From: Paludibacteraceae bacterium
GTDB lineage: Bacteria; Bacteroidota; Bacteroidia; Bacteroidales; Paludibacteraceae
Direction: 5' to 3'
Assembly (NCBI GenBank): GCA_017448985.1
Contig: JAFSKL010000010.1
Span: 20,250 to 84,249, forward strand
Length of the DNA: 64,000 nt
The translations under genes and the position numbers were made by a program. Below the pieces are notes generated by a model. The model saw nothing but the letters and a program-made list of their open reading frames with translations, had not been told where the DNA came from and made no database searches. This document shows positions 1 through 64,000 of the stretch, one piece after another. The number at the start of each line of letters is the position of its first letter. Within the stretch, counting starts at the first letter, position 1.

Positions 1-198
1 CTTGGCTGCAGCCAGGAACACATACTCCGGTTTCTCCGCCGCAAAGAATGCTTCCACAGCCTCTTGCCGGCACAGGTCCAGTTCCTTATGCGTCCGCGTC
101 ACGATATTCGTATATCCCTGCCGCTGTAATTCCCGTACTATTGCGCTGCCTACCATTCCGCGGTGGCCTGCAACATATATCTTACTGTCTTTTTCCAT
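1..198 (-). CDS. fcl: GDP-L-fucose synthase, N-terminal part (gene runs off the window start)
   Basis: Not in the ORF track (open at the edge). Minus-strand ATG at 198 gives [66 protein letters not shown], with a Rossmann GHRGMVGS motif. It lies directly downstream of gmd. Confidence 0.8.
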
Positions 199-224
199 CA
201 TATTTCCACCAGGTTTCCACCTGT

Positions 225-274
225 CTTCATCGGATACTCATCGGGTGCTCATCGGATGCTTATCGGATGCTCAT
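225..274. repeat. 11-bp tandem array x4 in the gmd-fcl spacer
   Basis: CGGATACTCAT CGGGTGCTCAT CGGATGCTTAT CGGATGCTCAT. Confidence 0.85.
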
Positions 275-298
275 GCCGAGGATACCCTAATCACACCA

Positions 299-1405
299 TT
301 ATTTCACAATACCCTTCTCCAAATATTCGGCAAGGTTAAAGTGTTCTCGTGTCACTTTATGCATATCGTGCTTTACCATCAACTCGACCAGCTCCTCGAA
401 ACTCGTCTTTTGCGGATTCCAGCCCAGTTCCCGTTTCGCCTTACTCGGATCACCCAACAAGTTCACCACATCCGTCGGCCGGTAGAAATCCGGACTCACA
501 GCAACAACAACATCACCCTCTTTAATTTTTAATTTTGAATTTTGAATTTTTAATTCCTCCACGATTCCTTTCTCTTCCACGCCTTTGCCTTCCCAGCGCA
601 ACTCAATACCGGCATGGTGGAAAGCCAACGTCGCGAACTCACGCACCGTATGCTGCACACCCGTTGCTATGACGAAATCTTCGGGCGTATCATGCTGCAG
701 AATGAGCCACATGCACTCCACATAATCCTTGGCATATCCCCAGTCGCGCAACGAATCCAGATTGCCCAAGTACAGGCACTCCTGCAAGCCTTGCGCAATA
801 CGCGCAGCCGCCAAGGTGATCTTACGCGTCACAAACGTCTCGCCGCGACGCTCCGACTCATGGTTAAAGAGGATACCGGAACAGCAGAACATGTTGTACG
901 CCTCGCGGTACTCCTTGATGATCCAATAGCCGTATAATTTAGCCACCGCATAAGGACTGTACGGGTGGAACGGCGTGGTCTCGCTTTGCGGCACTTCCTC
1001 CACCTTGCCGTAGAGTTCGCTCGTCGAGGCCTGGTAGATCTTGCATGTTTTCTCCAGATGATTCGTCCGAACCGCCTCCAGCACACGCAGCACACCTACC
1101 GCATCCACATCGGCCGTGAACTCCGGCGCATCGAAACTGACCTGCACATGACTCTGCGCCGCCAGATTGTATATCTCATCCGGTTGCACCTGTCCTACCA
1201 ACTTAACCAGCGACATCGAGTCGCTCATGTCCGCGTAATGCAAATGAAAATGCGGTTTTCCCTCCAAATGGGCGATCCGCTCGCGAAAATCCACCGAACT
1301 ACGGCGAATAATGCCGTGGACTTCATAACCTTTTTCCAACAAAAACTCCGCCAAATAGGAGCCATCCTGACCCGTAATTCCGGTGATTAGTGCTTTTTTA
1401 GCCAT
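299..1405 (-). CDS. gmd: GDP-mannose 4,6-dehydratase
   Basis: 368 aa. [37 protein letters not shown] and the YAVAKLY catalytic motif. Contains an in-frame heptamer array at 522-556. Confidence 0.95.
522..556. repeat. Heptamer array x5 inside gmd
   Basis: TTAATTT TTAATTT TGAATTT TGAATTT TTAATTC. Encodes [12 protein letters not shown] on the minus strand. Confidence 0.9.
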
Positions 1406-1424
1406 AAAAATTCAAATTAGCGTG

Positions 1425-1456
1425 CAAAGATACAATATTTTTTTCATATGTGCAAG
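1425..1456 (-). promoter_or_regulatory. Bacteroidota-type promoter for gmd-fcl
   Basis: On the minus strand: CTTG, 20 nt spacer, TATCTTTG. Confidence 0.6.
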
Positions 1457-1509
1457 TGCGCGCGTACTTTTTTTAAAAAAAGTGTACATTTTGCCCCATA
1501 AACATAAAA

Positions 1510-1537
1510 TTTTCCATTTTCCATTTTCAATTTTCAA
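1510..1537. repeat. Heptamer array x4, intergenic
   Basis: TTTTCCA TTTTCCA TTTTCAA TTTTCAA. Confidence 0.9.
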
Positions 1538-1547
1538 TTAAAATGAC

Positions 1548-1555
1548 TACCTTTG
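1548..1555 (+). promoter_or_regulatory. -7 box TACCTTTG upstream of the 2-hydroxyacid dehydrogenase gene
   Basis: TAnnTTTG match 28 nt before ATG 1583. No clear -33 TTTG. Confidence 0.5.
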
Positions 1556-1582
1556 CACTCGCAAATTATGTGCTTACGCGAA

Positions 1583-2494
1583 ATGAAGGTCGCTTTTACG
1601 ACACAATTACCCCATGAAGGCTTCCGACGACTCTCGGAACACACGCTCTACGCCTCTTTGCCGGAAGCGGATATTCTCGTCAGCACTTTCGACAAACCCG
1701 TGCCGCGTTCAATGATCGAATCGATGCCGCATCTCAAGCTCATCGCCAATTTCGGTGCGGGATTCAACAATATCGACCTGGAAGCTTGCCGTGAGCGGGG
1801 AATCCGTGTCACCAACACGCCTCAACCCGTGGTCGAGCCTACGGCGGAACTCGCTTTTGCGCTCATGATCGATGTGGCCCGTCGTGTCTCGGAGTTCGAT
1901 CGCGCCCTCAGGAACGGCATCTGTCAGCCTATGGCGGTGATGAATAATCTCAGTCACTCCTTATACGGCAAAACACTCGGTATCATCGGTCTCGGACGCA
2001 TCGGCCAGGCTCTCGCCAGACGGGCTGTAGCCAGCGGGATGCGCATCCTTTACCATAATCGCCACCGCCTGCCGGAGGACATGGAGCAACGCTTCGATGC
2101 CACTTATGTGGACTTCCAGACCTTGCTGCAGGACAGCGATTTCGTCAGTCTGAACCTGCCCTACACGCCGGAGGTACACCACCTGATCGGCCAGCCCGAA
2201 CTCGGGATGATGAAGCGTTCAGCGTACCTCATCAACACGGCACGAGGCGCACACATAGACGAACAGGCGCTCGTTGAAGCGCTGCAGAACGGCATCATTG
2301 CCGGCGCCGCACTCGATGTCTATGAGCATGAACCCGCCATTTCATCGGCACTTTTCAGCCTGCCCAATGTCGTTCTTTCGCCCCACACCGGCACAGGAAC
2401 GATGGAAGGACGAATCGCCATGTGCGAGAATGTGACGGACAATATTTTGGCTTTTTGTGCCGGTGAAATCGAACAAATGAACATCGTTTTATAA
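1583..2494 (+). CDS. D-isomer-specific 2-hydroxyacid dehydrogenase (glyoxylate/hydroxypyruvate reductase-like)
   Basis: GIIGLGRIGQALARR NAD-binding motif and a C-terminal LSPHTGTGT motif. Start moved to ATG 1583 because the -7 box TACCTTTG (1548-1555) lies inside the longer track ORF. Confidence 0.8.
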   Translation: MKVAFTTQLPHEGFRRLSEHTLYASLPEADILVSTFDKPVPRSMIESMPHLKLIANFGAGFNNIDLEACRERGIRVTNTPQPVVEPTAELAFALMIDVARRVSEFDRALRNGICQPMAVMNNLSHSLYGKTLGIIGLGRIGQALARRAVASGMRILYHNRHRLPEDMEQRFDATYVDFQTLLQDSDFVSLNLPYTPEVHHLIGQPELGMMKRSAYLINTARGAHIDEQALVEALQNGIIAGAALDVYEHEPAISSALFSLPNVVLSPHTGTGTMEGRIAMCENVTDNILAFCAGEIEQMNIVL

Positions 2495-2514
2495 ACTTTT
2501 AAATACACACTATT

Positions 2515-3063
2515 ATGAAAAAAATGATTATTTTGGTAGCAGCAACCGTAATGCTGGCCAGCTGTGGTTTCACACAGAGTAGTACAACTTCTAACACCTC
2601 CGCTCAGTCGACAGCCAAGACGACGACCTCCTCTTCAACGACCGCCCTCTCCGCAGGTCAGGGTGCCGGAGGTGCGCTGAACGCCCTCTACGCGCAGTAC
2701 AAAGCCGACGGCAACAAGTACGACTACAAGAACATGCAAAATGTGCTCAACACCGTTACCCTGCTCGCTAACTGCGAAGGTCTCAAGACCAATTACAAAG
2801 ACAAATCGTACCTCGGTGAGTTCAGCAAAGGCCTCGTAGCAGGTTCGCTCGGTCTCGTGACACAGAACACCGCACAAACCGTTACCAATAGCCTCGTCAA
2901 CATGGTAACGAGCAGCGTTTCCTCGCAGACCACTTCTGCCAAGACGCAGGAAGTAGCCAGCACCGCTGCAGGCTATGCCGATACCGCTGCCGGATACGCC
3001 AGCACCGCTGCACAGTACGCAGGCGCATTAAGTTCACTCTTAGGTGCCTTCGGTGGCAAATAA
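2515..3063 (+). CDS. Hypothetical Ser/Thr/Ala-rich lipoprotein
   Basis: MKKMIILVAATVMLASCGF signal peptide with a lipobox Cys. Low-complexity T/S/A-rich segments. No recognised domain. Confidence 0.6.
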   Translation: MKKMIILVAATVMLASCGFTQSSTTSNTSAQSTAKTTTSSSTTALSAGQGAGGALNALYAQYKADGNKYDYKNMQNVLNTVTLLANCEGLKTNYKDKSYLGEFSKGLVAGSLGLVTQNTAQTVTNSLVNMVTSSVSSQTTSAKTQEVASTAAGYADTAAGYASTAAQYAGALSSLLGAFGGK

Positions 3064-3066
3064 TCT

Positions 3067-4248
3067 ATGGATATCGTTGAGCGCTTTCTCAAGTATGTCT
3101 CGTTTTGCACAACGAGCGACGAGAATACAAATATGACGCCTTCCACGCCCGGCCAGATGGAGTTCGCGCGTTTCCTTGCCGATGAACTCAAATCGATAGG
3201 TTTGAAGGACGTTTCCCTCGATTCCAACGGGTATATCATGGCCACCTTGCCGGCCAACGACCAACGACAAATGACCAATGGCCAACGGCCTGTCATCGGC
3301 TTCATCGCCCATATGGACACCTCGCCGGATGTGAGCGGTCGCCATGTCAAACCGAGTATCGTCAAGGCCGAAGAGCGCGATTTCATCGATGCGCGTTATG
3401 CGGGGCAGGAGGTCATCGTCACCGACCAGACCACTCTCCTTGGAGCCGACGACAAAGCCGGTATAGCCGAGATCGTCACGGCCATGGAGTACCTTGTGCA
3501 GCATCCGGAGATCGAGCACGGCAAAGTGCGTATCGGCTTCACACCGGACGAGGAGATAGGTCAGGGAGCCGACCATTTTGATGTGAAGGCTTTCGGCTGT
3601 GACTTCGCCTACACCATGGACGGAGGAGCAATTGGTGAGTTGGAGTTCGAGAACTTCAACGCGGCTTCGTGTAAGATTCATGTTCACGGAGTGAATGTTC
3701 ACCCCGGGTCAGCGTATCACAAGATGCAGAACTCGATGCGTATAGCTTACCAGTTAGCCGTTATGCTACCTCGCTGGGAGACGCCGGAGCACACACAGGG
3801 ATACGAAGGTTTCTACCACCTCATCGGCATGAACGGCACCGTGGAAGAGACCACGCTCAGCTATATCATTCGTGACCATGACAAAGCGCGTTTCGAGAGC
3901 CGCAAACGGGAACTGGAGCACCTCGTCCGCAAGGTGAATCGTGAGTACGGAGACGGAACGGCGGAGATCGAGATACGCGATCAATATTATAACATGCGCG
4001 AGAAGATAGAGCCCGTCATGCACATCATCGAACTCGCCAAGAGTGCGATGGAATCGGTGGAAGTGACACCTGTCATCAAGCCTATTCGTGGCGGAACGGA
4101 TGGCGCAAGGCTCTCCTTCGAGGGACTACCCTGCCCCAATATCTTTGCCGGAGGCGAAAACTTCCACAGCCGATACGAGTATCTCCCGATTCCATCGATG
4201 AAAAAAGCCATGGAAGTGATCCTCCAAATCGTTCAAATGGCTAAATGA
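3067..4248 (+). CDS. pepT: Peptidase T (tripeptide aminopeptidase, M20B)
   Basis: 393 aa. N-terminus [21 protein letters not shown], plus IAHMDTSPD and [11 protein letters not shown] metal-ligand motifs typical of PepT. Confidence 0.9.
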
Positions 4249-4260
4249 TTCAATAAATAA

Positions 4261-4290
4261 TAAAATGGTAAATGACCATATGGTAAATCT
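4261..4290. repeat. Degenerate AAATGGT/AAATGAC array at the gcvT start
   Basis: atggtaaatgacCATatggtaaat. A near-identical 24-mer occurs at the patatin gene start (5409-5432). Confidence 0.6.
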
Positions 4291-5380
4291 CAAGACAACT
4301 CCGTTTACGGATATTCACATTGCGTTAGGCGCAAAAATGGCAGAGTTTGCCGGTTTCAATATGCCTATTCAGTACCCTACTGGCATCAATCAGGAGCACA
4401 TGATCGTTCGCGAAGGTGTCGGCGTGTTTGATGTCAGCCACATGGGCGAGTTCTGGGTGAAAGGCGAGAAAGCGCTGGACTTCCTGCAGTATATCACCAC
4501 CAACGACCTGTCGGTCATACCGGCAGGCAAGGCGCAGTACACCTGTATGCCCAACGGCAAAGGCGGTATCGTGGATGATCTGATCATCTATAAATACTCC
4601 ACCACCAAGTACCTCATGGTAGTCAATGCCGGCAATATAGACAAGGACTGGGCGTGGGTCAACCAAATTAAAAATGAAAAATTAAAAATTAAAAATTGGG
4701 GAGATCTCTCTTTGGACAATGCCTCGGACCGTTACGGCCAATTGGCGGTGCAGGGACCGAAGGCGGTGGAACTGCTTCAACTGCTCACCGACCTGGACCT
4801 CAAGTCCATCGACTATTATGCGTTCCGCGAGTGGAGTTTTGCGGGCGTACCGGGTGTCATCCTGTCGAACACCGGTTATACCGGTGCCGGAGGCTTCGAG
4901 CTCTATTTCCCTGCCGACAAAGGGATACAGATCTGGAACGCGCTCTTCGAAGTGGGCAAGCCGTTTGGCCTGGCTCCTATCGGTCTCGGTGCCCGTGACA
5001 GCCTGCGTTTGGAGAAATGGTACTGTCTCTACGGCCACGATATCGACGATACCACCTCACCGCTCGAAGCAGGTCTCGGATGGATCACCAAGCTCGATGC
5101 CAAGGAGTTCATCGACCGCGATTTCCTCAAACAGCAGAAAGCGGAAGGCGTCCAACGCAAACTGGTACACTTCGAGTGCCAGGAGCGTGCTATCCCGCGG
5201 AACGGCTACGACATATGCGATGAATCCGGCAATAATATAGGTCATGTCACCTCCGGCATCATGCTGCCCAACACCAAAACGGGCATCGGAATGGGCTATG
5301 TGCAAACACCCTTTGCCAAGAAAGAGAACATCATCTATATCCGCATCCGCGAGAAACTGATTCCCGCCAAAATTGTCTAA
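4265..5380 (+). CDS. gcvT: Glycine cleavage system aminomethyltransferase T
   Basis: [28 protein letters not shown] and FDVSHMGEF motifs. An alternative start is ATG 4280, because the first 5 codons come from the AAATGGT-type repeat. In-frame heptamer array at 4665-4699. Confidence 0.9.
4665..4699. repeat. Heptamer array x5 inside gcvT
   Basis: AAATTAA AAATGAA AAATTAA AAATTAA AAATTGG. Encodes [11 protein letters not shown]. Confidence 0.9.
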
Positions 5381-5398
5381 ATGCCTCAATGGTTAAAT

Positions 5399-5439
5399 AA
5401 ATGACCAAATGGTAAATGACAAAATGGTAAATAAAAATG
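5399..5439. repeat. Degenerate 7/8-mer AAATGNN array at the patatin gene start
   Basis: AAATGACC AAATGGT AAATGACA AAATGGT AAATAAA AATG. Confidence 0.65.
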
Positions 5440-6359
5440 TAGCGCTTGTACTGGGTTCCGGCGGAGCGCGCGGTTTGGCACATATAGGTGCCATCGAGGC
5501 GCTCGAAGAACGCGGCTATACCATCACGAGTATAGCCGGTTGCTCGATGGGTTCTATCATCGCGGGCATGTATGCCGCAGGACAGTTGAAGCAAGCCAAG
5601 GAGTGGTTCCTGCGTGTCGATAAGCAGCTCATTCTCCGCATGCTGGATGTCAACCTGCTCAGCGGCAACTCGCTGGTCAAGGGGCAGCGTATCATCCGAG
5701 AGCTGGAGAAAGTGGTGCCTGACCGTCCGATGGAGCACCTCAACATACCGTGTACCATCGTGGCTTCGGATATGATCCGCACCGAGGAAGTGGTGTTCCG
5801 TTCAGGCAGCCTCTTTGAGGCTGTACGCGCGTCTATCAGTATCCCGCTGTTCTTTCAGCCCGTTCAGATAGGCCAACGCCTGCTCATCGACGGAGGCATC
5901 CTCAATCCCCTACCCTTACACGCCGTTCAACGTACCGAAGGCGACATATTGGTAGCCATGGACATCAGCGGAAAGGATACCATGCCCGTAGAGAACAAAA
6001 TCCCCGAATCCATCGATGTGGAAGGCAAGTTGGCTTACCTCAAAAAGACGGGGATTCCGGTGCCCAAATCATGGGAGAAACAGATTCGTCAATTCGGAAA
6101 AAGTCTCGATGAATACAGGGTAAAACGGGCAAACGACCTGGGTCGTAATGTCAATTTCTTCGGTTTGCTCGACCGGATGAGCGATATGCAGATCCAGCAG
6201 AACACCCTGCTCGCTCTGCGGCTCACGCCTCCGGATGTACACGCGGTGATGCGCCAGTACGCGTACAATACCTTTGATTTCGATAAGGCCGAAGAGATCA
6301 TCGAACAAGGGTATCGAATCATGAATGAGGCGCTCGAGAAATACGAAATTTCGCAATAA
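5409..6359 (+). CDS. Patatin-like phospholipase
   Basis: LVLGSGGARGLAHIGAIEALEE (GGxRG), GCSMGS (GxSxG) and DGG motifs. Alternative start at ATG 5424. Confidence 0.85.
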   Translation: MVNDKMVNKNVALVLGSGGARGLAHIGAIEALEERGYTITSIAGCSMGSIIAGMYAAGQLKQAKEWFLRVDKQLILRMLDVNLLSGNSLVKGQRIIRELEKVVPDRPMEHLNIPCTIVASDMIRTEEVVFRSGSLFEAVRASISIPLFFQPVQIGQRLLIDGGILNPLPLHAVQRTEGDILVAMDISGKDTMPVENKIPESIDVEGKLAYLKKTGIPVPKSWEKQIRQFGKSLDEYRVKRANDLGRNVNFFGLLDRMSDMQIQQNTLLALRLTPPDVHAVMRQYAYNTFDFDKAEEIIEQGYRIMNEALEKYEISQ

Positions 6360-6414
6360 AATGTTTCAAATGGCGTAAAAAGGCACAAAAAATGATAAAA
6401 AAATGCTTTTTTGC

Positions 6415-6445
6415 TTTGTTATATGAAATAATTTTTGTACTTTTG
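6415..6445 (+). promoter_or_regulatory. Promoter of the acyl-CoA ligase gene
   Basis: TTTG, 19 nt spacer, TACTTTTG. Confidence 0.6.
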
Positions 6446-6470
6446 CACTCGATTTTGGTTTAATTGTATT

Positions 6471-8120
6471 ATGGCAACAAAACATTATTTATCGTACCTG
6501 GAGGAAACGATCGCGAAGCGTTGGGACAGTCTGGCAATGGCGGACTATGACGGTGAAAATCGATATACCTATGCCGATTTGGCGGCACAGATTGCCAAAC
6601 TGCATGTCACTTGGCAGCAAGTGGGCATCAAGGAGGGTGACAAGATAGCTCTCTGCGGGCGTAACTGCGCCAACTGGGGTCTGCTCTTTCTGGCTGCCGC
6701 GAGCTACAAGGCGGTGGTAGTCAGTATCCTGCCCGACTTCACGGCGGACGGTATCTACTCGCTCGTGGACCACTCCGATGCCTTGCTGCTCTATGTGGGT
6801 CCGAATGTGAAGAAGAAGATCGACCCCTCGCAGATGAAAAGCCTCCGCGCCATCATTTTTATGGACGACATGTCCATCGTGGCATCGGACGACAAGTTCC
6901 GCAAGGCCTACGAAGGCGTGGACAAAGCGTTCCTGAAGGCCTATCCGGATGGTGTCAAGGCCTCCGACCTGCATTTCCCCACCGATAACTACGACGATAT
7001 AGCCGTTATCAACTATACCTCCGGCTCTACGGGCAATCCGAAAGGCGTGATGCTGACCCACCTCAACCTGAGCGGCAATGTGGAGTTCGGTCAGTCCCGT
7101 ATCCCGCACGGCAAGGGAGACAAGGTGCTGTCCATGCTGCCGATAGCGCATATGTTCGGACTCATGTTCGAGTTCCTGTATCAGGTGTGCGACGGTGCCG
7201 AGGTCTATTTCCTCACGCAGGCGCCTACCCCCACCGTGCTGATGAAAGCGTTCGCGCAGGTGAAGCCGTTCATGATCCTGACGGTGCCTCTCGTGATCGA
7301 GAAGATCATCAAGAAAGGTGTGCTGCCCAAGATCAGCAGCCCTGCCATGCGCATCATGTGGCGTACCCCGTTCCTCAAGAATGTGATCCGCCGCAAGGTG
7401 AAAGAGGGTCTGGACAAGACCTTCGGCGGTCAGTTGCGCTTCCTCATCATCGGCGGTGCAGCCCTCAACGGCGAGGTGGAGCAAGTGCTTCACGACATCA
7501 AGTTCCCCTATTGCGTGGGCTACGGTATGACCGAGTGCGGACCGCTCATCAGTTACGAGGACTGGTACCGCTATGCGTTCCACAGCTGCGGTAAAGAGCT
7601 GCCGCAATGCCATGTGCGCATCGACTCCGAAGACCCCACCGGCAAGGACGGCGAGATACAGGTGAAGGGTATCAATGTGATGAAAGGCTATTACAAGAAC
7701 GACGAGGCGACCAAGGCTGCGTTCACACCGGACGGTTGGATGCGTACCGGCGACCTCGGCGTGCTCGACAAAGAGGGCAATATATACATTCATGGTCGCT
7801 CGAAGAACATGATCCTCGGTCCTTCGGGACAGAACATCTACCCCGAGGAATTGGAGGACAAGCTCAACTCGATGCCTTGCGTCATTGAGTCGATCGTGGT
7901 GGATCGTGACCATAAGCTCGTGGCGCTCGTCTTCCCTGATACGACCGCGGACGGCAAGAAGGCCCTGGGCAACAAGACCCTCACCCAGCAAATGGAAGAG
8001 AATCGTGCGGCGGTGAACAAAGAGCTGCCGCAATATAGCCAAATCAGTGCAATCGAATTAGTGGCTTCGGAGTTCGAGAAGACCCCGAAACGCTCCATCA
8101 AGCGGTATTTGTACCAATAA
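6471..8120 (+). CDS. AMP-dependent synthetase / long-chain-fatty-acid--CoA ligase
   Basis: YTSGSTGNPKGVMLTH AMP-binding motif and GWMRTGDLG motif. Start set at ATG 6471, downstream of promoter box 6438-6445. Confidence 0.85.
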   Translation: MATKHYLSYLEETIAKRWDSLAMADYDGENRYTYADLAAQIAKLHVTWQQVGIKEGDKIALCGRNCANWGLLFLAAASYKAVVVSILPDFTADGIYSLVDHSDALLLYVGPNVKKKIDPSQMKSLRAIIFMDDMSIVASDDKFRKAYEGVDKAFLKAYPDGVKASDLHFPTDNYDDIAVINYTSGSTGNPKGVMLTHLNLSGNVEFGQSRIPHGKGDKVLSMLPIAHMFGLMFEFLYQVCDGAEVYFLTQAPTPTVLMKAFAQVKPFMILTVPLVIEKIIKKGVLPKISSPAMRIMWRTPFLKNVIRRKVKEGLDKTFGGQLRFLIIGGAALNGEVEQVLHDIKFPYCVGYGMTECGPLISYEDWYRYAFHSCGKELPQCHVRIDSEDPTGKDGEIQVKGINVMKGYYKNDEATKAAFTPDGWMRTGDLGVLDKEGNIYIHGRSKNMILGPSGQNIYPEELEDKLNSMPCVIESIVVDRDHKLVALVFPDTTADGKKALGNKTLTQQMEENRAAVNKELPQYSQISAIELVASEFEKTPKRSIKRYLYQ

Positions 8121-8131
8121 TACCGCACCCC

Positions 8132-8158
8132 ACGCTATGGTGTGAGTTTCCATAGCGT
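8132..8158 (+). terminator. Hairpin after the acyl-CoA ligase gene
   Basis: ACGCTATGG, 9-nt loop, CCATAGCGT (9-bp perfect stem). Weak T tract. Confidence 0.45.
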
Positions 8159-8278
8159 TCTGTAAATAATTAAGTGAGTAAGTAGATGGATTCCTTTACT
8201 GGAATCAAAGCCTGCGCGTGACTGGGAAGCCCCGCGCTCGTTTTTTTATTATAAAAATCTCTCTTTTTTGCAGAAATA

Positions 8279-8310
8279 TTTGCACATATCAAATAATTGT
8301 TGTACCTTTG
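8279..8310 (+). promoter_or_regulatory. Promoter of the small-ORF pair
   Basis: TTTGCACATAT..., 20 nt spacer, TACCTTTG. Confidence 0.6.
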
Positions 8311-8343
8311 CACCCGCAAAGGTTTGCAAATAACATAAAACAT

Positions 8344-8478
8344 ATGGAAGCAGCATTAAAACAACCTGTTCTGCATAGTGCAGGAACTATCTCTGAAGAG
8401 AAATGGGATAGCCTTCATACCATCGAAGAACTAGATGCATCTTTGAAAAGTATTATCCATAATCATTTTCATGGATGA
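8344..8478 (+). CDS. Small hypothetical protein (possible antitoxin partner)
   Basis: 44 codons starting just after a consensus promoter (8279-8310). Its stop overlaps the next ATG by 4 nt (ATGA). No recognisable domain. Confidence 0.3.
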   Translation: MEAALKQPVLHSAGTISEEKWDSLHTIEELDASLKSIIHNHFHG

Positions 8479-8795
8479 AAGAATTAGAAGTACGTATAGA
8501 TGATGCCGTATTCTTTGATTTGACTGAATTTTATAAATTCAGCCTCAAGAAACATCCTACCTTAGATGAAGCGACAGTTCTAAAGAAAGAGCAACGTCTT
8601 ATTCGTTCTTTGAAGGCTTTGGGCAAATATGCTCTAACTGACCACACCGAGATACGGCATATACCTTGGATACGAAAGGGATATAAGGACTATTATGCGG
8701 ATGGTTTCCATTTTGGTTACAAAATAGAAGCATTGCCTTCTGGTGAAAATGTCGTTGTGGTTTACGAAGCCCTTCACGAATTGCTATTTGATTAA
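8475..8795 (+). CDS. Hypothetical 106-aa protein, weakly RelE/ParE-toxin-like in size and layout
   Basis: Translationally coupled to the upstream small ORF, in an AT-rich context. The ending ...VVVVYEALHELLFD resembles ParE/RelE C-termini only loosely. Confidence 0.45.
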   Translation: MKELEVRIDDAVFFDLTEFYKFSLKKHPTLDEATVLKKEQRLIRSLKALGKYALTDHTEIRHIPWIRKGYKDYYADGFHFGYKIEALPSGENVVVVYEALHELLFD

Positions 8796-8913
8796 ACTAT
8801 ATAATCGTCCCTGCTCCGCGACGCTAAACCCGGAGCAATCTATCGGTCAAAGACCGATCACTCTAAGCGCAAAGCGTTGCGCACAATATATTAACAAGCA
8901 TTACTATTATTTC

Positions 8914-9107
8914 GCGCTAATCTAAAGCCCAGCAAACTTTACGGATATAAGTGCACAGAAGTAATATGTGGCAGCGTACCTTGGGGTATGCCTTGTCATT
9001 CCATAATAGATGCTCGCATTTAGTGTGAGTTTCTTAGGAATGACTAAGGCTTCCGTGCTGGGCTGCCTTGATTAGCGCAATAAGAACACTCACACTTTTT
9101 ATTGCGC
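8914..9107 (+). other. Structured noncoding element upstream of the acyltransferase gene (long-range stems with a competing hairpin)
   Basis: GCGCTAATC (8914-22) pairs with GATTAGCGC (9070-78). AGCCCAGC (8926-33) pairs with GCTGGGCT (9057-64). There is an inner GTCATTCC/GGAATGAC stem. A competing hairpin GCGCAATAA (9075-83)/TTATTGCGC (9099-9107) re-uses the same GCGC. Confidence 0.35.
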
Positions 9108-9143
9108 GGCGAGTTGATAGTAAGCAAATTTAGATTACTGTCA

Positions 9144-10217
9144 ATGAGTTCAGATAAATTATATTTGCCGGGATTAAATGGAATACGAGCAGTAGCGGCA
9201 TTAACCGTATTGTTCGGCCATATGTGGACTCCGTTCGGCAATTGGGGCGTTTCGCCTTCATGGCATATTCCTTGGCCATCGGGACCGGTAACGACATTCT
9301 TCGTCATAAGCGGCTTCCTTATTACCTATCTCTTAATGAACGAGATTGGCAAAACGGACGATGTCAGTATTCCGAAGTTCTACATGCGTCGAATCCTACG
9401 AATTTGGCCGCTTTATTATGTTTATTTGGCTCTTGCCCTATTAGCTGTTTGGCTCTTTCGTGACGAAATTAACAATGCCGCGTGGTTTTATGCGTTTTTC
9501 TCCGGTAACATATCGCACGCTTTAGGAATCGGAATTATTCCGCTATTCCATTTCTGGAGTTTAGGCGTTGAAGAGCAGTATTACCTGTGGTATCCTTGGA
9601 TGGTAAAGTACAACAAGAAACGCGTGCTTACCTTTGTGTCTGTGTTGCTTGTATGTTGGTTCGGCGCAAAATTAGCCGCATATTTCTTTCTCGGCAAAGG
9701 TCTTATGTATCGTATCTTAGGCGTTACACAGTTTGATTGTATGATGTTAGGAGCGATAGGCGCAATTATGTACTACCGCAAAACAGAATGGTTTGTCAAA
9801 CTTTGTTCCAGTAGATTCGTGGCTATTGTGGCTTGGATTCTATTCTTCACATCCGGTCTGTACGCGAATTATATCCCGTCTCCGATACGCAACGAATATA
9901 TCGCGTTTGTTTCGTTATTTGTAATTATGTCTGGTCTGTTGCGCAAGCCGCTTTTAGAGAACCGGGTAATGAACTACTTAGGACAAATCTCATATGGCAT
10001 TTATGTAATCCATCCTTTGTTATTGTACATCCTTACGCGTCTCATACATCCGGCTGAATTCATGCAGAATGATGTGGCGTCTGTTGTGATTTTTGTTGCC
10101 ATAACTGCTCTCACAATAGGAATCGCGTCGCTATCGTACAAATACTTTGAAATGCCCTTCTTGCGAATAAAAGGCAAGTTTAGCGTAGTGCAGAGTACAA
10201 ATGCGAATGACAGATAA
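9144..10217 (+). CDS. Acyltransferase family 3 (integral-membrane O-acyltransferase)
   Basis: LPGLNGIRAVAALTVLFGH N-terminal motif and about 10 hydrophobic helices. Start set at ATG 9144. Confidence 0.8.
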   Translation: MSSDKLYLPGLNGIRAVAALTVLFGHMWTPFGNWGVSPSWHIPWPSGPVTTFFVISGFLITYLLMNEIGKTDDVSIPKFYMRRILRIWPLYYVYLALALLAVWLFRDEINNAAWFYAFFSGNISHALGIGIIPLFHFWSLGVEEQYYLWYPWMVKYNKKRVLTFVSVLLVCWFGAKLAAYFFLGKGLMYRILGVTQFDCMMLGAIGAIMYYRKTEWFVKLCSSRFVAIVAWILFFTSGLYANYIPSPIRNEYIAFVSLFVIMSGLLRKPLLENRVMNYLGQISYGIYVIHPLLLYILTRLIHPAEFMQNDVASVVIFVAITALTIGIASLSYKYFEMPFLRIKGKFSVVQSTNANDR

Positions 10218-10554
10218 ATCCCGCACCCGTCTGTTCACTCCTCGGTGCTATCCCACCGAGTATCTTTCTTCCTTTCCGCGGAATTGAATCCCGCTATTCT
10301 TCGTCTATTACGTCCAAATTGTATTTGGACATTTTCAGTGTCCCGTGCTCGCGATTTCTATGAGCGAGTCTCCCTGTGCCTGCATAGCTCCCTTTCGGGA
10401 TACCGGTGTCCCGCTATTCCGGGATCCCGCTTGTCTTCGTCTATTTCTCCGGCATTGAATGCCGGTCTCTTTCTATGTCCATTGTGTCGGATGCTATCCG
10501 ACATCAGCAATTTTTGCATTTTTTGCATTTTTCTTACATTTTTGCGCCCCAAAA

Positions 10555-10586
10555 TTTGCATATCTCAACATTTTTTTGTATCTTTG
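10555..10586 (+). promoter_or_regulatory. Orphan consensus promoter inside a 760-bp noncoding region
   Basis: TTTGCATATC, 20 nt spacer, TATCTTTG. No credible ORF follows for ~390 nt. Confidence 0.5.
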
Positions 10587-10668
10587 CACTCGATTTCAGA
10601 CAGAACCCCTCAACATCCATGTATTATATACAAAGTATATAATACTAACAAAAACGAAAGCAAAATTT

Positions 10669-10723
10669 AGTGCGTGATAAGTGCGTCGTAAGTGCGCGGT
10701 AAGTGCGCGGTAAGTACGAGATA
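10669..10723. repeat. 11-bp tandem array x5
   Basis: AGTGCGTGATA AGTGCGTCGTA AGTGCGCGGTA AGTGCGCGGTA AGTACGAGATA. Confidence 0.9.
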
Positions 10724-10734
10724 ATAGGGGTTGT

Positions 10735-10767
10735 CAGATACGCGTCAGGTATGCGTTAGGTACGCGT
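10735..10767. repeat. 11-bp tandem array x3
   Basis: CAGATACGCGT CAGGTATGCGT TAGGTACGCGT. Confidence 0.85.
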
Positions 10768-10918
10768 CTAGAACCCTTCAATATGCAAACATCAAAATTC
10801 CCGTTTCTATGCCCAACTCAAAGGCAAACCCAATCCTATCGCACCCAAAGACAAAGACGACAACTTCATCCGCGCCGCTTGATATTTTTAGATAATTTTG
10901 CGCTTTTTTCTCTTTTTA

Positions 10919-10950
10919 TTTGCATATATGCAAAATTTGTTGTAACTTTG
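10919..10950 (+). promoter_or_regulatory. lepA promoter
   Basis: TTTGCATATATGCAAA palindrome supplies the -33. 20 nt spacer, TAACTTTG. Confidence 0.65.
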
Positions 10951-10981
10951 TGCCCGATTTTAGTTTGGGTAAGTAGGACCT

Positions 10982-12793
10982 ATGAAGAATATACGGAATT
11001 TTTGTATCATTGCGCATATAGACCACGGCAAGAGTACGCTGGCGGACAGGATGTTAGAGTTGACGGGTACCGTCGATGTTCGCAGCATGGAAGCACAGGT
11101 GCTCGACGACATGGACCTGGAGAAAGAACGGGGCATCACGATAAAGAGCCATGCGATACAGATGAATTATAAGTATAGGGGTGACGGGTTACCGGTTACG
11201 GGTGACGGGATGTTCACTCTTAATCTCATCGATACTCCGGGGCATGTGGATTTCAGTTATGAAGTGAGCCGGAGTATAGCGGCTTGCGAGGGAGCGGTGT
11301 TAGTTGTAGATGCGACGCAAGGCGTTCAGGCGCAGACGATATCGAACCTGTACATGGCCATCGAGCACGACCTCGAGATCATTCCCGTGATCAACAAATG
11401 CGACATGGACAATGCGATGCCGGAGCGTGTGGAGGACGAGATAATAGACCTGTTGGGTTGCAAGCGCGAGGAGATACTGCGTTGTTCGGCGAAGACGGGC
11501 GAGGGCGTGACGGAGATATTAGATGCCATCGTGGAGCGTATCCCGGCACCGGTGGGCGACCCCGACGCACCGCTGCAATGCCTCGTCTTCGACTCTGTAT
11601 TCAACTCGTTCCGCGGTATCATAGCCTACTTCAAAGTGGTGAACGGGACGATGCACACGGGTGACCGCGTGCGGTTTGTGAACACGGGCAAGGAGTACGA
11701 CGCGGACGAGATAGGTATCCTCAAATTAGACATGAGCCCTCGCAAGGAGATAAGCGCCGGCAATGTGGGGTACATCATCTCGGGCATCAAGACCTCGACC
11801 GAGGTCAAAGTGGGCGACACGATCACGCATGTGGCGCGACCGTGCGAGGCGGCGATAGACGGTTTCGAAGAAGCCAAGCCGATGGTGTTCGCGGGCGTCT
11901 ATCCGATAGAGACGGAAGACTACGAGGACCTGCGGGCATCGTTAGAAAAGCTGCAGCTGAACGACGCGAGTCTGACGTTCCAGCCGGAGAGTTCGATGGC
12001 GTTGGGCTTCGGTTTCCGCTGCGGGTTCCTCGGGTTACTGCACATGGAGATAGTGCAGGAGCGTCTGGACCGCGAGTTCGACATGGACGTTATCACCACG
12101 GTGCCGAATGTGTCGTACAATGTCTATACCAAAGACGGCAACATGGTGGAGGTACACAACCCCGCGGGAATGCCGGACCTGACGGAGATAGACCGCATTG
12201 AGGAGCCGTACATCCGCGCGAGCGTCATCACCGTGGCCGATTACATAGGGCCGATCATGACGCTGTGTTTGGGCAAGCGCGGCGAACTGGTCAAGCAGGA
12301 GTACATCAGCGGTAACCGTATGGAGCTGCTGTTCGACATGCCGTTAGGCGAGATAGTGATCGATTTCTACGACAAGCTCAAGTCGATCAGCAAGGGCTAC
12401 GCGTCGTTCGACTGGCACATGAACGGCTTCCGTCCGTCCAACCTCGTCAAGCTGGACATCCTGCTGAACGGCGAGCAAGTGGACGCACTCTCTACCCTCA
12501 CCCATCGCGACAATGCTACGGACTTCGGCCGGCGCATGTGCGAGAAACTCAAAGAGTTGCTACCTCGCCAACAGTTCGACATAGCGATACAGGCGGCGAT
12601 AGGTGCGAAGATCATTGCGCGGGAGACCGTGAAGCAGGTGCGCAAGGATGTGTTGGCCAAGTGTTACGGCGGTGATGTGAGCCGTAAGCGCAAGCTGCTC
12701 GAGAAGCAGAAACGCGGCAAGAAGCGGATGAAACAAATAGGCAATGTGGAAGTGCCGCAAAAAGCCTTCCTCGCTGTTTTGAAACTGGATTAG
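10982..12793 (+). CDS. lepA: Translation elongation factor 4
   Basis: [33 protein letters not shown], and C-terminal [23 protein letters not shown]. In-frame heptamer array at 11179-11209. Confidence 0.95.
11179..11209. repeat. Heptamer array x4 inside lepA
   Basis: GGGTGAC GGGTTAC CGGTTAC GGGTGAC GGG. Encodes [10 protein letters not shown]. Confidence 0.85.
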
Positions 12794-12802
12794 TTTCAAA
12801 AC

Positions 12803-12830
12803 AATGAATAATGATTAATGAATAATGAAT
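12803..12830. repeat. AATGAAT-family heptamer array x4 (left flank of the four-helix-bundle gene)
   Basis: AATGAAT AATGATT AATGAAT AATGAAT. Confidence 0.9.
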
Positions 12831-12847
12831 ATCTCGCTGAATGTAAC

Positions 12848-13237
12848 ATGGAAGAAACTAAAATATACAATTTAGGCATATTAGAAGATAAAACATATTC
12901 GTTTGCGCTACGAATCATCAAAGCACATAAATATCTAACAGACAAGAATGAATATATTCTCTCAAAACAACTCCTTCGTTCAGGAACTTCCATTGGGGCA
13001 AACTGTCGAGAGGCCACATTCGCTCAAAGTAAGCAAGACTTTGTTAACAAATTAAGTATAGCTTTAAAAGAGACAAACGAAAGTATCTATTGGATAGAAC
13101 TATTGCATGATTCCGGATTTATTACCGATGATAGCTTTGATTCCATTCATGCTGATGGCACAGAAATATTAAAACTATTAATCGCTATCATTAAAACATC
13201 AAAAAGTAATATCCAAAAAATTAAAGATATTCATTAA
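12848..13237 (+). CDS. Four-helix-bundle protein (23S rRNA intervening-sequence protein family)
   Basis: SIGANCREATFAQSKQDFVNKLSIALKETNESIYWIELL is the family signature. Very AT-rich. Flanked by inverted heptamer arrays. The longer start at 12818 lies inside the repeat. Confidence 0.8.
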   Translation: MEETKIYNLGILEDKTYSFALRIIKAHKYLTDKNEYILSKQLLRSGTSIGANCREATFAQSKQDFVNKLSIALKETNESIYWIELLHDSGFITDDSFDSIHADGTEILKLLIAIIKTSKSNIQKIKDIH

Positions 13238-13266
13238 TCATTATTAATTATTAATTATTCATTAAT
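13229..13266. repeat. Inverted AATGAAT-family array x5 (right flank of the four-helix-bundle gene)
   Basis: ATTCATT AATCATT ATTAATT ATTAATT ATTCATT AAT. This is the reverse complement of the left-flank family. Confidence 0.9.
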
Positions 13267-14574
13267 ATGTTAGAACATTTGATTCCGGCGTGGATGCTAA
13301 TCCCGTTTGTAGTGATGCTGCTATGCATCGCAGTGCTTCCGCTGATTCCTCATGTGGGCGAGTGGTGGGAGCATAATGTACACAAGCTGTATGTTTCGCT
13401 GATCCTCGGCGTGCCCGTAGGTTTCTGGCTGTGCGCACACGGCATGAGTCACGAGCTGATTCACCAGATGATCTTCGACTATGTGCCTTTCATCCTGCTG
13501 CTGATGGCGCTGTTTGTAACGACCGGCGGTATCTGTATCCGAGGTGACTTGAAAGCGACACCGCAGACTAACACGATCATCTTAGCTATCGGCTGGGTGC
13601 TGGCTTCGTTCATGGGAACGACCGGTGCAGCGATGCTGCTCATCCGTCTGCTGTTGGCAACCATCTCGCAACGCAAGTACAAAGTGCACACGGTCCTTTT
13701 CTTCATCGCCATCGTGGCTAACTGCGGCGGTCTGCTGTCTCCGCTCGGCGATCCTCCTTTGTTCCTGCTGTTCCAGAAAGGTACGCCGTTCATGTGGTGG
13801 CTTCAGAACATGCTTCCCGAATGGGCGCTGACAGGAGCTCTGCTTCTCGGTATCTACTTTGTGATCGATGTCTATTTCTACAAGAAAGAGCCGGTGGAGA
13901 ACATCATGGCCGATGTGCGCGAGAGCACCAAGATGCAGGCGACGGGTCTGATCAATATCTTCTGGCTGCTGTGCGTGGTGGCGAGCACGATGTTCATCAA
14001 CTCGACTTATATCCCTGCGATGGGTGGCGAACATGCACCATGGTACCTCAAACTGCTGCGCGAGTGGGTCTTCATCGCCATCATCGCCGGTTCGTGGCTG
14101 ACGACGAAGAAGGAAGTGCGGGTGAAGAACAACTACAGCTGGACGCCTATCCTCGAAGTAGCATGTGTCTTCTTAGGAATTTTCGCCACGATGACTCCTG
14201 CTCTGATGTTCCTGCAGCAGAACCCGCTGCCCGTCACGGCTCCGTGGCAGTTCGTCTATTGTACGGGTGCCCTCTCGGCGTTCCTGGACAATGCGCCTAC
14301 GGCCATGGTCTTCCATGCTACGGCTACCACTATCCCGTTAGCTGAAGGCGTAGAAGCGGTGGCAGGTATCGCACCGGAGTTCATGAAGGCTATCTCGATG
14401 GGTGCCGTGTTCTTCGGAGCGCTCACCTATATCGGTAACGGACCTAACTTCATGGTCAAGTCCATCGCCGAGCAGGAAGGAATCGATATGCCGTCGTTCT
14501 TCGGCTATATGATTAAGTTCAGCTTGATCATTCTCCTGCCTGTTTATATCATCGTTCAAATAATATTTATTTGA
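13267..14574 (+). CDS. Ion transporter of the ArsB/NhaD (citrate transporter-like) permease superfamily
   Basis: 435 aa, polytopic. GGLLSPLGDPPLFL and FLDNAPTA motifs are typical of NhaD-type Na+/H+ antiporters. Confidence 0.7.
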   Translation: MLEHLIPAWMLIPFVVMLLCIAVLPLIPHVGEWWEHNVHKLYVSLILGVPVGFWLCAHGMSHELIHQMIFDYVPFILLLMALFVTTGGICIRGDLKATPQTNTIILAIGWVLASFMGTTGAAMLLIRLLLATISQRKYKVHTVLFFIAIVANCGGLLSPLGDPPLFLLFQKGTPFMWWLQNMLPEWALTGALLLGIYFVIDVYFYKKEPVENIMADVRESTKMQATGLINIFWLLCVVASTMFINSTYIPAMGGEHAPWYLKLLREWVFIAIIAGSWLTTKKEVRVKNNYSWTPILEVACVFLGIFATMTPALMFLQQNPLPVTAPWQFVYCTGALSAFLDNAPTAMVFHATATTIPLAEGVEAVAGIAPEFMKAISMGAVFFGALTYIGNGPNFMVKSIAEQEGIDMPSFFGYMIKFSLIILLPVYIIVQIIFI

Positions 14575-14578
14575 AAAA

Positions 14579-14606
14579 GGACAATGGAAAATGGATAATG
14601 TACAAT
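14579..14606. repeat. Heptamer array x4 (left arm)
   Basis: GGACAAT GGAAAAT GGATAAT GTACAAT. Confidence 0.9.
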
Positions 14607-14613
14607 TAATATT

Positions 14614-14641
14614 TCATTTTCAATTTTCAATTTTCAATTTG
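14614..14641. repeat. Heptamer array x4 in opposite orientation (right arm)
   Basis: TCATTTT CAATTTT CAATTTT CAATTTG. Confidence 0.9.
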
Positions 14642-14642
14642 T

Positions 14643-15293
14643 ATGAGTTTCATAGATAACATCATCACGTGGTACTCGGCGCATATGAGCTATGCGTCGA
14701 TTACTGCTTTGATGGCTGTGGAAAGTTCGTTCATTCCTTTCCCGAGCGAAGTGGTGATTCCTCCTGCAGCGTTCGTAGCGGGTCAGCCGGAGAGCGTGCT
14801 GTGCACAACGGGCAACTACCCTATTGATGTGCTGCTGATCGTGCTCTTCGGCACGCTTGGTGCGATAATAGGCGCCGTGATCAACTACGGCCTGAGTGTA
14901 TGGCTCGGACGAATCATCATCTATAAGTTCGCGGATTCACGCCTTGGGCACCTGTGCCTGCTCTCGAGCGAGAAGATAGAGAAAGCGGAGGCGTACTTCC
15001 GTGAGAAAGGCAATGTATCGACCTTCATCGGACGATTCATCCCGGGAATCCGGCAGCTCATATCTATCCCTGCGGGCCTGAGCCGTATGAACTTCGGCGC
15101 GTTCCTCTGGTGGACCTTCCTCGGAGCGTTCATCTGGAATTGCATCCTGGCGGCGCTGGGCTACTTAGCTGCCGGACAAATGGACCTGATAAAAGAATAT
15201 AGCCACGAACTATCCGTAGCTATACTCGTCATTCTCGGCTTGGCAATCGTGTTCTTCGTTGTCAAGCGCTTGCTAAAAGCTAAAAAAGATTAG
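14643..15293 (+). CDS. DedA family membrane protein
   Basis: ESSFIPFPSEVVIPPA and FIGRFIPGIRQLISIPAG DedA/SNARE-associated motifs. Confidence 0.8.
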   Translation: MSFIDNIITWYSAHMSYASITALMAVESSFIPFPSEVVIPPAAFVAGQPESVLCTTGNYPIDVLLIVLFGTLGAIIGAVINYGLSVWLGRIIIYKFADSRLGHLCLLSSEKIEKAEAYFREKGNVSTFIGRFIPGIRQLISIPAGLSRMNFGAFLWWTFLGAFIWNCILAALGYLAAGQMDLIKEYSHELSVAILVILGLAIVFFVVKRLLKAKKD

Positions 15294-16240
15294 GCTTTGA
15301 GCCAGGCGATGATTGCTTTGCGTTTGTCGATCACTTCGGCGAGGAGGCATCCAGCCACCCAACCGAGCAGGAAGAGCAACGCTACACACTGACGACGACC
15401 GTTCACGGGTTTGGGGTCTGCCACAAAGTGGTTCTCCAGCACTACGGGAGCGGTCGCTAATTGTAAGCGGTAGTCGCCTTGCTGCAGGTGTTGCTGCTGC
15501 TTGTATATCTCCTCGAGGAAGAGATGGATTCGACGGTCACCGTAGAAATTAACGCCGTTCCCGCTGTAAGCAGCAGGCTGAACGGGCACTGTTCCTGCAA
15601 AATAGTACGCGCTGGTGAGGCTGTCGAGCTTGAGCGCCTGCGCATGGTTGAAAGCGACTTCGGCCTCCAGGTTGCGGCGATAGGTGCCGAACGACTGCTG
15701 CAATGCCTCGTTGGCATTGAGGAAATCGAGCAAGGCCTGCTCCACCTCCGGCAGTTTTTTCAAGTCACGCGACTTGATGCGGAACTGCAGGCACAGACGG
15801 TCCTGCATCTGTACATTGAGCGTGTCCTTGGGCGAGGACTTGCGCTTGAAATCGACAAAGTCCGCCACGCCGTCATGGCGACAGTCCACTACGCGGAAAG
15901 TCTGAAAAGCCTGTACCTGATGCTCCTTGATGAACGGCAGTATAGCGGCATCGTCAGGTATCGAACGACTTGAACGGAGCGGCGCAAAAGCCTGCTCGAA
16001 CTGCGGCAGCGAAGCACCGTTGATGAAAGCCACCGCGTTCATCTTGAAGGTAATGTTCGCTTCACGCGTATGGTAGAGAGCCACTGCCACCGCCAAGAAA
16101 ACAAGGGCCAACACCAGCCACCAGTAGCGCCACGAGAGGCGTAACATATGCGCCAACAGGCGCCATAAAGCGGCACAGCCGCGACCTATAGCACGGCCAC
16201 ACACCACGCAAAGGTCCCAAAAATTCATTTCTCGTTCCAT
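15290..16240 (-). CDS. Hypothetical membrane protein (N- and C-terminal TM helices)
   Basis: 316-aa ORF immediately downstream of ftsZ. Topology is TM helix, large soluble region, TM helix. No domain recognised. Its stop overlaps the dedA stop convergently. Confidence 0.55.
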   Translation of the reverse strand: MEREMNFWDLCVVCGRAIGRGCAALWRLLAHMLRLSWRYWWLVLALVFLAVAVALYHTREANITFKMNAVAFINGASLPQFEQAFAPLRSSRSIPDDAAILPFIKEHQVQAFQTFRVVDCRHDGVADFVDFKRKSSPKDTLNVQMQDRLCLQFRIKSRDLKKLPEVEQALLDFLNANEALQQSFGTYRRNLEAEVAFNHAQALKLDSLTSAYYFAGTVPVQPAAYSGNGVNFYGDRRIHLFLEEIYKQQQHLQQGDYRLQLATAPVVLENHFVADPKPVNGRRQCVALLFLLGWVAGCLLAEVIDKRKAIIAWLKA

Positions 16241-16243
16241 TTT

Positions 16244-16271
16244 AATGAATAATTAATAATGAATAATGAAT
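16244..16271. repeat. AATGAAT-family array x4
   Basis: AATGAAT AATTAAT AATGAAT AATGAAT. Nearly identical to 12803-12830, including the following ATCT. Confidence 0.9.
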
Positions 16272-16307
16272 ATCTTTTTATGTGAATATGCTTTCGTCTC
16301 ACGAGAT

Positions 16308-16335
16308 AATCATTAATCATTAACCATTGATAATT
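16308..16335. repeat. Inverted AATGAAT-family array x4, overlapping the ftsZ stop
   Basis: AATCATT AATCATT AACCATT GATAATT. Confidence 0.85.
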
Positions 16336-17587
16336 ACTTTCTTCTAATCCATCCGAACGGTCGGTGAGCAGGTTGCTCCGGCTGTTCCTCCGCTTTGGGT
16401 TCGTCCTCGACGGTAATGACCACCTCTTCGGCAGAGGTCGATTCGGGCCGTTCCTTCGTCTGACGAGGCAGCGTGTCACCCCCTTCGGCAAACAGCGTCT
16501 CGCTCAGGTCGATCAGCTGTGCCTTCTCGTCCTCTAAGGGTTTGGGCACCTGCGGCGGGTAGTTGGCATCGATAGCCTCGGCTATCGTTTTCTTGCCTTC
16601 CACCTCTTCCTCGGATGGCAGCCCGTCGACCTTGTATCCCGTGGCAATGACCGTGACGCGCACTTCCTCGCCCAGCGTCTCGTCGATGGAAGCGCCCCAC
16701 TGCACTTCGATGTCCTCGCCCACTTCCTGGACGAAATCGTTGATCTGGTCGATCTCCTCCATGACGATGGCGTGCTCGGTGGAGCAGTAGAACTGCAGCA
16801 GGATTCGTTCGGCGCCGTGCACATCGTTGGTGTTGACCAGCGGCGAGTTGAGGGCATCGTTGATGGCATTGGTGATACGCCGTTCGCCGGAAGCCCGACC
16901 GATGTTCATGATGGCTACTCCACCCTTGCGGAGTGTGTTGCGCACATCGGCAAAGTCCGTATTGATGTACCCGGGCACCGTGATGATCTCCGCAATCGCT
17001 CTGGCTGCGTTGGCCACCACATCGTCCGACTTGCTGAACGCATTGAGCAGGTTGAGTTCCGGGTAGATCTGTTTGAGTTTCTCATTATTAATAATGAGAA
17101 GCGCGTCCACATGCTTGGCCAGACGAGCCACGCCTGTCATTGCTTTCTCTATCTTCTTCTTGCCCTCGAACGCAAACGGGATCGTGACGATACCAACGGT
17201 CAGTATGCCCATTTCCTGCGCCACCTCCGCCACGACGGCCGAAGCACCGGTACCCGTACCGCCACCCATTCCGGCGGTGATGAACAGCATCTGCGTGCCA
17301 TCATTGAGCGCCTCGCGTATATGCTCGCGGCTCTCCTCGGCGTACTGACGCGCGGTCTCGGGATCGCCGCCGGCACCCAGACCCGGACCCAATTGCAGCT
17401 TACTCGGTACCGACGATTTGATGAGCACCTGGCGATCGGTGTTGCAAACGAGGAAGGTCACATCTTTCAGACCCTGACGGTGCATGTAGTTGACCGCATT
17501 GCAGCCGCCTCCACCTACGCCGATCACTTTGATGATACTATCCTCTGTCAAGCCTTCCAAAGGCAGTGTAATTAAATTATCTTCCAT
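16334..17587 (-). CDS. ftsZ: Cell division protein FtsZ
   Basis: GVGGGGCNAVN and GMGGGTGTGA tubulin signature motifs. Confidence 0.97.
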   Translation of the reverse strand: MEDNLITLPLEGLTEDSIIKVIGVGGGGCNAVNYMHRQGLKDVTFLVCNTDRQVLIKSSVPSKLQLGPGLGAGGDPETARQYAEESREHIREALNDGTQMLFITAGMGGGTGTGASAVVAEVAQEMGILTVGIVTIPFAFEGKKKIEKAMTGVARLAKHVDALLIINNEKLKQIYPELNLLNAFSKSDDVVANAARAIAEIITVPGYINTDFADVRNTLRKGGVAIMNIGRASGERRITNAINDALNSPLVNTNDVHGAERILLQFYCSTEHAIVMEEIDQINDFVQEVGEDIEVQWGASIDETLGEEVRVTVIATGYKVDGLPSEEEVEGKKTIAEAIDANYPPQVPKPLEDEKAQLIDLSETLFAEGGDTLPRQTKERPESTSAEEVVITVEDEPKAEEQPEQPAHRPFGWIRRK

Positions 17588-17591
17588 AACG

Positions 17592-17627
17592 ATTCAATTT
17601 TCCATTTTTCCATTTTCCATTTTCCTA
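17592..17627. repeat. Heptamer array x5 filling the ftsA-ftsZ spacer
   Basis: ATTCAAT TTTCCAT TTTTCCAT TTTCCAT TTTCCTA. The last unit holds the ftsA stop. Confidence 0.85.
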
Positions 17628-18908
17628 CTCGCTGTCAATAAACATATCGAGTGTCGATTCTTTCACTCGGTCGAGGAACCCGGGCTTGCGCACCAGTTGG
17701 TTCTTATGATTATCGCGGTAGTCCTGTCCGAGCAGTATCGTTCCGACGAGCGCGGTGTACTGCGGGGAGAGGTATCGGTCCTCGGTGTCTCGGTGCAGGA
17801 GCAGGTTGTGTGCGCCGTACTGCACATGAACGGGCGTGAGGCTCTGGATATAATCCTCCATTCCTTGCAGCATGCTGCCTCCGCCGGTGATATAGAGCGT
17901 CGAGATGCGGCTCTCCACCTTACGCAGTTCGTCCATCAGCGGCGCGAGGATCTCTTTCATTTTGAGCTCTATCGCTTCCGCCAGCTCCATAGTGGAGATG
18001 ATCATGTCTCCGCCTATCTCGGGGCCGGCAGGTACCCGCAGCCGCAGATTCTTCTGCACCAAGTCGGGCGAAGCGCAGCCGAACTTCTTCTTCAGCACCT
18101 CTGCCGTGGCAAAGCTCATACCTTGCTGCTCGAGCATTCGCGTGATGTGATAGCCGCCTTTTGGCACCACTTTGTTGATGAGGTACTGGCCGCTCTTGTA
18201 GGCGGTGAGACTCGTGGTCTGTGCGCCGAAGTCGAGCACAGCACAGCCGTTCATCAGCACATGGTTTCCGTCGCAGGTAGCGAACGTGGACAGCAGGCAC
18301 TCGGGTCGCACGAACGCGTGCTCAATGCTACGCGCCGCTTGCGAGAATGATTTCTGCAGCATGGTATCGATCACTTTGCGGCCGTAGAAAGCGATGTAAT
18401 GAGCCTCGACCAGCGCCGCGCGTTGTTCAGGAGAAGGCATCTCGTCCTGCTCCACGCCGTCTAACTTGAAGTACGACGGCACCAGCCCCAAAACGGCTAC
18501 ATCGGGATTGCGCATCTCGATTTTCTGCTTGCACTCGAGTTCCATCTCGTCAAGGAGGGTCTGACTGATCTCTTTCTTTCGCGCCTGGTCCCGCCTGGAA
18601 TGGACCGCTACGATCTGCATCGACTGTCCGCCGACGGAGATAAACGCCGTAGGCAGTTCGTCCAAACCGATGCGGTTCGCTAACAGTTTGAGTACTTCGG
18701 CTATCACATAGCCGGCACTGCTGGACTGCGTGATGATACCTTGCTCCACGCATAAGTTGCCTAATTTCTGCGGCCGTTCCTCCACACCAAGAATGCGGAA
18801 CAAATCCGGCGCAATGCGTTGCGCGGCCATAGCCCGCACGCTGTCACTGCCCAGGTCCAATGCCACCAACGGGAGTGAGTCTGCTGTTTGTGTTTGTCTT
18901 CTTGCCAT
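17625..18908 (-). CDS. ftsA: Cell division protein FtsA
   Basis: Actin-like ATPase: VALDLGSDSVRAM and ITGGGSMLQG motifs. Position is between ftsQ and ftsZ. Confidence 0.9.
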   Translation of the reverse strand: MARRQTQTADSLPLVALDLGSDSVRAMAAQRIAPDLFRILGVEERPQKLGNLCVEQGIITQSSSAGYVIAEVLKLLANRIGLDELPTAFISVGGQSMQIVAVHSRRDQARKKEISQTLLDEMELECKQKIEMRNPDVAVLGLVPSYFKLDGVEQDEMPSPEQRAALVEAHYIAFYGRKVIDTMLQKSFSQAARSIEHAFVRPECLLSTFATCDGNHVLMNGCAVLDFGAQTTSLTAYKSGQYLINKVVPKGGYHITRMLEQQGMSFATAEVLKKKFGCASPDLVQKNLRLRVPAGPEIGGDMIISTMELAEAIELKMKEILAPLMDELRKVESRISTLYITGGGSMLQGMEDYIQSLTPVHVQYGAHNLLLHRDTEDRYLSPQYTALVGTILLGQDYRDNHKNQLVRKPGFLDRVKESTLDMFIDSE

Positions 18909-18927
18909 TGTTTTGTAGGGTTTAAGT

Positions 18928-19683
18928 TTAATATCTTCCTATTACCTGTCCTTTGAATCGGACATCGAGTTCATAATAATGCTTGTCCTTGGTAGCCTCT
19001 GCGCTGTTCTCGAGGAAGGTCCTCAGCTTGGCGAGTTTGGCTTCGTATCCGCGCATCGGGCCTACCAACACGCGTTCCTCTTTCACTTTACCGTTCTCGT
19101 CATTGAGATAGAGCAGCACGCGTTGCGGGGACTGCACATTGAGGTGATGAATACGTTTGCGCCAATAGGCGTTGTCCTGCAACCATTCGGCAAAATCCGC
19201 CATCTGCGTAGCCGCCATCTGCGGTCCTATGTTCCCCGTTACGACGAGCACGCTGTCCCTGACCAGCGCTCGCACCTGCATCACACGGCGGTCGGTGTCT
19301 ATCAGATAAGTCTCCGTCGGCGTCTTTACCCGCACCAGCGGCACACGCTGCGTCAGGCGTATCTTCATCTCGTTGCGCGGCGTGAGGTAGCACTCCGCTG
19401 TCCGCACCATCGGATGATGCTGAATCGTGTTCTCAATGCGCTGCAGCGAAACGGCGTTTATCGGACGCCCCACAGGGTATAAGTCCTCCGCGCGCAACAG
19501 CTGATTCAACTCATTTTCAGTCAGGTACATACGTTCGGCGCGGTCCTTGATGATATAGGTCAGCGACACGCACGAGTCGGTCTTGGGCTTCATCCTGTAG
19601 CCCCACAACACTGCCGCGATCAGCAACGACGCCATGATGCCGATACCAATGCTTTGCCATACTATTTTTGCGGTTCTACTCAT
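18928..19683 (-). CDS. ftsQ: Cell division protein FtsQ
   Basis: Single N-terminal TM helix followed by a POTRA-like region. Located between murC and ftsA. Confidence 0.8.
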   Translation of the reverse strand: MSRTAKIVWQSIGIGIMASLLIAAVLWGYRMKPKTDSCVSLTYIIKDRAERMYLTENELNQLLRAEDLYPVGRPINAVSLQRIENTIQHHPMVRTAECYLTPRNEMKIRLTQRVPLVRVKTPTETYLIDTDRRVMQVRALVRDSVLVVTGNIGPQMAATQMADFAEWLQDNAYWRKRIHHLNVQSPQRVLLYLNDENGKVKEERVLVGPMRGYEAKLAKLRTFLENSAEATKDKHYYELDVRFKGQVIGRY

Positions 19684-19691
19684 GCGAAGCG

Positions 19692-19719
19692 TTCAGTATT
19701 CAGTATTCAGCATTCAGAC
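19692..19719. repeat. Heptamer array x4 spanning the murC stop and the murC-ftsQ spacer
   Basis: TTCAGTA TTCAGTA TTCAGCA TTCAGAC. Encodes the MurC tail SLNAEY-stop. Confidence 0.9.
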
Positions 19720-21100
19720 TTTTAGTTATCTCGGGCACGAGGCGGTCGATGTCGCCGGCGCCTACAGTCAGTATGACCACGGGCTGCTGACTAAGCGCTA
19801 TGCGTCTCTTCAGCTCCGGCACCAGGTCCTGCTTCTCCACTAATTTCCCATTGTCCATTGTCCATTGTCCATTCGCAAGCAGTATCTCGCTGGTGACACC
19901 CGGTATCGGCTCTTCCCGCGCCGGATAGATAGGCAGCAAGAGGCACTCGTCCAGCGTTGCCAACACACGCGTGAATCCTTCTTTGAAGTCGCGTGTACGC
20001 GTGTAGAGGTGTGGTTGGAAGACTCCTATCAGTCGTCGTTCGGGGAACAGCTTGCGGATCGAATCGATGGCCGTGGCTATCTCTTGCGGGTGATGGGCAT
20101 AATCGTCTATGTACACGATCTTCGGCGTGTGCACATGGATGTTAAACCGGCGCTGGACACCCTTAAAAGTTGAGAGTTGAGAGTTGAAAGTGGAAAGATT
20201 CTTTCCCACCAGATAAGCCACCGCCATGGCTGCCACTGCATTCTCTATGTTCACCCATACGGGCACGCCGAGACGGATGTCTTTCACCGTCTCACGCGGT
20301 GTGACGAAGTCAAACACAATCGTTCCTTCACCCACCCGGATGTTCGTGGCATAGAAATCCGGGCCATTTTCCATTTTCCCTTGTCCATTGTCCATTCCGT
20401 AAGTATAGCACTTCACTCCCGGCTGCAGCCTGGGCACCAGCGCAATGCCGTGCTTCATCACCAGCGCACCGGTGATGAGACTCGTATAATGGGCAAACGC
20501 TTCGCGATAGGCTTCCGGCGTGCCGTAGATATCCAAATGGTCTGGATCGACGGCCGTGACCACGGAGATATACGGTGTCAGCTGATGGAACGAGCGGTCG
20601 TACTCGTCGGCCTCCACCACCACAAACGGACTCTCAGGCTCAATGAGCACATTCGTGCCGTAGTTCATGCTGATGCCGCCGAGGAACGCGTTGACGGGCT
20701 GCAACAGATGAGCAATCATCGTGCTCGTCGTTGTCTTGCCGTGTGTCCCCGCCACGCAGAGCGCCTGCTTCCGGCGAGTCACATCACCCAACACCTCGGC
20801 ACGCTTCTTGATCTGAAATCCGTGCTCGCGAAAATACCGATACAAAAGACTATCCTCCGGCACAGCCGGTGTACGGACCACAAGCGTATTGTCTGAATGA
20901 AAAATGGACAATGGACAATGGAAAATGGAGGGATCGTCCTCATAGGTGATCTCAATGCCCTCCGCCTCCAGCTCCCCGGTCAGTTCCGACGGCGTGCGGT
21001 CATAACCCGACACATGATAGCCCTGACGCTGAAAATACCGCGCCAAGGCACTCATTCCGATGCCACCGATGCCCAAGAAAAAGATATTTTTCGCCTTCAT
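19700..21100 (-). CDS. murC: UDP-N-acetylmuramate--L-alanine ligase
   Basis: MKAKNIFFLGIGGIGMSALA and GTHGKTTTSTM motifs. Start set at ATG 21100 because the -7 box (21116-21123) lies in the longer ORF. Carries four in-frame heptamer arrays. Confidence 0.92.
   Translation of the reverse strand: MKAKNIFFLGIGGIGMSALARYFQRQGYHVSGYDRTPSELTGELEAEGIEITYEDDPSIFHCPLSIFHSDNTLVVRTPAVPEDSLLYRYFREHGFQIKKRAEVLGDVTRRKQALCVAGTHGKTTTSTMIAHLLQPVNAFLGGISMNYGTNVLIEPESPFVVVEADEYDRSFHQLTPYISVVTAVDPDHLDIYGTPEAYREAFAHYTSLITGALVMKHGIALVPRLQPGVKCYTYGMDNGQGKMENGPDFYATNIRVGEGTIVFDFVTPRETVKDIRLGVPVWVNIENAVAAMAVAYLVGKNLSTFNSQLSTFKGVQRRFNIHVHTPKIVYIDDYAHHPQEIATAIDSIRKLFPERRLIGVFQPHLYTRTRDFKEGFTRVLATLDECLLLPIYPAREEPIPGVTSEILLANGQWTMDNGKLVEKQDLVPELKRRIALSQQPVVILTVGAGDIDRLVPEITKSLNAEY
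19844..19871. repeat. Heptamer array x4 inside murC
   Basis: TTTCCCA TTGTCCA TTGTCCA TTGTCCA. Encodes NGQWTMDNGK. Confidence 0.9.
20169..20196. repeat. Heptamer array x4 inside murC
   Basis: GTTGAGA GTTGAGA GTTGAAA GTGGAAA. Encodes LSTFNSQLST. Confidence 0.9.
20366..20397. repeat. Heptamer array x4-5 inside murC
   Basis: ATTTTCC ATTTTCC CTTGTCC ATTGTCC ATTCC. Encodes MDNGQGKMENG. Confidence 0.9.
20899..20926. repeat. Heptamer array x4 inside murC, opposite orientation
   Basis: GAAAAAT GGACAAT GGACAAT GGAAAAT. Encodes FHCPLSIFH on the minus strand. Confidence 0.9.
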
Positions 21101-21115
21101 TTCACAAAAATCGCG

Positions 21116-21146
21116 CAAAGTTACAAAAAAAATTGCATATATCAAA
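21116..21146 (-). promoter_or_regulatory. murC-ftsQAZ promoter (half of a divergent cassette)
   Basis: Minus strand TAACTTTG with TTTG about 20 nt upstream. Confidence 0.6.
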
Positions 21147-21163
21147 ATATTTTTGTAATTTTG
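21132..21163 (+). promoter_or_regulatory. Promoter of the PagL-like gene (half of a divergent cassette)
   Basis: ATTG, 20 nt spacer, TAATTTTG. Confidence 0.55.
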
Positions 21164-21172
21164 TGCCCTGAA

Positions 21173-22486
21173 ATGAAAAAAATCGTTTTGTTGATAGGAT
21201 TATTGGCCTGTTTGCAGGTATTTGCCGAACCTCGGCGCCATTACGAGCTGACTTATCGTGTAAGCGCATACGGCGGCGCGATGCTGCCAGATGGCAAGGT
21301 GGATCAGTGGATCGAGCGTCCCGTGTTGGGCGGTTCGTTTTCGGTGGAGTTCCTGCCTACGGGTCGTTGGAAATGCCTGCAGCAATGGAACAACGCGTCG
21401 ATAGGTGTCGGCGTGAGCTATCTCAACTTGGGTAATGACAATTTCTTGGGCTCGGCTTTTGCGGCCTACGGCTATATGAATCAGCCTTTCTACAACGGCA
21501 CCCATTTCCGCATCGGCGTGCGTCCGGCTGTAGGTATAGCCGCGGTGACAAAGACCTATGCCAACACGCTGCCTGCTGAATACAAGTCCTACTCCATTGC
21601 GCAGAAAGATGGCAAGCTGGTCGCCAACTGGTCGATGGGCTCCATCCTCAATGCCTATCTGGCGATGGAAATGTACATGGACTTCCCCATCAAAAGCGGT
21701 TGGGAGATCACGCTCAACGGAGGCTGGCGGCATATCAGTAACGGCTCTTTCATGCACCCGAACGCGGGTTACAACATTTTCGGTGCGGAGTTGGGCGTCC
21801 GCTATCATCCGACCGATGCGGAGCCTCTTCGTCCCTCAGCCCCTCGGACGCGTGTGCCACGCAAGCTGTATGACGATGTGATCAAGAAATGGGCGATCGA
21901 GCTCAGCGCTACAGGCGGCGCCAAGCAGAACTACTACAAGGATAACATCAACGGCCATCTCTTCTTCGGTGCCGCTTCGGTCAAGTTGGCTGCCTATTGG
22001 GTGCCGATCTCCATCTTCCGCGTCGGTGCCGGTTTGGACGCTTTCTACGACGGCTATTATGCGGCGGTGAACGACGAGTACAAGGACGAGAACCCCGAAG
22101 GCACGCCCATCACCTATTTCGGCAAGACCTATCTGCGGACGAGCGAGGTGAAGAACTGCTTCCGCGTAGGTTTCAGTCTGCAGCCGGAGTTCATCATCGG
22201 CAAACTGACCGCAGGTATTCATGTGGGCGTTTATCTGTTTGACCCCGTCAAGAACCTCGAGCCGTACAACGAAGCCAAAGCGGCTTACGAAGAAGGCAAG
22301 TCGCTGGACAGAGGTGTTTTCTATAGTTACGATTTTACGAAAGCGAGCAATTATCAGGACGGCTGGTGCTATATGCAGTTCGTGCTCAAGTACCGTGTGC
22401 TGCAGCACCTGTTCGTACAGTTGGGTCTGAAGACCCACGGCGTCCGTGCCGAGTTCATCGATGCCGGCTTCGGTGTGGCTTTCTAA
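21173..22486 (+). CDS. Outer-membrane acyloxyacyl hydrolase (PagL-like lipid A deacylase family) with extended C-terminal beta region
   Basis: MKKIVLLIGLLACLQVFA signal peptide. GGWRHISNGSFMHPNAGYNIFGAELGVRYH matches the PagL-type H/S/N motif as I recall it. Ends in the beta-barrel-like GFGVAF. Confidence 0.6.
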   Translation: MKKIVLLIGLLACLQVFAEPRRHYELTYRVSAYGGAMLPDGKVDQWIERPVLGGSFSVEFLPTGRWKCLQQWNNASIGVGVSYLNLGNDNFLGSAFAAYGYMNQPFYNGTHFRIGVRPAVGIAAVTKTYANTLPAEYKSYSIAQKDGKLVANWSMGSILNAYLAMEMYMDFPIKSGWEITLNGGWRHISNGSFMHPNAGYNIFGAELGVRYHPTDAEPLRPSAPRTRVPRKLYDDVIKKWAIELSATGGAKQNYYKDNINGHLFFGAASVKLAAYWVPISIFRVGAGLDAFYDGYYAAVNDEYKDENPEGTPITYFGKTYLRTSEVKNCFRVGFSLQPEFIIGKLTAGIHVGVYLFDPVKNLEPYNEAKAAYEEGKSLDRGVFYSYDFTKASNYQDGWCYMQFVLKYRVLQHLFVQLGLKTHGVRAEFIDAGFGVAF

Positions 22487-22490
22487 CCCT

Positions 22491-23717
22491 TCACCCTTTA
22501 TTCTCCAGCATCCTATCCTCTATCAGGTATATCTGCTCGAGCGGTATTCCGTGATCGACCAATGCCCTTCTGTCCGGCCGGAAGAGGTTGAAGAAGTCTT
22601 TTGGGGTATTGCATAGCTGCCGCGCCTGACGGTAGTACTCGAATGCCATCATCCGGTCGCCGGTGAGCAGCAGGCAATGCGCATAATTGATGTAATCATG
22701 TACGTTCGCGTTGTCGCCTCGCAGCCGGTCCACGAGCCACCTGATCGCCTCGTCGATGTTCTCCCACATCAGGTCCATGCGTCCCAGCGCGAGGTACAGT
22801 CTGGCCAACGACTGTTCGCGTTCTTCATTCTCCGCCACCAACACATCGTACAGCCATGTGTCAGGCAGCAGTTCCACCAAGCCTTGCATGTACTCGAGTT
22901 CCGACTTCGGCAGTATTGTCGTCAAATTGTGCAGATCGTTGAGGCCGGAGTGCTGCAAGAGGTGTTTCAGTTCGTTCGGCAGCGAATGGGACATATCGTC
23001 TTCCGAATCGGCGATGGTCTGGGGCCGCACCATCTGTATCATGGCGCACAGCACCTCGAATGCATGTTCGCCTTCGTCCCCCATCTCGTTCAGCGCATCG
23101 AGGAAAGCGCGTTGCAGCTGCTCGAAGAAGTCGATGCGGATATCGTATTGGATCAGCAGTTGGAAGACGCCTGCCAGACACTGGTCGCCCACTAACGCAT
23201 TCTCGGCGTCGATACATTCGATCATCGCCAACAAAGCATCGAGGTTGAAGCACTCGCGCATGTTCCTCGATAGTGCACCTACCGCCATGATGGCTGTTCC
23301 GGCTTTGCTGCTGTCATGAGCCGCGTGGATCATCCATTCGTAGTCCTCCGGACGCAAACGCACATTGCTCGCGAAATAGTTCATCACCGATTGCGGCAGA
23401 TCTGGATTGAAACCATGCATCTCCGGCGACAAGCCCCGATAGACACGTATCGACGCATACACGGCATCTACCAGCTGGTACATATCGCCCGTCAGGCGGT
23501 TTAGCCGCATGTCCGTATCCTCGTTGCCAATGCTCAGCCATTCGTTGAACAGCTCGTTGTAGTCCTTGCGGATACGCTGCGCCGCCTCTTCGTAAGGATT
23601 GTTCTCGCCCAATTCGTTCAGCCACGAACGTACCACGACCAAAGCGTGCTCGATCATCCGTTCACCCAGAGCACGCTCTATCGTCATTATTTGTTCGTCC
23701 AATCGCTGGCTCATCAA
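22491..23717 (-). CDS. Hypothetical protein with C-terminal TPR-like helices
   Basis: 408 aa, all-helical. Its start overlaps the stop of the GT2 gene by 4 nt. Confidence 0.6.
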   Translation of the reverse strand: MMSQRLDEQIMTIERALGERMIEHALVVVRSWLNELGENNPYEEAAQRIRKDYNELFNEWLSIGNEDTDMRLNRLTGDMYQLVDAVYASIRVYRGLSPEMHGFNPDLPQSVMNYFASNVRLRPEDYEWMIHAAHDSSKAGTAIMAVGALSRNMRECFNLDALLAMIECIDAENALVGDQCLAGVFQLLIQYDIRIDFFEQLQRAFLDALNEMGDEGEHAFEVLCAMIQMVRPQTIADSEDDMSHSLPNELKHLLQHSGLNDLHNLTTILPKSELEYMQGLVELLPDTWLYDVLVAENEEREQSLARLYLALGRMDLMWENIDEAIRWLVDRLRGDNANVHDYINYAHCLLLTGDRMMAFEYYRQARQLCNTPKDFFNLFRPDRRALVDHGIPLEQIYLIEDRMLENKG

Positions 23718-24664
23718 ATCTGCTCTTTAATCAAGTAGTCGTTGCGGGAAGGCGAGTTGCGGATCACTATCTCTGCCAGGAATCCGGCGAGGAACAGCAT
23801 GCAGCCGAGTATCATCATCAAGATGGCGATATGGAAATACGGATTCACGCCCACGAGCATGGCCGGCACATGATTCGACAGCGCATAGAGCTTCATGCTC
23901 CCGACCACTATCACCGCCACCAATCCGATGAAGAACATCAGGCTGCCGACGAGCCCGAAGAAGTGCATCGGCTGTTTACCAAACTTGTTCAGAAACCACA
24001 GCGTCAGCAGGTCGAGATAGCCGTTCACGAAACGGTTGAGACCGAACTTCGAGCTACCGAATTCGCGCTTGCGGTGCTGCACCACTTTCTCCCCAATTTT
24101 GGTGAAACCGGCATTCTTGGCCAGGTACGGTATATACCGGTGCATCTCGCTGAACACCTCTATGTTCTTCACCACCTCATTGCGGTATGCTTTGAGACCG
24201 CAGTTCATGTCGTGCAGCCGGATGCCTGTCACGCGGCGGGCTGTAGCGTTGAACAGCTTCGACGGCAGGTTCTTGGTCAGCGCATTGTCATAGCGTTTCT
24301 GCTTCCAACCGCTGACCAGGTCGAAGCCTTCCTCCGTGATCATGCGGTACAGCTCGGGTATCTCGTCCGGACTGTCCTGCAGGTCGGCATCCATCGTGAT
24401 CACCACATCGCCTTGCGCCGCCTGAAAACCGCAGTGCAAGGCCGCACTCTTGCCGTAGTTCCGCCTAAAGCAGATTCCGTGTACAAGACCGCCTTCGGCT
24501 GTTAGACTTTTGATCACCTCCCACGAATTGTCGTTCGAGCCGTCATTGACAAAAATGACCTCATAGGAGAACTTGTTCTCCTTCATCACGCGCGCTATCC
24601 ACTCGTAGAGCTTCGGCAGCGACTCCGCCTCGTTATACAGCGGCACTATAACTGAAATATCCAT
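23714..24664 (-). CDS. Family 2 glycosyltransferase (polyprenyl-phosphate sugar transferase, ArnC/DPM1-like)
   Basis: ISVIVPLYNE, VNDGSNDNS and MDADLQD motifs, plus two C-terminal TM helices. Confidence 0.85.
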   Translation of the reverse strand: MDISVIVPLYNEAESLPKLYEWIARVMKENKFSYEVIFVNDGSNDNSWEVIKSLTAEGGLVHGICFRRNYGKSAALHCGFQAAQGDVVITMDADLQDSPDEIPELYRMITEEGFDLVSGWKQKRYDNALTKNLPSKLFNATARRVTGIRLHDMNCGLKAYRNEVVKNIEVFSEMHRYIPYLAKNAGFTKIGEKVVQHRKREFGSSKFGLNRFVNGYLDLLTLWFLNKFGKQPMHFFGLVGSLMFFIGLVAVIVVGSMKLYALSNHVPAMLVGVNPYFHIAILMMILGCMLFLAGFLAEIVIRNSPSRNDYLIKEQI

Positions 24665-24734
24665 CCGTAAAAAGAATAAGTAACTTTTTCACTGTATCTT
24701 GCTGTTTAAATGATTATTCACACAAATTTGGGCG

Positions 24735-24766
24735 CAAAGGTACAAAAATTTTCTCATATACGCAAG
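24735..24766 (-). promoter_or_regulatory. Promoter of the GT2/TPR operon
   Basis: Minus strand: CTTG, 20 nt spacer, TACCTTTG. About 50 nt are similar to the gmd promoter. Confidence 0.6.
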
Positions 24767-24800
24767 TGTGCGCGCATTTTTTTGAGAAAATGTGTCAAAA

Positions 24801-24832
24801 ATTTGCATATATGCAAAATTTGTTGTAACTTT
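24801..24832 (+). promoter_or_regulatory. waaA promoter
   Basis: TTTGCATATATGCAAA, then TAACTTTG after a 20-nt spacer. Confidence 0.65.
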
Positions 24833-24866
24833 GCACGCTTTTTGTTGGAAACAAAAAATCGGGAGC

Positions 24867-26156
24867 ATGTTTTTGTATTTTCTATTGATACGAATCGCGG
24901 CGCTGTTCGGGCACAAGAAAGCCCGTGCGTTGGTGGAAGGCCAGAAGTCAGCATTCAGCTTTGAGCCGTCAGTATTCAGCGGCTGCATATGGATTCATGC
25001 GGCTTCGGCAGGCGAGTTCGAGCAGTCGAGGACGCTGATTGAGAGGATAAAGGACGCTTCGCTACAGGACGGCGCAAGCGCCTACAAAGAAAAGGTTGTT
25101 GTCACATTCTTTAGTCCGTCGGGATACAAGGCACATAAGGGGAACGAATTGTTGGACGGCGTGCTGTACCTGCCCTTTGCCACGCGGCGCAATGCGCGCA
25201 AGTTCATCGAGGCCCTGCAACCGAAAATGGCCATCTTCGTCAAATACGAGTTCTGGCCCGCCTATATACGCGAACTGAAGAAACGCGATATCCCCATTTA
25301 CAGCATCTCGGCTATCTTCCGTCCGAAGCAGTATTTCTTCCGGTGGTGGGGCAAAGGTCAACTGCGCATACTGCGTGCTTTCACGCATATCTTCGTGCAG
25401 GACGAGGCCTCGCGACGGCTGTTGGCGGAGCACGGCGTGCATAACGCAAGCGTGGCAGGAGACACGCGATTTGACAGAGTCAAACAGACCGCTTGCGCTG
25501 TAAGACCGGCTTCGCCTGTAGGATTGCAGCCCATAGCAGAGTTTGCGGAAGGGTGCAAGAGGGTGTTGGTGGCAGGAAGCACATGGCCGGAGGATGAGGC
25601 GCTATTAGCGCAATTAAAAATTAAAAATGAAGAATTAAAAATTATTCTTGTGCCGCACGAGATAAACGAGGCACATCTGCATTTCATTTTCAATCTGTTC
25701 AAGGGACGGATGGTGAAGTACAGTTCAATTGAAAATGGACAAAGGAAAATGGAAAATGGGATTGTTAGCCGGCGGAACATACTGCGGCACGCGGAGGTGA
25801 TGGTGGTGGATACGATCGGTCTGTTGAGTTCGATCTATCAGTTCGGGCAGGTGGCTTATGTAGGCGGCGGCTTCGGCGAAGGGATTCACAACACCATCGA
25901 AGCGGCGGTGTATGGTGTGCCGGTGATTTTCGGGCCTAACTACCAACGATTTCGCGAGGCACAAGGACTGATTGATGCCGGTGCAGGCAAGAGCGTGCGC
26001 AAATACAATGAGTTTGAAGAGGCGGTGGAGACAGCTTTTGCGCAGCATGAAGACTTAGGCGCCAAAGCGGCGGAGTATGTGGAGAGCGAGTTGGGAGCGA
26101 CTGCAAAAATCTGCGAGCAGATTTTTGCAAATGGAAAATGGAAAATGGAAAATTGA
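24867..26156 (+). CDS. waaA: 3-deoxy-D-manno-octulosonic acid (Kdo) transferase
   Basis: IWIHAASAGEFEQSRTLIERI and a C-terminal GGGFGEGIHNTIEAAVYGVPVIFGP motif. Start set downstream of promoter 24801-24832. Three heptamer arrays, the last of which provides the C-terminus and stop. Confidence 0.85.
   Translation: MFLYFLLIRIAALFGHKKARALVEGQKSAFSFEPSVFSGCIWIHAASAGEFEQSRTLIERIKDASLQDGASAYKEKVVVTFFSPSGYKAHKGNELLDGVLYLPFATRRNARKFIEALQPKMAIFVKYEFWPAYIRELKKRDIPIYSISAIFRPKQYFFRWWGKGQLRILRAFTHIFVQDEASRRLLAEHGVHNASVAGDTRFDRVKQTACAVRPASPVGLQPIAEFAEGCKRVLVAGSTWPEDEALLAQLKIKNEELKIILVPHEINEAHLHFIFNLFKGRMVKYSSIENGQRKMENGIVSRRNILRHAEVMVVDTIGLLSSIYQFGQVAYVGGGFGEGIHNTIEAAVYGVPVIFGPNYQRFREAQGLIDAGAGKSVRKYNEFEEAVETAFAQHEDLGAKAAEYVESELGATAKICEQIFANGKWKMEN
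25612..25646. repeat. Heptamer array x5 inside waaA
   Basis: AATTAAA AATTAAA AATGAAG AATTAAA AATTATT. Encodes LKIKNEELKII. Confidence 0.9.
25723..25760. repeat. Heptamer array x4-5 inside waaA
   Basis: TGAAAAT GGACAAA GGAAAAT GGAAAAT GGG. Encodes IENGQRKMENG. Confidence 0.85.
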
Positions 26157-26175
26157 AAATTGAAAATTTAGAATT
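26126..26175. repeat. Heptamer array x7 forming the waaA C-terminus, its stop and the whole waaA-hisS spacer
   Basis: GGAAAAT x3, TGAAAAT x2, TTAGAAT. The stop TGA arises at the first TGAAAAT unit. The hisS ATG follows 1 nt after the array. Confidence 0.95.
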
Positions 26176-27495
26176 ATGGCACAGAAACCAAGTATACCCA
26201 AAGGGACGCGCGATTTCGGGCAAGTGGAAATGGCTCGGCGCAATTATATCTTTGACACCATCAAAGGGGTGTTTCAGTTGTACGGCTTTCAGCAGATCGA
26301 GACGCCTGCGATGGAGAACCTGAGCACGCTGATGGGCAAGTACGGCGAGGAAGGCGACAAGTTACTTTTCCGTATCCAGAACAGCGGCGAGAAAGCGAAC
26401 CTGACGCCGGAGAAAGGTCTGCGTTATGACCTGACCGTTCCGTTTGCGCGCTATGTGGTGCAGCACCGCGAGGAGATCAGTTTTCCCTTCAAGCGCTTCC
26501 AGATTCAGCCCGTTTGGCGTGCCGACCGACCGCAGAAAGGCCGTTACCGCGAATTCTACCAGTGCGATGTGGATGTGATCGGTTCCAATTCGCTGGTCGG
26601 AGAGTTGGAGCTGGTGCAGATAGTAGAGGAGGTGTACCGCCGTTTGGGCATCAATGTGTGTCTGCACATCAACAATCGCAAGATTTTAGCAGGTATAGCC
26701 GAAGTGATCGGTGAGCCCGACAAGATCATCGACATCACCGTAGCCATCGACAAACTGGACAAGATAGGCGTCGATGCCGTGAATGCGGAATTGGCGGAAC
26801 GGGGACTGAGCGAGAAAGCTACTGAGGCACTGCAGCCGATATTGAATCAGGAGTCAGGAATCAAGATTCAAGACAAAATAGTTCAATTGAAGTCGTTCTT
26901 GGCGACGAGCGAAGTGGGACTGAAAGGCATTGAGGAACTGGAGACCTTGTTCGGACTGATAGAGGCGACAAGTGTGAAGTTGAACATTGAATTGGACCTG
27001 TGCCTTGCGCGCGGACTCAATTATTACACGGGCGCGATATTCGAGGTCAAGGCCTTGGACGCACAGATCGGTTCGATCACCGGTGGCGGTCGTTACGACA
27101 ACTTGACGGGTATCTTCGGCTTGCCGGAAGTGTCGGGCGTCGGCATCTCGTTCGGTGCTGACCGCATCTACGATGTGCTGACCGAGTTGGACCTGTTCCC
27201 CAAAGAGCTGCAATCGGCCACACAAGTGCTCTTTGCCGCGTTCGGACAGGACGAGTTGCACTATGCGCTGCGTTGGGCCAACGGGCTGCGGGCAGCAGGG
27301 ATAGCCGTGGAGGTCTATCCCGAAGCGACGAAGATGAAGAAGCAGATGGGTTATGCCGACGCCAAGCAGATTCCGTTCGTGGCCATCGTAGGCGGCGACG
27401 AGATGGCGCAAGGCAAAGTGATGCTCAAAAATATGAGTTCCGGCGAACAAAAACTCGTCGGACCCGACGAACTGATAGAAATGGCAAAATCTTAA
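26176..27495 (+). CDS. hisS: Histidine--tRNA ligase
   Basis: [15 protein letters not shown]..., [25 protein letters not shown] and GGGRYDNL class II motifs. In-frame heptamer array at 26844-26885. Confidence 0.95.
26844..26885. repeat. Degenerate heptamer array x6 inside hisS
   Basis: GAATCAG GAGTCAG GAATCAA GATTCAA GACAAAA TAGTTCA. Encodes [13 protein letters not shown]. Confidence 0.8.
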
Positions 27496-27604
27496 TAATC
27501 GTACATTTTTTCAGGTAGCCTTTAACCACGGTTTACCCACGGTTTAACCACGGTATTACCCCTTGTAGTGCATAGAGGGGCAAAATCTTAAAAATAGTAA
27601 ACTT
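27487..27604 (+). repeat. ~118-bp dispersed intergenic element, copy A (hisS / DUF1599 spacer)
   Basis: Shares three blocks with the reverse complement of 50521-50637: 24/24, about 45/45 and 25/25 identical nt, separated by two short divergent patches. Contains the 11-mer array TTAACCACGGT TTACCCACGGT TTAACCACGGT (27522-27554). Confidence 0.9.
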
Positions 27605-27611
27605 TTGAATC

Positions 27612-28148
27612 ATGGCAGATACGAACAAACAATTTGATTTGGTAACGGCCAAGTGCCGGCAGATTTTTGTGGACAAGATGCAGGACTACGGAGCTTCGTG
27701 GCGTATCTTCCGCCTGCACGGTATCACCGACCAGCTCTACATCAAAGCCTGCAACATCCGCCAACTGCAAACGACGGGCGTCAGTCTGGTGGGCGACGAC
27801 ATAGAGGGCAATCTGCGCGCGATCATCAACTACGGCATCACCGCCATCATCCAGGAGCGGAACGGCTACGCCGATTCGATAGACATGAGCAACGAGGAGG
27901 CGATGCGGCACTACGACGAGGTGCTGCACGAGGCCAAAGAGCTGATGGTGCGCAAGAACCATGACTACGGCGAGGCTTGGCGCGAGATGAGCAAAGAGGG
28001 CATCGTCGATATGATACTCGCCAAGATAATTCGCATCAAGACCATCATTGCCAACGGCGGCAAGACGATTGCGTCCGAAGGCATCGAAGGCAACTACTTC
28101 GATATCATCAACTACGCCATTTTCGATCTTATACATTATGAGAATTGA
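27612..28148 (+). CDS. DUF1599 domain protein
   Basis: KCRQIFVDKMQDYGASWRIFR and KNHDYGEAWREM match my recollection of DUF1599. Its usual Bacteroidota neighbour (BT_3928-like) follows. Confidence 0.7.
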   Translation: MADTNKQFDLVTAKCRQIFVDKMQDYGASWRIFRLHGITDQLYIKACNIRQLQTTGVSLVGDDIEGNLRAIINYGITAIIQERNGYADSIDMSNEEAMRHYDEVLHEAKELMVRKNHDYGEAWREMSKEGIVDMILAKIIRIKTIIANGGKTIASEGIEGNYFDIINYAIFDLIHYEN

Positions 28149-28201
28149 CAATGGAAAATGGAAAATGGAAAATTGACAATGGAAAATGGAAAATGTAAAA
28201 T
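28146..28201. repeat. Heptamer array x8 forming the whole spacer, from the DUF1599 stop to the next ATG
   Basis: TGACAAT GGAAAAT x3 TGACAAT GGAAAAT x2 GTAAAAT. The first unit holds the TGA stop and the last holds ATG 28200. Confidence 0.95.
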
Positions 28202-29321
28202 GAAAGAGAGAACCGTCAAACATATCCTCGGAAGCGTAGCCCGCACGTTGCTGGCACTGACCTTCCTGTTCTCGGGTTTTGTGAAAGCCGTGGATCCGTT
28301 AGGTACCGTCTATAAGATAGAGGACTACCTGAAGGCCTTCGGCGGATTCTTCACCGACCTGCTGCCCTTAGCCGGCACCGCAGCGGTGCTGCTTATAGCG
28401 GTAGAGTTCGTGCTCGGATTCTGCATGCTGTTCAATGTGCGGACCAACTGGACGAGCTGGCTGTCGTTAGTGTTTTACCTGGTGATGACGCCGTTGACGC
28501 TGTGGATAGCGCTGACCAATCCCGTGACCGACTGCGGCTGTTTCGGCGATGCGCTGGTGTTGACCAATTGGCAGACCTTCTGGAAGAACGTCATCCTGCT
28601 GAGTCTCGTGGTCGTACTGCTGATCTGCCTCAAGGCCGTTCCGCCGCTGTTCAGCTGGTGGATGGAGCTCGTGATAACGCTCGTCGGATTGGGCATAGCC
28701 GGCGGCATAATGGGCTATTCCTATACCCACCTGCCTCCGATGGACTTCCGGCCGTACAAAGTGGGCAACCATATCCCCACCCTGATGGAGATACCTGATG
28801 ACGCAGAACCGGACATCTACGAGACGACGCTCATCTATGCCAAAGACGGCGTAGAGCAGGAGTTCACTCTGGCCGACTACCCCAAAGGCGACAGCACATG
28901 GACCTTCGTCGATCAGAAATCCGTGCTCATCAAGAAAGGCTACGAGCCGCCGATTCACGACTTTGAGATCATGACGCTCGATTTCTACGACATCACCTAC
29001 GACATCCTTGAAGCCGACGAGCCAATCACGCTCGTCACGATGTACGACCTGAACAAGACCGACCGCAAGCAGATAGACAAAGTGCTGCAGCTGATGCGAG
29101 ACTGCCGGCGGGACGACAAGATACTCTATATCCTGACCGGAAGCGGCGAGGACGACATCTTTGCTTTCGCCGACGAGATAGGCCTGGACGAAGAGGTGGC
29201 GGAGCATGTGTTCTGCACCATCGATCCCGTGACGCTCAAGACTATTGTCAGGGCTAATCCGGGCATGTTCGTCGTGCAGGACGGTGTGATCATCGAGAAA
29301 CATAATTTTCGACAATTGTAG
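28200..29321 (+). CDS. BT_3928-like membrane protein (DoxX-like N-terminus, thioredoxin-fold-like C-terminus)
   Basis: Four N-terminal TM helices with FSGFVKAVDP and TDCGCFGD motifs. Start set at ATG 28200, because the 14 upstream codons of the track ORF are pure heptamer repeat. Confidence 0.65.
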   Translation: MKERTVKHILGSVARTLLALTFLFSGFVKAVDPLGTVYKIEDYLKAFGGFFTDLLPLAGTAAVLLIAVEFVLGFCMLFNVRTNWTSWLSLVFYLVMTPLTLWIALTNPVTDCGCFGDALVLTNWQTFWKNVILLSLVVVLLICLKAVPPLFSWWMELVITLVGLGIAGGIMGYSYTHLPPMDFRPYKVGNHIPTLMEIPDDAEPDIYETTLIYAKDGVEQEFTLADYPKGDSTWTFVDQKSVLIKKGYEPPIHDFEIMTLDFYDITYDILEADEPITLVTMYDLNKTDRKQIDKVLQLMRDCRRDDKILYILTGSGEDDIFAFADEIGLDEEVAEHVFCTIDPVTLKTIVRANPGMFVVQDGVIIEKHNFRQL

Positions 29322-29345
29322 ATTGTAGATTGTAAATTGTAAATT
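29311..29345. repeat. Heptamer array x5 upstream of tpiA
   Basis: GACAATT GTAGATT GTAGATT GTAAATT GTAAATT. Includes the TAG stop of the upstream gene. Confidence 0.9.
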
Positions 29346-29354
29346 TTATATACT

Positions 29355-30107
29355 ATGGCAAGAATTAAAATGGTGGCAGGTAACTGGAAAATGAACAAGA
29401 ACCTGCAGGAAGGTGTAGCATTGGCTACCGAGTTGAAAGAGGCTGTGAAAGCCCCGAAGTGTGCCGTTGTTATCGGTACTCCTTTTATCCACTTGGCTAC
29501 CGTAGCCGAGTTGCTCAAAGGCTCGCCGATTAAGGTGGCGGCTGAGAACTGCGCGGACCACGAGAAAGGTGCGTACACCGGTGAGGTGAGTGCCGAGATG
29601 GTGAAATCGACCGGCGCCGAGTACGTCATCTTGGGTCACTCGGAGCGTCGTCAATACTACGCCGAGAGCTACGAGATGCTGGCTCAGAAAGTGCGTCTGG
29701 CTTTGGCTAACGGGCTGAAGGTGATTTTCTGCATCGGCGAGGTGAAAGAGGAGCGCGAGGCTGGTCGTCAGAACGAAGTGGTGAAAGCCCAACTCGAAGG
29801 TTCGGTCTTCGGTCTGAGCGCCGATGAGTGGAAGCAGATCGTGCTGGCTTACGAACCCGTTTGGGCAATCGGTACAGGTCTGACCGCTACGCCGGAGCAG
29901 GCACAGGAGATACACGCGTTCATCCGTTCGCTCGTGGCTGAGAAATTCGGCAAAGAGGCAGCGGAGGACACCACTATTCTCTACGGCGGCAGCTGCAACG
30001 AGAAGAACGCAGCCGAACTGTTCGCTTGTCCGGACATCGACGGCGGCCTGATCGGTGGTGCCGCACTCGTGGCAGAGAAGTTCTTAGCTATCATCGCTGC
30101 GCGATAA
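29355..30107 (+). CDS. tpiA: Triosephosphate isomerase
   Basis: [27 protein letters not shown] and YGGS motifs. Confidence 0.97.
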
Positions 30108-30145
30108 CTAGTCTACTAGTCAACTAGTCTACTAGTCAACTAGAA
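30106..30145. repeat. 8-mer array x5 after tpiA
   Basis: AACTAGTC TACTAGTC AACTAGTC TACTAGTC AACTAGAA. ACTAGT palindromes recur every 8 nt. Confidence 0.9.
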
Positions 30146-30152
30146 GAAAACT

Positions 30153-30677
30153 ATGGCACTAATCAGAACGATCAATAGAGACGGCGAGATCCTAACCCCG
30201 CATATCGCTGACGACGTGTTCATGGCGGAAAACGCGACCGTGGTCGGCGATGTGACGGTGGGCGAAGGAACGAGCTTGTGGTTTAATGCGGTGCTGCGAG
30301 GCGATGTGAACACAATCGTCATCGGCCGTCATTGCAACATCCAGGACGGCGCTGTGCTGCACACCCTCTACCGGAAATCGACCATCCGTCTGGGCGACTA
30401 TGTGTCGGTAGGACACAACGTAACTATTCACGGTGCGGATGTGGACGACTACGCGCTTATCGGAATGGGCGCTACCCTGCTCGACGATGCCCATGTGGGA
30501 GAAGGTGCGATCGTGGCTGCCAATGCACTGGTGCTCAAAGGCACGCAGATAGGGCCTCACGAGATATGGGGCGGCGTGCCGGCGAAATTCATCAAGAAAG
30601 CCGATCCCGCACAGACCGAAGAGATAAACAAGAAAATAGCCAATAACTACGCAATGTACGCTTCGTGGTACCAATAG
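30153..30677 (+). CDS. Gamma carbonic anhydrase family protein (left-handed beta-helix, hexapeptide repeats)
   Basis: VGDVTVGEGTSLWFNAVLRGD..IGRHCNIQDGAVLH..VGHNVTIHG pattern. Confidence 0.85.
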   Translation: MALIRTINRDGEILTPHIADDVFMAENATVVGDVTVGEGTSLWFNAVLRGDVNTIVIGRHCNIQDGAVLHTLYRKSTIRLGDYVSVGHNVTIHGADVDDYALIGMGATLLDDAHVGEGAIVAANALVLKGTQIGPHEIWGGVPAKFIKKADPAQTEEINKKIANNYAMYASWYQ

Positions 30678-30691
30678 GTGACTTCGTCACG

Positions 30692-30716
30692 TTAAATGGT
30701 TAAATAGTTAAAATGG
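30692..30716. repeat. Degenerate 8-mer array x3 upstream of pyrH
   Basis: TTAAATGG TTAAATAG TTAAAATGG. Confidence 0.6.
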
Positions 30717-30748
30717 TTTTTATTACATAAAAACGTTAAATTGTTACT

Positions 30749-31453
30749 ATGTACAAACGCATTCTTTTGAAACTTTCCGGCGAGAGCCTTGCCGGAGAAA
30801 GCAAGCAAGGTATCGACACCGACCGTTTGGCGCAATATGCCGAGCAGGTGAAACGTATCGCGCAACGCGGTGTGCAGATAGGTATCGTCATCGGCGGCGG
30901 AAATATCTTCCGTGGTCTGAGCGGTGCCCAACGGGGTTTCGACCGCGTCAAAGGTGACCAGATGGGGATGTTAGCCACCGTCATCAACGCCTTGGCCTTA
31001 CAGTCGGCGCTGGAGGCTATCGGTCAGCCTGTCCGTGTTCTGACCTCCATCCGTATGGAGCCTGTCGGCGATTTCTACAGTCCTGCCAAAGCCATACGGC
31101 TGTTGGAGCGAGGCAATGTGGTCATTCTCGCCGGCGGCACGGGTGCACCCTACTTCACCACGGACACCGGTAGCAGTCTGCGGGCACTCGAGATCAAAGC
31201 CGACATCATGCTCAAAGGTACGCGCGTCGACGGCATCTACACCGCTGATCCGGAGAAGGACCCGACAGCCACCAAGTTCGACGAGATCACCTACGACGAG
31301 ATCATCCGCCGCGGACTCAAAGTGATGGATCAGACAGCTACCGTCATGTGCAAAGAGAACAAGATGCCCATCTATGTCTTCAACATGGACCAACTCGGCA
31401 ACCTCGAAAAAGTGATTAACGGAGAGAAAATCGGAACTCTCGTAAAACCCTGA
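30749..31453 (+). CDS. pyrH: UMP kinase
   Basis: [15 protein letters not shown] and GGGNIFRG motifs. Confidence 0.95.
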
Positions 31454-31457
31454 TATT

Positions 31458-32021
31458 ATGGAAGATGAATTAAGTTTGTATGAAGCTGCAGCCGAAGAGC
31501 AAATGCAGAACTCAGTCGCTCACCTGGACGACACGCTCCAGCACATCCGTGCCGGCAAGGCCAATCCGCGTCTCTTAGACCCCATCAAGATCGACTACTA
31601 CGGCACCCTGTCTCCGCTGAGCAGTTGTGCTACCGTGGTCACTCCCGATGCGCGGACTATCGCTATCACGCCTTGGGAGAAAAAACTGATCGGTGACATC
31701 GAGCGCGCCATCATCAATTCGAACATCGGTCTCACCCCGTCCAATAACGGCGAGACGATTCGTCTCATCCTGCCACCTCTGACCGAGGAACGCCGTCGCG
31801 ACCTCTGCAAGCAATGCAAGGTGGAGCTGGAGGAAGCTAAGATGTCGATCCGCAATGCCCGCCGCGAGGCTATCGAGGAGTTCAAGAAACTCATCAAGAA
31901 AGGTCTGAGCGAGGACATCGAGAAAGATGCCGAAGAGGAGATCCAAAAGGTGCACGACAAGTACATCGCCAAAGTGGACTCCCTCTACGCAGCCAAGGAA
32001 AAAGAGATAATGACGGTATAA
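31458..32021 (+). CDS. frr: Ribosome recycling factor
   Basis: [12 protein letters not shown] and [12 protein letters not shown] motifs. Follows pyrH. Confidence 0.95.
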
Positions 32022-32025
32022 CCGT

Positions 32026-32060
32026 CATTGGTAATTGGTGATTGGTAATTGGTGATTGGT
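32026..32060. repeat. Heptamer array x5 in the frr-rsgA spacer, including the rsgA start
   Basis: CATTGGT AATTGGT GATTGGT AATTGGT GATTGGT. Confidence 0.9.
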
Positions 32061-33009
32061 GAGAGGCTTAGTCATTAGGTCAACGGGAAGCAGTTACATC
32101 GTTCGTATGGACGATGGTTCGGATGTGGAGTGCCGGATCAAAGGCAATTTCCGCATCCGAGGTATCCGTACGACCAATCCTGTGGCTGTCGGCGACTATG
32201 TGGAGGTTAACACTAAGGACCCTAACGACCATAAGGATCTTAAGGACACTTTCTGGATCACCGATGTCGAGGAGCGGCGCAACTATATCATCCGTCGGGC
32301 CACGAATCTAAGTAAGGAGAGTCATATCTTAGCGGCCAACATCGATCAGGTGGCGCTTATCGTGACCATCAATCATCCTCAGACCAGTACTACGTTCATT
32401 GACCGCTTTCTGGCGACCTGCGAGGCCTACCGCGTGCGCGCGTTCCTTATATTTAATAAGATCGACCTGCTCACGGACGAAGAATTAGAGCAGCTTGCTT
32501 CACTACGCGCACTCTACGAATCGCTCGGCTACGAGACCGCAGCTATCTGCGCCAAGGATCTATCCCCTATCAACAATAACTTATCCCCTTTATTGGCAGG
32601 TCGGACCACGCTGATGAGCGGCAATTCGGGCGTCGGCAAGAGCACGCTGCTCAATACGCTCTTCGGTCGCGAGATGACACGAACGGGCAAGATATCCGAT
32701 GCCCACGACAAAGGAATGCACACCACAACCTTCTCGGAAATGTATTTCCTCGAAATGGACAATGGGCGCATCATTGACACGCCGGGCATCAAGGGTTTTG
32801 GTAGTGTAGATATGCAGAAAGAGGAAGTGAGCCATTATTTCCGGGAGCTGTTCCGCATCTCGAAGGACTGCCGTTTCGGTGACTGCAGTCACACGGGTGA
32901 ACCCGGATGTGCCGTGCAGGAAGCCGTGGTGCGAGGCGACATAGCGCTCAGCCGATACGAATCGTACTTGTCTCTGTTAGGAGACTGTACCGAAAGCAAA
33001 TACCGATAA
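32056..33009 (+). CDS. rsgA: Ribosome small-subunit-dependent GTPase A
   Basis: FNKIDLL, GNSGVGKSTLLN and the zinc-finger CRFGDCSHTGEPGCAV. TTG 32056 or GTG 32059 start lies inside the TGGTAAT array. In-frame 9-mer array at 32213-32248. Confidence 0.9.
   Translation: MVRGLVIRSTGSSYIVRMDDGSDVECRIKGNFRIRGIRTTNPVAVGDYVEVNTKDPNDHKDLKDTFWITDVEERRNYIIRRATNLSKESHILAANIDQVALIVTINHPQTSTTFIDRFLATCEAYRVRAFLIFNKIDLLTDEELEQLASLRALYESLGYETAAICAKDLSPINNNLSPLLAGRTTLMSGNSGVGKSTLLNTLFGREMTRTGKISDAHDKGMHTTTFSEMYFLEMDNGRIIDTPGIKGFGSVDMQKEEVSHYFRELFRISKDCRFGDCSHTGEPGCAVQEAVVRGDIALSRYESYLSLLGDCTESKYR
32213..32248. repeat. 9-mer array x4 inside rsgA
   Basis: ACTAAGGAC CCTAACGAC CATAAGGAT CTTAAGGAC. Encodes TKDPNDHKDLKD. 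Confidence 0.75.
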
Positions 33010-33038
33010 AAAAGCGACTCATAGGTCGCTTCTTTTTT
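33008..33038. terminator. Bidirectional intrinsic terminator between convergent rsgA and korB
   Basis: AAAAAA-AGCGAC-TCATAG-GTCGCT-TCTTTTTT. Confidence 0.7.
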
Positions 33039-34068
33039 ACATTGTCCAGGTCTCCAAAGTGGCAGTCAGTTCGTCGAAGGTCTTGGCTTTCGACTTGGCG
33101 CGCACATCGGCTATCTGGTCATTTACGGCTTCGTCGTAAGTCTCGGCTTCCACGCTGCGGATCACGCCCAAGGCCACAGGCAGGTCGTCCGTCACTTCGG
33201 CATTGACACTCACAAACCGGTGCTGTCCCATCAGCGCCAAGAAGCGGTGCAGCGTCGGATCCGGCTGATGGGCATCATGTACTAACACACGCGGATCGTC
33301 GGTAGGAACGACGATCATCTTGGGTACAAACGTGACGGGATCGATCTCGACTGCCAGACCTTTGTCGCGGTCCTTGCCGAAGATCATCTTCTCGCCGTGC
33401 TTGAGGATGATGGCGTGCTCGGCGCGCTGCTCACGATCGGCTATCCACGCGTGGGTTCCGTTATTGAAAATGACACAGTTGACGAGGCACTCCACGATGG
33501 AGCAACCCTTGTGCTGCTGGGCCGCCACGAGACAGTCCACGGTCGTCGGCACATCTACATCCAAGGTGCGGGCAAAGAAAGTGCCGCCGGCTCCGAGCAC
33601 GAGCTGGGCAGGGATAAACGGACGCTCCACGGTACCGAACGGACTCGACTTGGACACGAATCCTTTCGCGCTCGTCGGCGAGTACTGACCTTTGGTCAGA
33701 CCGTAGATGCGATTGTTGAACATGCAGACATTGAGGTCCACATTACGGCGTATCTCGTGAATGAAATGGTTTCCTCCGATAGCCAGACAGTCTCCGTCGC
33801 CGGACATCTGCCAAACGGTCAGTTCGGGATGCGAGGTCTTGACGCCGGTCGCCACTGCGCCGCCACGGCCGTGAATGGTGTTGAAGCCGTAGGTATTGAG
33901 GTAGTGCGGCATACGGCTCGAGCAGCCGATACCGGAGATTACTGCCACCTGATGAGGCGCTATTCCTATTTGCGCCATGGCTTTTTGCAGGGCCATGCAG
34001 ATAGCGTGGTCACCGCAGCCCGGGCAGAACCGTACATATTGATCCGATTTAAATTGAGAAGCTTCCAT
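33037..34068 (-). CDS. korB: 2-oxoglutarate/2-oxoacid:ferredoxin oxidoreductase, beta (TPP-binding) subunit
   Basis: FCPGCGDH and SGDGD..IGGNH TPP motifs. Confidence 0.9.
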   Translation of the reverse strand: MEASQFKSDQYVRFCPGCGDHAICMALQKAMAQIGIAPHQVAVISGIGCSSRMPHYLNTYGFNTIHGRGGAVATGVKTSHPELTVWQMSGDGDCLAIGGNHFIHEIRRNVDLNVCMFNNRIYGLTKGQYSPTSAKGFVSKSSPFGTVERPFIPAQLVLGAGGTFFARTLDVDVPTTVDCLVAAQQHKGCSIVECLVNCVIFNNGTHAWIADREQRAEHAIILKHGEKMIFGKDRDKGLAVEIDPVTFVPKMIVVPTDDPRVLVHDAHQPDPTLHRFLALMGQHRFVSVNAEVTDDLPVALGVIRSVEAETYDEAVNDQIADVRAKSKAKTFDELTATLETWTM

Positions 34069-34076
34069 AATATGTT

Positions 34077-34116
34077 ACTAGTTGACTAGCGGACTAGTTG
34101 ACTAGCCGACTAAAGA
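34077..34116. repeat. 8-mer array x5 in the korA-korB spacer and korA 3' end
   Basis: ACTAGTTG ACTAGCGG ACTAGTTG ACTAGCCG ACTAAAGA. Same ACTAG core as 30106-30145. Confidence 0.9.
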
Positions 34117-35958
34117 TTTAACAAAATTAACAATTCGTTCAACGGCAAAAGGTTGGCCTTGAATCTCGTTATACTGCTCAATGGGCAGGTCCGGGAAATT
34201 GGCGCGTAGATAAGCCGCAAACTGACCTGTATTGAGTTCGCAAACAACGATACGCTTGTACTGGCGAAGCACCTCGTGCGTGTTCTTCGGCAGCGGATGA
34301 ATATAATTGAACTGCACGAGATCGCATCCCAGTTCATTGGCCGCCGCATGCAAATGGCCTTCGGTACTACCCCAGCCCACTAATAGAACTTCGTTCTGAC
34401 CGTTAGCGCAAATCACTTTCAGCTCTGGGAGCCGGTCGGCCACCTGTGCTATCTTGCGTTGACGGGCACGAACCATCTGCTCGTGGTTTTCGGGATTGGT
34501 CGAGATAGTGCCCCGTTCGGCGTCACGCTCCAGACCTATGTTGCGGTGCTGATAGCCCTCCATACCCGGATACGCCCAATAGCGCACGCCGCGTTCATCC
34601 CGCAGCGCCGGATTATAGCGGTCCTTCAGTTCTTCGGGCACGGTCTGCGGATGAATCTCCGGCAGTTCGGCCAGCTGAGGGATACGCCAGAGAGCCGTTC
34701 CGTTAGCCAGATAGGTGTCGGTCAGCAGAATGACCGGCGTCATGTTCTCCAGCGCCAAACGGCAGGCTTCGTAGGCATAATCGAAGCAGTTGGCGGAAGT
34801 GGACGCGGCAATGACGACCGCCGGACACTCGCCGTTACGGCCGTAGAGCGCCTGCAGCAAGTCCGTCTGTTCGGTCTTGGTCGGCAGTCCCGTCGAAGGG
34901 CCTCCACGCTGCACATCGATCACCACTAACGGCAGTTCGGCCATCACCGCCAAGCCTACCGCCTCGGACTTGAGGCTCAGACCCGGACCGGAAGTGGAGG
35001 TACAAGCCAGGTCGCCGGCAAAAGCCGCACCGATCGCCGTACACACGCCCGCTATCTCGTCTTCGGCCTGCACGACCATCACATTCATATCCTTGCGCGC
35101 CGCCAGCTCATGCATGATATCCGTCGCAGGCGTGATGGGATACGACCCGAGGAAGAGGTGCTTGCCGCTCTTCTCCGCCGCCGCTATCAGGCCCCACGCA
35201 GTCGCTTTGTTGCCCGCGATAGAGGTATAGGTGCCGTGCGCCTCGTTCGGGTGACCGTCAAAATGAATCTGACTGACCGACAGGGCGAGGTTCTGGCCGT
35301 AGTTATAGCCATCAACCATCACCTTCGTGTTCGGAGCGATGAGCGCCGGTTTCTTCTTGAATTTGTCCTCCAACAGATGAATAGCCTCGTCCATAGGCTC
35401 GTCGAACAGCCAGCAGATGAGTCCGAGCGCAAACATATTGCGCGATTTGAGCATCGCTTTGTTGTCCAGCCCCGAGTCCTTGAGCGCCTCTTTGGTCAAG
35501 GTGGTCAGCGCTACCGGCACTATCTGTACCGACTCCGGGATACCCAGCTCCGTGAAGGGATTTTCGGTATGATACTGCGCTTTCTCCAGGTCCTTGTCGT
35601 TCAGCGAGTCGGTATCGACAATGACGATGGCGTGCCGGTGATAGAGCGCAAACTCGTCGTCAAAATGCGCTTGCGGATGATTGAAATGCGAGCCCAAGGT
35701 ACACACTTTGAGCGCCGCCGCATTCATCGCTACAATGACATCCGCCTTGTCGCCCGGTGTATAGACTTCGCTTCCCAACTCCACTTGGAAACCACTCACG
35801 CCGCCCAAAGTACCCTGCGGCGCACGAATCTCTGCCGGAAAATCCGGCAAGGTGGAGATCTCGTGACCTAAAATAGCACTCAGCGACGAGAACAAGTTTC
35901 CCGTGAGCTGCATGCCATCACCCGAGTCCCCACAAAATCGAACTACGATATTTTTCAT
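34102..35958 (-). CDS. korA: 2-oxoglutarate/2-oxoacid:ferredoxin oxidoreductase, alpha subunit
   Basis: MKNIVVRFCGDSGDGMQLTG start (ATG 35958, downstream of -7 box 35981-35988) and a pyruvate:ferredoxin-oxidoreductase core. Confidence 0.9.
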   Translation of the reverse strand: MKNIVVRFCGDSGDGMQLTGNLFSSLSAILGHEISTLPDFPAEIRAPQGTLGGVSGFQVELGSEVYTPGDKADVIVAMNAAALKVCTLGSHFNHPQAHFDDEFALYHRHAIVIVDTDSLNDKDLEKAQYHTENPFTELGIPESVQIVPVALTTLTKEALKDSGLDNKAMLKSRNMFALGLICWLFDEPMDEAIHLLEDKFKKKPALIAPNTKVMVDGYNYGQNLALSVSQIHFDGHPNEAHGTYTSIAGNKATAWGLIAAAEKSGKHLFLGSYPITPATDIMHELAARKDMNVMVVQAEDEIAGVCTAIGAAFAGDLACTSTSGPGLSLKSEAVGLAVMAELPLVVIDVQRGGPSTGLPTKTEQTDLLQALYGRNGECPAVVIAASTSANCFDYAYEACRLALENMTPVILLTDTYLANGTALWRIPQLAELPEIHPQTVPEELKDRYNPALRDERGVRYWAYPGMEGYQHRNIGLERDAERGTISTNPENHEQMVRARQRKIAQVADRLPELKVICANGQNEVLLVGWGSTEGHLHAAANELGCDLVQFNYIHPLPKNTHEVLRQYKRIVVCELNTGQFAAYLRANFPDLPIEQYNEIQGQPFAVERIVNFVKSLVG

Positions 35959-35980
35959 GTTAAATTTACAATTGTGGGCA

Positions 35981-36012
35981 CAAAGGTACAAAAAAATTTG
36001 CATATGTGCAAA
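35981..36012 (-). promoter_or_regulatory. korAB promoter (half of a divergent cassette)
   Basis: Minus strand: TTTG (36009-12), 20 nt spacer, TACCTTTG (35981-88). Confidence 0.65.
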
Positions 36013-36028
36013 AAAAATTGTAATTTTG
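35997..36028 (+). promoter_or_regulatory. Promoter of the unknown two-gene operon (half of a divergent cassette)
   Basis: TTTG (35997-36000), 20 nt spacer, TAATTTTG (36021-28). Confidence 0.65.
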
Positions 36029-36038
36029 CAGCCAAATT

Positions 36039-37409
36039 ATGAAAAAAGGACAATTATTAGCAATTTTATTGCTACTATTCGGGTTTAGCTGTATGGCGGA
36101 CGACAGTATTCCGCGCAGTTTTGTGCCGGAAGACCATCTGGCGTGGTTTGGTCTGCGAGGACCTGTCCAAGAGGTGCGTGAGTACGACTACGGCGACTAC
36201 GGCAAGACCGTTTGGCGCTTCGACAAGCAAGGCCGCCTCTTAGAGTATATCGCCTACGGCGTGCCGTTCACTACGGCCGGAGGCTGCGTCTTCGGGCTTT
36301 TCGACCATTACCGCTACGCCTACGACGAGAGCGGCAAGATTCAGTTCCTCGAGACCTACAATGCAGACAACAATGTCGTGGACGAATATGCGGACTTGAC
36401 GCTGGAGCTGTTCCCACCGCAATGCAAGGACGCGGACCTGTTCGGCAAGGCGGAGCCGGAGTTCGGCGACACCACTTCGTGTCTCGGCGTTTGGAAGGAC
36501 GACAAGGACGCACAACGGTACTACGGCCATCATTTTGACCTTTACGGCAATTGGATAGAACGGGTCAGCGCCGTGTTAGGCGATTCGATGCGCGCGGATG
36601 TGCGGGTACGCGAGATCGCGTATTATAAGGAGGTGGAAACGATTGGTCAGGAGGTTGGTGTGCGCAATGTGACCAACCAATGGGACGCGGACGGACGCCA
36701 TTGGGGCAACAGCTATGAGTTTGACCGCGAAGGCAACCTGACGCATTTCCGGAGCTGGGTCGATGAGGAAGAGTTGTATGTCTGGGAGCGCGGCGAAGCG
36801 GTTCCGAAAGACGGAGTGCCGGTCATGGGATACGAGCTCATCTCATGGGACTCCAACCCGAACGGCAAGCAGGAAGTGACCTACTGGGAAGAGCCGGTGA
36901 TGAGCCTCGAGCAGTTACCGGAAGGCTGCAACGAGAAGACGGCGTTCGGGCTTATCTTTGACTACAAAGGCTATGCGTTCGAAGGCCTGCTCTACCCGCT
37001 GCACGACGGCAAATGGATTGTGCTGTCGTACTGGTGCCTGGACGAGATGGACGGCATTTATATCGGCGAAGACGAAAACGGCGAGCCTATTCCTGCGGCT
37101 TCGCAATACAAAGACCCGTTTAAAGGCGTCAAATACCCGGTGATACAAACCGACTCCGTTTCTTGCGCCACGCGCAACTACGCCCGACAAACGATCAAAC
37201 TGTACAAGAACTCGAAAAGCAATATCGTCTATGACAAGCTCAGAGTTGAATGCAACGTCGATGTGCTGGACGCTGACCCTAAGACGCGACGAGTGCTCGT
37301 CCGCACTAATCCTAACGACTGGAGATGGCAGGAACAGCCATACGTCTCCGTCTATGGTTGGATGGACGAAGAGTGGATCTGCGCGAACCTAATGACCACC
37401 TGCCCATGA
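36039..37409 (+). CDS. Hypothetical lipoprotein with YD-repeat-like motifs
   Basis: MKKGQLLAILLLLFGFSCM lipobox. Recurring FDKQGRLLEY, YDESGKIQFLETY and FDREGNLTHF motifs. No confident family. Confidence 0.6.
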   Translation: MKKGQLLAILLLLFGFSCMADDSIPRSFVPEDHLAWFGLRGPVQEVREYDYGDYGKTVWRFDKQGRLLEYIAYGVPFTTAGGCVFGLFDHYRYAYDESGKIQFLETYNADNNVVDEYADLTLELFPPQCKDADLFGKAEPEFGDTTSCLGVWKDDKDAQRYYGHHFDLYGNWIERVSAVLGDSMRADVRVREIAYYKEVETIGQEVGVRNVTNQWDADGRHWGNSYEFDREGNLTHFRSWVDEEELYVWERGEAVPKDGVPVMGYELISWDSNPNGKQEVTYWEEPVMSLEQLPEGCNEKTAFGLIFDYKGYAFEGLLYPLHDGKWIVLSYWCLDEMDGIYIGEDENGEPIPAASQYKDPFKGVKYPVIQTDSVSCATRNYARQTIKLYKNSKSNIVYDKLRVECNVDVLDADPKTRRVLVRTNPNDWRWQEQPYVSVYGWMDEEWICANLMTTCP

Positions 37410-39016
37410 TCACCATCCTCTTCATCATAGTGTGCGTGGCGGCTATTCTCCTCTACGGCGAGAAGCAAAAAGAGAAAAAGCAGCAAAAGCCTGAGCCTCC
37501 GAAAACTCTTGAACAGCCGAAAACTCCGAAAATGCCCTCCAATGTGATCTGGGAGGATTCGTCTCGTCGGCTCTCTTTTGAGCCGGACGGACTGACCTTG
37601 CGCTACCACGGAAGCACCTACCGTTTCTCGGGAGACGGACATGAACCCATGGTAATCATTCTGAAGGCAGGCGAGGCGGTGGCCTATATCCATAACGCGT
37701 TTGATATGGAGTATGAATGCGGGCAGTTCCGCAAGAACCCGAACTATAAGTGCACAACGATCACCGGCAGAAACCACGATGCCAAGCATTTCTGCCTGTT
37801 GCTGACAACAGCTATCGACGACGGCTACGAATGGCAGATTGACGACTTGGAGCGCGTAGTGGACGAGAAGACGCGCTTTGCGACGCGCGAGGTATGGTAC
37901 CGTAAAGACGGCATTGAGTTCGGCCGTTACGGCGACGAGGAAGGCGGTCAGGAGCAGTACCACTACGAGCACGAGATCTTGTACATCATCGTAGATGGGC
38001 ATAAATACATCCTCAACGACAATGTGAATGAGCCGAACGCCTTGTATCTGTTCTACCCGGGCGGCTACGGTCGCAGACACGCAGTCTTGCGTATCCACGG
38101 AACGAATGGCGCGGTATTGGCGGCATATGCCGACGACTGGAAAAGCGGAAAGCCGTTTACTCCGTTCGGTTTTCCTTGCGACACCAGGACTTTCTGCGAG
38201 ATGCTCGCTTACGCCCTCCGTTCCGGCAAAAAAGATTTCAACCTCCGCGAACTGGAAAAAGCTTTCACACACAAAGACGAACCCCGAAAGGACAAGGGAA
38301 TAACTATCTACGAAGATGATGAAGCCCGCCTCTATTTAGAAGATGAGATAGCGCGGCTAAGATATAAGGGCAGGGTGTATGATTTCGGTTATGACGGACG
38401 GGAACCGTTTGCTACGATCGACAGTTACAGCCTCCATGTCGTCATCCGGCAGGGGGAGAATGTGGATGCAGCGTGCCGCTATTTCCAAAAGAATCCGAAG
38501 GGTACAATCCAAACAATTACGGGACGCGAATTGGATGCAGCGCATTTCTGCAAACTGCTTTGTGCAGCTGTTGCGCACGACCACGGGCAGGACAGCGATA
38601 TGGAGTTTTATATAGATGAACTTGAGCGCAAAGCTTTTGAATTGGAAGACTATCAAGTCCGCCGTAAGAAGATGGATGAGGAGTCTGCCCGAAAGGAAGG
38701 CGAAACCCTTCATATGGTTTATACGCGCGGAAGTGTCTGTGCTGCAGACGATTATATCAACAAGGAGCTACGGATCGATTGGGCAGATTATGCCACATTG
38801 GAGGACCTCATCCGTTATATCTGCAACTATAATGAAGATGGCGGTTTTGCCGCTATCCCTTACACCGGCGGCGATGCTCGATGGACCATTATGGCCGATG
38901 ACAAAGAGTTGGCGGAAGTGGGTGACAATGGTCGTATTATCTCCTTCTGCGGCAACGACCCGCGCACACCGTTACGAGACCTAAAAATCAGCAAACTGCA
39001 CGGAAAAAGACAATAA
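37406..39016 (+). CDS. Hypothetical membrane-anchored protein with an internally duplicated ~105-aa domain
   Basis: Start ATG 37406 overlaps the previous stop (ATGA). One N-terminal TM helix, then a Lys/Pro-rich linker. The pattern LRY.G..Y.F..DG.EP...F.KNP....TITGR..DA.HFC.LL...IDxLER occurs twice. Confidence 0.6.
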   Translation: MITILFIIVCVAAILLYGEKQKEKKQQKPEPPKTLEQPKTPKMPSNVIWEDSSRRLSFEPDGLTLRYHGSTYRFSGDGHEPMVIILKAGEAVAYIHNAFDMEYECGQFRKNPNYKCTTITGRNHDAKHFCLLLTTAIDDGYEWQIDDLERVVDEKTRFATREVWYRKDGIEFGRYGDEEGGQEQYHYEHEILYIIVDGHKYILNDNVNEPNALYLFYPGGYGRRHAVLRIHGTNGAVLAAYADDWKSGKPFTPFGFPCDTRTFCEMLAYALRSGKKDFNLRELEKAFTHKDEPRKDKGITIYEDDEARLYLEDEIARLRYKGRVYDFGYDGREPFATIDSYSLHVVIRQGENVDAACRYFQKNPKGTIQTITGRELDAAHFCKLLCAAVAHDHGQDSDMEFYIDELERKAFELEDYQVRRKKMDEESARKEGETLHMVYTRGSVCAADDYINKELRIDWADYATLEDLIRYICNYNEDGGFAAIPYTGGDARWTIMADDKELAEVGDNGRIISFCGNDPRTPLRDLKISKLHGKRQ

Positions 39017-39017
39017 A

Positions 39018-39049
39018 TTTGCACATATCGATTTTTTTTTGTAATTTTG
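39018..39049 (+). promoter_or_regulatory. pheT promoter
   Basis: TTTGCACATAT, 20 nt spacer, TAATTTTG. Followed by a ~210-nt leader. Confidence 0.6.
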
Positions 39050-39194
39050 CACGCGATTTTGAAATTGAGGATCCCGCAAGGGTTTAAAGGTAATTAAAAG
39101 GCACTCTTTTCGAGGTTTAATGCTGTTCAGAATTTAATTGAGCCCATATGCAACATCCTAACTTGTAGGAAAAAGCGGAGAAAAGACGTTACAG

Positions 39195-39238
39195 TGATGT
39201 CCGTAATGGTCGCGAGATGGTCGCGACAATGACCGCTA
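39195..39238. repeat. 11-mer array x4 in the pheT leader
   Basis: TGATGTCCGTA ATGGTCGCGAG ATGGTCGCGAC AATGACCGCTA. Confidence 0.7.
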
Positions 39239-39263
39239 AAAGAAAACAATAACAAAGAACACA

Positions 39264-41747
39264 ATGAATATATCGTACAATTGGTTAAAACGCTATATCG
39301 CTTTGCCCGATGAAGCAGAGCAAGTAGCAAAAATTCTTACTTCCATCGGTTTGGAAGTAGGCACAGTGGAAACCGTAGAGTCGATCCGCGGCGGGTTGAA
39401 AGGCCTCGTAGTAGGCGAAGTGCTGACCTGTGTACCCCACCCTAATTCGGACCACTTACATCTGACGACCGTTAACATCGGTGAGCCAAAGCCCATCCAG
39501 ATCGTTTGCGGAGCACCCAATGTGGCAGCAGGACAGAAAGTGATTGTGGCTACTATCGGAACCGTACTCTATGACGGCGACCAGTCGTTTACCATCAAGA
39601 AAGGCAAGCTGCGCGGCGAGGACAGCTGCGGAATGATCTGCGCAGAAGACGAGATAAGCGTCGGCACGGACCATGCGGGTATCATCGTACTGCCTGCCGA
39701 CACGCCCGTCGGAATGAAAGCTGCCGACTATTACCACATAGAGAACGACACGATCATCGAGGTCGATATCACGCCCAACCGCTCGGATGCCGCTTCGCAC
39801 TATGGCGTAGCGCGCGACCTGTACGCCTATTATCAGGTACACGGGCAGAAAGTGGCATTGACCAAACCTTCGGTCGAAGCCTTCCAAATCGACAGCAACG
39901 ACCTGCCGATTAGCGTCTCGATCGATGCGCCGGAAGCGTGTCCGCGTTATACGGGCGTGAGCATCCAAGGCGTAGAGATCAAAGAGTCGCCGGAGTGGCT
40001 CAAGAACAGCCTCACGGCCATTGGTCTGCGGCCCATCAACAATGTGGTCGATGTGACGAACTTCGTACTGCACGAGTGCGGACAAGCCCTGCACGCTTTT
40101 GATGCCGACAAGATAAAAGGCCACGAGATACATGTGCGTTTGGCCCACAAGGGCGAGAAATTCGTCACCTTGGACGGCGTAGAACGCGAGATGAACGAAC
40201 GCGACCTGATGATAGCCAATGCCGACGAAGCCATGTGTATAGCCGGTGTCTTCGGCGGTCTGGAGAGCGGCGTGACCGAGAACACAAAGAATGTGTTCCT
40301 CGAGAGTGCCTATTTCGATCCTGTCTTCATCCGCAAGACCAGCCGTCGGCATCAGTTACAGACCGATGCATCGTTCCGTTTCGAGCGTGGTACGGATCCC
40401 AACAACACACCCTATGTGCTCAAACGCGCAGCCCTGCTCATTCAGGAAGTGGCAGGAGGAAAAGTCAGCATGGACATCACCGACCAGGGACAGACATCCT
40501 TCGCCCCCTGGCCTGTGACCATCGACATCCAGCGCGTCAACTCGCTGATAGGTAAAGCCATTGGTGAAGATACGATAGAGACCATTCTCACCGCTCTTGA
40601 GATCAAGATCGTTGAGAAATTGGAAAATGGACAATGGAAAATTGAAGTACCCCGTTACCGCGTGGATGTACAGCGTGAGTGCGATGTGGTAGAGGACATC
40701 CTGCGGCTCTACGGCTACGACAATGTGGAGTTCCCTGAGAAACTGAACACGAGTCTTGCCTACGGCATCAAGCCCAATCCCGAACAGTTGCGTCGCCGCA
40801 TAGCCGAACAACTGACGGCACAGGGCTTCAACGAGATACTCAACAACTCGCTGACCAAAGTGTCGTACTACGAGCCGCTCCAACAACTGCCCCTGGCCAA
40901 CTGCGTTCGGATCATGAATCCGCTCAGTCAGGACCTCGGCGTGATGCGTCAGACATTGCTTTTCGGCGGACTCGAATCGATAGCCCGTAACGCCAACCGC
41001 AAGAACAGCGACCTCAAGTTCTACGAGTTCGGAAACTGCTATCACTATGATAAGTTGAAAGTTGAAAGTTTAAAGTTGAAAGGACTCGATGCCGATCCGT
41101 TGGCTGCATACTCCGAAGAGCCGCATTTCGGCTTGTGGCTGACCGGTAACAAGACCGCACAGAGTTGGGTACTGCGCGAAGAGAAGACGACCTTCTACCA
41201 ACTGCGCGCATATGTGAACAATGTGCTCGCTCGCTTGGGCGTGAACCTCGACAAAGTGACCGTAGAGCGTCTGGAGAACGAGTTGTTCTCGGATGGTCTG
41301 GTACTCAAAGCCGCTAACGGCAAAGCGCTCGGCTACATCGGCATCGTGGCGCGCAATGTGCTCAAGACATTCGACATCGACCAGGAGGTCTATTACGCCG
41401 ACCTCGACTGGAACCAGCTACTCAAGCAGAACAAACAGTTCAAGGCCGTCATCAGCGACCTGCCCAAGTATCCGGAAGTGAAGCGAGACTTTGCGCTGCT
41501 CGTCGACAAGAGCATCGAGTTCGCGGACCTCGCGCGCGCTGCTTTCGAGACCGAACGCAAACTGCTCAAGAATGTCTATCTGTTCGATGTCTATGAGGGC
41601 AAGAACCTCGAGGCTGGCAAGAAGAGCTATGCGTTGTCGTTCATCCTGCAAGATGCGGAGAACACGCTCAAAGACACACAGATAGAGAACATCATGAACC
41701 GCCTGAAGGCGACCTTCGAACAGAAATTCAATGCTACCCTCCGCTGA
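39264..41747 (+). CDS. pheT: Phenylalanine--tRNA ligase beta subunit
   Basis: MNISYNWLKRYI start, tRNA-binding domain, B3/4 and B5 domains, C-terminal FDVYEGK..SYALSF. Two in-frame heptamer arrays. Confidence 0.95.
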   Translation: MNISYNWLKRYIALPDEAEQVAKILTSIGLEVGTVETVESIRGGLKGLVVGEVLTCVPHPNSDHLHLTTVNIGEPKPIQIVCGAPNVAAGQKVIVATIGTVLYDGDQSFTIKKGKLRGEDSCGMICAEDEISVGTDHAGIIVLPADTPVGMKAADYYHIENDTIIEVDITPNRSDAASHYGVARDLYAYYQVHGQKVALTKPSVEAFQIDSNDLPISVSIDAPEACPRYTGVSIQGVEIKESPEWLKNSLTAIGLRPINNVVDVTNFVLHECGQALHAFDADKIKGHEIHVRLAHKGEKFVTLDGVEREMNERDLMIANADEAMCIAGVFGGLESGVTENTKNVFLESAYFDPVFIRKTSRRHQLQTDASFRFERGTDPNNTPYVLKRAALLIQEVAGGKVSMDITDQGQTSFAPWPVTIDIQRVNSLIGKAIGEDTIETILTALEIKIVEKLENGQWKIEVPRYRVDVQRECDVVEDILRLYGYDNVEFPEKLNTSLAYGIKPNPEQLRRRIAEQLTAQGFNEILNNSLTKVSYYEPLQQLPLANCVRIMNPLSQDLGVMRQTLLFGGLESIARNANRKNSDLKFYEFGNCYHYDKLKVESLKLKGLDADPLAAYSEEPHFGLWLTGNKTAQSWVLREEKTTFYQLRAYVNNVLARLGVNLDKVTVERLENELFSDGLVLKAANGKALGYIGIVARNVLKTFDIDQEVYYADLDWNQLLKQNKQFKAVISDLPKYPEVKRDFALLVDKSIEFADLARAAFETERKLLKNVYLFDVYEGKNLEAGKKSYALSFILQDAENTLKDTQIENIMNRLKATFEQKFNATLR
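40612..40647. repeat. Heptamer array inside pheT
   Basis: GAGAAATT GGAAAAT GGACAAT GGAAAAT TGAAGTA. Encodes EKLENGQWKIEV. Confidence 0.85.
41054..41081. repeat. Heptamer array x4 inside pheT
   Basis: GTTGAAA GTTGAAA GTTTAAA GTTGAAA. Encodes KLKVESLKLK. Confidence 0.9.
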
Positions 41748-43227
41748 TCAAAACGAGATATTGCGTCGCCGCACTTTTGCCATCATCTCGCACCCCGATG
41801 CGGGAAAGACAACGCTGACCGAGAAACTGCTGCTGTACGGCGGGGCTATTCATGTGGCAGGCGCCGTCAAATCGAACAAGATACGCAAGACGGCTACCTC
41901 CGACTGGATGGAGATAGAGAAGCAACGCGGTATCTCCGTTGCGACATCCGTCATGGGCTTCGACTACCAAGACTACCACATCAACATCCTCGACACGCCT
42001 GGACACCAGGACTTTGCGGAAGACACTTTCCGTACATTGACGGCTGTCGACAGTGCCATCGTGGTAATCGACTCCGCCAAGGGTGTCGAGACGCAGACAC
42101 GCCGTCTGATGGAAGTCTGCCGGATGCGCAAGACACCCGTCATGGTGTTTATGAACAAGATGGACCGTGAAGGCAAGGACCCGTTCGACCTGATGGACGA
42201 AGCGGAACGCGAACTCGGTATCCATTGTACACCGGTCACATGGGCCAACGGACAGGGACTCAAGTTCGAGTCGGTCTTTGCGCTTAACAACAGGCCTGCC
42301 CAATTGAGCGCCAAGCAGCAAGAGGACCTCGAGATGATAGACGGCGTCTATCCGGAGTTTGACAAAGAGGCGTATTTGCGTGGCGACTTGGCACCCGTGT
42401 TCTTCGGCTCAGCTTACAAGACCATAGGCGTGCAGGAGCTGCTCGACTTCTTCGTCAAGAATGCCCCGAGTCCGCGACCCGTGATGGCCGAAGAGCGCGA
42501 AGTGGAGCCAATGGAGGACAAGTTCAACGCCTTCTGCTTCAAGATTCACGCGAACATGGACCCGAACCACCGGTCGTGTATCGCGTTCTTCAAGATATGC
42601 TCCGGCAAGTTCCTCCGCAACACCTATTATTACCATGTTCGTAAGGACCAGCAGATGCGTTTTGCGGCACCGACTTGCTTCATGGCGCAGAAGAAAGAGA
42701 CCGTCGATGAGGCTTTTGCGGGCGACATAGTGGGTCTGCCCGACACCGGCAACTTCAAGATAGGCGACACGCTGACGAGCGGAGAGAAACTGCATTTCAA
42801 AGGCCTGCCCTCTTTCTCGCCGGAGATGTTCAAATACATCGACAACGCCGATCCCATGAAGCAGAAACAGTTGGAGAAAGGTGTAAACCAACTGATGGAT
42901 GAAGGCGTGGCGCAGCTGTTCGTCAGCCAGATGAACGGACGCAAAATCATCGGTACCGTAGGCCAGCTGCAGTTCGAGGTCATTCAGTACCGCCTCGAAC
43001 ATGAATATCAGGCCAAGTGCAAATGGCAACCTCTGCAGATGTACAAAGCCTGCTGGATAGAGTCCGACGATGCTGCCGAACTGGACACATTCAAGAAGCG
43101 CAAAGCGCAATACATGGCCTTCGACAAAGAGGGACGAGATGTGTTCATGGCCGACAGCGCCTATGTGCTTTCGATGGCCCAGCAGGACTACAAGCATATC
43201 AAATTCCATTTCACGAGTGAATTTTGA
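41731..43227 (+). CDS. prfC: Peptide chain release factor 3
   Basis: RRRTFAIISHPDAGKTTLTEKLLL, DTPGHQDF and NKMD motifs. Overlaps the pheT end by 17 nt. Confidence 0.9.
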   Translation: MLPSADQNEILRRRTFAIISHPDAGKTTLTEKLLLYGGAIHVAGAVKSNKIRKTATSDWMEIEKQRGISVATSVMGFDYQDYHINILDTPGHQDFAEDTFRTLTAVDSAIVVIDSAKGVETQTRRLMEVCRMRKTPVMVFMNKMDREGKDPFDLMDEAERELGIHCTPVTWANGQGLKFESVFALNNRPAQLSAKQQEDLEMIDGVYPEFDKEAYLRGDLAPVFFGSAYKTIGVQELLDFFVKNAPSPRPVMAEEREVEPMEDKFNAFCFKIHANMDPNHRSCIAFFKICSGKFLRNTYYYHVRKDQQMRFAAPTCFMAQKKETVDEAFAGDIVGLPDTGNFKIGDTLTSGEKLHFKGLPSFSPEMFKYIDNADPMKQKQLEKGVNQLMDEGVAQLFVSQMNGRKIIGTVGQLQFEVIQYRLEHEYQAKCKWQPLQMYKACWIESDDAAELDTFKKRKAQYMAFDKEGRDVFMADSAYVLSMAQQDYKHIKFHFTSEF

Positions 43228-43232
43228 CGGGA

Positions 43233-43264
43233 TTCCGGTATCCCGGTATAACGGTAAAACGACA
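43233..43264. repeat. Degenerate 8-mer array x4 after prfC
   Basis: TTCCGGTA TCCCGGTA TAACGGTA AAACGACA. Confidence 0.6.
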
Positions 43265-43281
43265 TTAAAAATATATATATT

Positions 43282-44586
43282 ATGAAAAACAGATCTCTTC
43301 AAATTCGCCTCATTGTGATGAACTTCCTGGAGTTCGCCATTTGGGGCTCGTATCTCATCTGTATGGGCCGCTATCTGGCGGAACACGGAATGGGAACGCA
43401 CATCGGTATTTTCTACTCTATTCAGGGTATTGTGTCCATCTTTATGCCTGCCCTCATGGGTATCGTGGCCGACCGTTGGATTCCGGCGCAAAAGACCCTT
43501 AGTCTGTGCCACTTGATGGCCGGACTGTTCATGGGCGCAGCGGGTATCTATGGTCTGAGTGCCGGCGACGCCGTAGCCTTCGGGCCGTTGTTCTCGCTCT
43601 ACGCGCTTTCAGTAGCGTTCTATATGCCGACAATAGCGTTGACCAACTCCGTGGCCTTCAATGCCTTGGTCAAATCGGGGATGGATACGGTGAAAGACTT
43701 CCCGCCGATTCGCGTATTCGGTACCGTTGGATTCATCGTTATGGAGTGGGCTGTCGACCTGTTGGGATTTCAAGCGACGGCTCACCAGTTCGCCGTCAGC
43801 GGAGGTCTGAGCCTGCTGCTCGCTGCTTATTCGTTGACCTTGCCGAATTGCGACATCACCAAGAAAGAAGGCAAAGTGGATCTCGTGGAAGCACTGGGAC
43901 TCAACGCCTTCAAACTGTTCAAGCAGAAGAAAATGGCGCTGTTCTTCATCTTCTGTATGTGCCTTGGCGTCAGTCTGCAAATCACCAATGGTTTTGCTAC
44001 GCCGTTCCTCGGCAGCTTTGCTGCAGCACCGGAATTTGCAGAGACCTTTGCCGTTAAGCATAGTACTATCCTTGTTTCCATCAGTCAGATTTGCGAGGCT
44101 GTTTGTATTCTGTTGATTCCGTTCTTCCTCAAGCGTTTCGGTATCAAGAATGTGATGCTGCTGGCTATGTTCGCATGGGTACTCCGCTTCGCATTCTTCG
44201 GTATGGGAAATCCGGGAATGCCGGGTGTACTGCTGTTCGTACTCAGTTGTATCGTGTACGGTTTCGCGTTCGACTTCTTCAATATCTCCGGTGCGCTCTA
44301 TGTGGACCAGGAGACCGATCCGTCAATGCGTTCGAGTGCGCAAGGCCTGTTTATGGTAATGACCAATGGTGTCGGCGCTACGGTAGGTACCCTTGCCGCG
44401 CAGGCTGTTGTCAACAAGAATGTATATGCCTTGGGCGAGGCGGCACGGTTTGCCGATGTTTGGGCAGGTTGGAAAGCCTCGTGGTACACCTTCGCTGCCT
44501 TTGCATTGGCCGTAGCGATTCTCTTCTGGATTTTCTTCCCGAAGACAGCGGCCAATAAGAAAATTGAGGTAGACCACAAATTGTAG
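43282..44586 (+). CDS. MFS nucleoside:H+ symporter family permease (NupG/XapB-like)
   Basis: 12-TM MFS protein. N-terminus LQIRLIVMNFLEFAIWGSYL is typical of the nucleoside permease family. Confidence 0.75.
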   Translation: MKNRSLQIRLIVMNFLEFAIWGSYLICMGRYLAEHGMGTHIGIFYSIQGIVSIFMPALMGIVADRWIPAQKTLSLCHLMAGLFMGAAGIYGLSAGDAVAFGPLFSLYALSVAFYMPTIALTNSVAFNALVKSGMDTVKDFPPIRVFGTVGFIVMEWAVDLLGFQATAHQFAVSGGLSLLLAAYSLTLPNCDITKKEGKVDLVEALGLNAFKLFKQKKMALFFIFCMCLGVSLQITNGFATPFLGSFAAAPEFAETFAVKHSTILVSISQICEAVCILLIPFFLKRFGIKNVMLLAMFAWVLRFAFFGMGNPGMPGVLLFVLSCIVYGFAFDFFNISGALYVDQETDPSMRSSAQGLFMVMTNGVGATVGTLAAQAVVNKNVYALGEAARFADVWAGWKASWYTFAAFALAVAILFWIFFPKTAANKKIEVDHKL

Positions 44587-44606
44587 TTTAAAGTTGAAAG
44601 TGTATT
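44586..44606. repeat. Short GTTGAAA-family array at the permease junction
   Basis: GTTTAAA GTTGAAA GTGTATT. Includes the TTG start of the ABC-2 permease. Confidence 0.5.
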
Positions 44607-45265
44607 GGAAGGAACTTCGATATTACTTCTCGACGCCGATAGCCTATATCGTCATTGGCCTGTACCTGCTGGCGATCAGTCTATTCCTTTGGGTCATTCC
44701 GGGTCAGTGGAACATCATTGACTCGGGATATGCCCAAGTGGATGGCCTGTTTCAACTCAGTCCTTGGCTGTTCATGCTCCTTTGTCCGGCGTTGACCATG
44801 CGACTTTTGTCCGAGGAACGGCAGTCAGGAATGTGGAATCTGATTCGGACCAAACCCGTATCGCTCACCCGCATCATGCTCGGCAAGTATTTCGCCGCGT
44901 GGACATTAGTGCTGATTGGCTTGCTGCCTTGCCTTGTCCATTATTTCGTGGTCGCTTACATGGCCGAACCAATGGGCAACTTGGATAGCGGAGCCTTTAC
45001 GGGTTCTTTCATCGGTCTGATACTCCTCAGCGGTTCGTTCATGGCCATAGGCCTTCTGTGCGCTACCCTCAGCAAGAGCCAGATCGTCTGTTTCATCACG
45101 GGCGCATTGAGCTGTTTTGTGCTCTATTGGATCCTGATGCAGGACCACTACTCGTCCCTCTCTCGCGGCGTACTCGACCTCCGGGACATAGTCTTTTTCG
45201 TTTCCATCGCCGTCATCGCGATCGTGGCTGCTATTCTCACCATAGATCGCCTCACGAAGAAATAA
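44594..45265 (+). CDS. ABC-2 type transporter permease (GldF-like)
   Basis: TTG start. FSTPIAYIVIGLYLL...LSEERQSGMWNL motif as in GldF/CcmB-like permeases. No cognate ATPase is adjacent. Confidence 0.6.
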   Translation: MKVYWKELRYYFSTPIAYIVIGLYLLAISLFLWVIPGQWNIIDSGYAQVDGLFQLSPWLFMLLCPALTMRLLSEERQSGMWNLIRTKPVSLTRIMLGKYFAAWTLVLIGLLPCLVHYFVVAYMAEPMGNLDSGAFTGSFIGLILLSGSFMAIGLLCATLSKSQIVCFITGALSCFVLYWILMQDHYSSLSRGVLDLRDIVFFVSIAVIAIVAAILTIDRLTKK

Positions 45266-45288
45266 ATCGTAAATCGTACATCATTATA

Positions 45289-45783
45289 ATGACTCGCATC
45301 GGCATTCTTTCTGATACTCATGGTTTGTTGGACAAACGCGTCTTGGAGCATTTCAAGGATGTGGACGAGATTTGGCACGCCGGCGATATAGGCAGCGAGG
45401 ATGTGTTGCGCCGTTTGCGGGAGTTCAAACCCATGCGCGCGGTGTTCGGCAACATGGATAGCGGCGATGTGCGGTACTCCTTGTCGGAGTTCTATCGTTT
45501 CCGCGTAGAGGAAGTGAATGTGCTCATGACCCATATAGGCGGCTATCCAGGACACTATAACCCTTGGCTCATTCCCTTGTTTCGGAAAGAACCGCCGGAC
45601 TTGTTTGTCTGCGGACACAGCCATATTCTCAAAGTACAGTATGACCCCTTGTTTAAGTTCCTCACCCTCAATCCAGGAGCGGCCGGCAAACAGGGATGGC
45701 AGCCTTGCCAAACACTTTTGAGACTGACTATCGACGGAAGCAAGATTGACAATTTGGAAGTAATTGAGTTGGGAAGGGTGTAA
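45289..45783 (+). CDS. Metallophosphoesterase (YfcE/MJ0936 family)
   Basis: IGILSDTHG, WHAGD and GHSH motifs. ATG 45289 is used instead of the long overlapping track ORF. Confidence 0.85.
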   Translation: MTRIGILSDTHGLLDKRVLEHFKDVDEIWHAGDIGSEDVLRRLREFKPMRAVFGNMDSGDVRYSLSEFYRFRVEEVNVLMTHIGGYPGHYNPWLIPLFRKEPPDLFVCGHSHILKVQYDPLFKFLTLNPGAAGKQGWQPCQTLLRLTIDGSKIDNLEVIELGRV

Positions 45784-45859
45784 AAATTGACGATTTTTGT
45801 AACAAAATGCAAAAAAACACGCATTTTTTCGCAAATATGTTATAAAACACAAAAAAAAA

Positions 45860-45891
45860 TTTGGTCATATCAAAAAATTGTTGTACCTTTG
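45860..45891 (+). promoter_or_regulatory. Orphan promoter of the candidate sRNA
   Basis: TTTGGTCATAT, 20 nt spacer, TACCTTTG. Confidence 0.55.
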
Positions 45892-45897
45892 CAACGG

Positions 45898-46020
45898 ATT
45901 TGAGGATGATAAGTGTAGTTGACAAAATCCAATAAGGCAGACCAATCTTTTTTGTACCTTAAATAAACAGACTAATACCAAAGAAAAACAGGCGTCGCGA
46001 GGACGGCTGTTTTCGCTTTT
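45898..46020 (+). ncRNA. Candidate small RNA (orphan promoter to intrinsic terminator, ~120 nt)
   Basis: A consensus promoter (TTTG 45860-63, TACCTTTG 45884-91) is followed by no ORF longer than 9 codons. There is a 5' hairpin GGATTT...AAATCC. A terminator hairpin AACAG-GCGTC...GACGG-CTGTT precedes TTTCGCTTTT (45987-46020). Confidence 0.3.
45987..46020 (+). terminator. Intrinsic terminator closing the candidate sRNA
   Basis: Interrupted 9-bp stem followed by TTTCGCTTTT. Confidence 0.5.
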
Positions 46021-46075
46021 AATAAGGAAGGCACAAAAAACCGCTTAACTTGAGAATGATCCTACCTTAATAACA

Positions 46076-46105
46076 ATCCCGCCTACTCTTCCGAGAGGGC
46101 GGGAT
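46076..46105. terminator. Hairpin downstream of dcp
   Basis: ATCCCGCC, 14-nt loop with inner CTC/GAG pairs, GGCGGGAT. Lies 30 nt after the dcp stop. Confidence 0.6.
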
Positions 46106-46135
46106 TTACTTTGAACAAGGGAGACCTAAGCAGAC

Positions 46136-48283
46136 CTATTTAATCTCCTGCGCTTTGATACCGTCACGCTCGAGCAGGGCATTGATGGTTGGCTCGCCTC
46201 CGCGGAAACGCTTGTACAGATCCATAGGCTTCTCGGTACCGCCTTTCTCCAGTATGTTCTCACGGAAGCGCTTGGCAGCTTTCTTGTCGAAGATAGTGCC
46301 GCTGGTCTTTTTCGCCTCCTTGAATACCGAAAAAGCGTCCGCATCGAGCAGTTCGGACCATTTATAGCTGTAATAGCCCGCAGCGTAGCCGCCGGAGAAG
46401 ATGTGCGTGAAGGCGGTTGCCATCTGCGTTCCGGGCACATTGGGCAGCACTTTGACCTGCTCCATCGCCTCGTCGCTGAAGCGTACTACCGACTCGATAG
46501 TACCAATCGACTCGTTCACCTCAAACGGTTTCTCCAAGCTGTGCCAAGCCATGTCGAGATAGCCGAAACTGAGTTGGCGCGCACACGCATAAGCGGCGTG
46601 GAAAGTCTGGGAAGCATGCATCTTGTCCAGCAGTTCCTGCGGCAAAGCCTCGCCGGTCTTGTAGTGTTTGGCGAATGTATCGAGGAATTCTTTCTCGTCG
46701 ATGAAGTTCTCGTTGAACTGACTCGGCAGCTCGACGAAATCGCGCGGCACGTTCGTTCCGCTCTGCGCCGAATACTGACAGCGGGTCAGCATACCATGAA
46801 GCGCATGGCCAAACTCATGCAGGAAAGTGCGCACTTCGTCATAGGTGAACAATGCCGGCTTCTCGGCCGTCGGACGGGTGAAGTTCATCACATTCACGAT
46901 ATGCGGACGATGGTCCTTCTTGCCTTTGATGAACTGCGGTTGGAAATCATTCATCCATGCGCCGCCGCGTTTGCCGTCCCGCGGATGGAAGTCCGCATAG
47001 TAAACGGCGAGGAACTTGCCTTTCTCGTCAAACACCTCATAAGCCGTCACTTCCGGATTATACACCTGAATATTCTTGTTCTCTTTGAATTTCAGCCCGT
47101 AGAGGCGCTCTGCCAAGCCGAACACACCTTTCTTAACGCTCTCCAGCTCAAAATACGGACGCAGGTCGTCATCCGAAATGGAGAATTTCTCCTGTTTGAG
47201 CTTCTTGCTGTAATAACTGAAATCCCACGGCTGCAGATGTGCCGCATAGAACCCGTGCGCATGGGCATAATCCTCCACCTCTTTCACTTCCTCCAGAGCC
47301 GTCGGCATATACGCATCACGTAGTTCGTCGAGCAGTTTATACACATTCTCCGGCGTTTCGGCCATCGTCTTGTAGAGCGACTTGTCGGCATATGTCTTCT
47401 TGTCAAACAGCTTGGCCAAAGCGAGACGCGTGTTCACAATCTCGACGATGATACCCGTGTTGTCAAACTCGCCGCCGATACACTTGCCCACATTGGCCAT
47501 GTACAGTTCACGGCGTATATCGCGGTTGTCGAGGTCCTTCATCACAGGAATCGTGGTCGTCGGTTTGAGGTTCAGCAGCCATCCGTCCAGGCCTTTCTTC
47601 TCGGCATTGGCGCGTAGCATACCTTTGGTATCCTCGTTCAGACCAGCCAAAAGGCTCTCGTCGGTCAGCAGCATCGTCCAGGCGTTCGTCGCTTTAAGCA
47701 CATTCTGGCCGAACTGCAGCGTCAGCTGGCTCAGCTTGGCGGTCAGCTCACGATACACCTGCTTGTCTTCGGGACTGAGGTTGGCGCCGTTGTTGGCGAA
47801 ACTCTCGTAAATGTCCTCCAACAGTTTCATCTGTGCCTTGTTCAGTTTGAGTTTGTCACGCTGGTCATAGACAGCCTTGATGCGCTTGAACAGACCTTCG
47901 TTCAGACGAATTGTGGAAGCGTATTCGGACATCTTCGGACTGAGTTCCATCTCAATCTGCTGCAGCGAGTCATTGGTCTCAGCGCTCGTCAGGTTGTAGA
48001 AACAGCCGGCCACAATGCCTAACATCTCGCCGGAAGCCTCATAGGCCTCGATCGTGTTCTTGAAGGTCGGCGCAGCGGGGTTGTTGACGATGTCGTCTAT
48101 CTCCTTCAGACCTTGCTTGAATGCCTCCTCGAAAGCAGGCATATAATGCTCCGCGTGAATCTCGTTAAACGGATAAGTGCCATGCGGCGTTTTCCAGTTC
48201 TTGTAGTCAAAGAACGGGTTCGTAGCAGCACTCGCTGCCAATACGGTACCGGCTAATGCCATAGTGAGAATAGATTTTTTCAT
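46136..48283 (-). CDS. dcp: Peptidyl-dipeptidase Dcp (M3 family zinc metallopeptidase)
   Basis: HEFGHALHG zinc motif, signal peptide, 715 aa. Confidence 0.9.
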   Translation of the reverse strand: MKKSILTMALAGTVLAASAATNPFFDYKNWKTPHGTYPFNEIHAEHYMPAFEEAFKQGLKEIDDIVNNPAAPTFKNTIEAYEASGEMLGIVAGCFYNLTSAETNDSLQQIEMELSPKMSEYASTIRLNEGLFKRIKAVYDQRDKLKLNKAQMKLLEDIYESFANNGANLSPEDKQVYRELTAKLSQLTLQFGQNVLKATNAWTMLLTDESLLAGLNEDTKGMLRANAEKKGLDGWLLNLKPTTTIPVMKDLDNRDIRRELYMANVGKCIGGEFDNTGIIVEIVNTRLALAKLFDKKTYADKSLYKTMAETPENVYKLLDELRDAYMPTALEEVKEVEDYAHAHGFYAAHLQPWDFSYYSKKLKQEKFSISDDDLRPYFELESVKKGVFGLAERLYGLKFKENKNIQVYNPEVTAYEVFDEKGKFLAVYYADFHPRDGKRGGAWMNDFQPQFIKGKKDHRPHIVNVMNFTRPTAEKPALFTYDEVRTFLHEFGHALHGMLTRCQYSAQSGTNVPRDFVELPSQFNENFIDEKEFLDTFAKHYKTGEALPQELLDKMHASQTFHAAYACARQLSFGYLDMAWHSLEKPFEVNESIGTIESVVRFSDEAMEQVKVLPNVPGTQMATAFTHIFSGGYAAGYYSYKWSELLDADAFSVFKEAKKTSGTIFDKKAAKRFRENILEKGGTEKPMDLYKRFRGGEPTINALLERDGIKAQEIK

Positions 48284-49602
48284 TATTTTTTACCTCTTAT
48301 TAGATTAATATCTCCTGACATCTGATAGACGCCTATCAGCGACTCGTCAGCTTTCAGTTTGCGTTTCTTGTACGATGCTTTCAGGCCCACATACTGCGCA
48401 TTCTTGGCGGCATCGGTTCCCAAAGCGCGAATAACATAGAAATACGCGCCTTCGGCAGCAGGACGGCCTCCTATGTTGCCGTCCCATCCTTTGGCGGGAT
48501 CGGTCCATTCATACACAAGGTGTCCCCAACGGTTGTAAACCCAGCAATGGAACTCGCGCAACGAACGATACGCCACGCGGAACTCATCGTTGATACCGTC
48601 GCCGTTCGGCGTGAACACATTCGGCACTCGCAGGTACGACTCCGAGATAGAGATCACCTGCTCCATCGAATCCGACTCGCAGTACTGGTTGTTCACGCGG
48701 CATACCACGCGATATGAACCGGGTTCCGAGAACGCATAGCGGATCTCTTTGTCGGCACGCGTAGCTATTTTGTCCGTGGACTTATAGATGGTCCATTGGT
48801 AGAACTGCGCCGCAGGCGTGGGATTAGAATAGAAAGCCGCCTCCAACACACCGCTGTAGCTCTTGCCGTCCTCAATGGTCTGTTCTACCAAACGCTCCAG
48901 CTCGTTGTTGCCTGCCGGATCATTCTCTTTGGCGGTACCAAGCGTCACTAACTGCAGATTGACCGCGCGTATCTCTTCCTCTTTGACATCAACCTCCACG
49001 CACGCCGGCGCCAAGTCCAATGTATCACGCAGACCGGCATCGTAGCACAGTTTCATCGGCGTCTTGCCGTACAGAGCAAACGGCAGGTTGATCTGGCTCG
49101 ACAGTTTCGGTTTCACCTGTGCTGCCGAATCCACCCACTCTTCCGTATTCCACGCCAGCGCATTATAATCTAAGGTACACGCGCGCGCATACGAACCGGT
49201 CGTGCCGTTCCGGCGGGTGTAGGTATAGGGCGCCACATCGCCCGTCAGACGAAGGATCGTGTTGTCGCAGTTAGGCTCCACCGTCATGTCGATGTCCGCC
49301 GGCTTGACCGTGAACACATAGAACGGCGTGTACTCCGTATCTCCCTTCACGATGAAATAACCACCGTCCTCCGGATAGAAATAGTCGTCATTCGATTGTA
49401 CGACAGCGCCGGTCTCCGTCGAGTACCAGTCCACTTTGTCGATTAGCGAATGAAGCGCTATCTTGTTCTGGAAGAAGAAGATCGTGTCCGTGCCGTTCAC
49501 GCGCATGGTGGCTTTCTCTGTACTGACGCACTCCACATTGATCGGCAACGCATACAGCATCACCGGCAAAACCAAAAGCACTATGGATAAGAGCCGTTTC
49601 AT
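48283..49602 (-). CDS. T9SS type B sorting (gliding-motility C-terminal) domain protein
   Basis: C-terminal VPNVFTPNGDGINDEF...WVYNRWGHLVYEW...GWDG signature, and an N-terminal signal peptide. Confidence 0.8.
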   Translation of the reverse strand: MKRLLSIVLLVLPVMLYALPINVECVSTEKATMRVNGTDTIFFFQNKIALHSLIDKVDWYSTETGAVVQSNDDYFYPEDGGYFIVKGDTEYTPFYVFTVKPADIDMTVEPNCDNTILRLTGDVAPYTYTRRNGTTGSYARACTLDYNALAWNTEEWVDSAAQVKPKLSSQINLPFALYGKTPMKLCYDAGLRDTLDLAPACVEVDVKEEEIRAVNLQLVTLGTAKENDPAGNNELERLVEQTIEDGKSYSGVLEAAFYSNPTPAAQFYQWTIYKSTDKIATRADKEIRYAFSEPGSYRVVCRVNNQYCESDSMEQVISISESYLRVPNVFTPNGDGINDEFRVAYRSLREFHCWVYNRWGHLVYEWTDPAKGWDGNIGGRPAAEGAYFYVIRALGTDAAKNAQYVGLKASYKKRKLKADESLIGVYQMSGDINLIRGKK

Positions 49603-50519
49603 TTATTAACCTGAAAGCGTGTATTGCCGTTTTCAATAAAATCAACGATCTGCTTGGCGGCAGCTATTCCGGCATTGATGTTGGCCTCGGCCGTTTGTGC
49701 GCCCATCTTCTTCGGCGTTGCGAAGTAACGGCCTTCGAACAAAGTGCGGAACTTCGCGTCTGCAGCCGGCATAATATCCGTCATGTACTTCAAATCAGGA
49801 CGCTCCTGCATCAGCGTGATCAGACCTTCTTCGTCAATCACTTCCTTGCGCGCCGTGTTGACCAGGATACCGCCTTTCGGCAGCAGATTCACCAAATCAT
49901 GGTTAATACTGTTCTTCGTCTCGGGCGTAGCAGGTATATGCAGACTGACGATGTCGCAAGTCCGGTATAGTTCTTCTGCGCTGTGAACGGGTGTCACATG
50001 AGCAGCCGTCATCGCCTCGTCCGGGCAATAGGCATCGTAGGCATATACTTCCATACCGAAGCCTTGCGCAATACGCGCCACATTACGACCCACATTGCCG
50101 AACGCGTGAATACCTAATTTCTTGCCTTTCAGCTCCGTGCCGCTCGTTCCGTTGTACAAATTGCGCACGGCAAAGACCATCAGACCTAACGCCAATTCGG
50201 CTACGGCATTGCTGTTCTGTCCGGGCGTGTTCATCGCTACCACTTTATGGGCGGTTGCAGCCTCGAGGTCGATATTGTCGTATCCTGCACCGGCACGAAC
50301 GACGATCTTCAGCTGTTTGGCAGCATCCAACACCGCGCCATCCACGATGTCCGAACGGATGATCAAGGCATCGGCCTCAGCTACCGCGTCCAACAACTGC
50401 TGCTTGTCTGTATATTTCTCGAGCAGCGCCAACTCATAGCCGGCTTTCTCCACTACCTCGCGGATGACGTCAACGGCCACTTTCGCGAACGGTTTCTCTG
50501 TTGCTACTAATACTTTCAT
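49599..50519 (-). CDS. serA: D-3-phosphoglycerate dehydrogenase (short form)
   Basis: 2-hydroxyacid dehydrogenase fold (GIHAFGNVGRNVA). Lies next to serC. Confidence 0.85.
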   Translation of the reverse strand: MKVLVATEKPFAKVAVDVIREVVEKAGYELALLEKYTDKQQLLDAVAEADALIIRSDIVDGAVLDAAKQLKIVVRAGAGYDNIDLEAATAHKVVAMNTPGQNSNAVAELALGLMVFAVRNLYNGTSGTELKGKKLGIHAFGNVGRNVARIAQGFGMEVYAYDAYCPDEAMTAAHVTPVHSAEELYRTCDIVSLHIPATPETKNSINHDLVNLLPKGGILVNTARKEVIDEEGLITLMQERPDLKYMTDIMPAADAKFRTLFEGRYFATPKKMGAQTAEANINAGIAAAKQIVDFIENGNTRFQVNK

Positions 50520-50520
50520 A

Positions 50521-50637
50521 AAGTTTACTATTTTTAAGATTTTGCCTCTCTAAACGCACAAGGGGTAATACCGTGGTTAAACCGTGGGTAAACCGTGGTT
50601 AAACCGTATGCACAAAAATGTACGATTATTAAGATTT
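50521..50637 (-). repeat. ~118-bp dispersed intergenic element, copy B (serC / serA spacer)
   Basis: Reverse complement matches 27487-27604. It has the same orientation relative to the flanking genes. Confidence 0.9.
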
Positions 50638-51715
50638 AGTGCAATTTCTCATATTCATGGATGCAATCGACGAGCGCCTGCACGCCTTCGAGGTCCATCG
50701 CGTTGTAGCAGCTCGCGCGGAAACCGCCGACGAGACGGTGCCCCTTGATGCCTACCATACCACGCTGGGTAGCAAACTGGAAAAAATCGTCCTGCAAATC
50801 CGCGTACTCGGGTTTGAACACGAAGCAGATGTTCATGCGGCTGCGGTCCTCTTTATCCAGAATCGTCGGTGTGAACAGTTTGGACTCGTCGAGGCACTTG
50901 TAGAGCAGTTCGGCTTTCGCTTTGTTGCGCGCCTCAATCCACTTCACACCGCCGTTCGCTTTCAGCCAGCGAAGAGTCAGCAAGGCCGTATAGATAGGCA
51001 GCACAGGAGGCGTGTTGAACATCGAACCGCCGTCTATATGCGTCTGATAATTGAGCATCGTCGGGATGTAACGGCTCACGCGGCCGAGGCAACTCTCTTT
51101 GATGATGACGAACGTCACACCTGCCGGCGCCAGGTTCTTCTGCGCACCGCCGTAGATGATGTCGTACTGACTCACGTCTATTGGACGACTCAGGATATCA
51201 GAACTCATATCGGCTATCAAAGGCACGTTGACTTTCTTCGCATAGATCTGCTGCAGCTTGGCGTCGCTGATCTCCGTTCCGAAAATGGTGTTGTTGGTCG
51301 TGATGTGGAAATAGTCCGCGTCTTGCGGTATCTCGTAGTCCGCAGGAATGGAGTTCGTGCTCTCCGCCACTTGTACCACTTCGCCGAAACCTTTCGCCTC
51401 TTTGATGGCTTTCTTCGACCAAACGCCGGTGTTCAGATAAGCCGCCTTGTGCTCTAACATGTTGAACGGTACCATGCAGAATTGCAGACTGGCACCGCCG
51501 CCGAGGAACAGCACACGATACCCTTCCGGCACATTGAGCAACTCTTTGAACAGCGCTTCCGCCTCGTCCACTACCGGCTGGAAATACTTGGCACGGTGCG
51601 AAATCTCCAATACAGACAGACCCTCTCCCTGAAAATCCAGCACAGCTTCCGCCGTTTGTTTGATCACTTCTTGTGGCAGGATACTCGGTCCCGCATTAAA
51701 GTTATATTTCTTCAT
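50636..51715 (-). CDS. serC: Phosphoserine aminotransferase
   Basis: [28 protein letters not shown] and FRASCYNA motifs. Confidence 0.95.
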
Positions 51716-51739
51716 GATATATAAATTTTTAATTCTTAA

Positions 51740-53383
51740 TTACTTCAAAGTGTAGTGTTTATGATTCCAAGCTGTTGATTTGATTCTGGGCAGCGTGATG
51801 ATACCCTCTTTGGGTTTCTTGCCGGCCAAGAACAATGCATATGCCACCGCCGCCATATCGTCAGATTTAGCAGCCGCAGGCTGAGCATTTTCAATTTTCA
51901 ATTTTCCATTTTCCATTTCAAGCCCCTTGCGCTTCGCAAGGTCTTGATTGAACTGCTCCTTCGCCAAGCCGCTCTTGTACTCGCGGTACTGCTTGTCATG
52001 CATCGCGAACTCGAACAGCTCTTCGTCATCCTGACCGCGATCCCAACCGAGTTCTTTCATCTCTTTAATGTACTGCGGCAGTACATCCGGATAGAGTTTC
52101 TGCGGGTCGTCGGTATAGAACTCGAAGCCTTTCTCTTTGGCCAACTCGACGATTTCGGGAGCCAGCTCTCCGGGCAGTTTGCCGGCCTTGCCGAGGATCA
52201 TGCCCCACATAGCCGGATCCATACGCGTGAACGGTTTCTCGCCCATCGAACGGCTGAACAGGTTCATCAGCGCCGCGTTCTTCACATATTGGCTGAACGG
52301 CGTCACCAGACACGGCGTGCCGAGCATCGGCCATATACGCTGTACCTCGTCGAACAACTGCACGAGCAACTCATCCTCGCTCAGTTCCTTCTCGCCTTTC
52401 TTCTTCAGGTTCGCATTGATGGCAGCATGCATACCTTTGAGGTCTGCCATCAGACTACCCATCATGCCGCCGGGAAGACCGCAGCCGACTAACAGCGAAC
52501 TCATCAGCGCGTTCTTCGGGTCAATCCAATAGCCGAGGAAATCGTCGATAAACTCCTGCGTCAGGCTCCGCGCCTCCATGTAGGCTTTCATGTTGATGTC
52601 CTTCACCAGGAATCCCGCGTCGCGCAGCATCGCCTGAATAGTGATCACATCCGGATGTACCTTGCCCCAACTGAGCGGCTCCATCGCCACATCCAGTACA
52701 TCGCCGCCGGCTTTGGCCACTTCGAGCATCGAAGCCACGCTGAAACCGGGACCGCAATGTCCGTGGTACTGAATGATGATATCCGGATGTTTCTCCTTGA
52801 TGGCTGCCACAATCACGCCTAACATATGCGGACGACCGATACCGGCCATGTCCTTGAGGCATATCTCTTGCGCACCGCCTGCAATCAGCTGTTCCGCTAA
52901 GTTGATATAGTATTCCGCCGTATGCACTTTCGAATAGGTGATACACATCGTCGCTTGTGCGGTCATACCTGCCTCTTTCGCCCACTTGATGGACGGGATA
53001 ATGTTCCGCGGGTCATTCAGACCGCAGAAAATACGGGTGATGTTCGTACCCTGCGCATGCTTCACTTTGTACATCAGTTTGCGTACATCTGCGGGCACAG
53101 GGTTCATGCGTAGCGCATTTAGACCGCGATCCAGCATATGCGTTTGGATACCAGCCTCGTTGAACGGCTTGCAGAAGGTACGAACCGCCTGATTGGGGTT
53201 CTCGCCGTACAACAGGTTCACCTGCTCACTCGCGCCGCCGTTCGTCTCCACGCGGTCAAAACAACCCATGTCAATAATCACAGGCGCTACACGCGCCAAC
53301 TGATCTTTCCGCGGCACGTACTTACCACTACTCTGCCACATGTCGCGGTAAACAAGACTAAATTGAATCTCTTTCTTTCCCAT
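51740..53383 (-). CDS. Carboxyltransferase subunit of the oxaloacetate decarboxylase / transcarboxylase 5S type (no biotinyl domain visible)
   Basis: HMGL-like TIM barrel (RDMWQS, LKDMAGIG, QYHGHCGPG) followed by a PYC_OADA-like region. No AMKM biotinylation motif. In-frame heptamer array at 51896-51930. Confidence 0.75.
   Translation of the reverse strand: MGKKEIQFSLVYRDMWQSSGKYVPRKDQLARVAPVIIDMGCFDRVETNGGASEQVNLLYGENPNQAVRTFCKPFNEAGIQTHMLDRGLNALRMNPVPADVRKLMYKVKHAQGTNITRIFCGLNDPRNIIPSIKWAKEAGMTAQATMCITYSKVHTAEYYINLAEQLIAGGAQEICLKDMAGIGRPHMLGVIVAAIKEKHPDIIIQYHGHCGPGFSVASMLEVAKAGGDVLDVAMEPLSWGKVHPDVITIQAMLRDAGFLVKDINMKAYMEARSLTQEFIDDFLGYWIDPKNALMSSLLVGCGLPGGMMGSLMADLKGMHAAINANLKKKGEKELSEDELLVQLFDEVQRIWPMLGTPCLVTPFSQYVKNAALMNLFSRSMGEKPFTRMDPAMWGMILGKAGKLPGELAPEIVELAKEKGFEFYTDDPQKLYPDVLPQYIKEMKELGWDRGQDDEELFEFAMHDKQYREYKSGLAKEQFNQDLAKRKGLEMENGKLKIENAQPAAAKSDDMAAVAYALFLAGKKPKEGIITLPRIKSTAWNHKHYTLK
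51896..51930. repeat. Heptamer array x5 inside the carboxyltransferase gene
   Basis: CATTTTC AATTTTC AATTTTC CATTTTC CATTTCA. Encodes [12 protein letters not shown] on the minus strand. Confidence 0.9.
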
Positions 53384-53421
53384 TATCGTTGATTTTTGTT
53401 TCGTTCAAACCTTTGCGCCTG

Positions 53422-53453
53422 CAAAGGTACAACAAATATTTGGAATATACAAG
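53422..53453 (-). promoter_or_regulatory. Promoter of the carboxyltransferase gene
   Basis: Minus strand: CTTG, 20 nt spacer, TACCTTTG. Confidence 0.55.
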
Positions 53454-53469
53454 GATTTTGTACAAAAAG

Positions 53470-54654
53470 TCAAAATTTTTGTTTTTTTACATACTCGAAA
53501 AGGCGGGTGAGGGCTTGGGAAAGGATGTCTCGAGAGGTGGCGAGGTTGATGCGGATATAATGTTCCGCGCCGTACATCTCGGAGGGATTGAAGAGGACGT
53601 GCGCATCACGAGCCAAGTCATGACAGAAGGTCTCGGCAGAAACGTTGAGCGCCGATATATTGACCCAGGCGAGGTAGGTGCCTTCCGTCTCATGGAGCTG
53701 CAACATAGGCAAATGCTCATGGAGAAAATCACGGAGGAAACAGAAATTGGCATAGATATACTCGTTCAGTTCGTCGAGCCAAGCCTCCGACTCGTTATAC
53801 GCAGCGACCTGTGCAACTAAACCAAACGGATTGAGTCCGTTCACTTCGTGAATCTCCAGCGCGTGGTTGATCTGTTCGAAAAGTTCCTTGTTAGGCACGA
53901 AGATATTCGCACAGAGCAGTCCGGCCAAGTTAAAAGACTTGCTCGCCGATGTGCAAACACAGAAATCCGTATCGTTGATGACGATATTGGCGAAAGGTGT
54001 GTAAGGGTGTCCGGGGAAAGCAAACTCGCAATGAATCTCGTCGGAGAGAACAAAGAGATGTTCACGCCGCATGATATCCGCCAGCCGTTCCAGCTCGTCC
54101 CTATTCCATACGCGACCTGTGGGGTTATGAGGGTTGCAGAGGAGAAAGACATCCGCCTGCTTTGCCTTGCGCTCCACATCATCGAAGTCGATCTCAAAGC
54201 GGTTGTTGCGCAACACCAGCGCCGAAGGAACAAGTTCACAGCCCATATTCTCAATACACGAGAAGAAGCAGTTGTAGGCGGGAGTGAAGGTCAGGACACG
54301 CAATTGGCTGTTACAGGTCTGACCTAGCTCCTGGCTCTTGGCTTTTCGTTCCTTCAAAGCAGCCAAGATGGCAGAAATGGCAGGCACGACGGCAGTCGTA
54401 TAGAGAAGATTGTCACAACGGATTCCCTTCCATCCGTGCCGGCGTTCGAACCACGAAGCTACCGCATCGTAATTGGCCTGCGGCACGATCGAATAGCCGA
54501 AAACACCGTGATCCAAACGGCGTTGCATCGCGTCACGAATAGGTTGCGCCGCAGCAAAATCCATATCTGCCACCCACAAAGGCAAACAGCCTTGTGCCTC
54601 GTCCGAATCCCATTTATAGCAGTCGGAACCGCTGCGATTGACAAATTCCAGCAT
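53470..54654 (-). CDS. PLP-dependent aminotransferase class I/II, PatB/MalY-type cystathionine beta-lyase
   Basis: VADMDF, NPHNPTGRVW and SASKSFNLAG (PLP lysine) motifs. Confidence 0.8.
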   Translation of the reverse strand: MLEFVNRSGSDCYKWDSDEAQGCLPLWVADMDFAAAQPIRDAMQRRLDHGVFGYSIVPQANYDAVASWFERRHGWKGIRCDNLLYTTAVVPAISAILAALKERKAKSQELGQTCNSQLRVLTFTPAYNCFFSCIENMGCELVPSALVLRNNRFEIDFDDVERKAKQADVFLLCNPHNPTGRVWNRDELERLADIMRREHLFVLSDEIHCEFAFPGHPYTPFANIVINDTDFCVCTSASKSFNLAGLLCANIFVPNKELFEQINHALEIHEVNGLNPFGLVAQVAAYNESEAWLDELNEYIYANFCFLRDFLHEHLPMLQLHETEGTYLAWVNISALNVSAETFCHDLARDAHVLFNPSEMYGAEHYIRINLATSRDILSQALTRLFEYVKKQKF

Positions 54655-54658
54655 GCAA

Positions 54659-54679
54659 TTTTCTGTTTTCAGTTTTTAG
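54659..54679. repeat. Heptamer array x3 filling the ddh-patB spacer
   Basis: TTTTCTG TTTTCAG TTTTTAG. Includes the ddh stop. Confidence 0.7.
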
Positions 54680-55536
54680 ACTAAAGCGCGAACCAGTTGT
54701 TCCGTGGAACCCGGAAGGAGATCGATGGGACGAAGTTCGATCATGGTCCTGGCGCCAAACTCGCCACGCGTTTTCATCCGAAGGGCGGCACGGGCACAAC
54801 TGACCATGACCTGACCTGTCAGCGCCGGATTGTTAATGGCCATATTGAACTCAAAACGTTGATTGTGAGTCGTTCCAGACACGCCGTTCCGCACGAGATT
54901 GACACCGTGAGCGACATTATTGAGAGCCTCGACACTTTCGACGGGAATGACATGCGTCTCGTCATGCGCGAAATAGTCATCCGCCAAGAGTGCTGCTTCT
55001 ACGGTCTTGAAATCCGCTCCGGGTTCGAGTTCGACATACACCATCCGACGATGGATACCCGTGCCCAACGGGATAGTCATGGATAGTGCGTTCTTAACGC
55101 CCTTGATGGCTTTGGCTGCAACCGTATGACCCATCGAACGACCCGGACCAAAATTTGTGTAGGTCAATCCGTTAGGCGCCAGTGCCTGCAACAGAGCACG
55201 AATCATACTGTCGCTTCCCGGGTCCCAACCGGCGGAGAGGATGCTGACCGCCTGATGCGCCTGACATACGGCATCGAGATTGGTCCTTAAATCCCAAATC
55301 TGACCGTGAATATCGAAACTGTCCACAGTACAGATTCCTCGCGCAGCAAGGAGCGTGGCGAACTTCTGCACTTCGCGCGTCGGCGTACAAACGAGTACGG
55401 CGTCGGCATCGATGCAGTCCAAACAATCATTATGATGGAATACTCCTGCGAGTTCCATATCAGGAGCGGCTTTGACCGCCTCTTCTGCGGCACGGCCTAT
55501 ATTGCCATAACCTAAAATAGCTATTTTCATATGCAA
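54676..55536 (-). CDS. ddh: meso-diaminopimelate D-dehydrogenase
   Basis: KIAILGYGNIGR Rossmann motif and WDPGSDS and GPGRSMGH motifs as recalled for Ddh. Confidence 0.8.
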   Translation of the reverse strand: MHMKIAILGYGNIGRAAEEAVKAAPDMELAGVFHHNDCLDCIDADAVLVCTPTREVQKFATLLAARGICTVDSFDIHGQIWDLRTNLDAVCQAHQAVSILSAGWDPGSDSMIRALLQALAPNGLTYTNFGPGRSMGHTVAAKAIKGVKNALSMTIPLGTGIHRRMVYVELEPGADFKTVEAALLADDYFAHDETHVIPVESVEALNNVAHGVNLVRNGVSGTTHNQRFEFNMAINNPALTGQVMVSCARAALRMKTRGEFGARTMIELRPIDLLPGSTEQLVRALV

Positions 55537-55542
55537 TAAGTT

Positions 55543-55563
55543 TTCAGTATTCAGTTATCAGAG
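55543..55563. repeat. TTCAGTA-family array x3 in the MBL-ddh spacer
   Basis: TTCAGTA TTCAGTT ATCAGAG. Same family as 19692-19719. Includes the stop of the MBL gene. Confidence 0.7.
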
Positions 55564-57054
55564 TTCTACTGTTTCGCCTTTTTCGGGGATTGATATATTG
55601 CGGAAACCGGCATCGTGCAGATGTCCTTTGTAGGCCTCGGTAGCAGCTTCGTCACCATGGACCACGAAGGTCCGTTTGACACCTTCCACCTGCAGGCTGC
55701 GCGTCAGGTAGTCGATCATCTCCTTGTAGTCGCCGTGGCCGGAGAAGCCTTCTATCTTCGTTATCTGCGCTTTGATGCGGCGGTCCAAACCGAAGATGGA
55801 TATCCATTGGAGTCCTGGCTGTTGGATACGCGCACCTAAAGTGGTCGGTTCGCAATATCCCACGATAAGAATCGTACACCTTGGGTCGGATATATGGTTC
55901 GCCACATGATGCTTGATGCGTCCGGCTTCCAACATGCCCGAAGCAGAGATGATAATGCAGGGTTCGTCCTTATGATTGAGGGCTTTCGACTCGCGTATGT
56001 CGGTAATGTACCGGAGCGTATTGAAACCGAAGGGATCCGGATCGAACTGCATCGTGTCGCGCACTTCGTCGGACAGTATATCCGGATACATGCGGAAGAT
56101 CTGCGTGGCGTTAGTGGACATAGGCGAGTCCACATAAACGGGTATCTGCGGCAGTCGTCCGTCGTTGTAGAGTTGGTTGAGCACATAGACTATCTCTTGC
56201 GTTCTGCCGACAGAGAAAGAAGGTATCAGCAACTGTCCTTTGCGATAGACGCAGGTGTCCTCCACAACGCCGAGCAGCATTTCTTCCGTCACGAGTTCTT
56301 CGTCGTGGAGCCGGTCGCCGTAGGTCGATTCGCAAATGAGATAGTCACATTGTGGGAAGAGTTGCGGCGAAGGCAGTATATGACTGTGCGGACGGCCTAT
56401 ATCTCCCGTGTAGGTCACGCGTTTCCACACTTTAGCCTCTCCTTCCTCCTCCCCTAAAGGGAAATTTTTCTCCCCTCCTTTTAGGGAGGGGTTGGGGGTG
56501 GGCTTCTCATATATCTCCAGCGAGCAGATGGCTCCGCCGAGCATATGGCCGGAATTGGTGAAAGTGAGCAGCACATCGTCGAAGAGGCGGAAACGGCGGT
56601 CATAACTATATGTGACGAAATGCTTCATCGCCCGATTGACATCGTTCTGGTTGTACAGCGGCTCCACGAAATACTTCTTGCCTTTCTCTTTATGCGGATT
56701 CTGCCGATCGATCTTCTTATTGTACATACGCACGTCCTGCTCTTGAATGAAGGCCGTGTCTGTAAGCATGAGAGCACACAGGTCACGCGTAGCAGGCGTA
56801 CAATATATATCGCCCGTGAAACCCATCTTGACGATATAAGGGATCAGGCCTGAATGGTCGATATGCGCATGGCTCAACACCACACAATCTAGCGTTTTTG
56901 GGTCGAAACCCAAGTCGCGGTTCGCCGCATCCGTCTCCATGCCTTTACCTTGATACATACCGCAATCCAAGAGGATCGTATGCCCCGAATCGGTTGTGAT
57001 CAGATGCTTGCTGCCTGTCACTTCACGCGTCGCTCCTAAGAATTGAATTTTCAT
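55558..57054 (-). CDS. MBL-fold metallo-hydrolase with beta-CASP / RNA-metabolising domain
   Basis: LDCGMYQG, LSHAHIDHSG and C-terminal GFSGHGD motifs. Carries an unusual ~25-30-aa insertion encoded at 56435-56510. Confidence 0.85.
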   Translation of the reverse strand: MKIQFLGATREVTGSKHLITTDSGHTILLDCGMYQGKGMETDAANRDLGFDPKTLDCVVLSHAHIDHSGLIPYIVKMGFTGDIYCTPATRDLCALMLTDTAFIQEQDVRMYNKKIDRQNPHKEKGKKYFVEPLYNQNDVNRAMKHFVTYSYDRRFRLFDDVLLTFTNSGHMLGGAICSLEIYEKPTPNPSLKGGEKNFPLGEEEGEAKVWKRVTYTGDIGRPHSHILPSPQLFPQCDYLICESTYGDRLHDEELVTEEMLLGVVEDTCVYRKGQLLIPSFSVGRTQEIVYVLNQLYNDGRLPQIPVYVDSPMSTNATQIFRMYPDILSDEVRDTMQFDPDPFGFNTLRYITDIRESKALNHKDEPCIIISASGMLEAGRIKHHVANHISDPRCTILIVGYCEPTTLGARIQQPGLQWISIFGLDRRIKAQITKIEGFSGHGDYKEMIDYLTRSLQVEGVKRTFVVHGDEAATEAYKGHLHDAGFRNISIPEKGETVEL

Positions 57055-57073
57055 GATACTTTCAAATTTGGCA

Positions 57074-57105
57074 CAAAATTACAAAAATATTTGCATATAT
57101 GCAAA
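57074..57105 (-). promoter_or_regulatory. Promoter of the MBL/beta-CASP gene (half of a divergent cassette)
   Basis: Minus strand: TTTG (57102-05), 20 nt spacer, TAATTTTG (57074-81). Confidence 0.65.
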
Positions 57106-57121
57106 AAAAAGTGTAAATTTG
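57090..57121 (+). promoter_or_regulatory. Promoter of the S9 peptidase gene (half of a divergent cassette)
   Basis: TTTG (57090-93), 20 nt spacer, TAAATTTG (57114-21). Confidence 0.65.
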
Positions 57122-57141
57122 CACGATTTTTCTTAAAGACA

Positions 57142-59292
57142 ATGAAACAAATACGATTTTTTATCATGGCACTACTGGCTTTAGTTGGCGTTAGTTGCCA
57201 AAAAGCAGACGAGGGTAAGGCTCCTGTCACGAAGCCGCAAATCACGATCGAAGGCGGTCGTTTGACGCCGGAAGGACTCTGGGCGATGGGCCGTATCGGT
57301 AGCGTAAAAAGCGACATCGAGACAGGCTTGCTGGCTTACACCGTCAGCTATTACAGCGTAGAAGAAAACCGCTCGACGAGTTGGATTCGTGTGTGCAATC
57401 CTTTTGACGACATGAAGGTCGCTGATGAGTTCGTGGGCTATGAACCGGTGTGGTTCGGCTGTAGTGGCTGGCTGGCGTATATGCGCGGAGGACAGTTGTA
57501 CCTGCGTCGTGACGGCGAGGAAGTGAAAGTGCAAGGCGCAGACGACATCGAAGGTTTCCTACTCTCCCCAATGCGCGACCGGGTGATTTTGATCAAACAG
57601 GTCAAGACCGTTCCTACCACAGCCGACAAGTATCCTGACCTGCCCTTGGCGTCCGGACGCATATGCGAGGACCTGATGTACAAGCATTGGGACGAGTGGA
57701 CCGAGACCGCTCCGCAGCCCTTCGTATGCCCGCTGGAACTGACATGGTACGGCGAAGGCGAGCGTATCAAATCCGCCAAGATCGGCGAAGGCGTGAACAT
57801 ACTGGATGGCACCGCTTTCGAATGTCCGATGAAGCCCTTCGGCGGTATCGAACAGCTGGCATGGAACCCCAACAACGAAGAGATAGCGTACACTTGCCGC
57901 AAGAAAACGGGACTCGAGTATGCCGTTTCGACCAACAGCGATATATATTTATTTAATGTACGCACGCGCGAGCACACGAACATATGCGAGGACATCAAGG
58001 GCTATGACACCAATCCGAGCTATTCGCCTGACGGCAAATGGATAGCATGGCAGTCGATGGAGCGTGATGGCTACGAGAGCGACGAGAACCGCCTGATGGT
58101 GATGAATACAAAGACAGGTGAGAGGCGTTTTGTGAGCAAGGCGCTGGATTCGAATGTCGATGAGTTCGCATGGCTGGATGACGCGTCGCTGGTGTTTACC
58201 GCCTGCTGGCATGCCACGGAGCAGCTCTACCGTGTGGACTTGGAAGGACATATTGCCAAGCTGACTGACGGGCAATGGGATTTGGGTCTTGGCGACATAC
58301 AGGATTACCAGGCGTATCTGCTCGGGCACTCTATGCGCCAGGCGAACGAGATTTATCACCTCGATATCCGTGAATGGCTGCGTAAGAACCAAGAACAATA
58401 CGCCCACACGGAGGTTTATTACGACCAGCCGTTTGACACATTCAATCAGTTGTTAGCCCAACTGACCCACGAGAATGACAATATCTACGACCAGATTGAG
58501 CGTTCCACCGTTGTGCCTCGCTGGCAAAAGACTACCGACGGCAAACAGATGCTGACATGGATCATCTACCCACCGCATTTCGACCCGAACAAAAAATATC
58601 CGGCCATCCTTTATTGCGAAGGTGGTCCGCAAAGTCCCGTGAGTCAATTCTGGTCCTATCGCTGGAACTTCATGATGATGTCTGCCGGCGACTATATCAT
58701 CGTAGCGCCGAATCGTCGTGGTCTGCCCGGTTTCGGCAAGGCATGGAACGAAGAGATTTCCGGCGACTACAGCGGACAATGTATGCGTGACTACCTGACG
58801 GCTATCGATGAGTTCTGCACGGAGCCGTATGTGGACAAAGACCATCTCGGTTGTGTGGGCGCCTCGTTCGGCGGATTCAGCGTCTATTGGCTGGCCGGCA
58901 ACCACAACAAGCGCTTCAAAGCCTTCATCGCGCACGACGGCATCTTCAACCTCGAGATGCAGTACCTCGAGACGGAAGAGAAATGGTTCGCCGAGTGGGA
59001 CTTGGGAGGCAAGTACTGGGATAAGAGCAACGCAGTTGCCCAACGGACATACGCCAACAGCCCGCATAAGTTTGTTGATAAATGGGACACGCCTATTCTG
59101 TGCATCCATGGTGAGCGGGACTATCGTATTCTCGCCAATCAGGGCATGGCTGCCTTTGATGCTGCCAAGATGCGTGGCGTTCCGGCGGAACTGCTTATTT
59201 TCCCGGACGAGAACCACTGGGTACTCAAACCGCAGAACGGCATTCTCTGGCAACGCGAATTCAGGAACTGGTTAGACCGCTGGCTGAAATGA
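57142..59292 (+). CDS. S9 family serine peptidase (prolyl oligopeptidase/dipeptidyl peptidase-like)
   Basis: Lipoprotein signal (LLALVGVSCQ), beta-propeller region, catalytic GASFGG serine motif and C-terminal DENHW. Confidence 0.85.
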   Translation: MKQIRFFIMALLALVGVSCQKADEGKAPVTKPQITIEGGRLTPEGLWAMGRIGSVKSDIETGLLAYTVSYYSVEENRSTSWIRVCNPFDDMKVADEFVGYEPVWFGCSGWLAYMRGGQLYLRRDGEEVKVQGADDIEGFLLSPMRDRVILIKQVKTVPTTADKYPDLPLASGRICEDLMYKHWDEWTETAPQPFVCPLELTWYGEGERIKSAKIGEGVNILDGTAFECPMKPFGGIEQLAWNPNNEEIAYTCRKKTGLEYAVSTNSDIYLFNVRTREHTNICEDIKGYDTNPSYSPDGKWIAWQSMERDGYESDENRLMVMNTKTGERRFVSKALDSNVDEFAWLDDASLVFTACWHATEQLYRVDLEGHIAKLTDGQWDLGLGDIQDYQAYLLGHSMRQANEIYHLDIREWLRKNQEQYAHTEVYYDQPFDTFNQLLAQLTHENDNIYDQIERSTVVPRWQKTTDGKQMLTWIIYPPHFDPNKKYPAILYCEGGPQSPVSQFWSYRWNFMMMSAGDYIIVAPNRRGLPGFGKAWNEEISGDYSGQCMRDYLTAIDEFCTEPYVDKDHLGCVGASFGGFSVYWLAGNHNKRFKAFIAHDGIFNLEMQYLETEEKWFAEWDLGGKYWDKSNAVAQRTYANSPHKFVDKWDTPILCIHGERDYRILANQGMAAFDAAKMRGVPAELLIFPDENHWVLKPQNGILWQREFRNWLDRWLK

Positions 59293-60011
59293 AATACACC
59301 TACGAATATGAGATGAAGTACCAGGAGTCAGATGCGCATAAGAAAGTGCGTTTGTACCACCTGGAAGAATACTTGCTGGAAGTGGCTGGCAAGGCGGCGG
59401 ACGACTTGGGATACGGTATTGCTGCCATGCATCCGAGAGGGCTGGGATGGATACTGACGAGGCTGTCACTCGAGATGTATGAGCTGCCGAGACATAATGA
59501 CCGGATACGGTTCGAGACATGGATAGAATCCAATGCACATATGCTCAGTACGCGTGATTTTCGCCTCTTCCTCGGTGACCGCCTTATCGGGCAATGCAAG
59601 TCCGTTTGGGCAGTTCTCGACTTGCAGAAACGCGAGCTCGTCAATATCTTCGACGAACCGATTTTCGAAGGCTGCGTGGACGGCGAGGTGATCGACATGC
59701 CGCGTGTACGGATGACGACCATTCCCGAACCCACAGGCTGCGTACCGCATAAGATCGTCTATTCGGACATCGACTATAACGGACATTGCAACAGCTGCCG
59801 TTACCTGCAGGCCATGACCGATGCCTTCCTGCCCGACTACTACGGAAAGAAAGTGCGCCTGGATATCAACTATTCAAAGGAAGTGATGCTTGGCGAGGAA
59901 CTGCAGACATTCTATCTCGTTTCGTCCGACGGTGTGCAATACCAACAGAAGAACCAAAGCGGCGAGACCTCGTGCTCAGCCAAGATTTCAATTAGCGAAT
60001 TAGAGAATTAG
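59289..60011 (+). CDS. Acyl-ACP thioesterase
   Basis: Double hot-dog layout. YSDIDYNGHCNSCRYLQ is typical of the FatA/B-like bacterial acyl-ACP thioesterase family. Overlaps the previous stop by 4 nt. Confidence 0.75.
   Translation: MKYTYEYEMKYQESDAHKKVRLYHLEEYLLEVAGKAADDLGYGIAAMHPRGLGWILTRLSLEMYELPRHNDRIRFETWIESNAHMLSTRDFRLFLGDRLIGQCKSVWAVLDLQKRELVNIFDEPIFEGCVDGEVIDMPRVRMTTIPEPTGCVPHKIVYSDIDYNGHCNSCRYLQAMTDAFLPDYYGKKVRLDINYSKEVMLGEELQTFYLVSSDGVQYQQKNQSGETSCSAKISISELEN
59988..60011. repeat. 8-mer array x3 at the thioesterase 3' end
   Basis: TCAATTAG CGAATTAG AGAATTAG. Encodes ISELEN-stop. Confidence 0.7.
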
Positions 60012-60015
60012 AGAT

Positions 60016-60501
60016 ATGGAAATTCAAGAAAACAACACACTATTGAAGCGTCCGGCGGAATTGGAATGTGATGTTGTGCGCTTCCAAAACCAGAAAGACA
60101 AATGGATAGCGTTTGTCGGTTTGAAGGATGGTAGGCCGTACGAGATCTTCACGGGTCTGGCGGATGACGAGATGGGTATCGCGTTGCCCAAGTCCGTGAC
60201 CAAAGGCAAGATTCTCAAAGTGGTACAGGAGGACGGCACGAAGCGGTACGACTTCCAGTTCGTCAACACCCGCGGATTCAAGACTACCGTGGAAGGACTG
60301 AGCTATAAGTTCGACCGTGAGTTCTGGAACTATGCGCGTCTCATTTCCGGTGTGCTGCGCTACGGAATGCCCATCGACCAGGTCGTGCATATGATCAGCG
60401 GTCTGCAGATGGACAACGACTCCATCAACAGTTGGACGACCGGTGTGGCGCGTGTGCTCAAACGCTATATTCCCGGAGTCACCGTGGAAGATGAAGAATA
60501 A
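60016..60501 (+). CDS. Hypothetical 161-aa protein resembling the C-terminal segment of class II (B12-dependent) ribonucleotide reductases
   Basis: KRPAELECDVVRF...WIAFVGLKDGRPYEIFTG...YARLISGVLRYGMPIDQVVHMISGL follows the pattern I recall from the NrdJ C-terminal region (KRP..L.G..Y...T..G..YVT...DG.PFEVF ... RLIS..LR.G.P...). The C-terminal Cys pair is absent. Confidence 0.45.
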   Translation: MEIQENNTLLKRPAELECDVVRFQNQKDKWIAFVGLKDGRPYEIFTGLADDEMGIALPKSVTKGKILKVVQEDGTKRYDFQFVNTRGFKTTVEGLSYKFDREFWNYARLISGVLRYGMPIDQVVHMISGLQMDNDSINSWTTGVARVLKRYIPGVTVEDEE

Positions 60502-60530
60502 AAATAGAGACCCGCAAAGGTCTCTATTTT
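60502..60530. terminator. Bidirectional terminator between the RNR-like ORF and the RNase E/G gene
   Basis: AAATAGAGACC-CGCAAA-GGTCTCTATTT, an 11-bp perfect stem flanked by A/T runs. Confidence 0.75.
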
Positions 60531-60534
60531 CTAC

Positions 60535-62448
60535 TTACGCTTTTTCTTCATTCTTTGGATTGCTCGGAGTCTGTTCCGCAGGCTTGTCCGCTTTTTTTCT
60601 CCGCGTCCGTTTCTTGGCCGTTGCCGGAGCTTTGGTCTCTGCGGGAGATTTCTCTGCCGGTTCTACAGGCGCCGGCTTGGCTGCTTTCTTAGAACTTCGG
60701 CGAGTCGTCTTTTTCTTCGGAGTCTCCGCTTTGGGTTGCTCTGCAGGTTTCTGCTTTTGCTCTACCTGTTTTGGCTTCTGCTTTTGCTCGACGGGTTTGG
60801 GCTTCTCAACCGATTTTGGTTGCGCCACCGGTTTCGGTTGCTCCACCGGTTTCGGTGGTTCTGCCTTCACCTCTTTCTTCGGCTCCGCTTTGGGCTGCTC
60901 GTGCGTTAGCGGCACGATCTGTCCTTTTGCATCATAGAACCGCATTTCCAGCATGCCGAGAGACTGATTCTCAATCACTTTGACGCCGTACTGCCGTTGC
61001 CATTGTGCCTTGAGCGACAGCAGCCATCCTCGGCTGACATAGGCAAACACATACGGATGCAGATGGAGTCTCAAGCCTCGTCCGTGCTCGTTGTACAATC
61101 GCTCGCAAGTCTCCGCCACCTGGTCGGTAAAGAAGATAGACGACTGGATTTTGCCTTTGCCCATACAGGTCGGACAGGTCTCCATCACCTCTATTTCCAC
61201 CGCGGGTCGTACCCGTTGGCGCGTGATTTGCATCAAGCCGAACTTGCTGAGCGGCAGCACGTTATGCTTAGCGCGGTCGTGTTCCATCAACTTGCGTACA
61301 TACTCGTACAACTGCTGCTGGTGGCCTTTGTCATCCATATCGATAAAATCGACGATGATGATGCCGCCTATATCGCGCAGACGCAACTGGTGAACCAATT
61401 CGTCCGCTGCCAGCATGTTGAACTGGAAAGCGTTTTCCTCCTGGTCCTCGTAGATCTTCTTGCTGCCGGAATTGACATCAATGGAGAATAGTGCTTCGGT
61501 TTTGTCGATGATCAGATACCCGCCATGCTTGAAACCGACCGTTCTGCCGAGGCCCGTCTTCATCTGACGGGTGATGTCGAAATGGTCGAAGATAGGTTGT
61601 GAGCCTTGATACAATTGGACAATCTTGGCGCTCTCAGGCGCAATCAGTTCCAGATAATGCCGCACTTCGTCATAGATTTCGCGGTCGTTAATCTGAATGG
61701 TTGTGAAATCGGGGCTGAGCACATCGCGGATGATTCCGAGCGTACGGCCCATCTCTTCGTTCACCAGGCTTACGGGCTCGCGTTGTTGCAGGGTCTTTAC
61801 CGTTTGCTCCCAACGCTCGACCAGTAAGCGCAACTCATTGTCCAGTTCGGCTACGCGTTTGTCTTCTGCTACTGTACGTACGATGATTCCGAAGCCCTGC
61901 GGCTTGATCGAAAGCATCAATTGTTTTAGACGCTGGCGTTCTGCCTCGCGTTTAATCTTCTGGGATACCATCACGCCGTCGGCGAAGGGGATGAGGACGA
62001 TATTACGTCCCGCTATCGATATCTCTGCCGTCAAGCGAGGACCTTTGGTATTAATTGGCTCTTTCGAGACCTGTACCAAGATCGGTTCGCCCACTTTGAG
62101 GACATCGGCTATTTGCCCCTCTTTGCCTACTTCGGGTTGACGCTGGGTCTTCGTGATCGAAGGCACACGGCGCCGGTCCGAAACGGCTTTGGTAACATAC
62201 GTTTGCAGCGTACGAAACTGAGAACCTAAATCCAAATAATGCAGAAAAGCTTCTTTTTCATGACCTACATCTACAAAAACCGCATTCAGCGCCGGCATCA
62301 CCTTTTTGACGCGTCCGTAGTAGATATTGCCTACGGCAAAATTGTCCTGGTCCCGTTTCTCGCGTGCCACTTCCTGCAAGCGATCATTTTCGGTCAGCGC
62401 AATCGCGATCTCTTGTGGCTGTACGTCCACAATCAATTCGCTTTTCAT
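60535..62448 (-). CDS. rng: Ribonuclease E/G family protein with a long Lys/Pro/Glu/Gln-rich C-terminal tail
   Basis: S1 domain (GNIYYGRVKKVMPALNAVFVDVG), IIVDFIDM catalytic site and CPTCMGKG zinc link. The last ~115 aa are low-complexity repeats (KPVEQPKPVAQPKSVEKPKPVEQKQKPKQVEQKQKP). Confidence 0.9.
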   Translation of the reverse strand: MKSELIVDVQPQEIAIALTENDRLQEVAREKRDQDNFAVGNIYYGRVKKVMPALNAVFVDVGHEKEAFLHYLDLGSQFRTLQTYVTKAVSDRRRVPSITKTQRQPEVGKEGQIADVLKVGEPILVQVSKEPINTKGPRLTAEISIAGRNIVLIPFADGVMVSQKIKREAERQRLKQLMLSIKPQGFGIIVRTVAEDKRVAELDNELRLLVERWEQTVKTLQQREPVSLVNEEMGRTLGIIRDVLSPDFTTIQINDREIYDEVRHYLELIAPESAKIVQLYQGSQPIFDHFDITRQMKTGLGRTVGFKHGGYLIIDKTEALFSIDVNSGSKKIYEDQEENAFQFNMLAADELVHQLRLRDIGGIIIVDFIDMDDKGHQQQLYEYVRKLMEHDRAKHNVLPLSKFGLMQITRQRVRPAVEIEVMETCPTCMGKGKIQSSIFFTDQVAETCERLYNEHGRGLRLHLHPYVFAYVSRGWLLSLKAQWQRQYGVKVIENQSLGMLEMRFYDAKGQIVPLTHEQPKAEPKKEVKAEPPKPVEQPKPVAQPKSVEKPKPVEQKQKPKQVEQKQKPAEQPKAETPKKKTTRRSSKKAAKPAPVEPAEKSPAETKAPATAKKRTRRKKADKPAEQTPSNPKNEEKA

Positions 62449-62457
62449 ACTTGCTTT

Positions 62458-62547
62458 TTACTTATGTTTATGACGATTCTTACGCAGACGTTTTTTACGT
62501 TTGTGCGTGGACATCTTATGTCTCTTATGCTTTTTTCCGTTTGGCAT
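62458..62547 (-). CDS. 29-aa extremely basic peptide (bS22 / AURKAIP1-COX24-like small ribosome-associated protein family)
   Basis: Not in the ORF track (too short). Minus strand reads MPNGKKHKRHKMSTHKRKKRLRKNRHKHK-stop, ending 9 nt upstream of the rng ATG. Confidence 0.6.
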   Translation of the reverse strand: MPNGKKHKRHKMSTHKRKKRLRKNRHKHK

Positions 62548-62599
62548 AATTGAAATAATGATTTAATAATTGTTATTGAAATTCAGTTAATTATCGTTT

Positions 62600-62872
62600 T
62601 TAGCGTACCTTTGCCGAAAAATCTTTGGCAGGTTTGAAATGAACGACTCTGTGTGCGGGCACGTCAACGGAGATACAACGGTTGATGTCGCGAGCCGTTT
62701 TGGCGGCACGGTGTTTGCATACAAAACTGCCAAATCCGCGAAGGAATACATCATTGTCTTCTGCCAATTGCTTCTTCACCGTATCCATAAAGCCCTCTAC
62801 AATCACGCTTATCGTACGCTTGTCGTACCCCGTAGAGATTGCCAATTCATTAATGAGTTCAGCTTTTGTCAT
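62600..62872 (-). CDS. hup: HU family DNA-binding protein
   Basis: MTKAELINELA...FLRGFGSF...R.ARNP-like arm...VHFKPAKDF. Start set at ATG 62872, downstream of -7 box 62917-62924. Confidence 0.9.
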   Translation of the reverse strand: MTKAELINELAISTGYDKRTISVIVEGFMDTVKKQLAEDNDVFLRGFGSFVCKHRAAKTARDINRCISVDVPAHRVVHFKPAKDFSAKVR

Positions 62873-62916
62873 ATCTTTTTTTACTGTTTTAGTTAATAAA
62901 AATCGAAAAACGGCTG

Positions 62917-62924
62917 CAAAGTTA
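62917..62924 (-). promoter_or_regulatory. -7 box TAACTTTG for the HU gene
   Basis: TAnnTTTG on the minus strand, 45 nt upstream of ATG 62872. Confidence 0.5.
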
Positions 62925-62963
62925 CTACAAATTATTGAAATACGAAAGTTTTTGGCAAAAAAA

Positions 62964-62995
62964 ATTGCAAATTTGTGTTTTTTTTTGTACTTTTG
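62964..62995 (+). promoter_or_regulatory. mutY promoter
   Basis: ATTG, 20 nt spacer, TACTTTTG. Confidence 0.5.
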
Positions 62996-63037
62996 CACCG
63001 ATTTTTGAGAAATTTAACGCTAAATGGCGCATTTTTT

Positions 63038-64000
63038 ATGCTCAACACGCTATTATATAGTCATTTATACCGATGGTATGAATCCAATCGTCGCATTTTG
63101 CCTTGGCGCGAGACGGAAGACCCGTATCGCATATGGCTGAGTGAGGTCATTTTGCAGCAAACTCGTGTGGCACAGGGTCTTGACTATTACCTTCGTTTCG
63201 TTTCCCGATGGCCGACGGTTGAGGACCTGGCTTCGGCGGACGAAGCGGAAGTGCTGCGTGAATGGCAGGGGCTGGGCTATTACAGCCGGGCACGCAATCT
63301 GCATAAGGCAGCGAGGATGATTGTCGAAAGCAAAGGAGGCTTAAAGGCTGGTCAAACCGTGTTCCCAACTTCGTTTGAAGCGATTCGTGCGTTGCCGGGT
63401 ATAGGCGATTATACGGCAGGAGCCATCGCTTCGTTCGCCTATGACATGCCTTATCCGGCCGTGGACGGCAATGTCTATCGGGTCGTGGCACGGTTGTTGG
63501 ATATAGACGAGCCTTTTGATACGACGGCCGGAAAGAAACTCTTTCGCAAGCATATAGAGCAGTTGCTGGACCGTGAACACCCGCGCCTGTTCAACTCTGC
63601 GATTATGGAGTTCGGAGCCTTGCAATGTACGCCAGTCTTAGGCGACAACTGCCTCAGTTGTCCGCTCCAGGCGCAATGTCTGGCCTATGCGCACGGCACG
63701 GCGGAACTGCTGCCTGTTCGCAAGCCGAGACCAAAAGTGCGTGACCGATGGTTCACTTATCATATCTATCTGACGACAATGGACAATGGACAATGGACAA
63801 TGGATAATGTTTGTACACTTATCCGGCGCCGAGAAGAAAAAGACATCTGGTATCACTTGTATGAGTTTCCGTGTGAGGAATCTAACAGTAGTCTAACAGG
63901 CGAAGCCGGTCCAACAGCAAAGCGGTCCAACAGCAAAGCGATCCTACAGGCACAGCCGGTCTATGCGTTTACGCATATTTTGTCTCACCAACGCATACAC
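63038..64000 (+). CDS. mutY: A/G-specific adenine DNA glycosylase (3' end beyond the window)
   Basis: Not in the ORF track (open at the edge). ILPWRETEDPYRIWLSEVILQQTRV, GLGYYSRARNLH, LPGIGDYTAGAI and the 4Fe-4S motif C..V......C..CPL...C. Contains arrays at 63774-63808 and 63879-63961. Confidence 0.9.
   Translation, partial: MLNTLLYSHLYRWYESNRRILPWRETEDPYRIWLSEVILQQTRVAQGLDYYLRFVSRWPTVEDLASADEAEVLREWQGLGYYSRARNLHKAARMIVESKGGLKAGQTVFPTSFEAIRALPGIGDYTAGAIASFAYDMPYPAVDGNVYRVVARLLDIDEPFDTTAGKKLFRKHIEQLLDREHPRLFNSAIMEFGALQCTPVLGDNCLSCPLQAQCLAYAHGTAELLPVRKPRPKVRDRWFTYHIYLTTMDNGQWTMDNVCTLIRRREEKDIWYHLYEFPCEESNSSLTGEAGPTAKRSNSKAILQAQPVYAFTHILSHQRIH
63774..63808. repeat. Heptamer array x5 inside mutY
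   Basis: CGACAAT GGACAAT GGACAAT GGACAAT GGATAAT. Encodes TMDNGQWTMDN. Confidence 0.9.
63879..63961. repeat. Compound 11-mer and 16/17-mer tandem tract inside mutY
   Basis: AATCTAACAGT AGTCTAACAGG, then GCCGGTCCAACAGCAAA GCGGTCCAACAGCAAA GCGATCCTACAGGCACA GCCGGTC. Confidence 0.75.

Follow-up and report, generated by a model that had tools for sequence, protein, structure and literature searches.

In this study we analysed a waaA gene that is interrupted and extended by short arrays of 7-nt repeats. The gene codes for a Kdo transferase and lies on the forward strand at positions 24867-26156 of a 64,000-nucleotide stretch of DNA (the window, which we use as the reference for all comparisons). 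The host is an uncultured rumen Paludibacteraceae bacterium. The open reading frame translates into 429 aa. Its product matches the Pfam family PF04413 (Kdo transferase N-terminal, Glycos_transf_N) with 126.7 bits against a gathering cut-off of 23.9, and WaaA/KdtA of Aquifex aeolicus (PDB 2XCI) by sequence as well as by fold, so that the initial annotation had identified the gene correctly. An AF2 model calculated with 67 relatives as input has a mean pLDDT of 86.5 and a pTM of 0.84. Its top three Foldseek matches are 2XCI chains (E 2.9e-18), and the alternation of strands and helices in two modelled halves would fit a two-Rossmann (GT-B) architecture. The motifs W.H.AS.GE, EFWP and GG.F...HN..E align to 2XCI and are invariant in the 67 relatives. 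The NCBIfam equivalog for lipid IV(A) Kdo transferase aligned over the full length but scored 135.9 bits at best, below its cut-off of 524; the gene is therefore named at the level of the WaaA family only, without a claim on the number of Kdo residues transferred. The predicted activity is the transfer of Kdo from CMP-Kdo to a lipid A precursor. A gene of the cytidylyltransferase family PF02348, a family that is not specific to KdsB, is present in the genome. With one match in the whole 2.36-Mb assembly waaA is a single-copy gene, and purifying selection acts on its core: with the variable blocks left out, comparison with eight relatives gave dN/dS values of 0.10-0.17. A start at GTG 24792, giving a longer ORF, was rejected because orthologues begin at the MFLYFL... 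position. The protein shares with 2XCI the N-terminal family domain, and 2XCI is its top fold match, at 21% identity; relative to 2XCI it carries additional loop segments (residues 64-76, 208-220 and 286-300) as well as a tail of 7 residues.

Three segments of the gene are built of heptamer repeats. Array 1 (25612-25646) consists of the units AATTAAA AATTAAA AATGAAG AATTAAA AATTATT and encodes residues 250-260 (LKIKNEELKII). Array 2 (25723-25760; TGAAAAT GGACAAA GGAAAAT GGAAAAT GGGATTG) encodes residues 286-300 (SSIENGQRKMENGIV), and the 3' array (26125-26175) is made of three GGAAAAT units, two TGAAAAT units and TTAGAAT; all three were noted on the forward strand. Tandem Repeats Finder reported a period of 7 in each case, namely at 25612-25644 (AATTAAA, 4.7 copies), 25727-25759 (AATGGAA, 4.7 copies) and 26125-26168 (6.3 copies), with match values of 80-84% for the coding arrays and not more than about 2.4 perfect units. 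At a lag of 7 nt, 22/28, 22/28 and 27/28 positions match, respectively, and all three arrays exceed every one of 1000 codon shuffles of waaA (maximum 20). Repeat finder, lag scan and shuffles together confirm that the segments are repeat-built and non-random, as the initial annotation had proposed, and the peptides it quoted for them (LKIKNEELKII, IENGQRKMENG and others) are translated correctly. The unit types form a one-step series from AATTAAA over AATTGAA (equivalent to TGAAAAT) to AATGGAA (equivalent to GGAAAAT), and both unit families are in excess within the window (42 and 20 matches, with 0.66 and 0.42 expected). AATTAAA read in reverse is a rotation of the same repeat, and a reversed-pattern control says nothing here. 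When we looked for inverted and direct repeats, neither terminal inverted repeats nor target-site duplications were found to flank arrays 1-3, and the arrays are not classical mobile elements of the MITE or IS type. Rfam gave no match in 24400-26600 at a permissive threshold. Positions 25685-25694 perfectly complement the beginning of array 2 over 10 nt, at about the level expected by chance in this A/T-rich stretch.

Three more blocks of the gene, all on the forward strand, are relevant to the comparisons below. A degenerate heptamer-periodic stretch at 24935-24982 (TCAGCNT, about five units), which encodes KSAFSFEPSVFSG, contains a 13-nt direct repeat at 21-nt spacing; its lag-7 score of 19/28 was attained by 3 of the 1000 shuffles. 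This fourth periodic stretch is absent from the initial annotation. Two hypervariable blocks, which we call site 0 (25050-25097, DASLQDGASAYKEK, non-heptameric in the window strain) and site 3 (25487-25530, KQTACAVRPASPVG, an inter-domain linker with pLDDT 61), vary between relatives; the positions of arrays 1 and 2 are called site 1 and site 2. Directly 5' of the 3' array a 13-nt perfect inverted repeat at 26102-26129 (forward strand) lies in the last conserved codons (AKICEQIFA). It could form a hairpin with a minimum free energy of -14.9 kcal/mol, and a 10-12 bp stem is retained across the clade of the window.

We compared the gene with 30 genome-derived orthologues, 120 database relatives and the DNA of ten metagenomic relatives. 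Do the arrays add residues that array-free orthologues lack, as the insertions initially proposed would? This holds for array 2, which adds 13 residues, and for the tail, which adds 7 aa, but not for array 1. Between DE and (L/V)VPHE there are 16 residues in the window and also 16 in the array-free orthologues L004, L007, L008, L010, L019 and L020; array 1 is a length-neutral replacement of 11 codons and not an insertion. In the AF2 model it closes a helix (241-253), runs through a loop of three residues and opens a strand (257-263), with a pLDDT of 93-94. In relatives of 60-87% identity the same site is occupied by other repeats (GTCATTT x4, AAGATTG x5, GACATTG x4, an 8-mer, CACAGAN) that add 5-10 residues, and the 65 relatives compared at this site carry 59 distinct sequences of 12-38 residues. 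Several of these lineage-specific arrays (GTCATTG, GACATTG, AAGATTG) end in ATTG, like the ancestral flanking TACATTG, as would be expected if the arrays were born locally. Array 1 itself is identical in 28/28 nt between the window and L035 despite a dS of 0.56.

Array 2 follows the strand at 282-284, where it adds its 13 residues relative to L004-L008 and L020; it is modelled with a pLDDT of 64 and is a surface-loop insertion. At this codon L035 has the same repeat family as the window with the units in another order, while other relatives have unrelated repeats at the same codon: TGAGTAN in L037, an 11-mer in L038, GCACAGA x4 in L039, ACACAGA in L040 and ATKACRA in L041. In a tree built on core positions the lineages bearing this slot form one 15-member clade (support 99/98), within which the slot is missing only in the L004/L005 pair. 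Most economically, the slot would have originated once and its contents would have turned over afterwards. Orthologues sharing the repeat segments as non-repetitive DNA, which would have spoken against insertions, were not found in the ortholog alignment.

At the C-terminus, the final 7 codons (GKWKMEN) lie in the 3' array, as do the TGA stop at 26154-26156 and the entire spacer of 19 nt that precedes the hisS ATG at 26176. The initial annotation had derived all of ANGKWKMEN from the array, which is correct for GKWKMEN but not for AN, since relatives end in ...IFAN. Their reading frames close with the TGA in unit 1 of the spacer (AAT|TGA TAAT TGA... in L037, L038, L040 and L041), and in most members of the genus the waaA-hisS spacer is likewise repeat-built, usually from units with a stop triplet. 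The window has GGAAAAT as units 1-3. A 7-nt period returns to frame with each third unit, and the next in-frame TGA is therefore found in unit 4, exactly 7 codons on. Thus GKWKMEN is best explained as a stop-codon shift within a spacer array that was probably already present: the first units of a TGAAAAT array would have changed from T to G, destroying the original stop and giving rise to the tail, and translation would end exactly three units (7 codons) downstream, where the 7-nt units regain the frame. The tail is modelled with a pLDDT below 50. The 3' array has one unit less in L036 and L034, the only length difference of a single unit among the strains; in L036 it takes 7 nt from the spacer behind the stop codon and leaves the protein end as it is.

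Among close relatives the arrays are stable. The lengths of arrays 1 and 2 and of the tail do not differ in the 12 relatives of 91-100% identity, where only point changes occur (R/W, M/I, L/F). Of the next relatives, one (P0014, 87%) has another repeat at site 1 and a shorter tail and one (P0015, 83%) another tail. At the DNA level five short blocks (24945-24980, sites 0, 3 and 1, and the 3' array) vary in mosaic combinations among strains with a core dS of 0.03-0.13, which have one to three of them replaced as a whole. Strain L034 has a different allele in the 24935-24982 stretch. Site 0 comprises 26 residues in the window and 19 in array-free orthologues (+7), at an ancestral helix-to-strand junction where residues 71-73 have a pLDDT below 50. 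It holds a length-neutral AATTAAA array in L033 (91% identity) and in the distant congener L008, and length-neutral arrays of the GAAAGGT or TAAAGGC type in L035, L037 and L002. At site 3 strains with a core dS of at most 0.13 have three alleles: the window type, a version with 39 nt more (L033, L034) and a period-8 array (L036). Identical arrays were found in independent assemblies from different samples and projects. Taken from the alignments, the occupied positions are clade-wide hypervariable slots that hold different repeats depending on the lineage, and structural mapping (helix-loop-strand for array 1, a loop for array 2, a poorly modelled tail) places the arrays in permissive linkers of the WaaA fold. 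The initial idea of repeated independent insertions is thus supported only in part: with slots that are shared across the clade and filled by different repeats, the segments are not simply independent events in this gene, and the tail is best read as a shifted stop codon.

The arrays in waaA are local copies of a genome-wide heptamer population. In the 2.36-Mb assembly we counted 606 period-7 arrays with a score of at least 40, compared to 0 in a control in which the triplets of the genome were shuffled inside 900-nt blocks. About 240 of them lie inside about 187 ORFs, 110 span a stop, 74 span a start and 125 are intergenic; the gene calls are crude (longest-ORF greedy), so that the internal counts are approximate. 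Five array-bearing ORFs were spot-checked by Pfam and turned out to be Dxs (with three arrays), RecF (two), Fmt, GcvT and a mannose-1-phosphate guanylyltransferase-like protein. Hence nothing about the arrays is specific to an envelope gene, and the same array-encoded peptides occur in dozens of unrelated enzymes. Arrays are found at 226/1205 co-directional gene junctions (19%), compared with 19/259 convergent and 21/242 divergent ones (7-9%). The length distribution has a sharp mode at 32-33 nt (4-5 units) in genic and non-genic arrays alike. The one genome contains more than 100 unit types. GGAAAAT (23 arrays) and AATTAAA (22) are the commonest genic families, nearly all in sense orientation; in 76% of all genic arrays the sense strand is the A-rich one. 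The abundance of the families varies strongly within the genus: GGAAAAT triplets were noted at 164 places in the genome of the window and at 0 in 37/40 congeners, and AATTAAA counts range from 0 to 228.

How do such repeats persist in coding sequence? A perfect AATTAAA array contains a TAA that is in frame once per three units. In all of the 22/22 genic arrays of this family a variant unit lies precisely at the in-frame TAA. AATGAAA or AATGAAG make up 18/93 genic units of the family and 1/176 non-genic units, whereas AATTAAG, which retains the TAA, makes up 1/93 genic and 48/176 non-genic units. Over all families stop-bearing units account for 30% of genic arrays and for 53% of those elsewhere. 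In array 1 of waaA the variant AATGAAG turns the single in-frame TAA into GAA, and the array differs by only this one T-to-G change from the commonest non-genic order (AATTAAA AATTAAA AATTAAG AATTAAA AATT). Because in-frame stops are avoided, the waaA arrays are most probably translated, under selection against stop codons.

Since the 1990s-2000s several bacterial genomes have been found to contain arrays of about four heptanucleotide units, to our knowledge without an accepted origin or function. The waaA arrays show the features of H4-like elements and LSSRs, i.e. 7-nt units in 4.7, 4.7 and 6.3 copies that are dispersed, both inter- and intragenic, and found at co-directional junctions. Heptanucleotide long simple sequence repeats in general were treated by Mrazek et al. 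2007, as cited in PMC4679880, where the general excess of heptamers is discussed as well. The 'H4' elements of Geobacter metallireducens, present in 49 copies, consist of four tandem heptanucleotide repeats (PMC2700814). They resemble our arrays in having about four tandem 7-nt units but form a single GC-rich unit family with a proposed regulatory role (PMC2700814), whereas we found more than 100 mostly A-rich types in 606 arrays. The GGGAATC and GGGGA(C/T)T repeats of Xanthomonas and Nostoc show a strong bias to about four units, favour co-directional ORF gaps and the 50 nt around stop and start codons, and are about one third intragenic in Nostoc (PMC4692102). In the four-unit bias, the co-directional gaps and the proximity to stops and starts they are like the arrays described here; however, they are G-rich, quadruplex-forming and rarer on the coding strand (PMC4692102), in contrast to the sense bias of the A-rich strand noted above. 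TAACTGA direct repeats, known from marine Beggiatoaceae, cyanobacteria and some Bacteroidetes, lie a short way upstream of start codons, and their overlap with coding sequence is restricted by the stop triplets that the unit contains (PMC4679880). In both respects they are like the arrays described here, but they represent a single, almost wholly intergenic family (PMC4679880), whereas here many families are present and stop-bearing units are tolerated in genes via point variants. Borg elements have fast-evolving nucleotide tandem repeats that create disordered protein regions (PMC9879509), and at least in this respect, the translation into extra protein segments, they are like the arrays in waaA.

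The arrays in waaA thus belong to the known class of heptamer repeats represented in Geobacter (H4), Nostoc and Xanthomonas; beyond the description of H4, our data provide evidence for in-frame translation, stop avoidance and site-specific turnover. Genic Borg repeats reportedly have perfect units with lengths divisible by three. Compared to these, the unit here has 7 nt, so that only the block as a whole must be in frame, and array 1 lies in an ordered helix-strand junction.

We consider it likely that the three segments are part of this genome-wide population of short arrays (mode 32-33 nt), that the population, rich at co-directional junctions, has settled in frame as well at positions of many housekeeping proteins that tolerate it, and that the copies in waaA are translated passengers kept harmless by purifying selection. 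Such arrays probably arise and turn over through slipped-strand or template-switch copying together with conversion from unit to unit, a kind of copying that could overwrite neighbouring sequence without changing its length. Inter-strain recombination would then shuffle the alleles, and selection would filter for frame, absence of stops and compatible residues. Since a perfect AATTAAA array would create a stop in this frame, we assume a stepwise route for array 1. The length-neutral overwrites and the shared ATTG ending point to copying or conversion unit by unit and away from simple insertion. For the uniform 32-33 nt, the recurrent unit order and the burst of GGAAAAT, free slippage is a poorer explanation than a templated or copy-and-paste process.

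It might also be possible that preformed cassettes of about 33 nt are written by a dedicated copy-and-paste or templated-repair activity, with the waaA arrays as separate insertions or overwrites, a view close to that of the initial annotation. The sharp length mode shared by genic and non-genic arrays, the same unit order at many loci, the lineage-specific abundance of unit families (with GGAAAAT as the extreme case), the occurrence of the same composite of about 40 nt at two sites of one gene in L040 and the wholesale block replacement between strains at a dS of 0.03-0.13 would all agree with this. Yet neither terminal inverted repeats nor target duplications surround the arrays, more than 100 unit types coexist in one genome, the arrays at site 1 share the ancestral ATTG end as in local birth, and no candidate enzyme was identified; we regard such cassette writing as rather unlikely. 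Its strongest form, in which a lineage-specific activity writes the cassettes, overwrites coding sequence length-neutrally and makes linkers of housekeeping enzymes programmed hypervariable sites, we find doubtful, but if true it would account for the narrow length peak, the bursts of single unit families in one species and the block replacement between strains that are otherwise nearly identical. A selected function of the array peptides specific to WaaA, for example in contacts with the membrane or with partners, appears improbable: arrays 1 and 2 are kept in relatives down to 83% identity and array 1 is unchanged in L035, but the same peptides occur in dozens of unrelated enzymes, unrelated sequences are found at the same sites in relatives, and array 2 and the tail are modelled at low confidence.

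Since 7 nt is not a multiple of 3 and waaA acts in envelope biogenesis, the arrays could in principle be contingency loci, in which slippage by one unit would put the gene in or out of frame and so turn Kdo transfer, and with it the LPS core, on or off, and a one-unit length change between strains does exist in the 3' array. In L036, however, this change leaves the protein end intact and only shortens the spacer after the stop. Arrays 1 and 2 do not vary in length among the 12 strain-level relatives and so do not act as a phase-variation switch; interruptions leave the coding arrays without a long perfect tract, the number of perfect units being about 2.4 at most; waaA is a single-copy gene under purifying selection; and the same arrays are found in dxs, fmt, recF and gcvT. 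Taken together we judge switching to be highly improbable. Short repeats can also be mis-assembled, but an assembly or sequencing artefact deserves practically no weight, as it is refuted by the identical arrays in independent assemblies, samples and projects, and the reading frame is intact throughout. Translated passengers are thus the probable explanation, although the case of waaA by itself does not reveal the mechanism.

As an essential single-copy enzyme with relatives graded from 100% to 40% identity, waaA offers a compact and well-controlled case in which the tolerated positions become visible. A slot seems to outlive its repeat, and strains separated by only a few percent of synonymous divergence seem to swap blocks. 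The 7-nt period has consequences of its own for gene ends: three copies of a stop-bearing unit stop all three frames, and one lost stop extends the protein by exactly seven residues.

The inter-domain linker of the Kdo-transferase gene waaA (window 25487-25530) is found in three alleles among strains (loci L033, L034 and L036 were compared) whose core synonymous divergence does not exceed 0.13. One of these alleles is longer by 39 nt and is made of small hairpins spaced by CTGTAAGACC, while another is an array of period 8. Since units of 8 and 11 nt are employed at the waaA sites of relatives, the phenomenon is not strictly heptameric. Elsewhere in the window there are period-11 arrays (TTTAACCACGG; 27521-27554 and 50570-50607) as well as arrays of period 8/16 (AACTAGTC; 30106-30143 and 34077-34112).

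Near the start of waaA we noted a fourth heptamer-periodic stretch, a degenerate one with about 5 units of TCAGCNT (KSAFSFEPSVFSG; window 24935-24982). In the strain comparison L034 carries another allele at this position, longer by 12 nt. In the waaA of one relative (L040:279-1592) a single composite of about 40 nt (ACAGACCGTTTCACTGACRGAACACAGA) is seen at the site of the first array (window 25612-25646) and again at that of the second (25723-25760). The motif GACCG(C/T)TTC(G/A)CT also recurs in the inserts of other relatives and is present in the window at two variable blocks of the gene, 25050-25097 and the linker.

GGAAAAT, the unit family of the second array and of the 3' array (26125-26175), looks like a burst at species level: in a genus-wide count, triplets of this unit were found at 164 places in the source genome versus none in 37 of the 40 congeners. 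The longest genic array of the family, GGAAAAT/GGACAAT in 19.7 copies (138 nt), lies within a 383-aa ORF of the source genome (G000, contig C37:18839-18976).

The conserved HFIFN codons of waaA (CATTTTCAAT; window 25685-25694) are the perfect complement of the first 10 nt of the second array (25728-25737), which lies downstream after a gap of 33 nt. This complementarity could be due to chance or could be the trace of template switching. A perfect 13-nt inverted repeat (26102-26129) is located in the last conserved codons of the gene, immediately ahead of the 3' array. A stem of 10-12 bp is retained there within the window's clade, and L002, L003, L007 and L039 bear different hairpins at the same place.

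Follow-up and report, generated by a model that had tools for sequence, protein, structure and literature searches.

Modular intergenic repeats with conserved ends and a middle part of variable copy number are known as BOX in Streptococcus pneumoniae and as BIME/REP in Proteobacteria. They sit at operon junctions and 3′ ends and are found in either orientation. BOX has two unlike ends, boxA and boxC, that can pair; in BIME/REP, the REP sequences are palindromes moved by RAYT transposases.

BrickBuilt, a MITE of Porphyromonas gingivalis, displays a minisatellite placed between a conserved leader and a conserved tail (Klein et al. 2015, PMC4596501). It is the closest published analogue of the repeat unit reported here. 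Intergenic heptamer arrays are found elsewhere, e.g. the TAACTGA repeats of Beggiatoaceae (PMC4679880) and the GGGAATC-type repeats of Xanthomonas and Nostoc (PMC4692102).

The unit reported here was found in C24:20250–84249 of a 2.36-Mb assembly of 45 contigs (this whole stretch of 64,000 nt is termed the window). It consists of a 24-nt block (termed X), a hypervariable core of ~50–115 nt and a second X block in direct orientation, and it belongs to a non-coding family specific to one genus of rumen bacteria. Like BrickBuilt (PMC4596501), the unit is found in Bacteroidales, is small, non-coding and strictly intergenic, has ~20 copies per genome and a narrow host range, and carries conserved flanking segments around a tandem tract of variable unit number. 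It differs from BrickBuilt (PMC4596501) as follows. The leader and tail of BrickBuilt are distinct and end in terminal inverted repeats like those of the IS5 family, whereas the X unit has direct 24-nt ends; the BrickBuilt tandem unit is 23 nt long and the same in every copy, whereas the tandem unit here has a period of 11 and a genome-specific sequence; and BrickBuilt displays promoter activity, whereas no promoter was detected in the two copies in the window (termed A and B).

The unit resembles the long simple-sequence repeats (PMC4679880, PMC4692102) in having short-unit intergenic arrays at unlinked loci, with fast variation and no known function. It differs from them in being bounded by a conserved non-repetitive block and in acting as one dispersed element. 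Only the core has the defining features of long simple-sequence repeats, which are intergenic units of 5–11 nt, placed head to tail and variable in number; the X blocks fall outside the definition. By itself, the core fits this long-known and unexplained class of short arrays in intergenic DNA (PMC4679880, PMC4692102). No described family that matches the X-core-X unit with its genome-specific core was found in the literature.

The modular plan is shared with BOX and BIME/REP, but X is non-palindromic, the ends are direct, and RAYT does not track the repeat. Matches to Y1_Tnp/RAYT (PF01797) are present in 4 of 25 genomes and do not follow the X copy number, and RAYT-driven REP/BIME was rejected as a class on this ground and on the lack of a palindrome in X. 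X also displays no clear inverted half-sites and no attC-like symmetry.

In architecture only, the unit is similar to CRISPR and integron cassette arrays: short, conserved direct repeats are separated by variable inserts that differ little in length, and there are solo sites and short arrays. Unlike these arrays, X is repeated two to three times at each of ~20 loci, the inserts themselves consist of repeats and resemble one another within a genome, and there are no adjacent cas or intI genes. A CRISPR array was rejected as a candidate, with three or fewer repeats per locus, “spacers” that are 11-nt tandem arrays common to several loci, and housekeeping genes as neighbours.

Copies A and B in the window

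Copy A (positions 27487–27606, + strand) and copy B (positions 50519–50637, − strand) are identical at 106 of 119 aligned columns (~89%). All 13 differences are confined to two patches, at positions 27511–27520 and 27567–27578 of copy A, and none of 100,000 random placements of the differences was as tightly clustered. The alignment bears out a preliminary description of this DNA, which reported two similar spacers of ~118 nt with three identical blocks and two differing patches.

The left block X is AAATCTTAATAATCGTACATTTTT and the right block (termed X′) is AAATCTTAAAAATAGTAAACTTTT; 20 of the 24 bases are identical. The preliminary description had noted a direct repeat, AAATCTTAA, at both ends of each copy. 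This repeat exists, but it is the start of a longer, 24-nt block. Between the blocks is a core of 71–72 nt, which consists, in order, of a degenerate first unit (patch 1), three 11-nt units of the ACCACGGTTTA type, and a tail that includes patch 2.

In copy A, the left block (27487–27510) is an exact 24-mer of X. The hisS gene ends with ...AAA TCT TAA, which is bases 1–9 of the element; the TAA stop codon (27493–27495) is thus bases 7–9 of the left block. Patch 1, the degenerate first array unit TCAGGTAGCC (27511–27520), is the same in a copy at C4:21952 and unlike that of copy B. It is followed by the three tandem units TTTAACCACGG, TTTACCCACGG and TTTAACCACGG (27521–27553; TRF period 11) and by the core tail, TATTACC plus CCTTGTAGTGCATAGAGGGGCA (27554–27582). 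The tail contains patch 2 and a weak hairpin, CCCCT...AGGGG, of 4–5 bp at best; several copies have small hairpins in this region, with differing sequences. The right block X′ is at 27583–27606, and the DUF1599 gene starts with its ATG 5 nt beyond it, at 27612.

In copy B, the first two bases of the left block (50614–50637) are overlapped by the serC stop codon (50636–50638). The core of 71 nt (50543–50613) displays GTGCATACGG as patch 1, three 11-nt units at 50571–50603, and a tail with patch 2. The final base of the right block X′ (50519–50542) is the A of the serA ATG (50517–50519).

The two copies fill the entire stop-to-start gap between hisS and the DUF1599 gene and between serC and serA, respectively, as had been stated before. 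Pfam identifies the flanking genes as hisS, DUF1599, serC (class-V aminotransferase) and serA (2-hydroxyacid dehydrogenase). The exact motif TAnnTTTG is absent from both strands of the copies, in agreement with the earlier observation that no such box is present.

Copies in the genome and in related species

X is found 17, 24 and 33 times in the genome at ≤3, ≤4 and ≤5 mismatches, and 0, 0 and 0 times at these thresholds in a composition-matched genome simulated with a third-order Markov model. The approximately 33 X blocks are spread over about 20 loci. The preliminary description, which gave the element as present twice, is correct in that both copies are real, but further copies exist. It had proposed a search of the genome and of relatives, and this search yielded many copies and defined their ends as the 24-nt X. 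The two outcomes that it named as refuting, i.e. that only two copies exist, with the same sequence at both sites in relatives, or that the similarity is limited to the 11-mer array, do not agree with the ~20 loci and with the match of the X blocks.

Full copies with a ACCACGGTTTA core were found by BLAST and pattern scans at five loci, two in C24 and one each in C4, C26 and C33. C4:21952–22070 is a third near-identical copy, and those at C26:20776–20895 and C33:97324–97453 are more diverged. At C33:36050, a core of the ACCACGGTTTA type is inverted between direct X blocks. Arrays of ACCACGGTTTA with decayed or other flanks are present in C39, C8, C35 (two), C40 and C11, and the unit family of the copy A array is present at 11 loci in the genome. 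Other X...X pairs hold different 11-nt arrays, of the ACCAGCTT, ATACGAGAC and GGAGTnGCT types. C34:6574 and C41:13332 each display three X blocks with two different cores, as does the locus L154, and solo X sites also occur.

The copies are mosaics, with copy A sharing patch 1 with the C4 copy and its array with copy B. Units are 97–161 bp in size, small, dispersed and multi-copy, and no open reading frame was found inside them.

A census of tandem arrays in the window's genome (TRF) shows 2053 arrays, of which 693 have a period of 7. X is found within 70 nt of 13 of the 193 arrays of period 11 or 22, and within 70 nt of none of the 693 heptamer arrays.

The genomes used for comparison are all MAGs, one per species. 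X is almost restricted to the window's own genus: it is present in five of six genomes sampled there, and single stray matches to X are found in only 3 of 32 other Paludibacteraceae genera. Within the genus the number of X copies per genome varies from 0 to 15 or more. An exact 22-mer of X is found in at least 115 contig stretches (one genome per species), all from Paludibacteraceae or Bacteroidales MAGs; among the matches listed, the hosts of these MAGs are ruminants, horse, pig and the human gut. Among these stretches, conservation is limited to the 24 nt of X and does not extend to the flanks. A metagenome scan for close strains, which did not include records near this genome, gave best matches of ≤90% identity and no clean pair of a filled and an empty site. 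Searches of phage and plasmid collections gave no match to the element; four IMG/VR contigs contain X.

A set of 88 X-core-X units was extracted from 45 genomes. The X-to-X spacing in this set is 73, 82, 94–96, 103–107 (mode 106), 115–117 and 137 nt, i.e. it moves in 11-nt steps. For the cores, the autocorrelation reaches 0.51 at lag 11 and 0.43 at lag 22 vs 0.25 elsewhere; lag 11 or 22 is the best lag in 78 of 85 cores.

The cores are related by genome and not by locus. Core pairs that share at least five 9-mers make up 47% of pairs within a genome vs 1.0% between genomes, a value equalled in none of 1000 permutations of the genome labels. X variants are also more similar within genomes than between them. 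In 19 of the 90 pairs of similar cores within genomes, one core is inverted with respect to the direct X blocks.

At orthologous junctions, X and X′ stay and the core differs. The junction between the EngB-like GTPase and the TonB-dependent receptor genes will serve as an example: the core is of the ACCACGG type in the window's genome, TCCGA in G003 and ACATAGG in G004, and other core types are present in JAFYZR, JAILMN and JAFSWF. The serC/serA junction in G005 displays X, a TCGGA core and X, and heptamer arrays are found there in other species. At the hisS/DUF1599 junction, X-core-X′ is present in four relatives from metagenomes, with four more types of core among them, G010 retains an X-like block and only a remnant of X′, and other relatives have GTTAAAN heptamers or no spacer. 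This shows an exchange of the core, at orthologous junctions, for the resident genome's own type.

The preliminary description had proposed a mobile or recombining intergenic module. In substance this is supported by the dispersed copies, their variable number, the mosaics, and cores that are genome-specific and replaced. The further suggestion that the module is MITE-like with a target duplication finds no support in that form. The unit shares with MITEs a small size, non-coding sequence and multiple dispersed copies, but terminal inverted repeats are absent, the ends being direct X blocks, and no autonomous relative with matching ends was found. The same 24-nt X flanks every locus, and it is therefore a part of the element or a specific site, rather than a random target duplication.

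Orientation, folding and promoter-linked X

Copies A, B and C4 are co-oriented with their flanking genes. The units at C26, C33:97324, C33:36050 and C33:21840 and a solo X at C42 are antisense to theirs. The statement that the two window copies have the same orientation relative to transcription is thus correct for A and B but is not a rule for the family. Across genomes, paired units between co-directional genes are sense in 32 cases vs antisense in 20, and solo X sites upstream of genes, in 5′ leaders, are sense in 18 vs antisense in 5. The neighbouring genes include those for CDP-alcohol phosphatidyltransferase, endonuclease I, ABC ATPase, M28 peptidase, PorZ, Ham1, uridine kinase, RpiB, MarC, the EngB-like GTPase and the TonB-dependent receptor. 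No common functional theme is apparent among them.

Both strands of both copies were folded and proved no more stable than shuffled sequences, with z-scores of −0.1 to −1.0. RNAalifold, applied to eight Y-type cores, gave no covarying pair and no consensus fold. Rfam gave no meaningful match, either for the whole window at gathering thresholds or in an E-value search around copy A. Promoter and terminator scans of both spacers gave background levels only. A structured cis-regulatory RNA was rejected as a class on the folding result, the lack of compensatory pairs and of an Rfam match, and the occurrence of both orientations. The functional RNA shared by two operons, which had been offered as the alternative to a mobile module, likewise finds no support in these results or in the functionally unrelated neighbours. 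The UpxY/RfaH ops-like leader element was rejected as well; X bears no likeness to the published hairpin motif of opsX, YGCGNAGCR.

The core ends display no more inverted-repeat matches than the control (2.9 vs 2.8 of 10 positions). No gene-enclosing X pairs 0.4–4 kb apart, as in an autonomous parent, were found among the 115 loci listed. Small serine recombinases are common in the genus, and Resolvase matches are found in X-rich and X-free genomes alike and are absent from two X-rich genomes.

X is also found in a second setting. In 15 of 267 genomes of the genus, it is present at exactly +71, counted from the start of a strong, conserved promoter of the Bacteroidetes type, TTTGCATAATTCAAAGAATTATATTAATTTTGCAC, and the same arrangement is seen in about 10 retrieved loci. 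These loci precede genes for secreted proteins of 1400–2400 aa. The promoter-to-X arrangement always faces the gene (15 of 267 genomes), and none of the 267 was found to have it inverted. X can form part of a 5′ leader. In addition, promoters at C16:6423 and in L149 lie between X blocks. The fixed +71 position together with the strong conservation hints at a host function for X itself, and a host factor may recognise it.

A degenerate inverted X-like sequence is present upstream of the promoter in about 10 loci, at a distance of ~135–160 nt from the forward X. This sequence prompted the idea of an inverton, which is considered below.

Origin of the repeat unit

The reading that we favor, with a probability of about 0.55, is that the element is a non-autonomous composite repeat that has been spread and homogenised by recombination at X, and whose core has been changed by slippage; at the two junctions in the window it would be an inert operon spacer. 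Mobility and recombination are inferred here from comparative patterns. Units would be copied between X-bounded sites, and recombination at X, either as homologous gene conversion or by a site-specific enzyme, would keep them alike within a genome. Replication slippage would alter both the count and the sequence of 11-nt units. Selection would merely tolerate units in gene junctions, and the exact fit to the stop-to-start gaps would follow, because a unit is tolerated only where genes stay undisrupted. At hisS/DUF1599 and serC/serA the unit would be co-transcribed filler without a dedicated regulatory role, which happens to provide a stop codon for the upstream gene and, before the downstream ATG, an unstructured AT-rich stretch. 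Most likely, the spacers are filler DNA of a selfish or neutral kind and not regulatory RNA.

Several observations count against this reading. No enzyme or autonomous parent was found, either among the 115 loci listed or as a correlation with Y1/RAYT or serine recombinases. The conservation of X is unusually high for junk, and a length of 24 nt is close to the lower limit for RecA-type homologous exchange. The 19 of 90 inverted cores are not accounted for by simple X-anchored gene conversion.

A different reading is that a genus-specific protein binds to X, with the paired X blocks bridged into a small loop. The X sites would be integral helical turns apart (about 95, 106 and 117 bp) and the 11-nt-phased core would be bendable or curved DNA, resembling the operator pairs of looping repressors or iteron arrays with ribbon-helix-helix proteins. 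Conservation of the 24 nt of X alone, in either orientation, is consistent with this, as are a spacing quantised at about one helical turn, an 11-nt period that is strict regardless of the unit sequence, the X fixed in 15 genomes at +71 behind the strong promoter that precedes genes for giant secreted proteins, and the X blocks around a promoter at C16:6423 and in L149. We nevertheless consider it unlikely. The copy number varies from 0 to ≥15 among congeners, the loci are not kept as a regulon, their neighbours are functionally unrelated, and no binding protein was identified; gain and loss of units is a simpler account of the 11-nt step. Also, the unit sequence differs between genomes, so that one array-binding protein could not fit every genome. 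Direct X repeats, solo X sites and the three-X arrays (C34:6574, C41:13332 and L154) would also be expected if X were the attachment site of a site-specific recombinase and circles of a core plus one X (~106 nt) were excised and re-integrated elsewhere, as in integron micro-cassettes or Campbell-type integration, which leaves direct X, solo X and X-core-X-core-X. The swapping of cores at fixed X–X′ junctions, the homogenisation of the entire unit within a genome and lengths near whole helical turns would fit as well. This is nevertheless doubtful, more so than a bridged loop: no recombinase is linked to X or correlated with it, X is not a clear pair of inverted half-sites, inverted cores between direct X blocks are not predicted, and double-stranded circles of ~106 bp are sterically demanding. 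Given a similarly small chance is an undescribed, genus-specific DNA transaction system that would recognise X and rewrite or exchange the ~80-nt segment between X sites genome-wide. Its agent would be an enzyme or an RNA- or cDNA-templated process, yielding genome-specific, 11-nt-periodic cores in either orientation. If true, this would be a miniature cassette-exchange or homing process distinct from integrons, CRISPR adaptation, DGRs and RAYT/REP.

A functional RNA in operon transcripts, i.e. a processing site, a translational-coupling element or a leader, could explain why copies A, B and C4 run in the direction of transcription and fit their stop-to-start gaps exactly, why solo X sites in 5′ leaders are mostly sense (18 vs 5), and why an AT-rich X′ is immediately before ATG codons. 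It is, however, very unlikely: paired units are antisense in 20 cases vs sense in 32, with four to five antisense loci in this genome alone, the folding z-scores (−0.1 to −1.0), RNAalifold and Rfam results are negative, and the core is not conserved between species at the same junction. The roughly 10 loci in which a promoter is placed between the degenerate inverted X-like sequence and a forward X suggest a reading in which X is an inverted-repeat arm of phase-variable promoters (invertons) and X-core-X is a by-product of the same invertase, the more so as small serine recombinases are common in the genus. The arrangement faces the gene in 15 of 267 genomes and is inverted in 0 of 267, and for this reason the reading was not adopted. 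The inverted sequence upstream is degenerate, the repeats of copies A and B are direct, with no promoter in either copy, and two X-rich genomes are without any Resolvase match; a Bacteroidales inverton is thus highly improbable here. The retention of X and X′ at orthologous junctions in several species is what an ancient, one-off duplication of a spacer, with neither mobility nor ongoing exchange, would leave behind. The ~20 loci in the genome and the replaced, genome-specific cores contradict such an event, and at the two junctions the closest relatives show either heptamer arrays or no spacer at all; it has scarcely any likelihood.

Unexplained short tandem arrays fill gene junctions in many rumen and gut Bacteroidales, and the X family is a tractable sub-class of them. 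The family has a sharp 24-nt boundary motif, a strict 11-nt period and clear concerted evolution: the same junction carries different cores between species, and different junctions carry the same core within a species. With these defined features, the generation and spread of the arrays and the possible recognition of X by a sequence-specific factor become directly testable.

X-core spacers would mislead searches for operon leaders or small RNAs. They also break assemblies. The 141-nt contig ends that are shared beside a solo X were considered as IS ends and rejected; they are assembly k-mer overlaps at a graph branch. Lastly, the spacers determine start and stop codons, and at one locus a spacer also sets the N-terminal end of a signal peptide.

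Spacer turnover and the X block as coding sequence

The spacer between hisS and the DUF1599 gene, which in the window is filled by copy A of the repeat family (a unit with the conserved 24-nt block, termed X, on both sides of a core of 11-nt tandem units), was compared at window positions 27487–27611 with six loci (L022, L025, L027, L197, L199 and L212). In the closest relatives this spacer consists of GTTAAAN heptamer repeats throughout, and in other relatives there is no spacer, hisS overlapping the next gene. Among congeners, then, what fills the spacer is completely replaced.

Outside the window, the X block is found at the junction of an EngB-like GTPase gene and a TonB-dependent receptor gene (contig C4:22040–22070 of the same genome, G000; also loci L007 and L009). 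Here the ATG of the receptor lies inside the final 7 nt of the core, and the right X block encodes the start of the receptor signal peptide, M-G-K/R-ILKIVNF-LLLC... This X-encoded start is kept in at least seven species, despite a differing upstream core.

X near promoters and in tandem arrays

X stands exactly 71 nt past the start of a conserved promoter cassette, TTTGCATAATTCAAAGAATTATATTAATTTTGCAC (C3:40504–40598 of G000, outside the window; also L084, L108, L115, L131, L133, L139, L143, L150 and L177). A degenerate X-like sequence, inverted, is present upstream of the cassette. The downstream genes encode secreted proteins of 1400–2400 aa. The cassette with X was detected in 15 of the 267 genus genomes scanned, one per genome, and no inverted (OFF) copy was found among the 267.

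At C34:2059–2263 and C6:23251–23455 of G000 (also loci L005 and L015), X is located mid-array among 21–22-nt iteron-like units (CTGAAAAAGGTTGAC...), and the array is immediately upstream of a TAnnTTTG promoter on the minus strand. At least three species keep this layout.

Two more families of 11-nt arrays, ACCGACGGTCA and AGCGCGTGATT, each occur at many dispersed loci in G000, with a semi-conserved right flank (AAGCCAAnGTCA...); these arrays are without the X block. One set includes C21:110162, C21:129337, C8:24499, C45:35258 and C45:74320, among others, and a second set includes C6:23092, C7:4277 and C2:119429.

X at contig ends and on viral contigs

Identical 141-nt contig ends in G000 (C32:48548–48688 and C41:1–141) carry an X block without a partner, directly behind a gene's stop codon. 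At a distance of ~1.8 kb there is a gene for a small serine recombinase (C32:46323–46748), and the site could represent a structural-variation hotspot, e.g. a shufflon.

An exact 22-nt match to X is also present on the minus strand of an IMG/VR contig (IMGVR_UViG_3300029731_000129, at about 2636–2659), within a tyrosine recombinase (integrase) coding sequence, where it is translated as protein. This may be due to chance or may be where the motif came from. The sole relative in G000 is distant (24% identity). Two other IMG/VR viral contigs (L278 and L279) have in common an intergenic X-like block, a 48-nt core and then an exact X; thus the element or its boundary motif is also found on putative phage DNA of the lineage.

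Follow-up and report, generated by a model that had tools for sequence, protein, structure and literature searches.

In the 64,000-nucleotide stretch of Paludibacteraceae DNA analyzed here (the window), a DUF1599 gene is followed by a gene for a MauE-like membrane protein, and the whole of the spacer between them is a tandem array of heptamers (Table 1). From the DUF1599 stop codon (TGA, 28146-28148) onward, the units read TGACAAT, GGAAAAT, GGAAAAT, GGAAAAT, TGACAAT, GGAAAAT, GGAAAAT, and GTAAAAT (28146-28201), followed by the G that completes the next start codon. On rereading, the eight units were found to span TGA to ATG exactly as an earlier note on this DNA had described, and TRF resolves the segment 28146-28202 as a 28-nt higher-order repeat with 2.1 copies and 96% matches. 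The GGAAAAT junctions had also been said to create several candidate starts; in-frame ATGs are indeed present within the array at 28158 and 28179, giving MENGKLTMENGKCKM. Orthologue alignment favors the ATG at 28200-28202 as the MauE-like start, and hence a protein of 373 amino acids, versus 380 or 394 in public gene calls, which begin at 28179 or earlier. A scan with the E. coli-type promoter consensus returned an 11/12 match within this array (TTGACA-17-TAAAAT), which was put down to the 28-nt higher-order repeat and rejected. The Bacteroidota promoter consensus differs from the E. coli type. Terminator-like matches were no more frequent than in shuffled sequences. Seven AUGs, each with an A at -3, lie in the array upstream of the MauE-like start, at odds with the reported depletion of AUG near Bacteroidetes start codons (PMC6847099).

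Comparable arrays occupy other gene junctions of the window, and the reported overlap with stop and start codons of the flanking genes largely stood up. In the waaA/hisS array, waaA is translated as ANGKWKMEN up to a TGA (26154-26156) that belongs to the first TGAAAAT unit, and the hisS ATG follows at 26176, 1 nt past the array. The MauE-like stop (TAG, 29319-29321) falls within the first ATTGTAG unit of an array ending 9 nt upstream of the ATG of TIM; the TAATKAT units begin with the ftsZ stop (TAA, 16334-16336); and the tails of KorA (KSLVG*), MurC (SLNAEY*), and the thioesterase (ISELEN*) are encoded in 8-mers, CTGAATR units, and AATTAGNG 8-mers, respectively. Other claims needed amendment. 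The rsgA start does lie in an array, although homology puts it at GTG 32059 and not at the TTG first suggested, one codon earlier (32056). The ftsA stop (17625) adjoins its array, but the TAG overlaps it by 1 nt only, and the arrays at ddh (54676), the MBL gene (55558), and the ABC-2 permease (44594) comprise just two or three degenerate units, at or below detection thresholds. A 115-nt element is present in two copies in the window.

Table 1. Repeat arrays and associated genes in the window
Feature	Position	Strand	Remarks
Heptamer array x8 (TGACAAT/GGAAAAT/GTAAAAT), DUF1599 stop to MauE-like start	28146..28202	+	Sequence, TRF, random-model scan
DUF1599 gene (PF07659)	27612..28148	+	Native C-terminus ...IHYEN*; ORF, orthologue alignment
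MauE-like membrane protein gene (PF07291)	28200..29321	+	Start at 28200 backed by orthologues
GGAAAAT x3 + TGAAAAT x2 array, waaA/hisS	26126..26175	+	Encodes last 9 WaaA residues, contains stop
ATTGTAG/ATTGTAA array, MauE-like/TIM	29315..29345	+	First unit is native Q-L-stop end of MauE-like gene
ACTAGTCN 8-mer array, TIM stop TAA towards LbH gene start	30107..30143	+	Self-complementary
ATTGGTR heptamer array, frr/rsgA	32027..32062	+	Last unit contains rsgA GTG start (32059)
CTAGTCNN 8-mer array, korA/korB	34077..34112	-	Covers final KorA codons, stop, most of spacer
CTGAATR heptamers, MurC tail LNAEY*	19692..19717	-	Extends to 8 nt before next gene's ATG
GGAAAAT array, ftsA stop to ftsZ start	17593..17625	-	TRF, random-model scan
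Two AT-rich heptamer arrays: TAATGAT at ftsZ stop, TTCATTA before next gene's ATG	16243..16336	-	TRF, random-model scan
AATTAGNG 8-mers, thioesterase tail and stop	59990..60014	+	Ends 1 nt before next ATG
AATGAAT array, lepA to PF05635 gene	12803..12831	+	Overlaps PF05635 gene start
ATTCATT/ATTAATT array, next spacer after PF05635 gene	13231..13264	+	Spacer 93% filled
GAAAATG and ATTTTCA arrays, single spacer	14573..14640	+	Opposite orientations
ATTTTCC/ATTTTCA array, divergent spacer	1509..1539	.	
murC internal array, ANGQWTMDNGK	19848..19873	-	In coil
murC internal array, LSTFNSQLSTF	20168..20197	-	Over native helix and L-S-x-F-x-G motif
murC internal array, MDNGQGKMENG	20364..20396	-	GTCTCGAG 8-mer array instead in five strains
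murC internal array, SIFHCPLSIFH	20903..20929	-	
gmd in-frame array	521..555	-	Variable loop
gcvT in-frame array, KNEKLKIKN	4665..4697	+	8-residue insert vs solved homologue
waaA, two in-frame arrays	25612..25759	+	AATTAAA 25612-25644; AATGGAA 25727-25759
pheT, two in-frame arrays	40616..41082	+	GAAAATG 40616-40646; AAGTTGA 41052-41082
Oxaloacetate decarboxylase alpha-like gene, in-frame array	51887..51918	-	Segment swapped in five strains
mutY in-frame array, GACAATG x5	63775..63809	+	

In total, the window carries 21 arrays of period 7, three of period 8, and four of period 11, against a chance expectation of at most 0.025 arrays per period in 40 first-order Markov random windows; a stricter scan gave 19 period-7 arrays and none at periods 5, 6, 9, 10, and 12. 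Arrays cover 12.3% of intergenic bases versus 0.78% of genic bases. The same pattern extends to 80 related species (1.41 Mb), in which periods 7, 8, and 11 account for 126, 30, and 32 arrays, while periods 5, 6, 9, 10, and 12 yield 0, 0, 6, 3, and 1. The arrays are thus a trait of this lineage of uncultured gut and rumen "Paludibacteraceae" Bacteroidales. Their units average about 71% A+T in a genome with 52% G+C and fall into many families, with dozens of different units in use, about half of the window's arrays being built from GGAAAAT, TGAAAAT, or GGACAAT. Between arrays at different loci, unit sharing is about twice as frequent within one genome as across genomes (18.5% versus 9.7%), a level reached in none of 2,000 permutations. 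No Rfam family matched anywhere in the window at gathering thresholds, and scans of the whole window for tRNA and tmRNA genes found none.

All the relatives are metagenome-assembled genomes (MAGs), and short repeats can mislead assemblers. However, the same array sequences were recovered in independent ENA, NCBI, and Logan assemblies, from different assemblers and in different archives, and therefore are not an assembly artefact; the arrays are also far shorter than one read, and those inside genes keep the reading frame. An origin in assembly or sequencing error can hence be set aside with near certainty.

Arrays are concentrated in short spacers between co-directional genes. Within the window, 13 of about 24 such spacers of 16 to 93 nt consist of array over at least half their length, while convergent spacers contain hairpin terminators instead. 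In a count over 81 genomes, short co-directional spacers contained 109 heptamer arrays and convergent and divergent ones only four each, the median share of the spacer taken up by array being 0.69. Many abut codons of the flanking genes, the array beginning within -6 to +3 nt of the stop codon in 57/153 cases and ending 0 to 10 nt upstream of the ATG in 68/131. Heptamer arrays fold no better than shuffled sequences (z, +0.5 to +2.2), self-complementarity being confined to the ACTAGT 8-mer class. A rule that spacer arrays place the A-rich strand in sense was weakly supported (60:40; P = 0.057) and was left out of the proposed mechanism.

Comparison with orthologous loci separates what is native at these junctions from what the arrays have added. 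At six of them (DUF1599/MauE-like, waaA/hisS, MauE-like/TIM, TIM/LbH, frr/rsgA, and korA/korB) the genes of relatives often overlap or are only 1 to 4 nt apart (TAATG, TGATATG), versus 19 to 51 nt of array in the window. More generally, orthologous junctions range from overlap to 80-nt arrays, with units that differ among species. Alignment thus supports a reading of the window's spacers at tight junctions as secondary expansions, probably of ancestral overlaps or near-overlaps. Some protein termini changed as well: about nine array-encoded WaaA residues (ANGKWKMEN) extend beyond the ...IF* end of its orthologues, KorA and MurC have gained about three and two array-encoded residues, respectively, and rsgA, which starts with ATG in 14 relatives with a TAATG/TGATG-type overlap, uses a GTG within the final ATTGGTG unit both in the window and in five array-bearing relatives. 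In contrast, the tails of DUF1599 (HYEN*), MauE-like (Q-L*), TIM (AAR*), and Frr (MTV*) have the same residues in array-less orthologues. The suggestion of the earlier note that gene ends were remodelled by arrays hence holds for the expanded spacers, the WaaA, KorA, and MurC tails, and the rsgA start, but not for these four native tails. That note had reasoned that identical termini and spacer lengths in array-less orthologues would make the repeats coincidental; the four tails are indeed the same, but the spacers differ.

The MauE-like/TIM junction is the clearest case of a native seed. Array-less relatives have "...caa tt[ag] TA[AG]" just once at the end of the MauE-like gene, and the window's ATTGTAG unit is the gene's own last 7 nt, amplified; the array grew from the MauE-like gene end and was not an insertion supplying the stop. 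The TIM/LbH junction differs in that its ACTAGT 8-mer array is kept in at least seven species and is structured, which hints at a function for this 8-mer class.

These comparisons also bear on the possibility that spacer arrays are selected cis-elements of the mRNA, either unstructured AU-rich initiation regions or tandem sites for RNA-binding proteins (S1, Csp-like, RRM), which would set re-initiation or coupling of operon genes without Shine-Dalgarno recognition. Such a role, already suggested for the TAACTGA repeats (PMC4679880), can coexist with an origin by slippage and fits the concentration in co-directional spacers, with about half of the arrays ending just before an ATG; the heptamer arrays being less structured than shuffles; the need for low structure and upstream adenines in Bacteroidetes initiation (PMC6847099); the A at -3 of each AUG in GGAAAAT|G; and the continued presence of arrays at a junction across species while their sequence changes. 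However, numerous close relatives lack any spacer at these junctions, having TAATG overlaps instead, and the arrays are therefore dispensable. Moreover, orthologous sites do not conserve unit sequences, spacer arrays have a weak orientation bias, the same units recur within coding regions, and several AUGs upstream of a start would be expected to do harm in this phylum (PMC6847099). We regard selection as cis-elements as rather unlikely.

Among conspecific strains of 96.6 to 98% identity, length differences of -7, +7, +14, -7, -16, and +52/+59 nt fall exactly at arrays, and almost no indels lie outside them over about 35 kb. Whole units are gained or lost: strain L088 has 14 nt more (two further units) at the DUF1599/MauE-like array, 7 nt more at MauE-like/TIM, and 16 nt fewer at the korA/korB 8-mers; 7 nt are missing at waaA/hisS in L087, at frr/rsgA in five strains, and at the 13231..13264 array in L094. 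The strains also show a G/T unit switch at waaA/hisS and are identical over the thioesterase tail (59988-60011) except for two base substitutions. Apparent indels of L085 at 37.9 to 38.06 kb were discarded as array changes, the downstream sequence there being different (a synteny break or contig join). In addition to changes in copy number, strains of 97 to 98% identity have had arrays swapped at fixed sites for others of unrelated units or another period, as seen in murC (7-mer versus 8-mer), hisS, waaA, korA, and oadA.

Length changes inside genes follow a different rule from those in spacers. All 10 net differences at internal sites were multiples of 3 (+3, +15, +33, -12, -6, -3, +3, +9, +3, and +6), none of the spacer indels was, and full-length proteins were called in every strain. 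Copy-number variation in 7-nt steps is what would be expected of contingency (phase-variation) loci switching host or flanking genes on and off, and heptanucleotide contingency repeats are known in the neuO heptads and the 7-bp repeats of hmw1A/hmw2A (PMC13001214, PMC12721329). The strains compared, however, showed no out-of-frame internal allele, and spacer length changes leave flanking reading frames unaltered. Nor are the genes concerned surface, virulence, or restriction-modification genes: arrays lie in murC, hisS, pheT, waaA, korA, gmd, gcvT, and mutY and at the ftsA/ftsZ and pyrH/frr junctions, with murC, hisS, pheT, ftsZ, frr, and pyrH being housekeeping or essential. Phase variation is accordingly a very improbable function for these arrays.

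Where arrays lie within genes, they are in frame and appear to sit where the protein tolerates extra residues. Besides the genes in Table 1, HisS and KorA contain in-frame arrays, and comparison with solved homologues places the internal arrays at gaps or in variable loops. Of the four arrays in MurC, three lie in coil with lowered pLDDT, and the length of MurC among relatives varies from 444 to 500 amino acids (in 80 GTDB loci, murC synteny is lost within 10 kb, and MurC was compared by protein search). The A-rich strand is the sense strand in 82 of 102 internal arrays (P = 4e-10), as expected under selection for hydrophilic loop peptides. The GGAMAAT family appears again at the same MurC hotspots in species just 71 to 77% identical.

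Considered together, we favor with a probability of roughly 0.6 the reading that the arrays are slippage-driven, long-unit simple sequence repeats (mostly of 7 nt, with 8 and 11 nt as rarer unit lengths) that operon spacers and protein loops tolerate. From the comparisons among strains and orthologues we infer both the slippage mechanism and the neutrality of its products. Short AT-rich segments, duplicated and deleted through strand slippage, would give rise to the arrays and drive their turnover, the seed often being sequence with a stop or start codon where two genes lie close together. Arrays would then persist where extra DNA is tolerated, namely, in short co-directional operon spacers and, within genes, in permissive surface loops and linkers, in frame and by net multiples of 3 nt. 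They would fill new spacers and include stop and start codons because the ancestral junctions overlapped or spanned only a few bases. Effects on proteins would be incidental and small, amounting to a few C-terminal residues, a changed start codon, or extra in-frame AUGs. Unstructured AU-rich heptamer RNA is putatively compatible with downstream initiation in an organism without Shine-Dalgarno-based initiation, and arrays may therefore be tolerated rather than purged.

Slippage alone does not suffice to explain the restriction to periods 7, 8, and 11, and purely local seeding does not predict genome-wide unit sharing, with about half of the window's arrays built from three units. Slippage also leaves unexplained the replacement of arrays at fixed sites and the unit preferences specific to each genome. 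A process generating and replacing arrays non-locally at fixed sites that tolerate them (junctions between operon genes and loops of essential enzymes such as MurC, HisS, and KorA), so that the arrays would be more than slippage debris, would account for genome-specific unit "dialects", periods of 7, 8, and 11 only, and full 7-mer to 8-mer swaps in 98% identical strains; we think it improbable. Similarly improbable is a dedicated machinery of this kind, such as ectopic gene conversion between arrays, an array-carrying mobile element, or enzyme- or RNA-templated synthesis of units at breaks, to which the genome-specific unit sharing, the whole-array swaps with change of period between near-identical strains, and the return of one unit family to the same hotspot in distant species would all point. 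Against it, the array flanks show no conserved termini, target-site duplications, or inverted repeats, one array at least is clearly amplified native sequence, nothing in the window suggests a candidate enzyme, no Rfam RNA family was matched there, and the swaps are also explicable by fast unit turnover or recombination of diverged alleles.

Several consequences follow for work on this clade, which is abundant and uncultured in the rumen and gut. Gene starts, stops, and protein termini adjoining arrays are unreliable in its annotation, public calls of the MauE-like protein already including array-encoded N-terminal extensions. Arrays are the main source of strain indel variation and therefore could serve as strain markers. 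The clade also provides natural experiments on the amount of junk-like repeat peptide that essential enzymes such as MurC can tolerate and on how translation without Shine-Dalgarno sequences faces long AU-rich spacers with many AUGs. If a dedicated mechanism did underlie array replacement and genome-specific units, it would constitute a new mode of local hypermutation; and a non-local process, if real, would be a previously unrecognized bacterial route to fast diversification of protein loops and spacers.

The arrays belong to a known kind of repeat, that of the long-unit simple sequence repeats (LSSR/STRR) and the TAACTGA repeats; the lineage in which they are found, gut and rumen Bacteroidales, is new. 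Similar repeats are known from cyanobacteria, Xanthomonas, and sulfur bacteria, and earlier work describes an excess of heptanucleotide repeats, their overlap of stop codons and nearness to start codons, and strain indels of 7 nt (PMC4679880, PMC4692102). Fixed palindromic elements (REP, BIME, MITE) are a poor match, the heptamer arrays having no conserved flanks and no fold excess. As the LSSR of prokaryotes are summarized in those two articles from Mrazek, Guo and Shah (2007), they are repeats of 5- to 11-nt units with heptanucleotides predominant. Within that account the arrays agree with LSSR in being head-to-tail 7-nt tandems far beyond the expectation from composition, mostly intergenic, scattered over the genome, abundant in a restricted lineage, and polymorphic by whole units among close strains, and in having polymerase slippage as their suggested source. 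They differ from LSSR so described in occurring in gut and rumen Bacteroidales MAGs, in their AT-rich units of many families and additional periods of 8 and 11, in being very dense in operon spacers, and in having numerous in-frame arrays within housekeeping genes even though 7 is not divisible by 3.

MacGregor (2015, PMC4679880) described TAACTGA direct repeats in marine Beggiatoaceae, cyanobacteria, and five Bacteroidetes, Paludibacter propionicigenes among them; these likewise are heptamers, in "forward" orientation a few nucleotides upstream of starts, some overlapping the upstream stop, with no Shine-Dalgarno sequence, with indels in 7-nt increments among strains, and with a few copies in ORFs, in the stop-free orientation. 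The resemblance is positional only (68/131 before an ATG and 57/153 at a stop here): TAACTGA itself occurs in the window as eight single and no tandem copies, and where that system uses one specific unit, related heptamers being rarely repeated, dozens are used here, arrays are swapped among strains, and in-frame arrays in essential genes are common. The cyanobacterial STRR/GGGGA(C/T)T and Xanthomonas GGGAATC repeats (Rehm et al. 2015, PMC4692102) share intergenic over-representation, a location often 0 to 50 nt from ORF ends with stop-codon overlaps, a substantial intragenic share (32% in Anabaena), and variation in length and sequence among close relatives; those units, however, are G-rich and capable of forming G-quadruplexes, unlike the AT-rich, unstructured heptamers of this lineage, and none of CCCCAGT, TTGGTCA, CAACAGT, GGGGATT, and GGGAATC is tandemly repeated in the window. 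The same is true of the known heptamer units AAGACTC and ATCTTTC, never tandem in the window. The neuO AAGACTC heptads, in a coding region, and the hmw1A/hmw2A 7-bp repeats, in a promoter/5'-UTR, share with our arrays the 7-nt unit and a copy number changed by slippage and, for neuO, a coding location, where the reading frame is kept only with units in multiples of three. Those repeats act as on/off or volume switches at single surface or virulence loci, whereas the arrays described here occupy hundreds of loci in housekeeping operons, with no out-of-frame alleles seen.

The array at the junction of the DUF1599 gene with the MauE-like membrane protein gene directly after it (28146-28202) is composed of TGACAAT, three GGAAAAT, TGACAAT, two GGAAAAT and GTAAAAT units plus a final G. 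Its first TGA is the stop codon of the DUF1599 ORF (27612..28148) and its last ATG (28200) the start of the MauE-like gene, in agreement with the earlier note, according to which heptamers run exactly from one codon to the other. Tandem Repeats Finder reports period 7 with 7.6 copies, plus a 28-nt higher-order repeat (2.1 copies, 96% matches). The waaA frame likewise reads on through ANGKWKMEN to a stop at 26154-26156, with the hisS ATG 1 nt past its array. Arrays also take in the tails of MurC, KorA and the thioesterase, the TAG at 29319 and the ftsZ stop, as had been described. The ftsA, ddh, MBL and ABC-2 gene cases are present but weak, involving a 1-nt overlap or just two or three degenerate units. 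The observation that arrays contain stop and start codons of flanking genes is confirmed. The 28-nt repeat (28145-28201) also yields near-consensus E. coli-type promoter look-alikes (TTGACA-17-TAAAAT, 11/12); these are probably meaningless in Bacteroidota, whose promoter consensus differs, but would become relevant on cloning into E. coli.

Our scan of the window detected 21 period-7, 3 period-8 and 4 period-11 arrays, against at most 0.025 per period in forty first-order Markov random windows; a stricter scan yielded 19 period-7 arrays and nothing at periods 5, 6, 9, 10 or 12. Arrays make up 12.3% of intergenic versus 0.78% of genic bases, and independent assemblies from ENA, NCBI and Logan contain identical sequences. 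They are far above chance level and no artefact. Scanning GTDB species genomes with the MauE-like protein identified 80 related loci (63-79% identity, 1.41 Mb), nearly all titled uncultured Bacteroidales or "Paludibacteraceae" MAGs and mostly from ruminant, pig, horse or human gut, with 0, 0, 126, 30, 6, 3, 32 and 1 arrays at periods 5 to 12. Per 10 kb, density is between 0 and 4.7 (window, 3.0); the units have an A+T content of 71%, the genomes ~50% G+C. The arrays are a lineage trait.

Alignment with orthologues divided the gene termini into two groups. WaaA orthologues end in ...IF(x)* at window residues 445-447 of 454, the last ~9 residues being array encoded; KorA extends ~3 residues beyond the ...FVKKS* of relatives, the MurC tail is ~2 residues longer, and rsgA has an ATG start in 14 relatives with a TAATG-type overlap, whereas in the window and five array-bearing relatives it starts at a GTG within the last ATTGGTG unit. 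The DUF1599, MauE-like, TIM and Frr tails, in contrast, are native and the same as in array-less orthologues. Among 67 species compared at the DUF1599/MauE-like junction, those lacking an array retain the ...AIFDLIHYEN* tail and have the MauE-like ATG inside "cac tAT GAA AAC TAA", such that the two genes overlap; others carry GTCGAAA, AAATTAA, AGTAGAA, TGATAAT, TGAAAAG, GGACAAT or CATCAAA units or 11-mers, many of these arrays starting at the stop codon. At the next junction (MauE-like/TIM), array-less relatives have a single "...caa tt[ag] TA[AG] (n)ATG" where the window has ATTGTAG twice and ATTGTAA twice, an array that is the amplified last seven bases of the MauE-like gene itself. At waaA/hisS the extremes are a TAATG overlap and 80-nt arrays, with similar variation at MauE-like/TIM, TIM/LbH, frr/rsgA and korA/korB. 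Short co-directional spacers across 81 genomes contain 153 arrays (median occupancy, 0.69); 57 of them start at -6 to +3 nt relative to the stop codon and 19 further upstream, while 68 of 131 end 0 to 10 nt ahead of the downstream ATG. Repeats filling whole spacers are therefore a general rule in the clade, unlike in the convergent spacers of the window, which have plain hairpin terminators. Tight ancestral junctions are the reason why arrays include stop and start codons. The earlier inference of gene ends remodelled by arrays is thus half right, or partly supported: remodelling did affect spacers and a few termini, but arrays often are outgrowths of native ends rather than insertions supplying new codons.

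The earlier note did not flag nine strong in-frame arrays in essential or housekeeping genes (MurC, four; Gmd, GcvT, PheT, the oxaloacetate decarboxylase alpha-like OadA and MutY), accompanied by weaker ones in WaaA, PheT and HisS. They encode 7-residue-periodic peptides (e.g., GKWKMEN, DNGQWTM, SIFHCPL) at gaps or variable loops of solved homologues. An AlphaFold model of MurC puts three of its four arrays in coil of lowered confidence and the remaining one over a native helix and the L-S-x-F-x-G motif. Thirty-four aligned MurC relatives (444-500 aa) have five or six insertion hotspots in common, which carry differing 7-residue-periodic peptides, and the shortest homologues are without these inserts. 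Crude gene calls on the 81 genomes place 104 heptamer arrays within ORFs; in 82 of 102 the sense strand is the A-rich one (p = 4e-10), as would follow from tolerance of hydrophilic but not of hydrophobic loop peptides. Coding repeats of period 9, 18, 21 or 27 (e.g., in an RNase E/G-like gene) look like ordinary protein low-complexity repeats, separate from the 7/8/11-nt arrays.

Features and their positions in the window
Feature	Position	Remark
murC arrays	19848-19873, 20168-20197, 20364-20396, 20903-20929	in frame
gmd array	521-555	in frame
gcvT array	4665-4697	in frame
pheT array	41052-41082	in frame
oadA-like array	51887-51918	in frame
mutY array	63775-63809	in frame
MurC hotspot peptides		SIFHCPLSIFH, EIINHPSSIIN, third variant (11 letters)
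MurC hotspot peptides		MDNGQGKMENG, VILRPRDLETSK, RDNGQWTKDNG
MurC hotspot peptides		ANGQWTMDNGK, ANGEWKMENGK, MERTKEENERMK
Period-9/18/21/27 coding repeats	60736-60856, 2952-3020, 37464-37532	
Strain indels	26141, 28156, 29314, 32048, 34077, 13240	-7, +14, +7, -7, -16 (8-mer), -7
Swap sites	20364-20396, 25470-25520, 26835-26910, 30680-30745, 34380-34410, 51866-51920, 54300-54340	
GC-stem hairpin terminators	33010-33036, 60502-60534	between convergent gene pairs; array free
AATGAAT-family arrays	12803-12831, 13231-13264, also 16243-16272	
PF05635 gene	12818..13237	
ACTAGT 8-mer arrays	30107-30143, 34077-34112	
~115-nt element	27496-27611 (+), 50520-50635 (-)	
Low-GC stretch	8000-10980	GC 0.417 vs ~0.52
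GC-richer 11-mer arrays	10669-10768	upstream of lepA

Conspecific contigs were obtained by exact-protein look-ups, ten aligned over 17.6-38.1 kb and twelve more over 2.8-23.2 and 50-64 kb. Two (ERZ28018862 k141_325569 and ERZ28653709 scaffold_262) are 100% identical to the window and others, including GCA_017448095.1, 96.6-98%. Nearly all indels lie inside arrays and comprise whole units. The pyrH/frr spacer (31454-31457), 4 nt in the window, is a 52-59-nt TAAATGG/TAAATCG array in seven strains (L081, L083-L085, L087, L088, L090), opening at a new TAA stop, with the old TGATATTATG preserved at the 3' end. The 96.6-98% identical strains (L081-L102) also carry, at precisely the same position, an unrelated array of another unit or even period, or none: ATTTTCC/ATTGTCC at murC 20364-20396 is replaced by a GTCTCGAG 8-mer array in five strains, with comparable swaps in the spacer at 30680-30745 and in hisS, waaA, korA, an aminotransferase gene and the oadA-like gene. 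Swaps at coding sites leave the reading frame intact; all 10 net length differences within genes are multiples of 3, compared with none of the spacer indels. That the arrays are contingency loci is contradicted by their housekeeping hosts and by the lack of out-of-frame alleles among the strains compared.

Public gene calls (L081-L090) open the MauE-like gene at array ATGs (window 28158-28202), giving 380 aa (394 in L088) where homology favours 373; protein databases therefore already hold array-encoded N-terminal extensions.

Overall, the data show an excess of short-period tandem repeats, hypervariable in unit steps and sited where extra sequence is tolerated. Their most likely source would be slipped-strand duplication of AT-rich boundary sequence, with fast turnover. 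Because heptamer RNA is unstructured (z +0.5 to +2.2 vs shuffles) and initiation in Bacteroidia, which lack Shine-Dalgarno pairing, relies on low structure and upstream adenines (PMC6847099), the AU-rich spacers should permit initiation at the downstream gene. The arrays could possibly be selected cis-elements or protein-binding sites; no result here demands such a role. Slippage and tolerance do not explain the restriction to periods 7, 8 and 11, nor array replacement at fixed sites between near-identical strains, nor the genome-specific units: GGAAAAT/TGAAAAT/GGACAAT account for about half of the window's arrays, and arrays >300 nt apart share units (≤1 mismatch) in 18.5% of pairs within a genome versus 9.7% between genomes, the within-genome value being reached by 0 of 2,000 permutations. 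Likewise unaccounted for are the seven AUGs, each with A at -3, ahead of the start codon in the DUF1599/MauE-like array, AUG being depleted near start codons in the Bacteroidetes phylum (PMC6847099).

Other repeats accompany the heptamers. 8-mer arrays based on the ACTAGT palindrome are self-complementary and, unlike heptamers, form an RNA hairpin (-17.5 kcal/mol, z -2.1); the family is retained at the TIM/LbH junction of at least seven relatives (L001, L004, L015, L017, L043, L056, L063). A dispersed ~115-nt element has conserved ends, ATCTTAATAATCGTACATTTTT and GGCAAAATCTTAAAAATAGTAAACTTT, around an 11-mer array core (TTTAACCACGG x3); both copies finish at a gene start, and in the hisS/DUF1599 spacer of relatives the ends are retained and the cores are different 11-mers. 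A small PF05635 gene (23S rRNA-intervening-sequence protein family) has AATGAAT-family arrays on both sides in inverted orientation. GC-richer 11-mer arrays follow a low-GC stretch holding an acyltransferase-like gene and poorly coding ORFs.

Of known systems, the heptanucleotide-rich LSSR class, the TAACTGA repeats and the Xanthomonas and Nostoc G-rich heptamers come closest. TAACTGA repeats, present in Beggiatoaceae, cyanobacteria and five Bacteroidetes (Paludibacter among them), lie a short way ahead of start codons and at times over stop codons, with 7-nt indels between strains (PMC4679880); the Xanthomonas/Nostoc heptamers lie near ORF ends and over stop codons, vary among close relatives and are 32% intragenic in Anabaena (PMC4692102). 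None of the units of these systems has a tandem copy in the window, and the arrays differ from both systems in lineage and unit set and belong to neither. In the literature searched, no paper describes such arrays in Paludibacteraceae or RF16. Their in-frame component is unusually rich, and their replacement behaviour is unexplained and merits population-level study. The arrays belong to an already known type of repeat, in another lineage and with other units.
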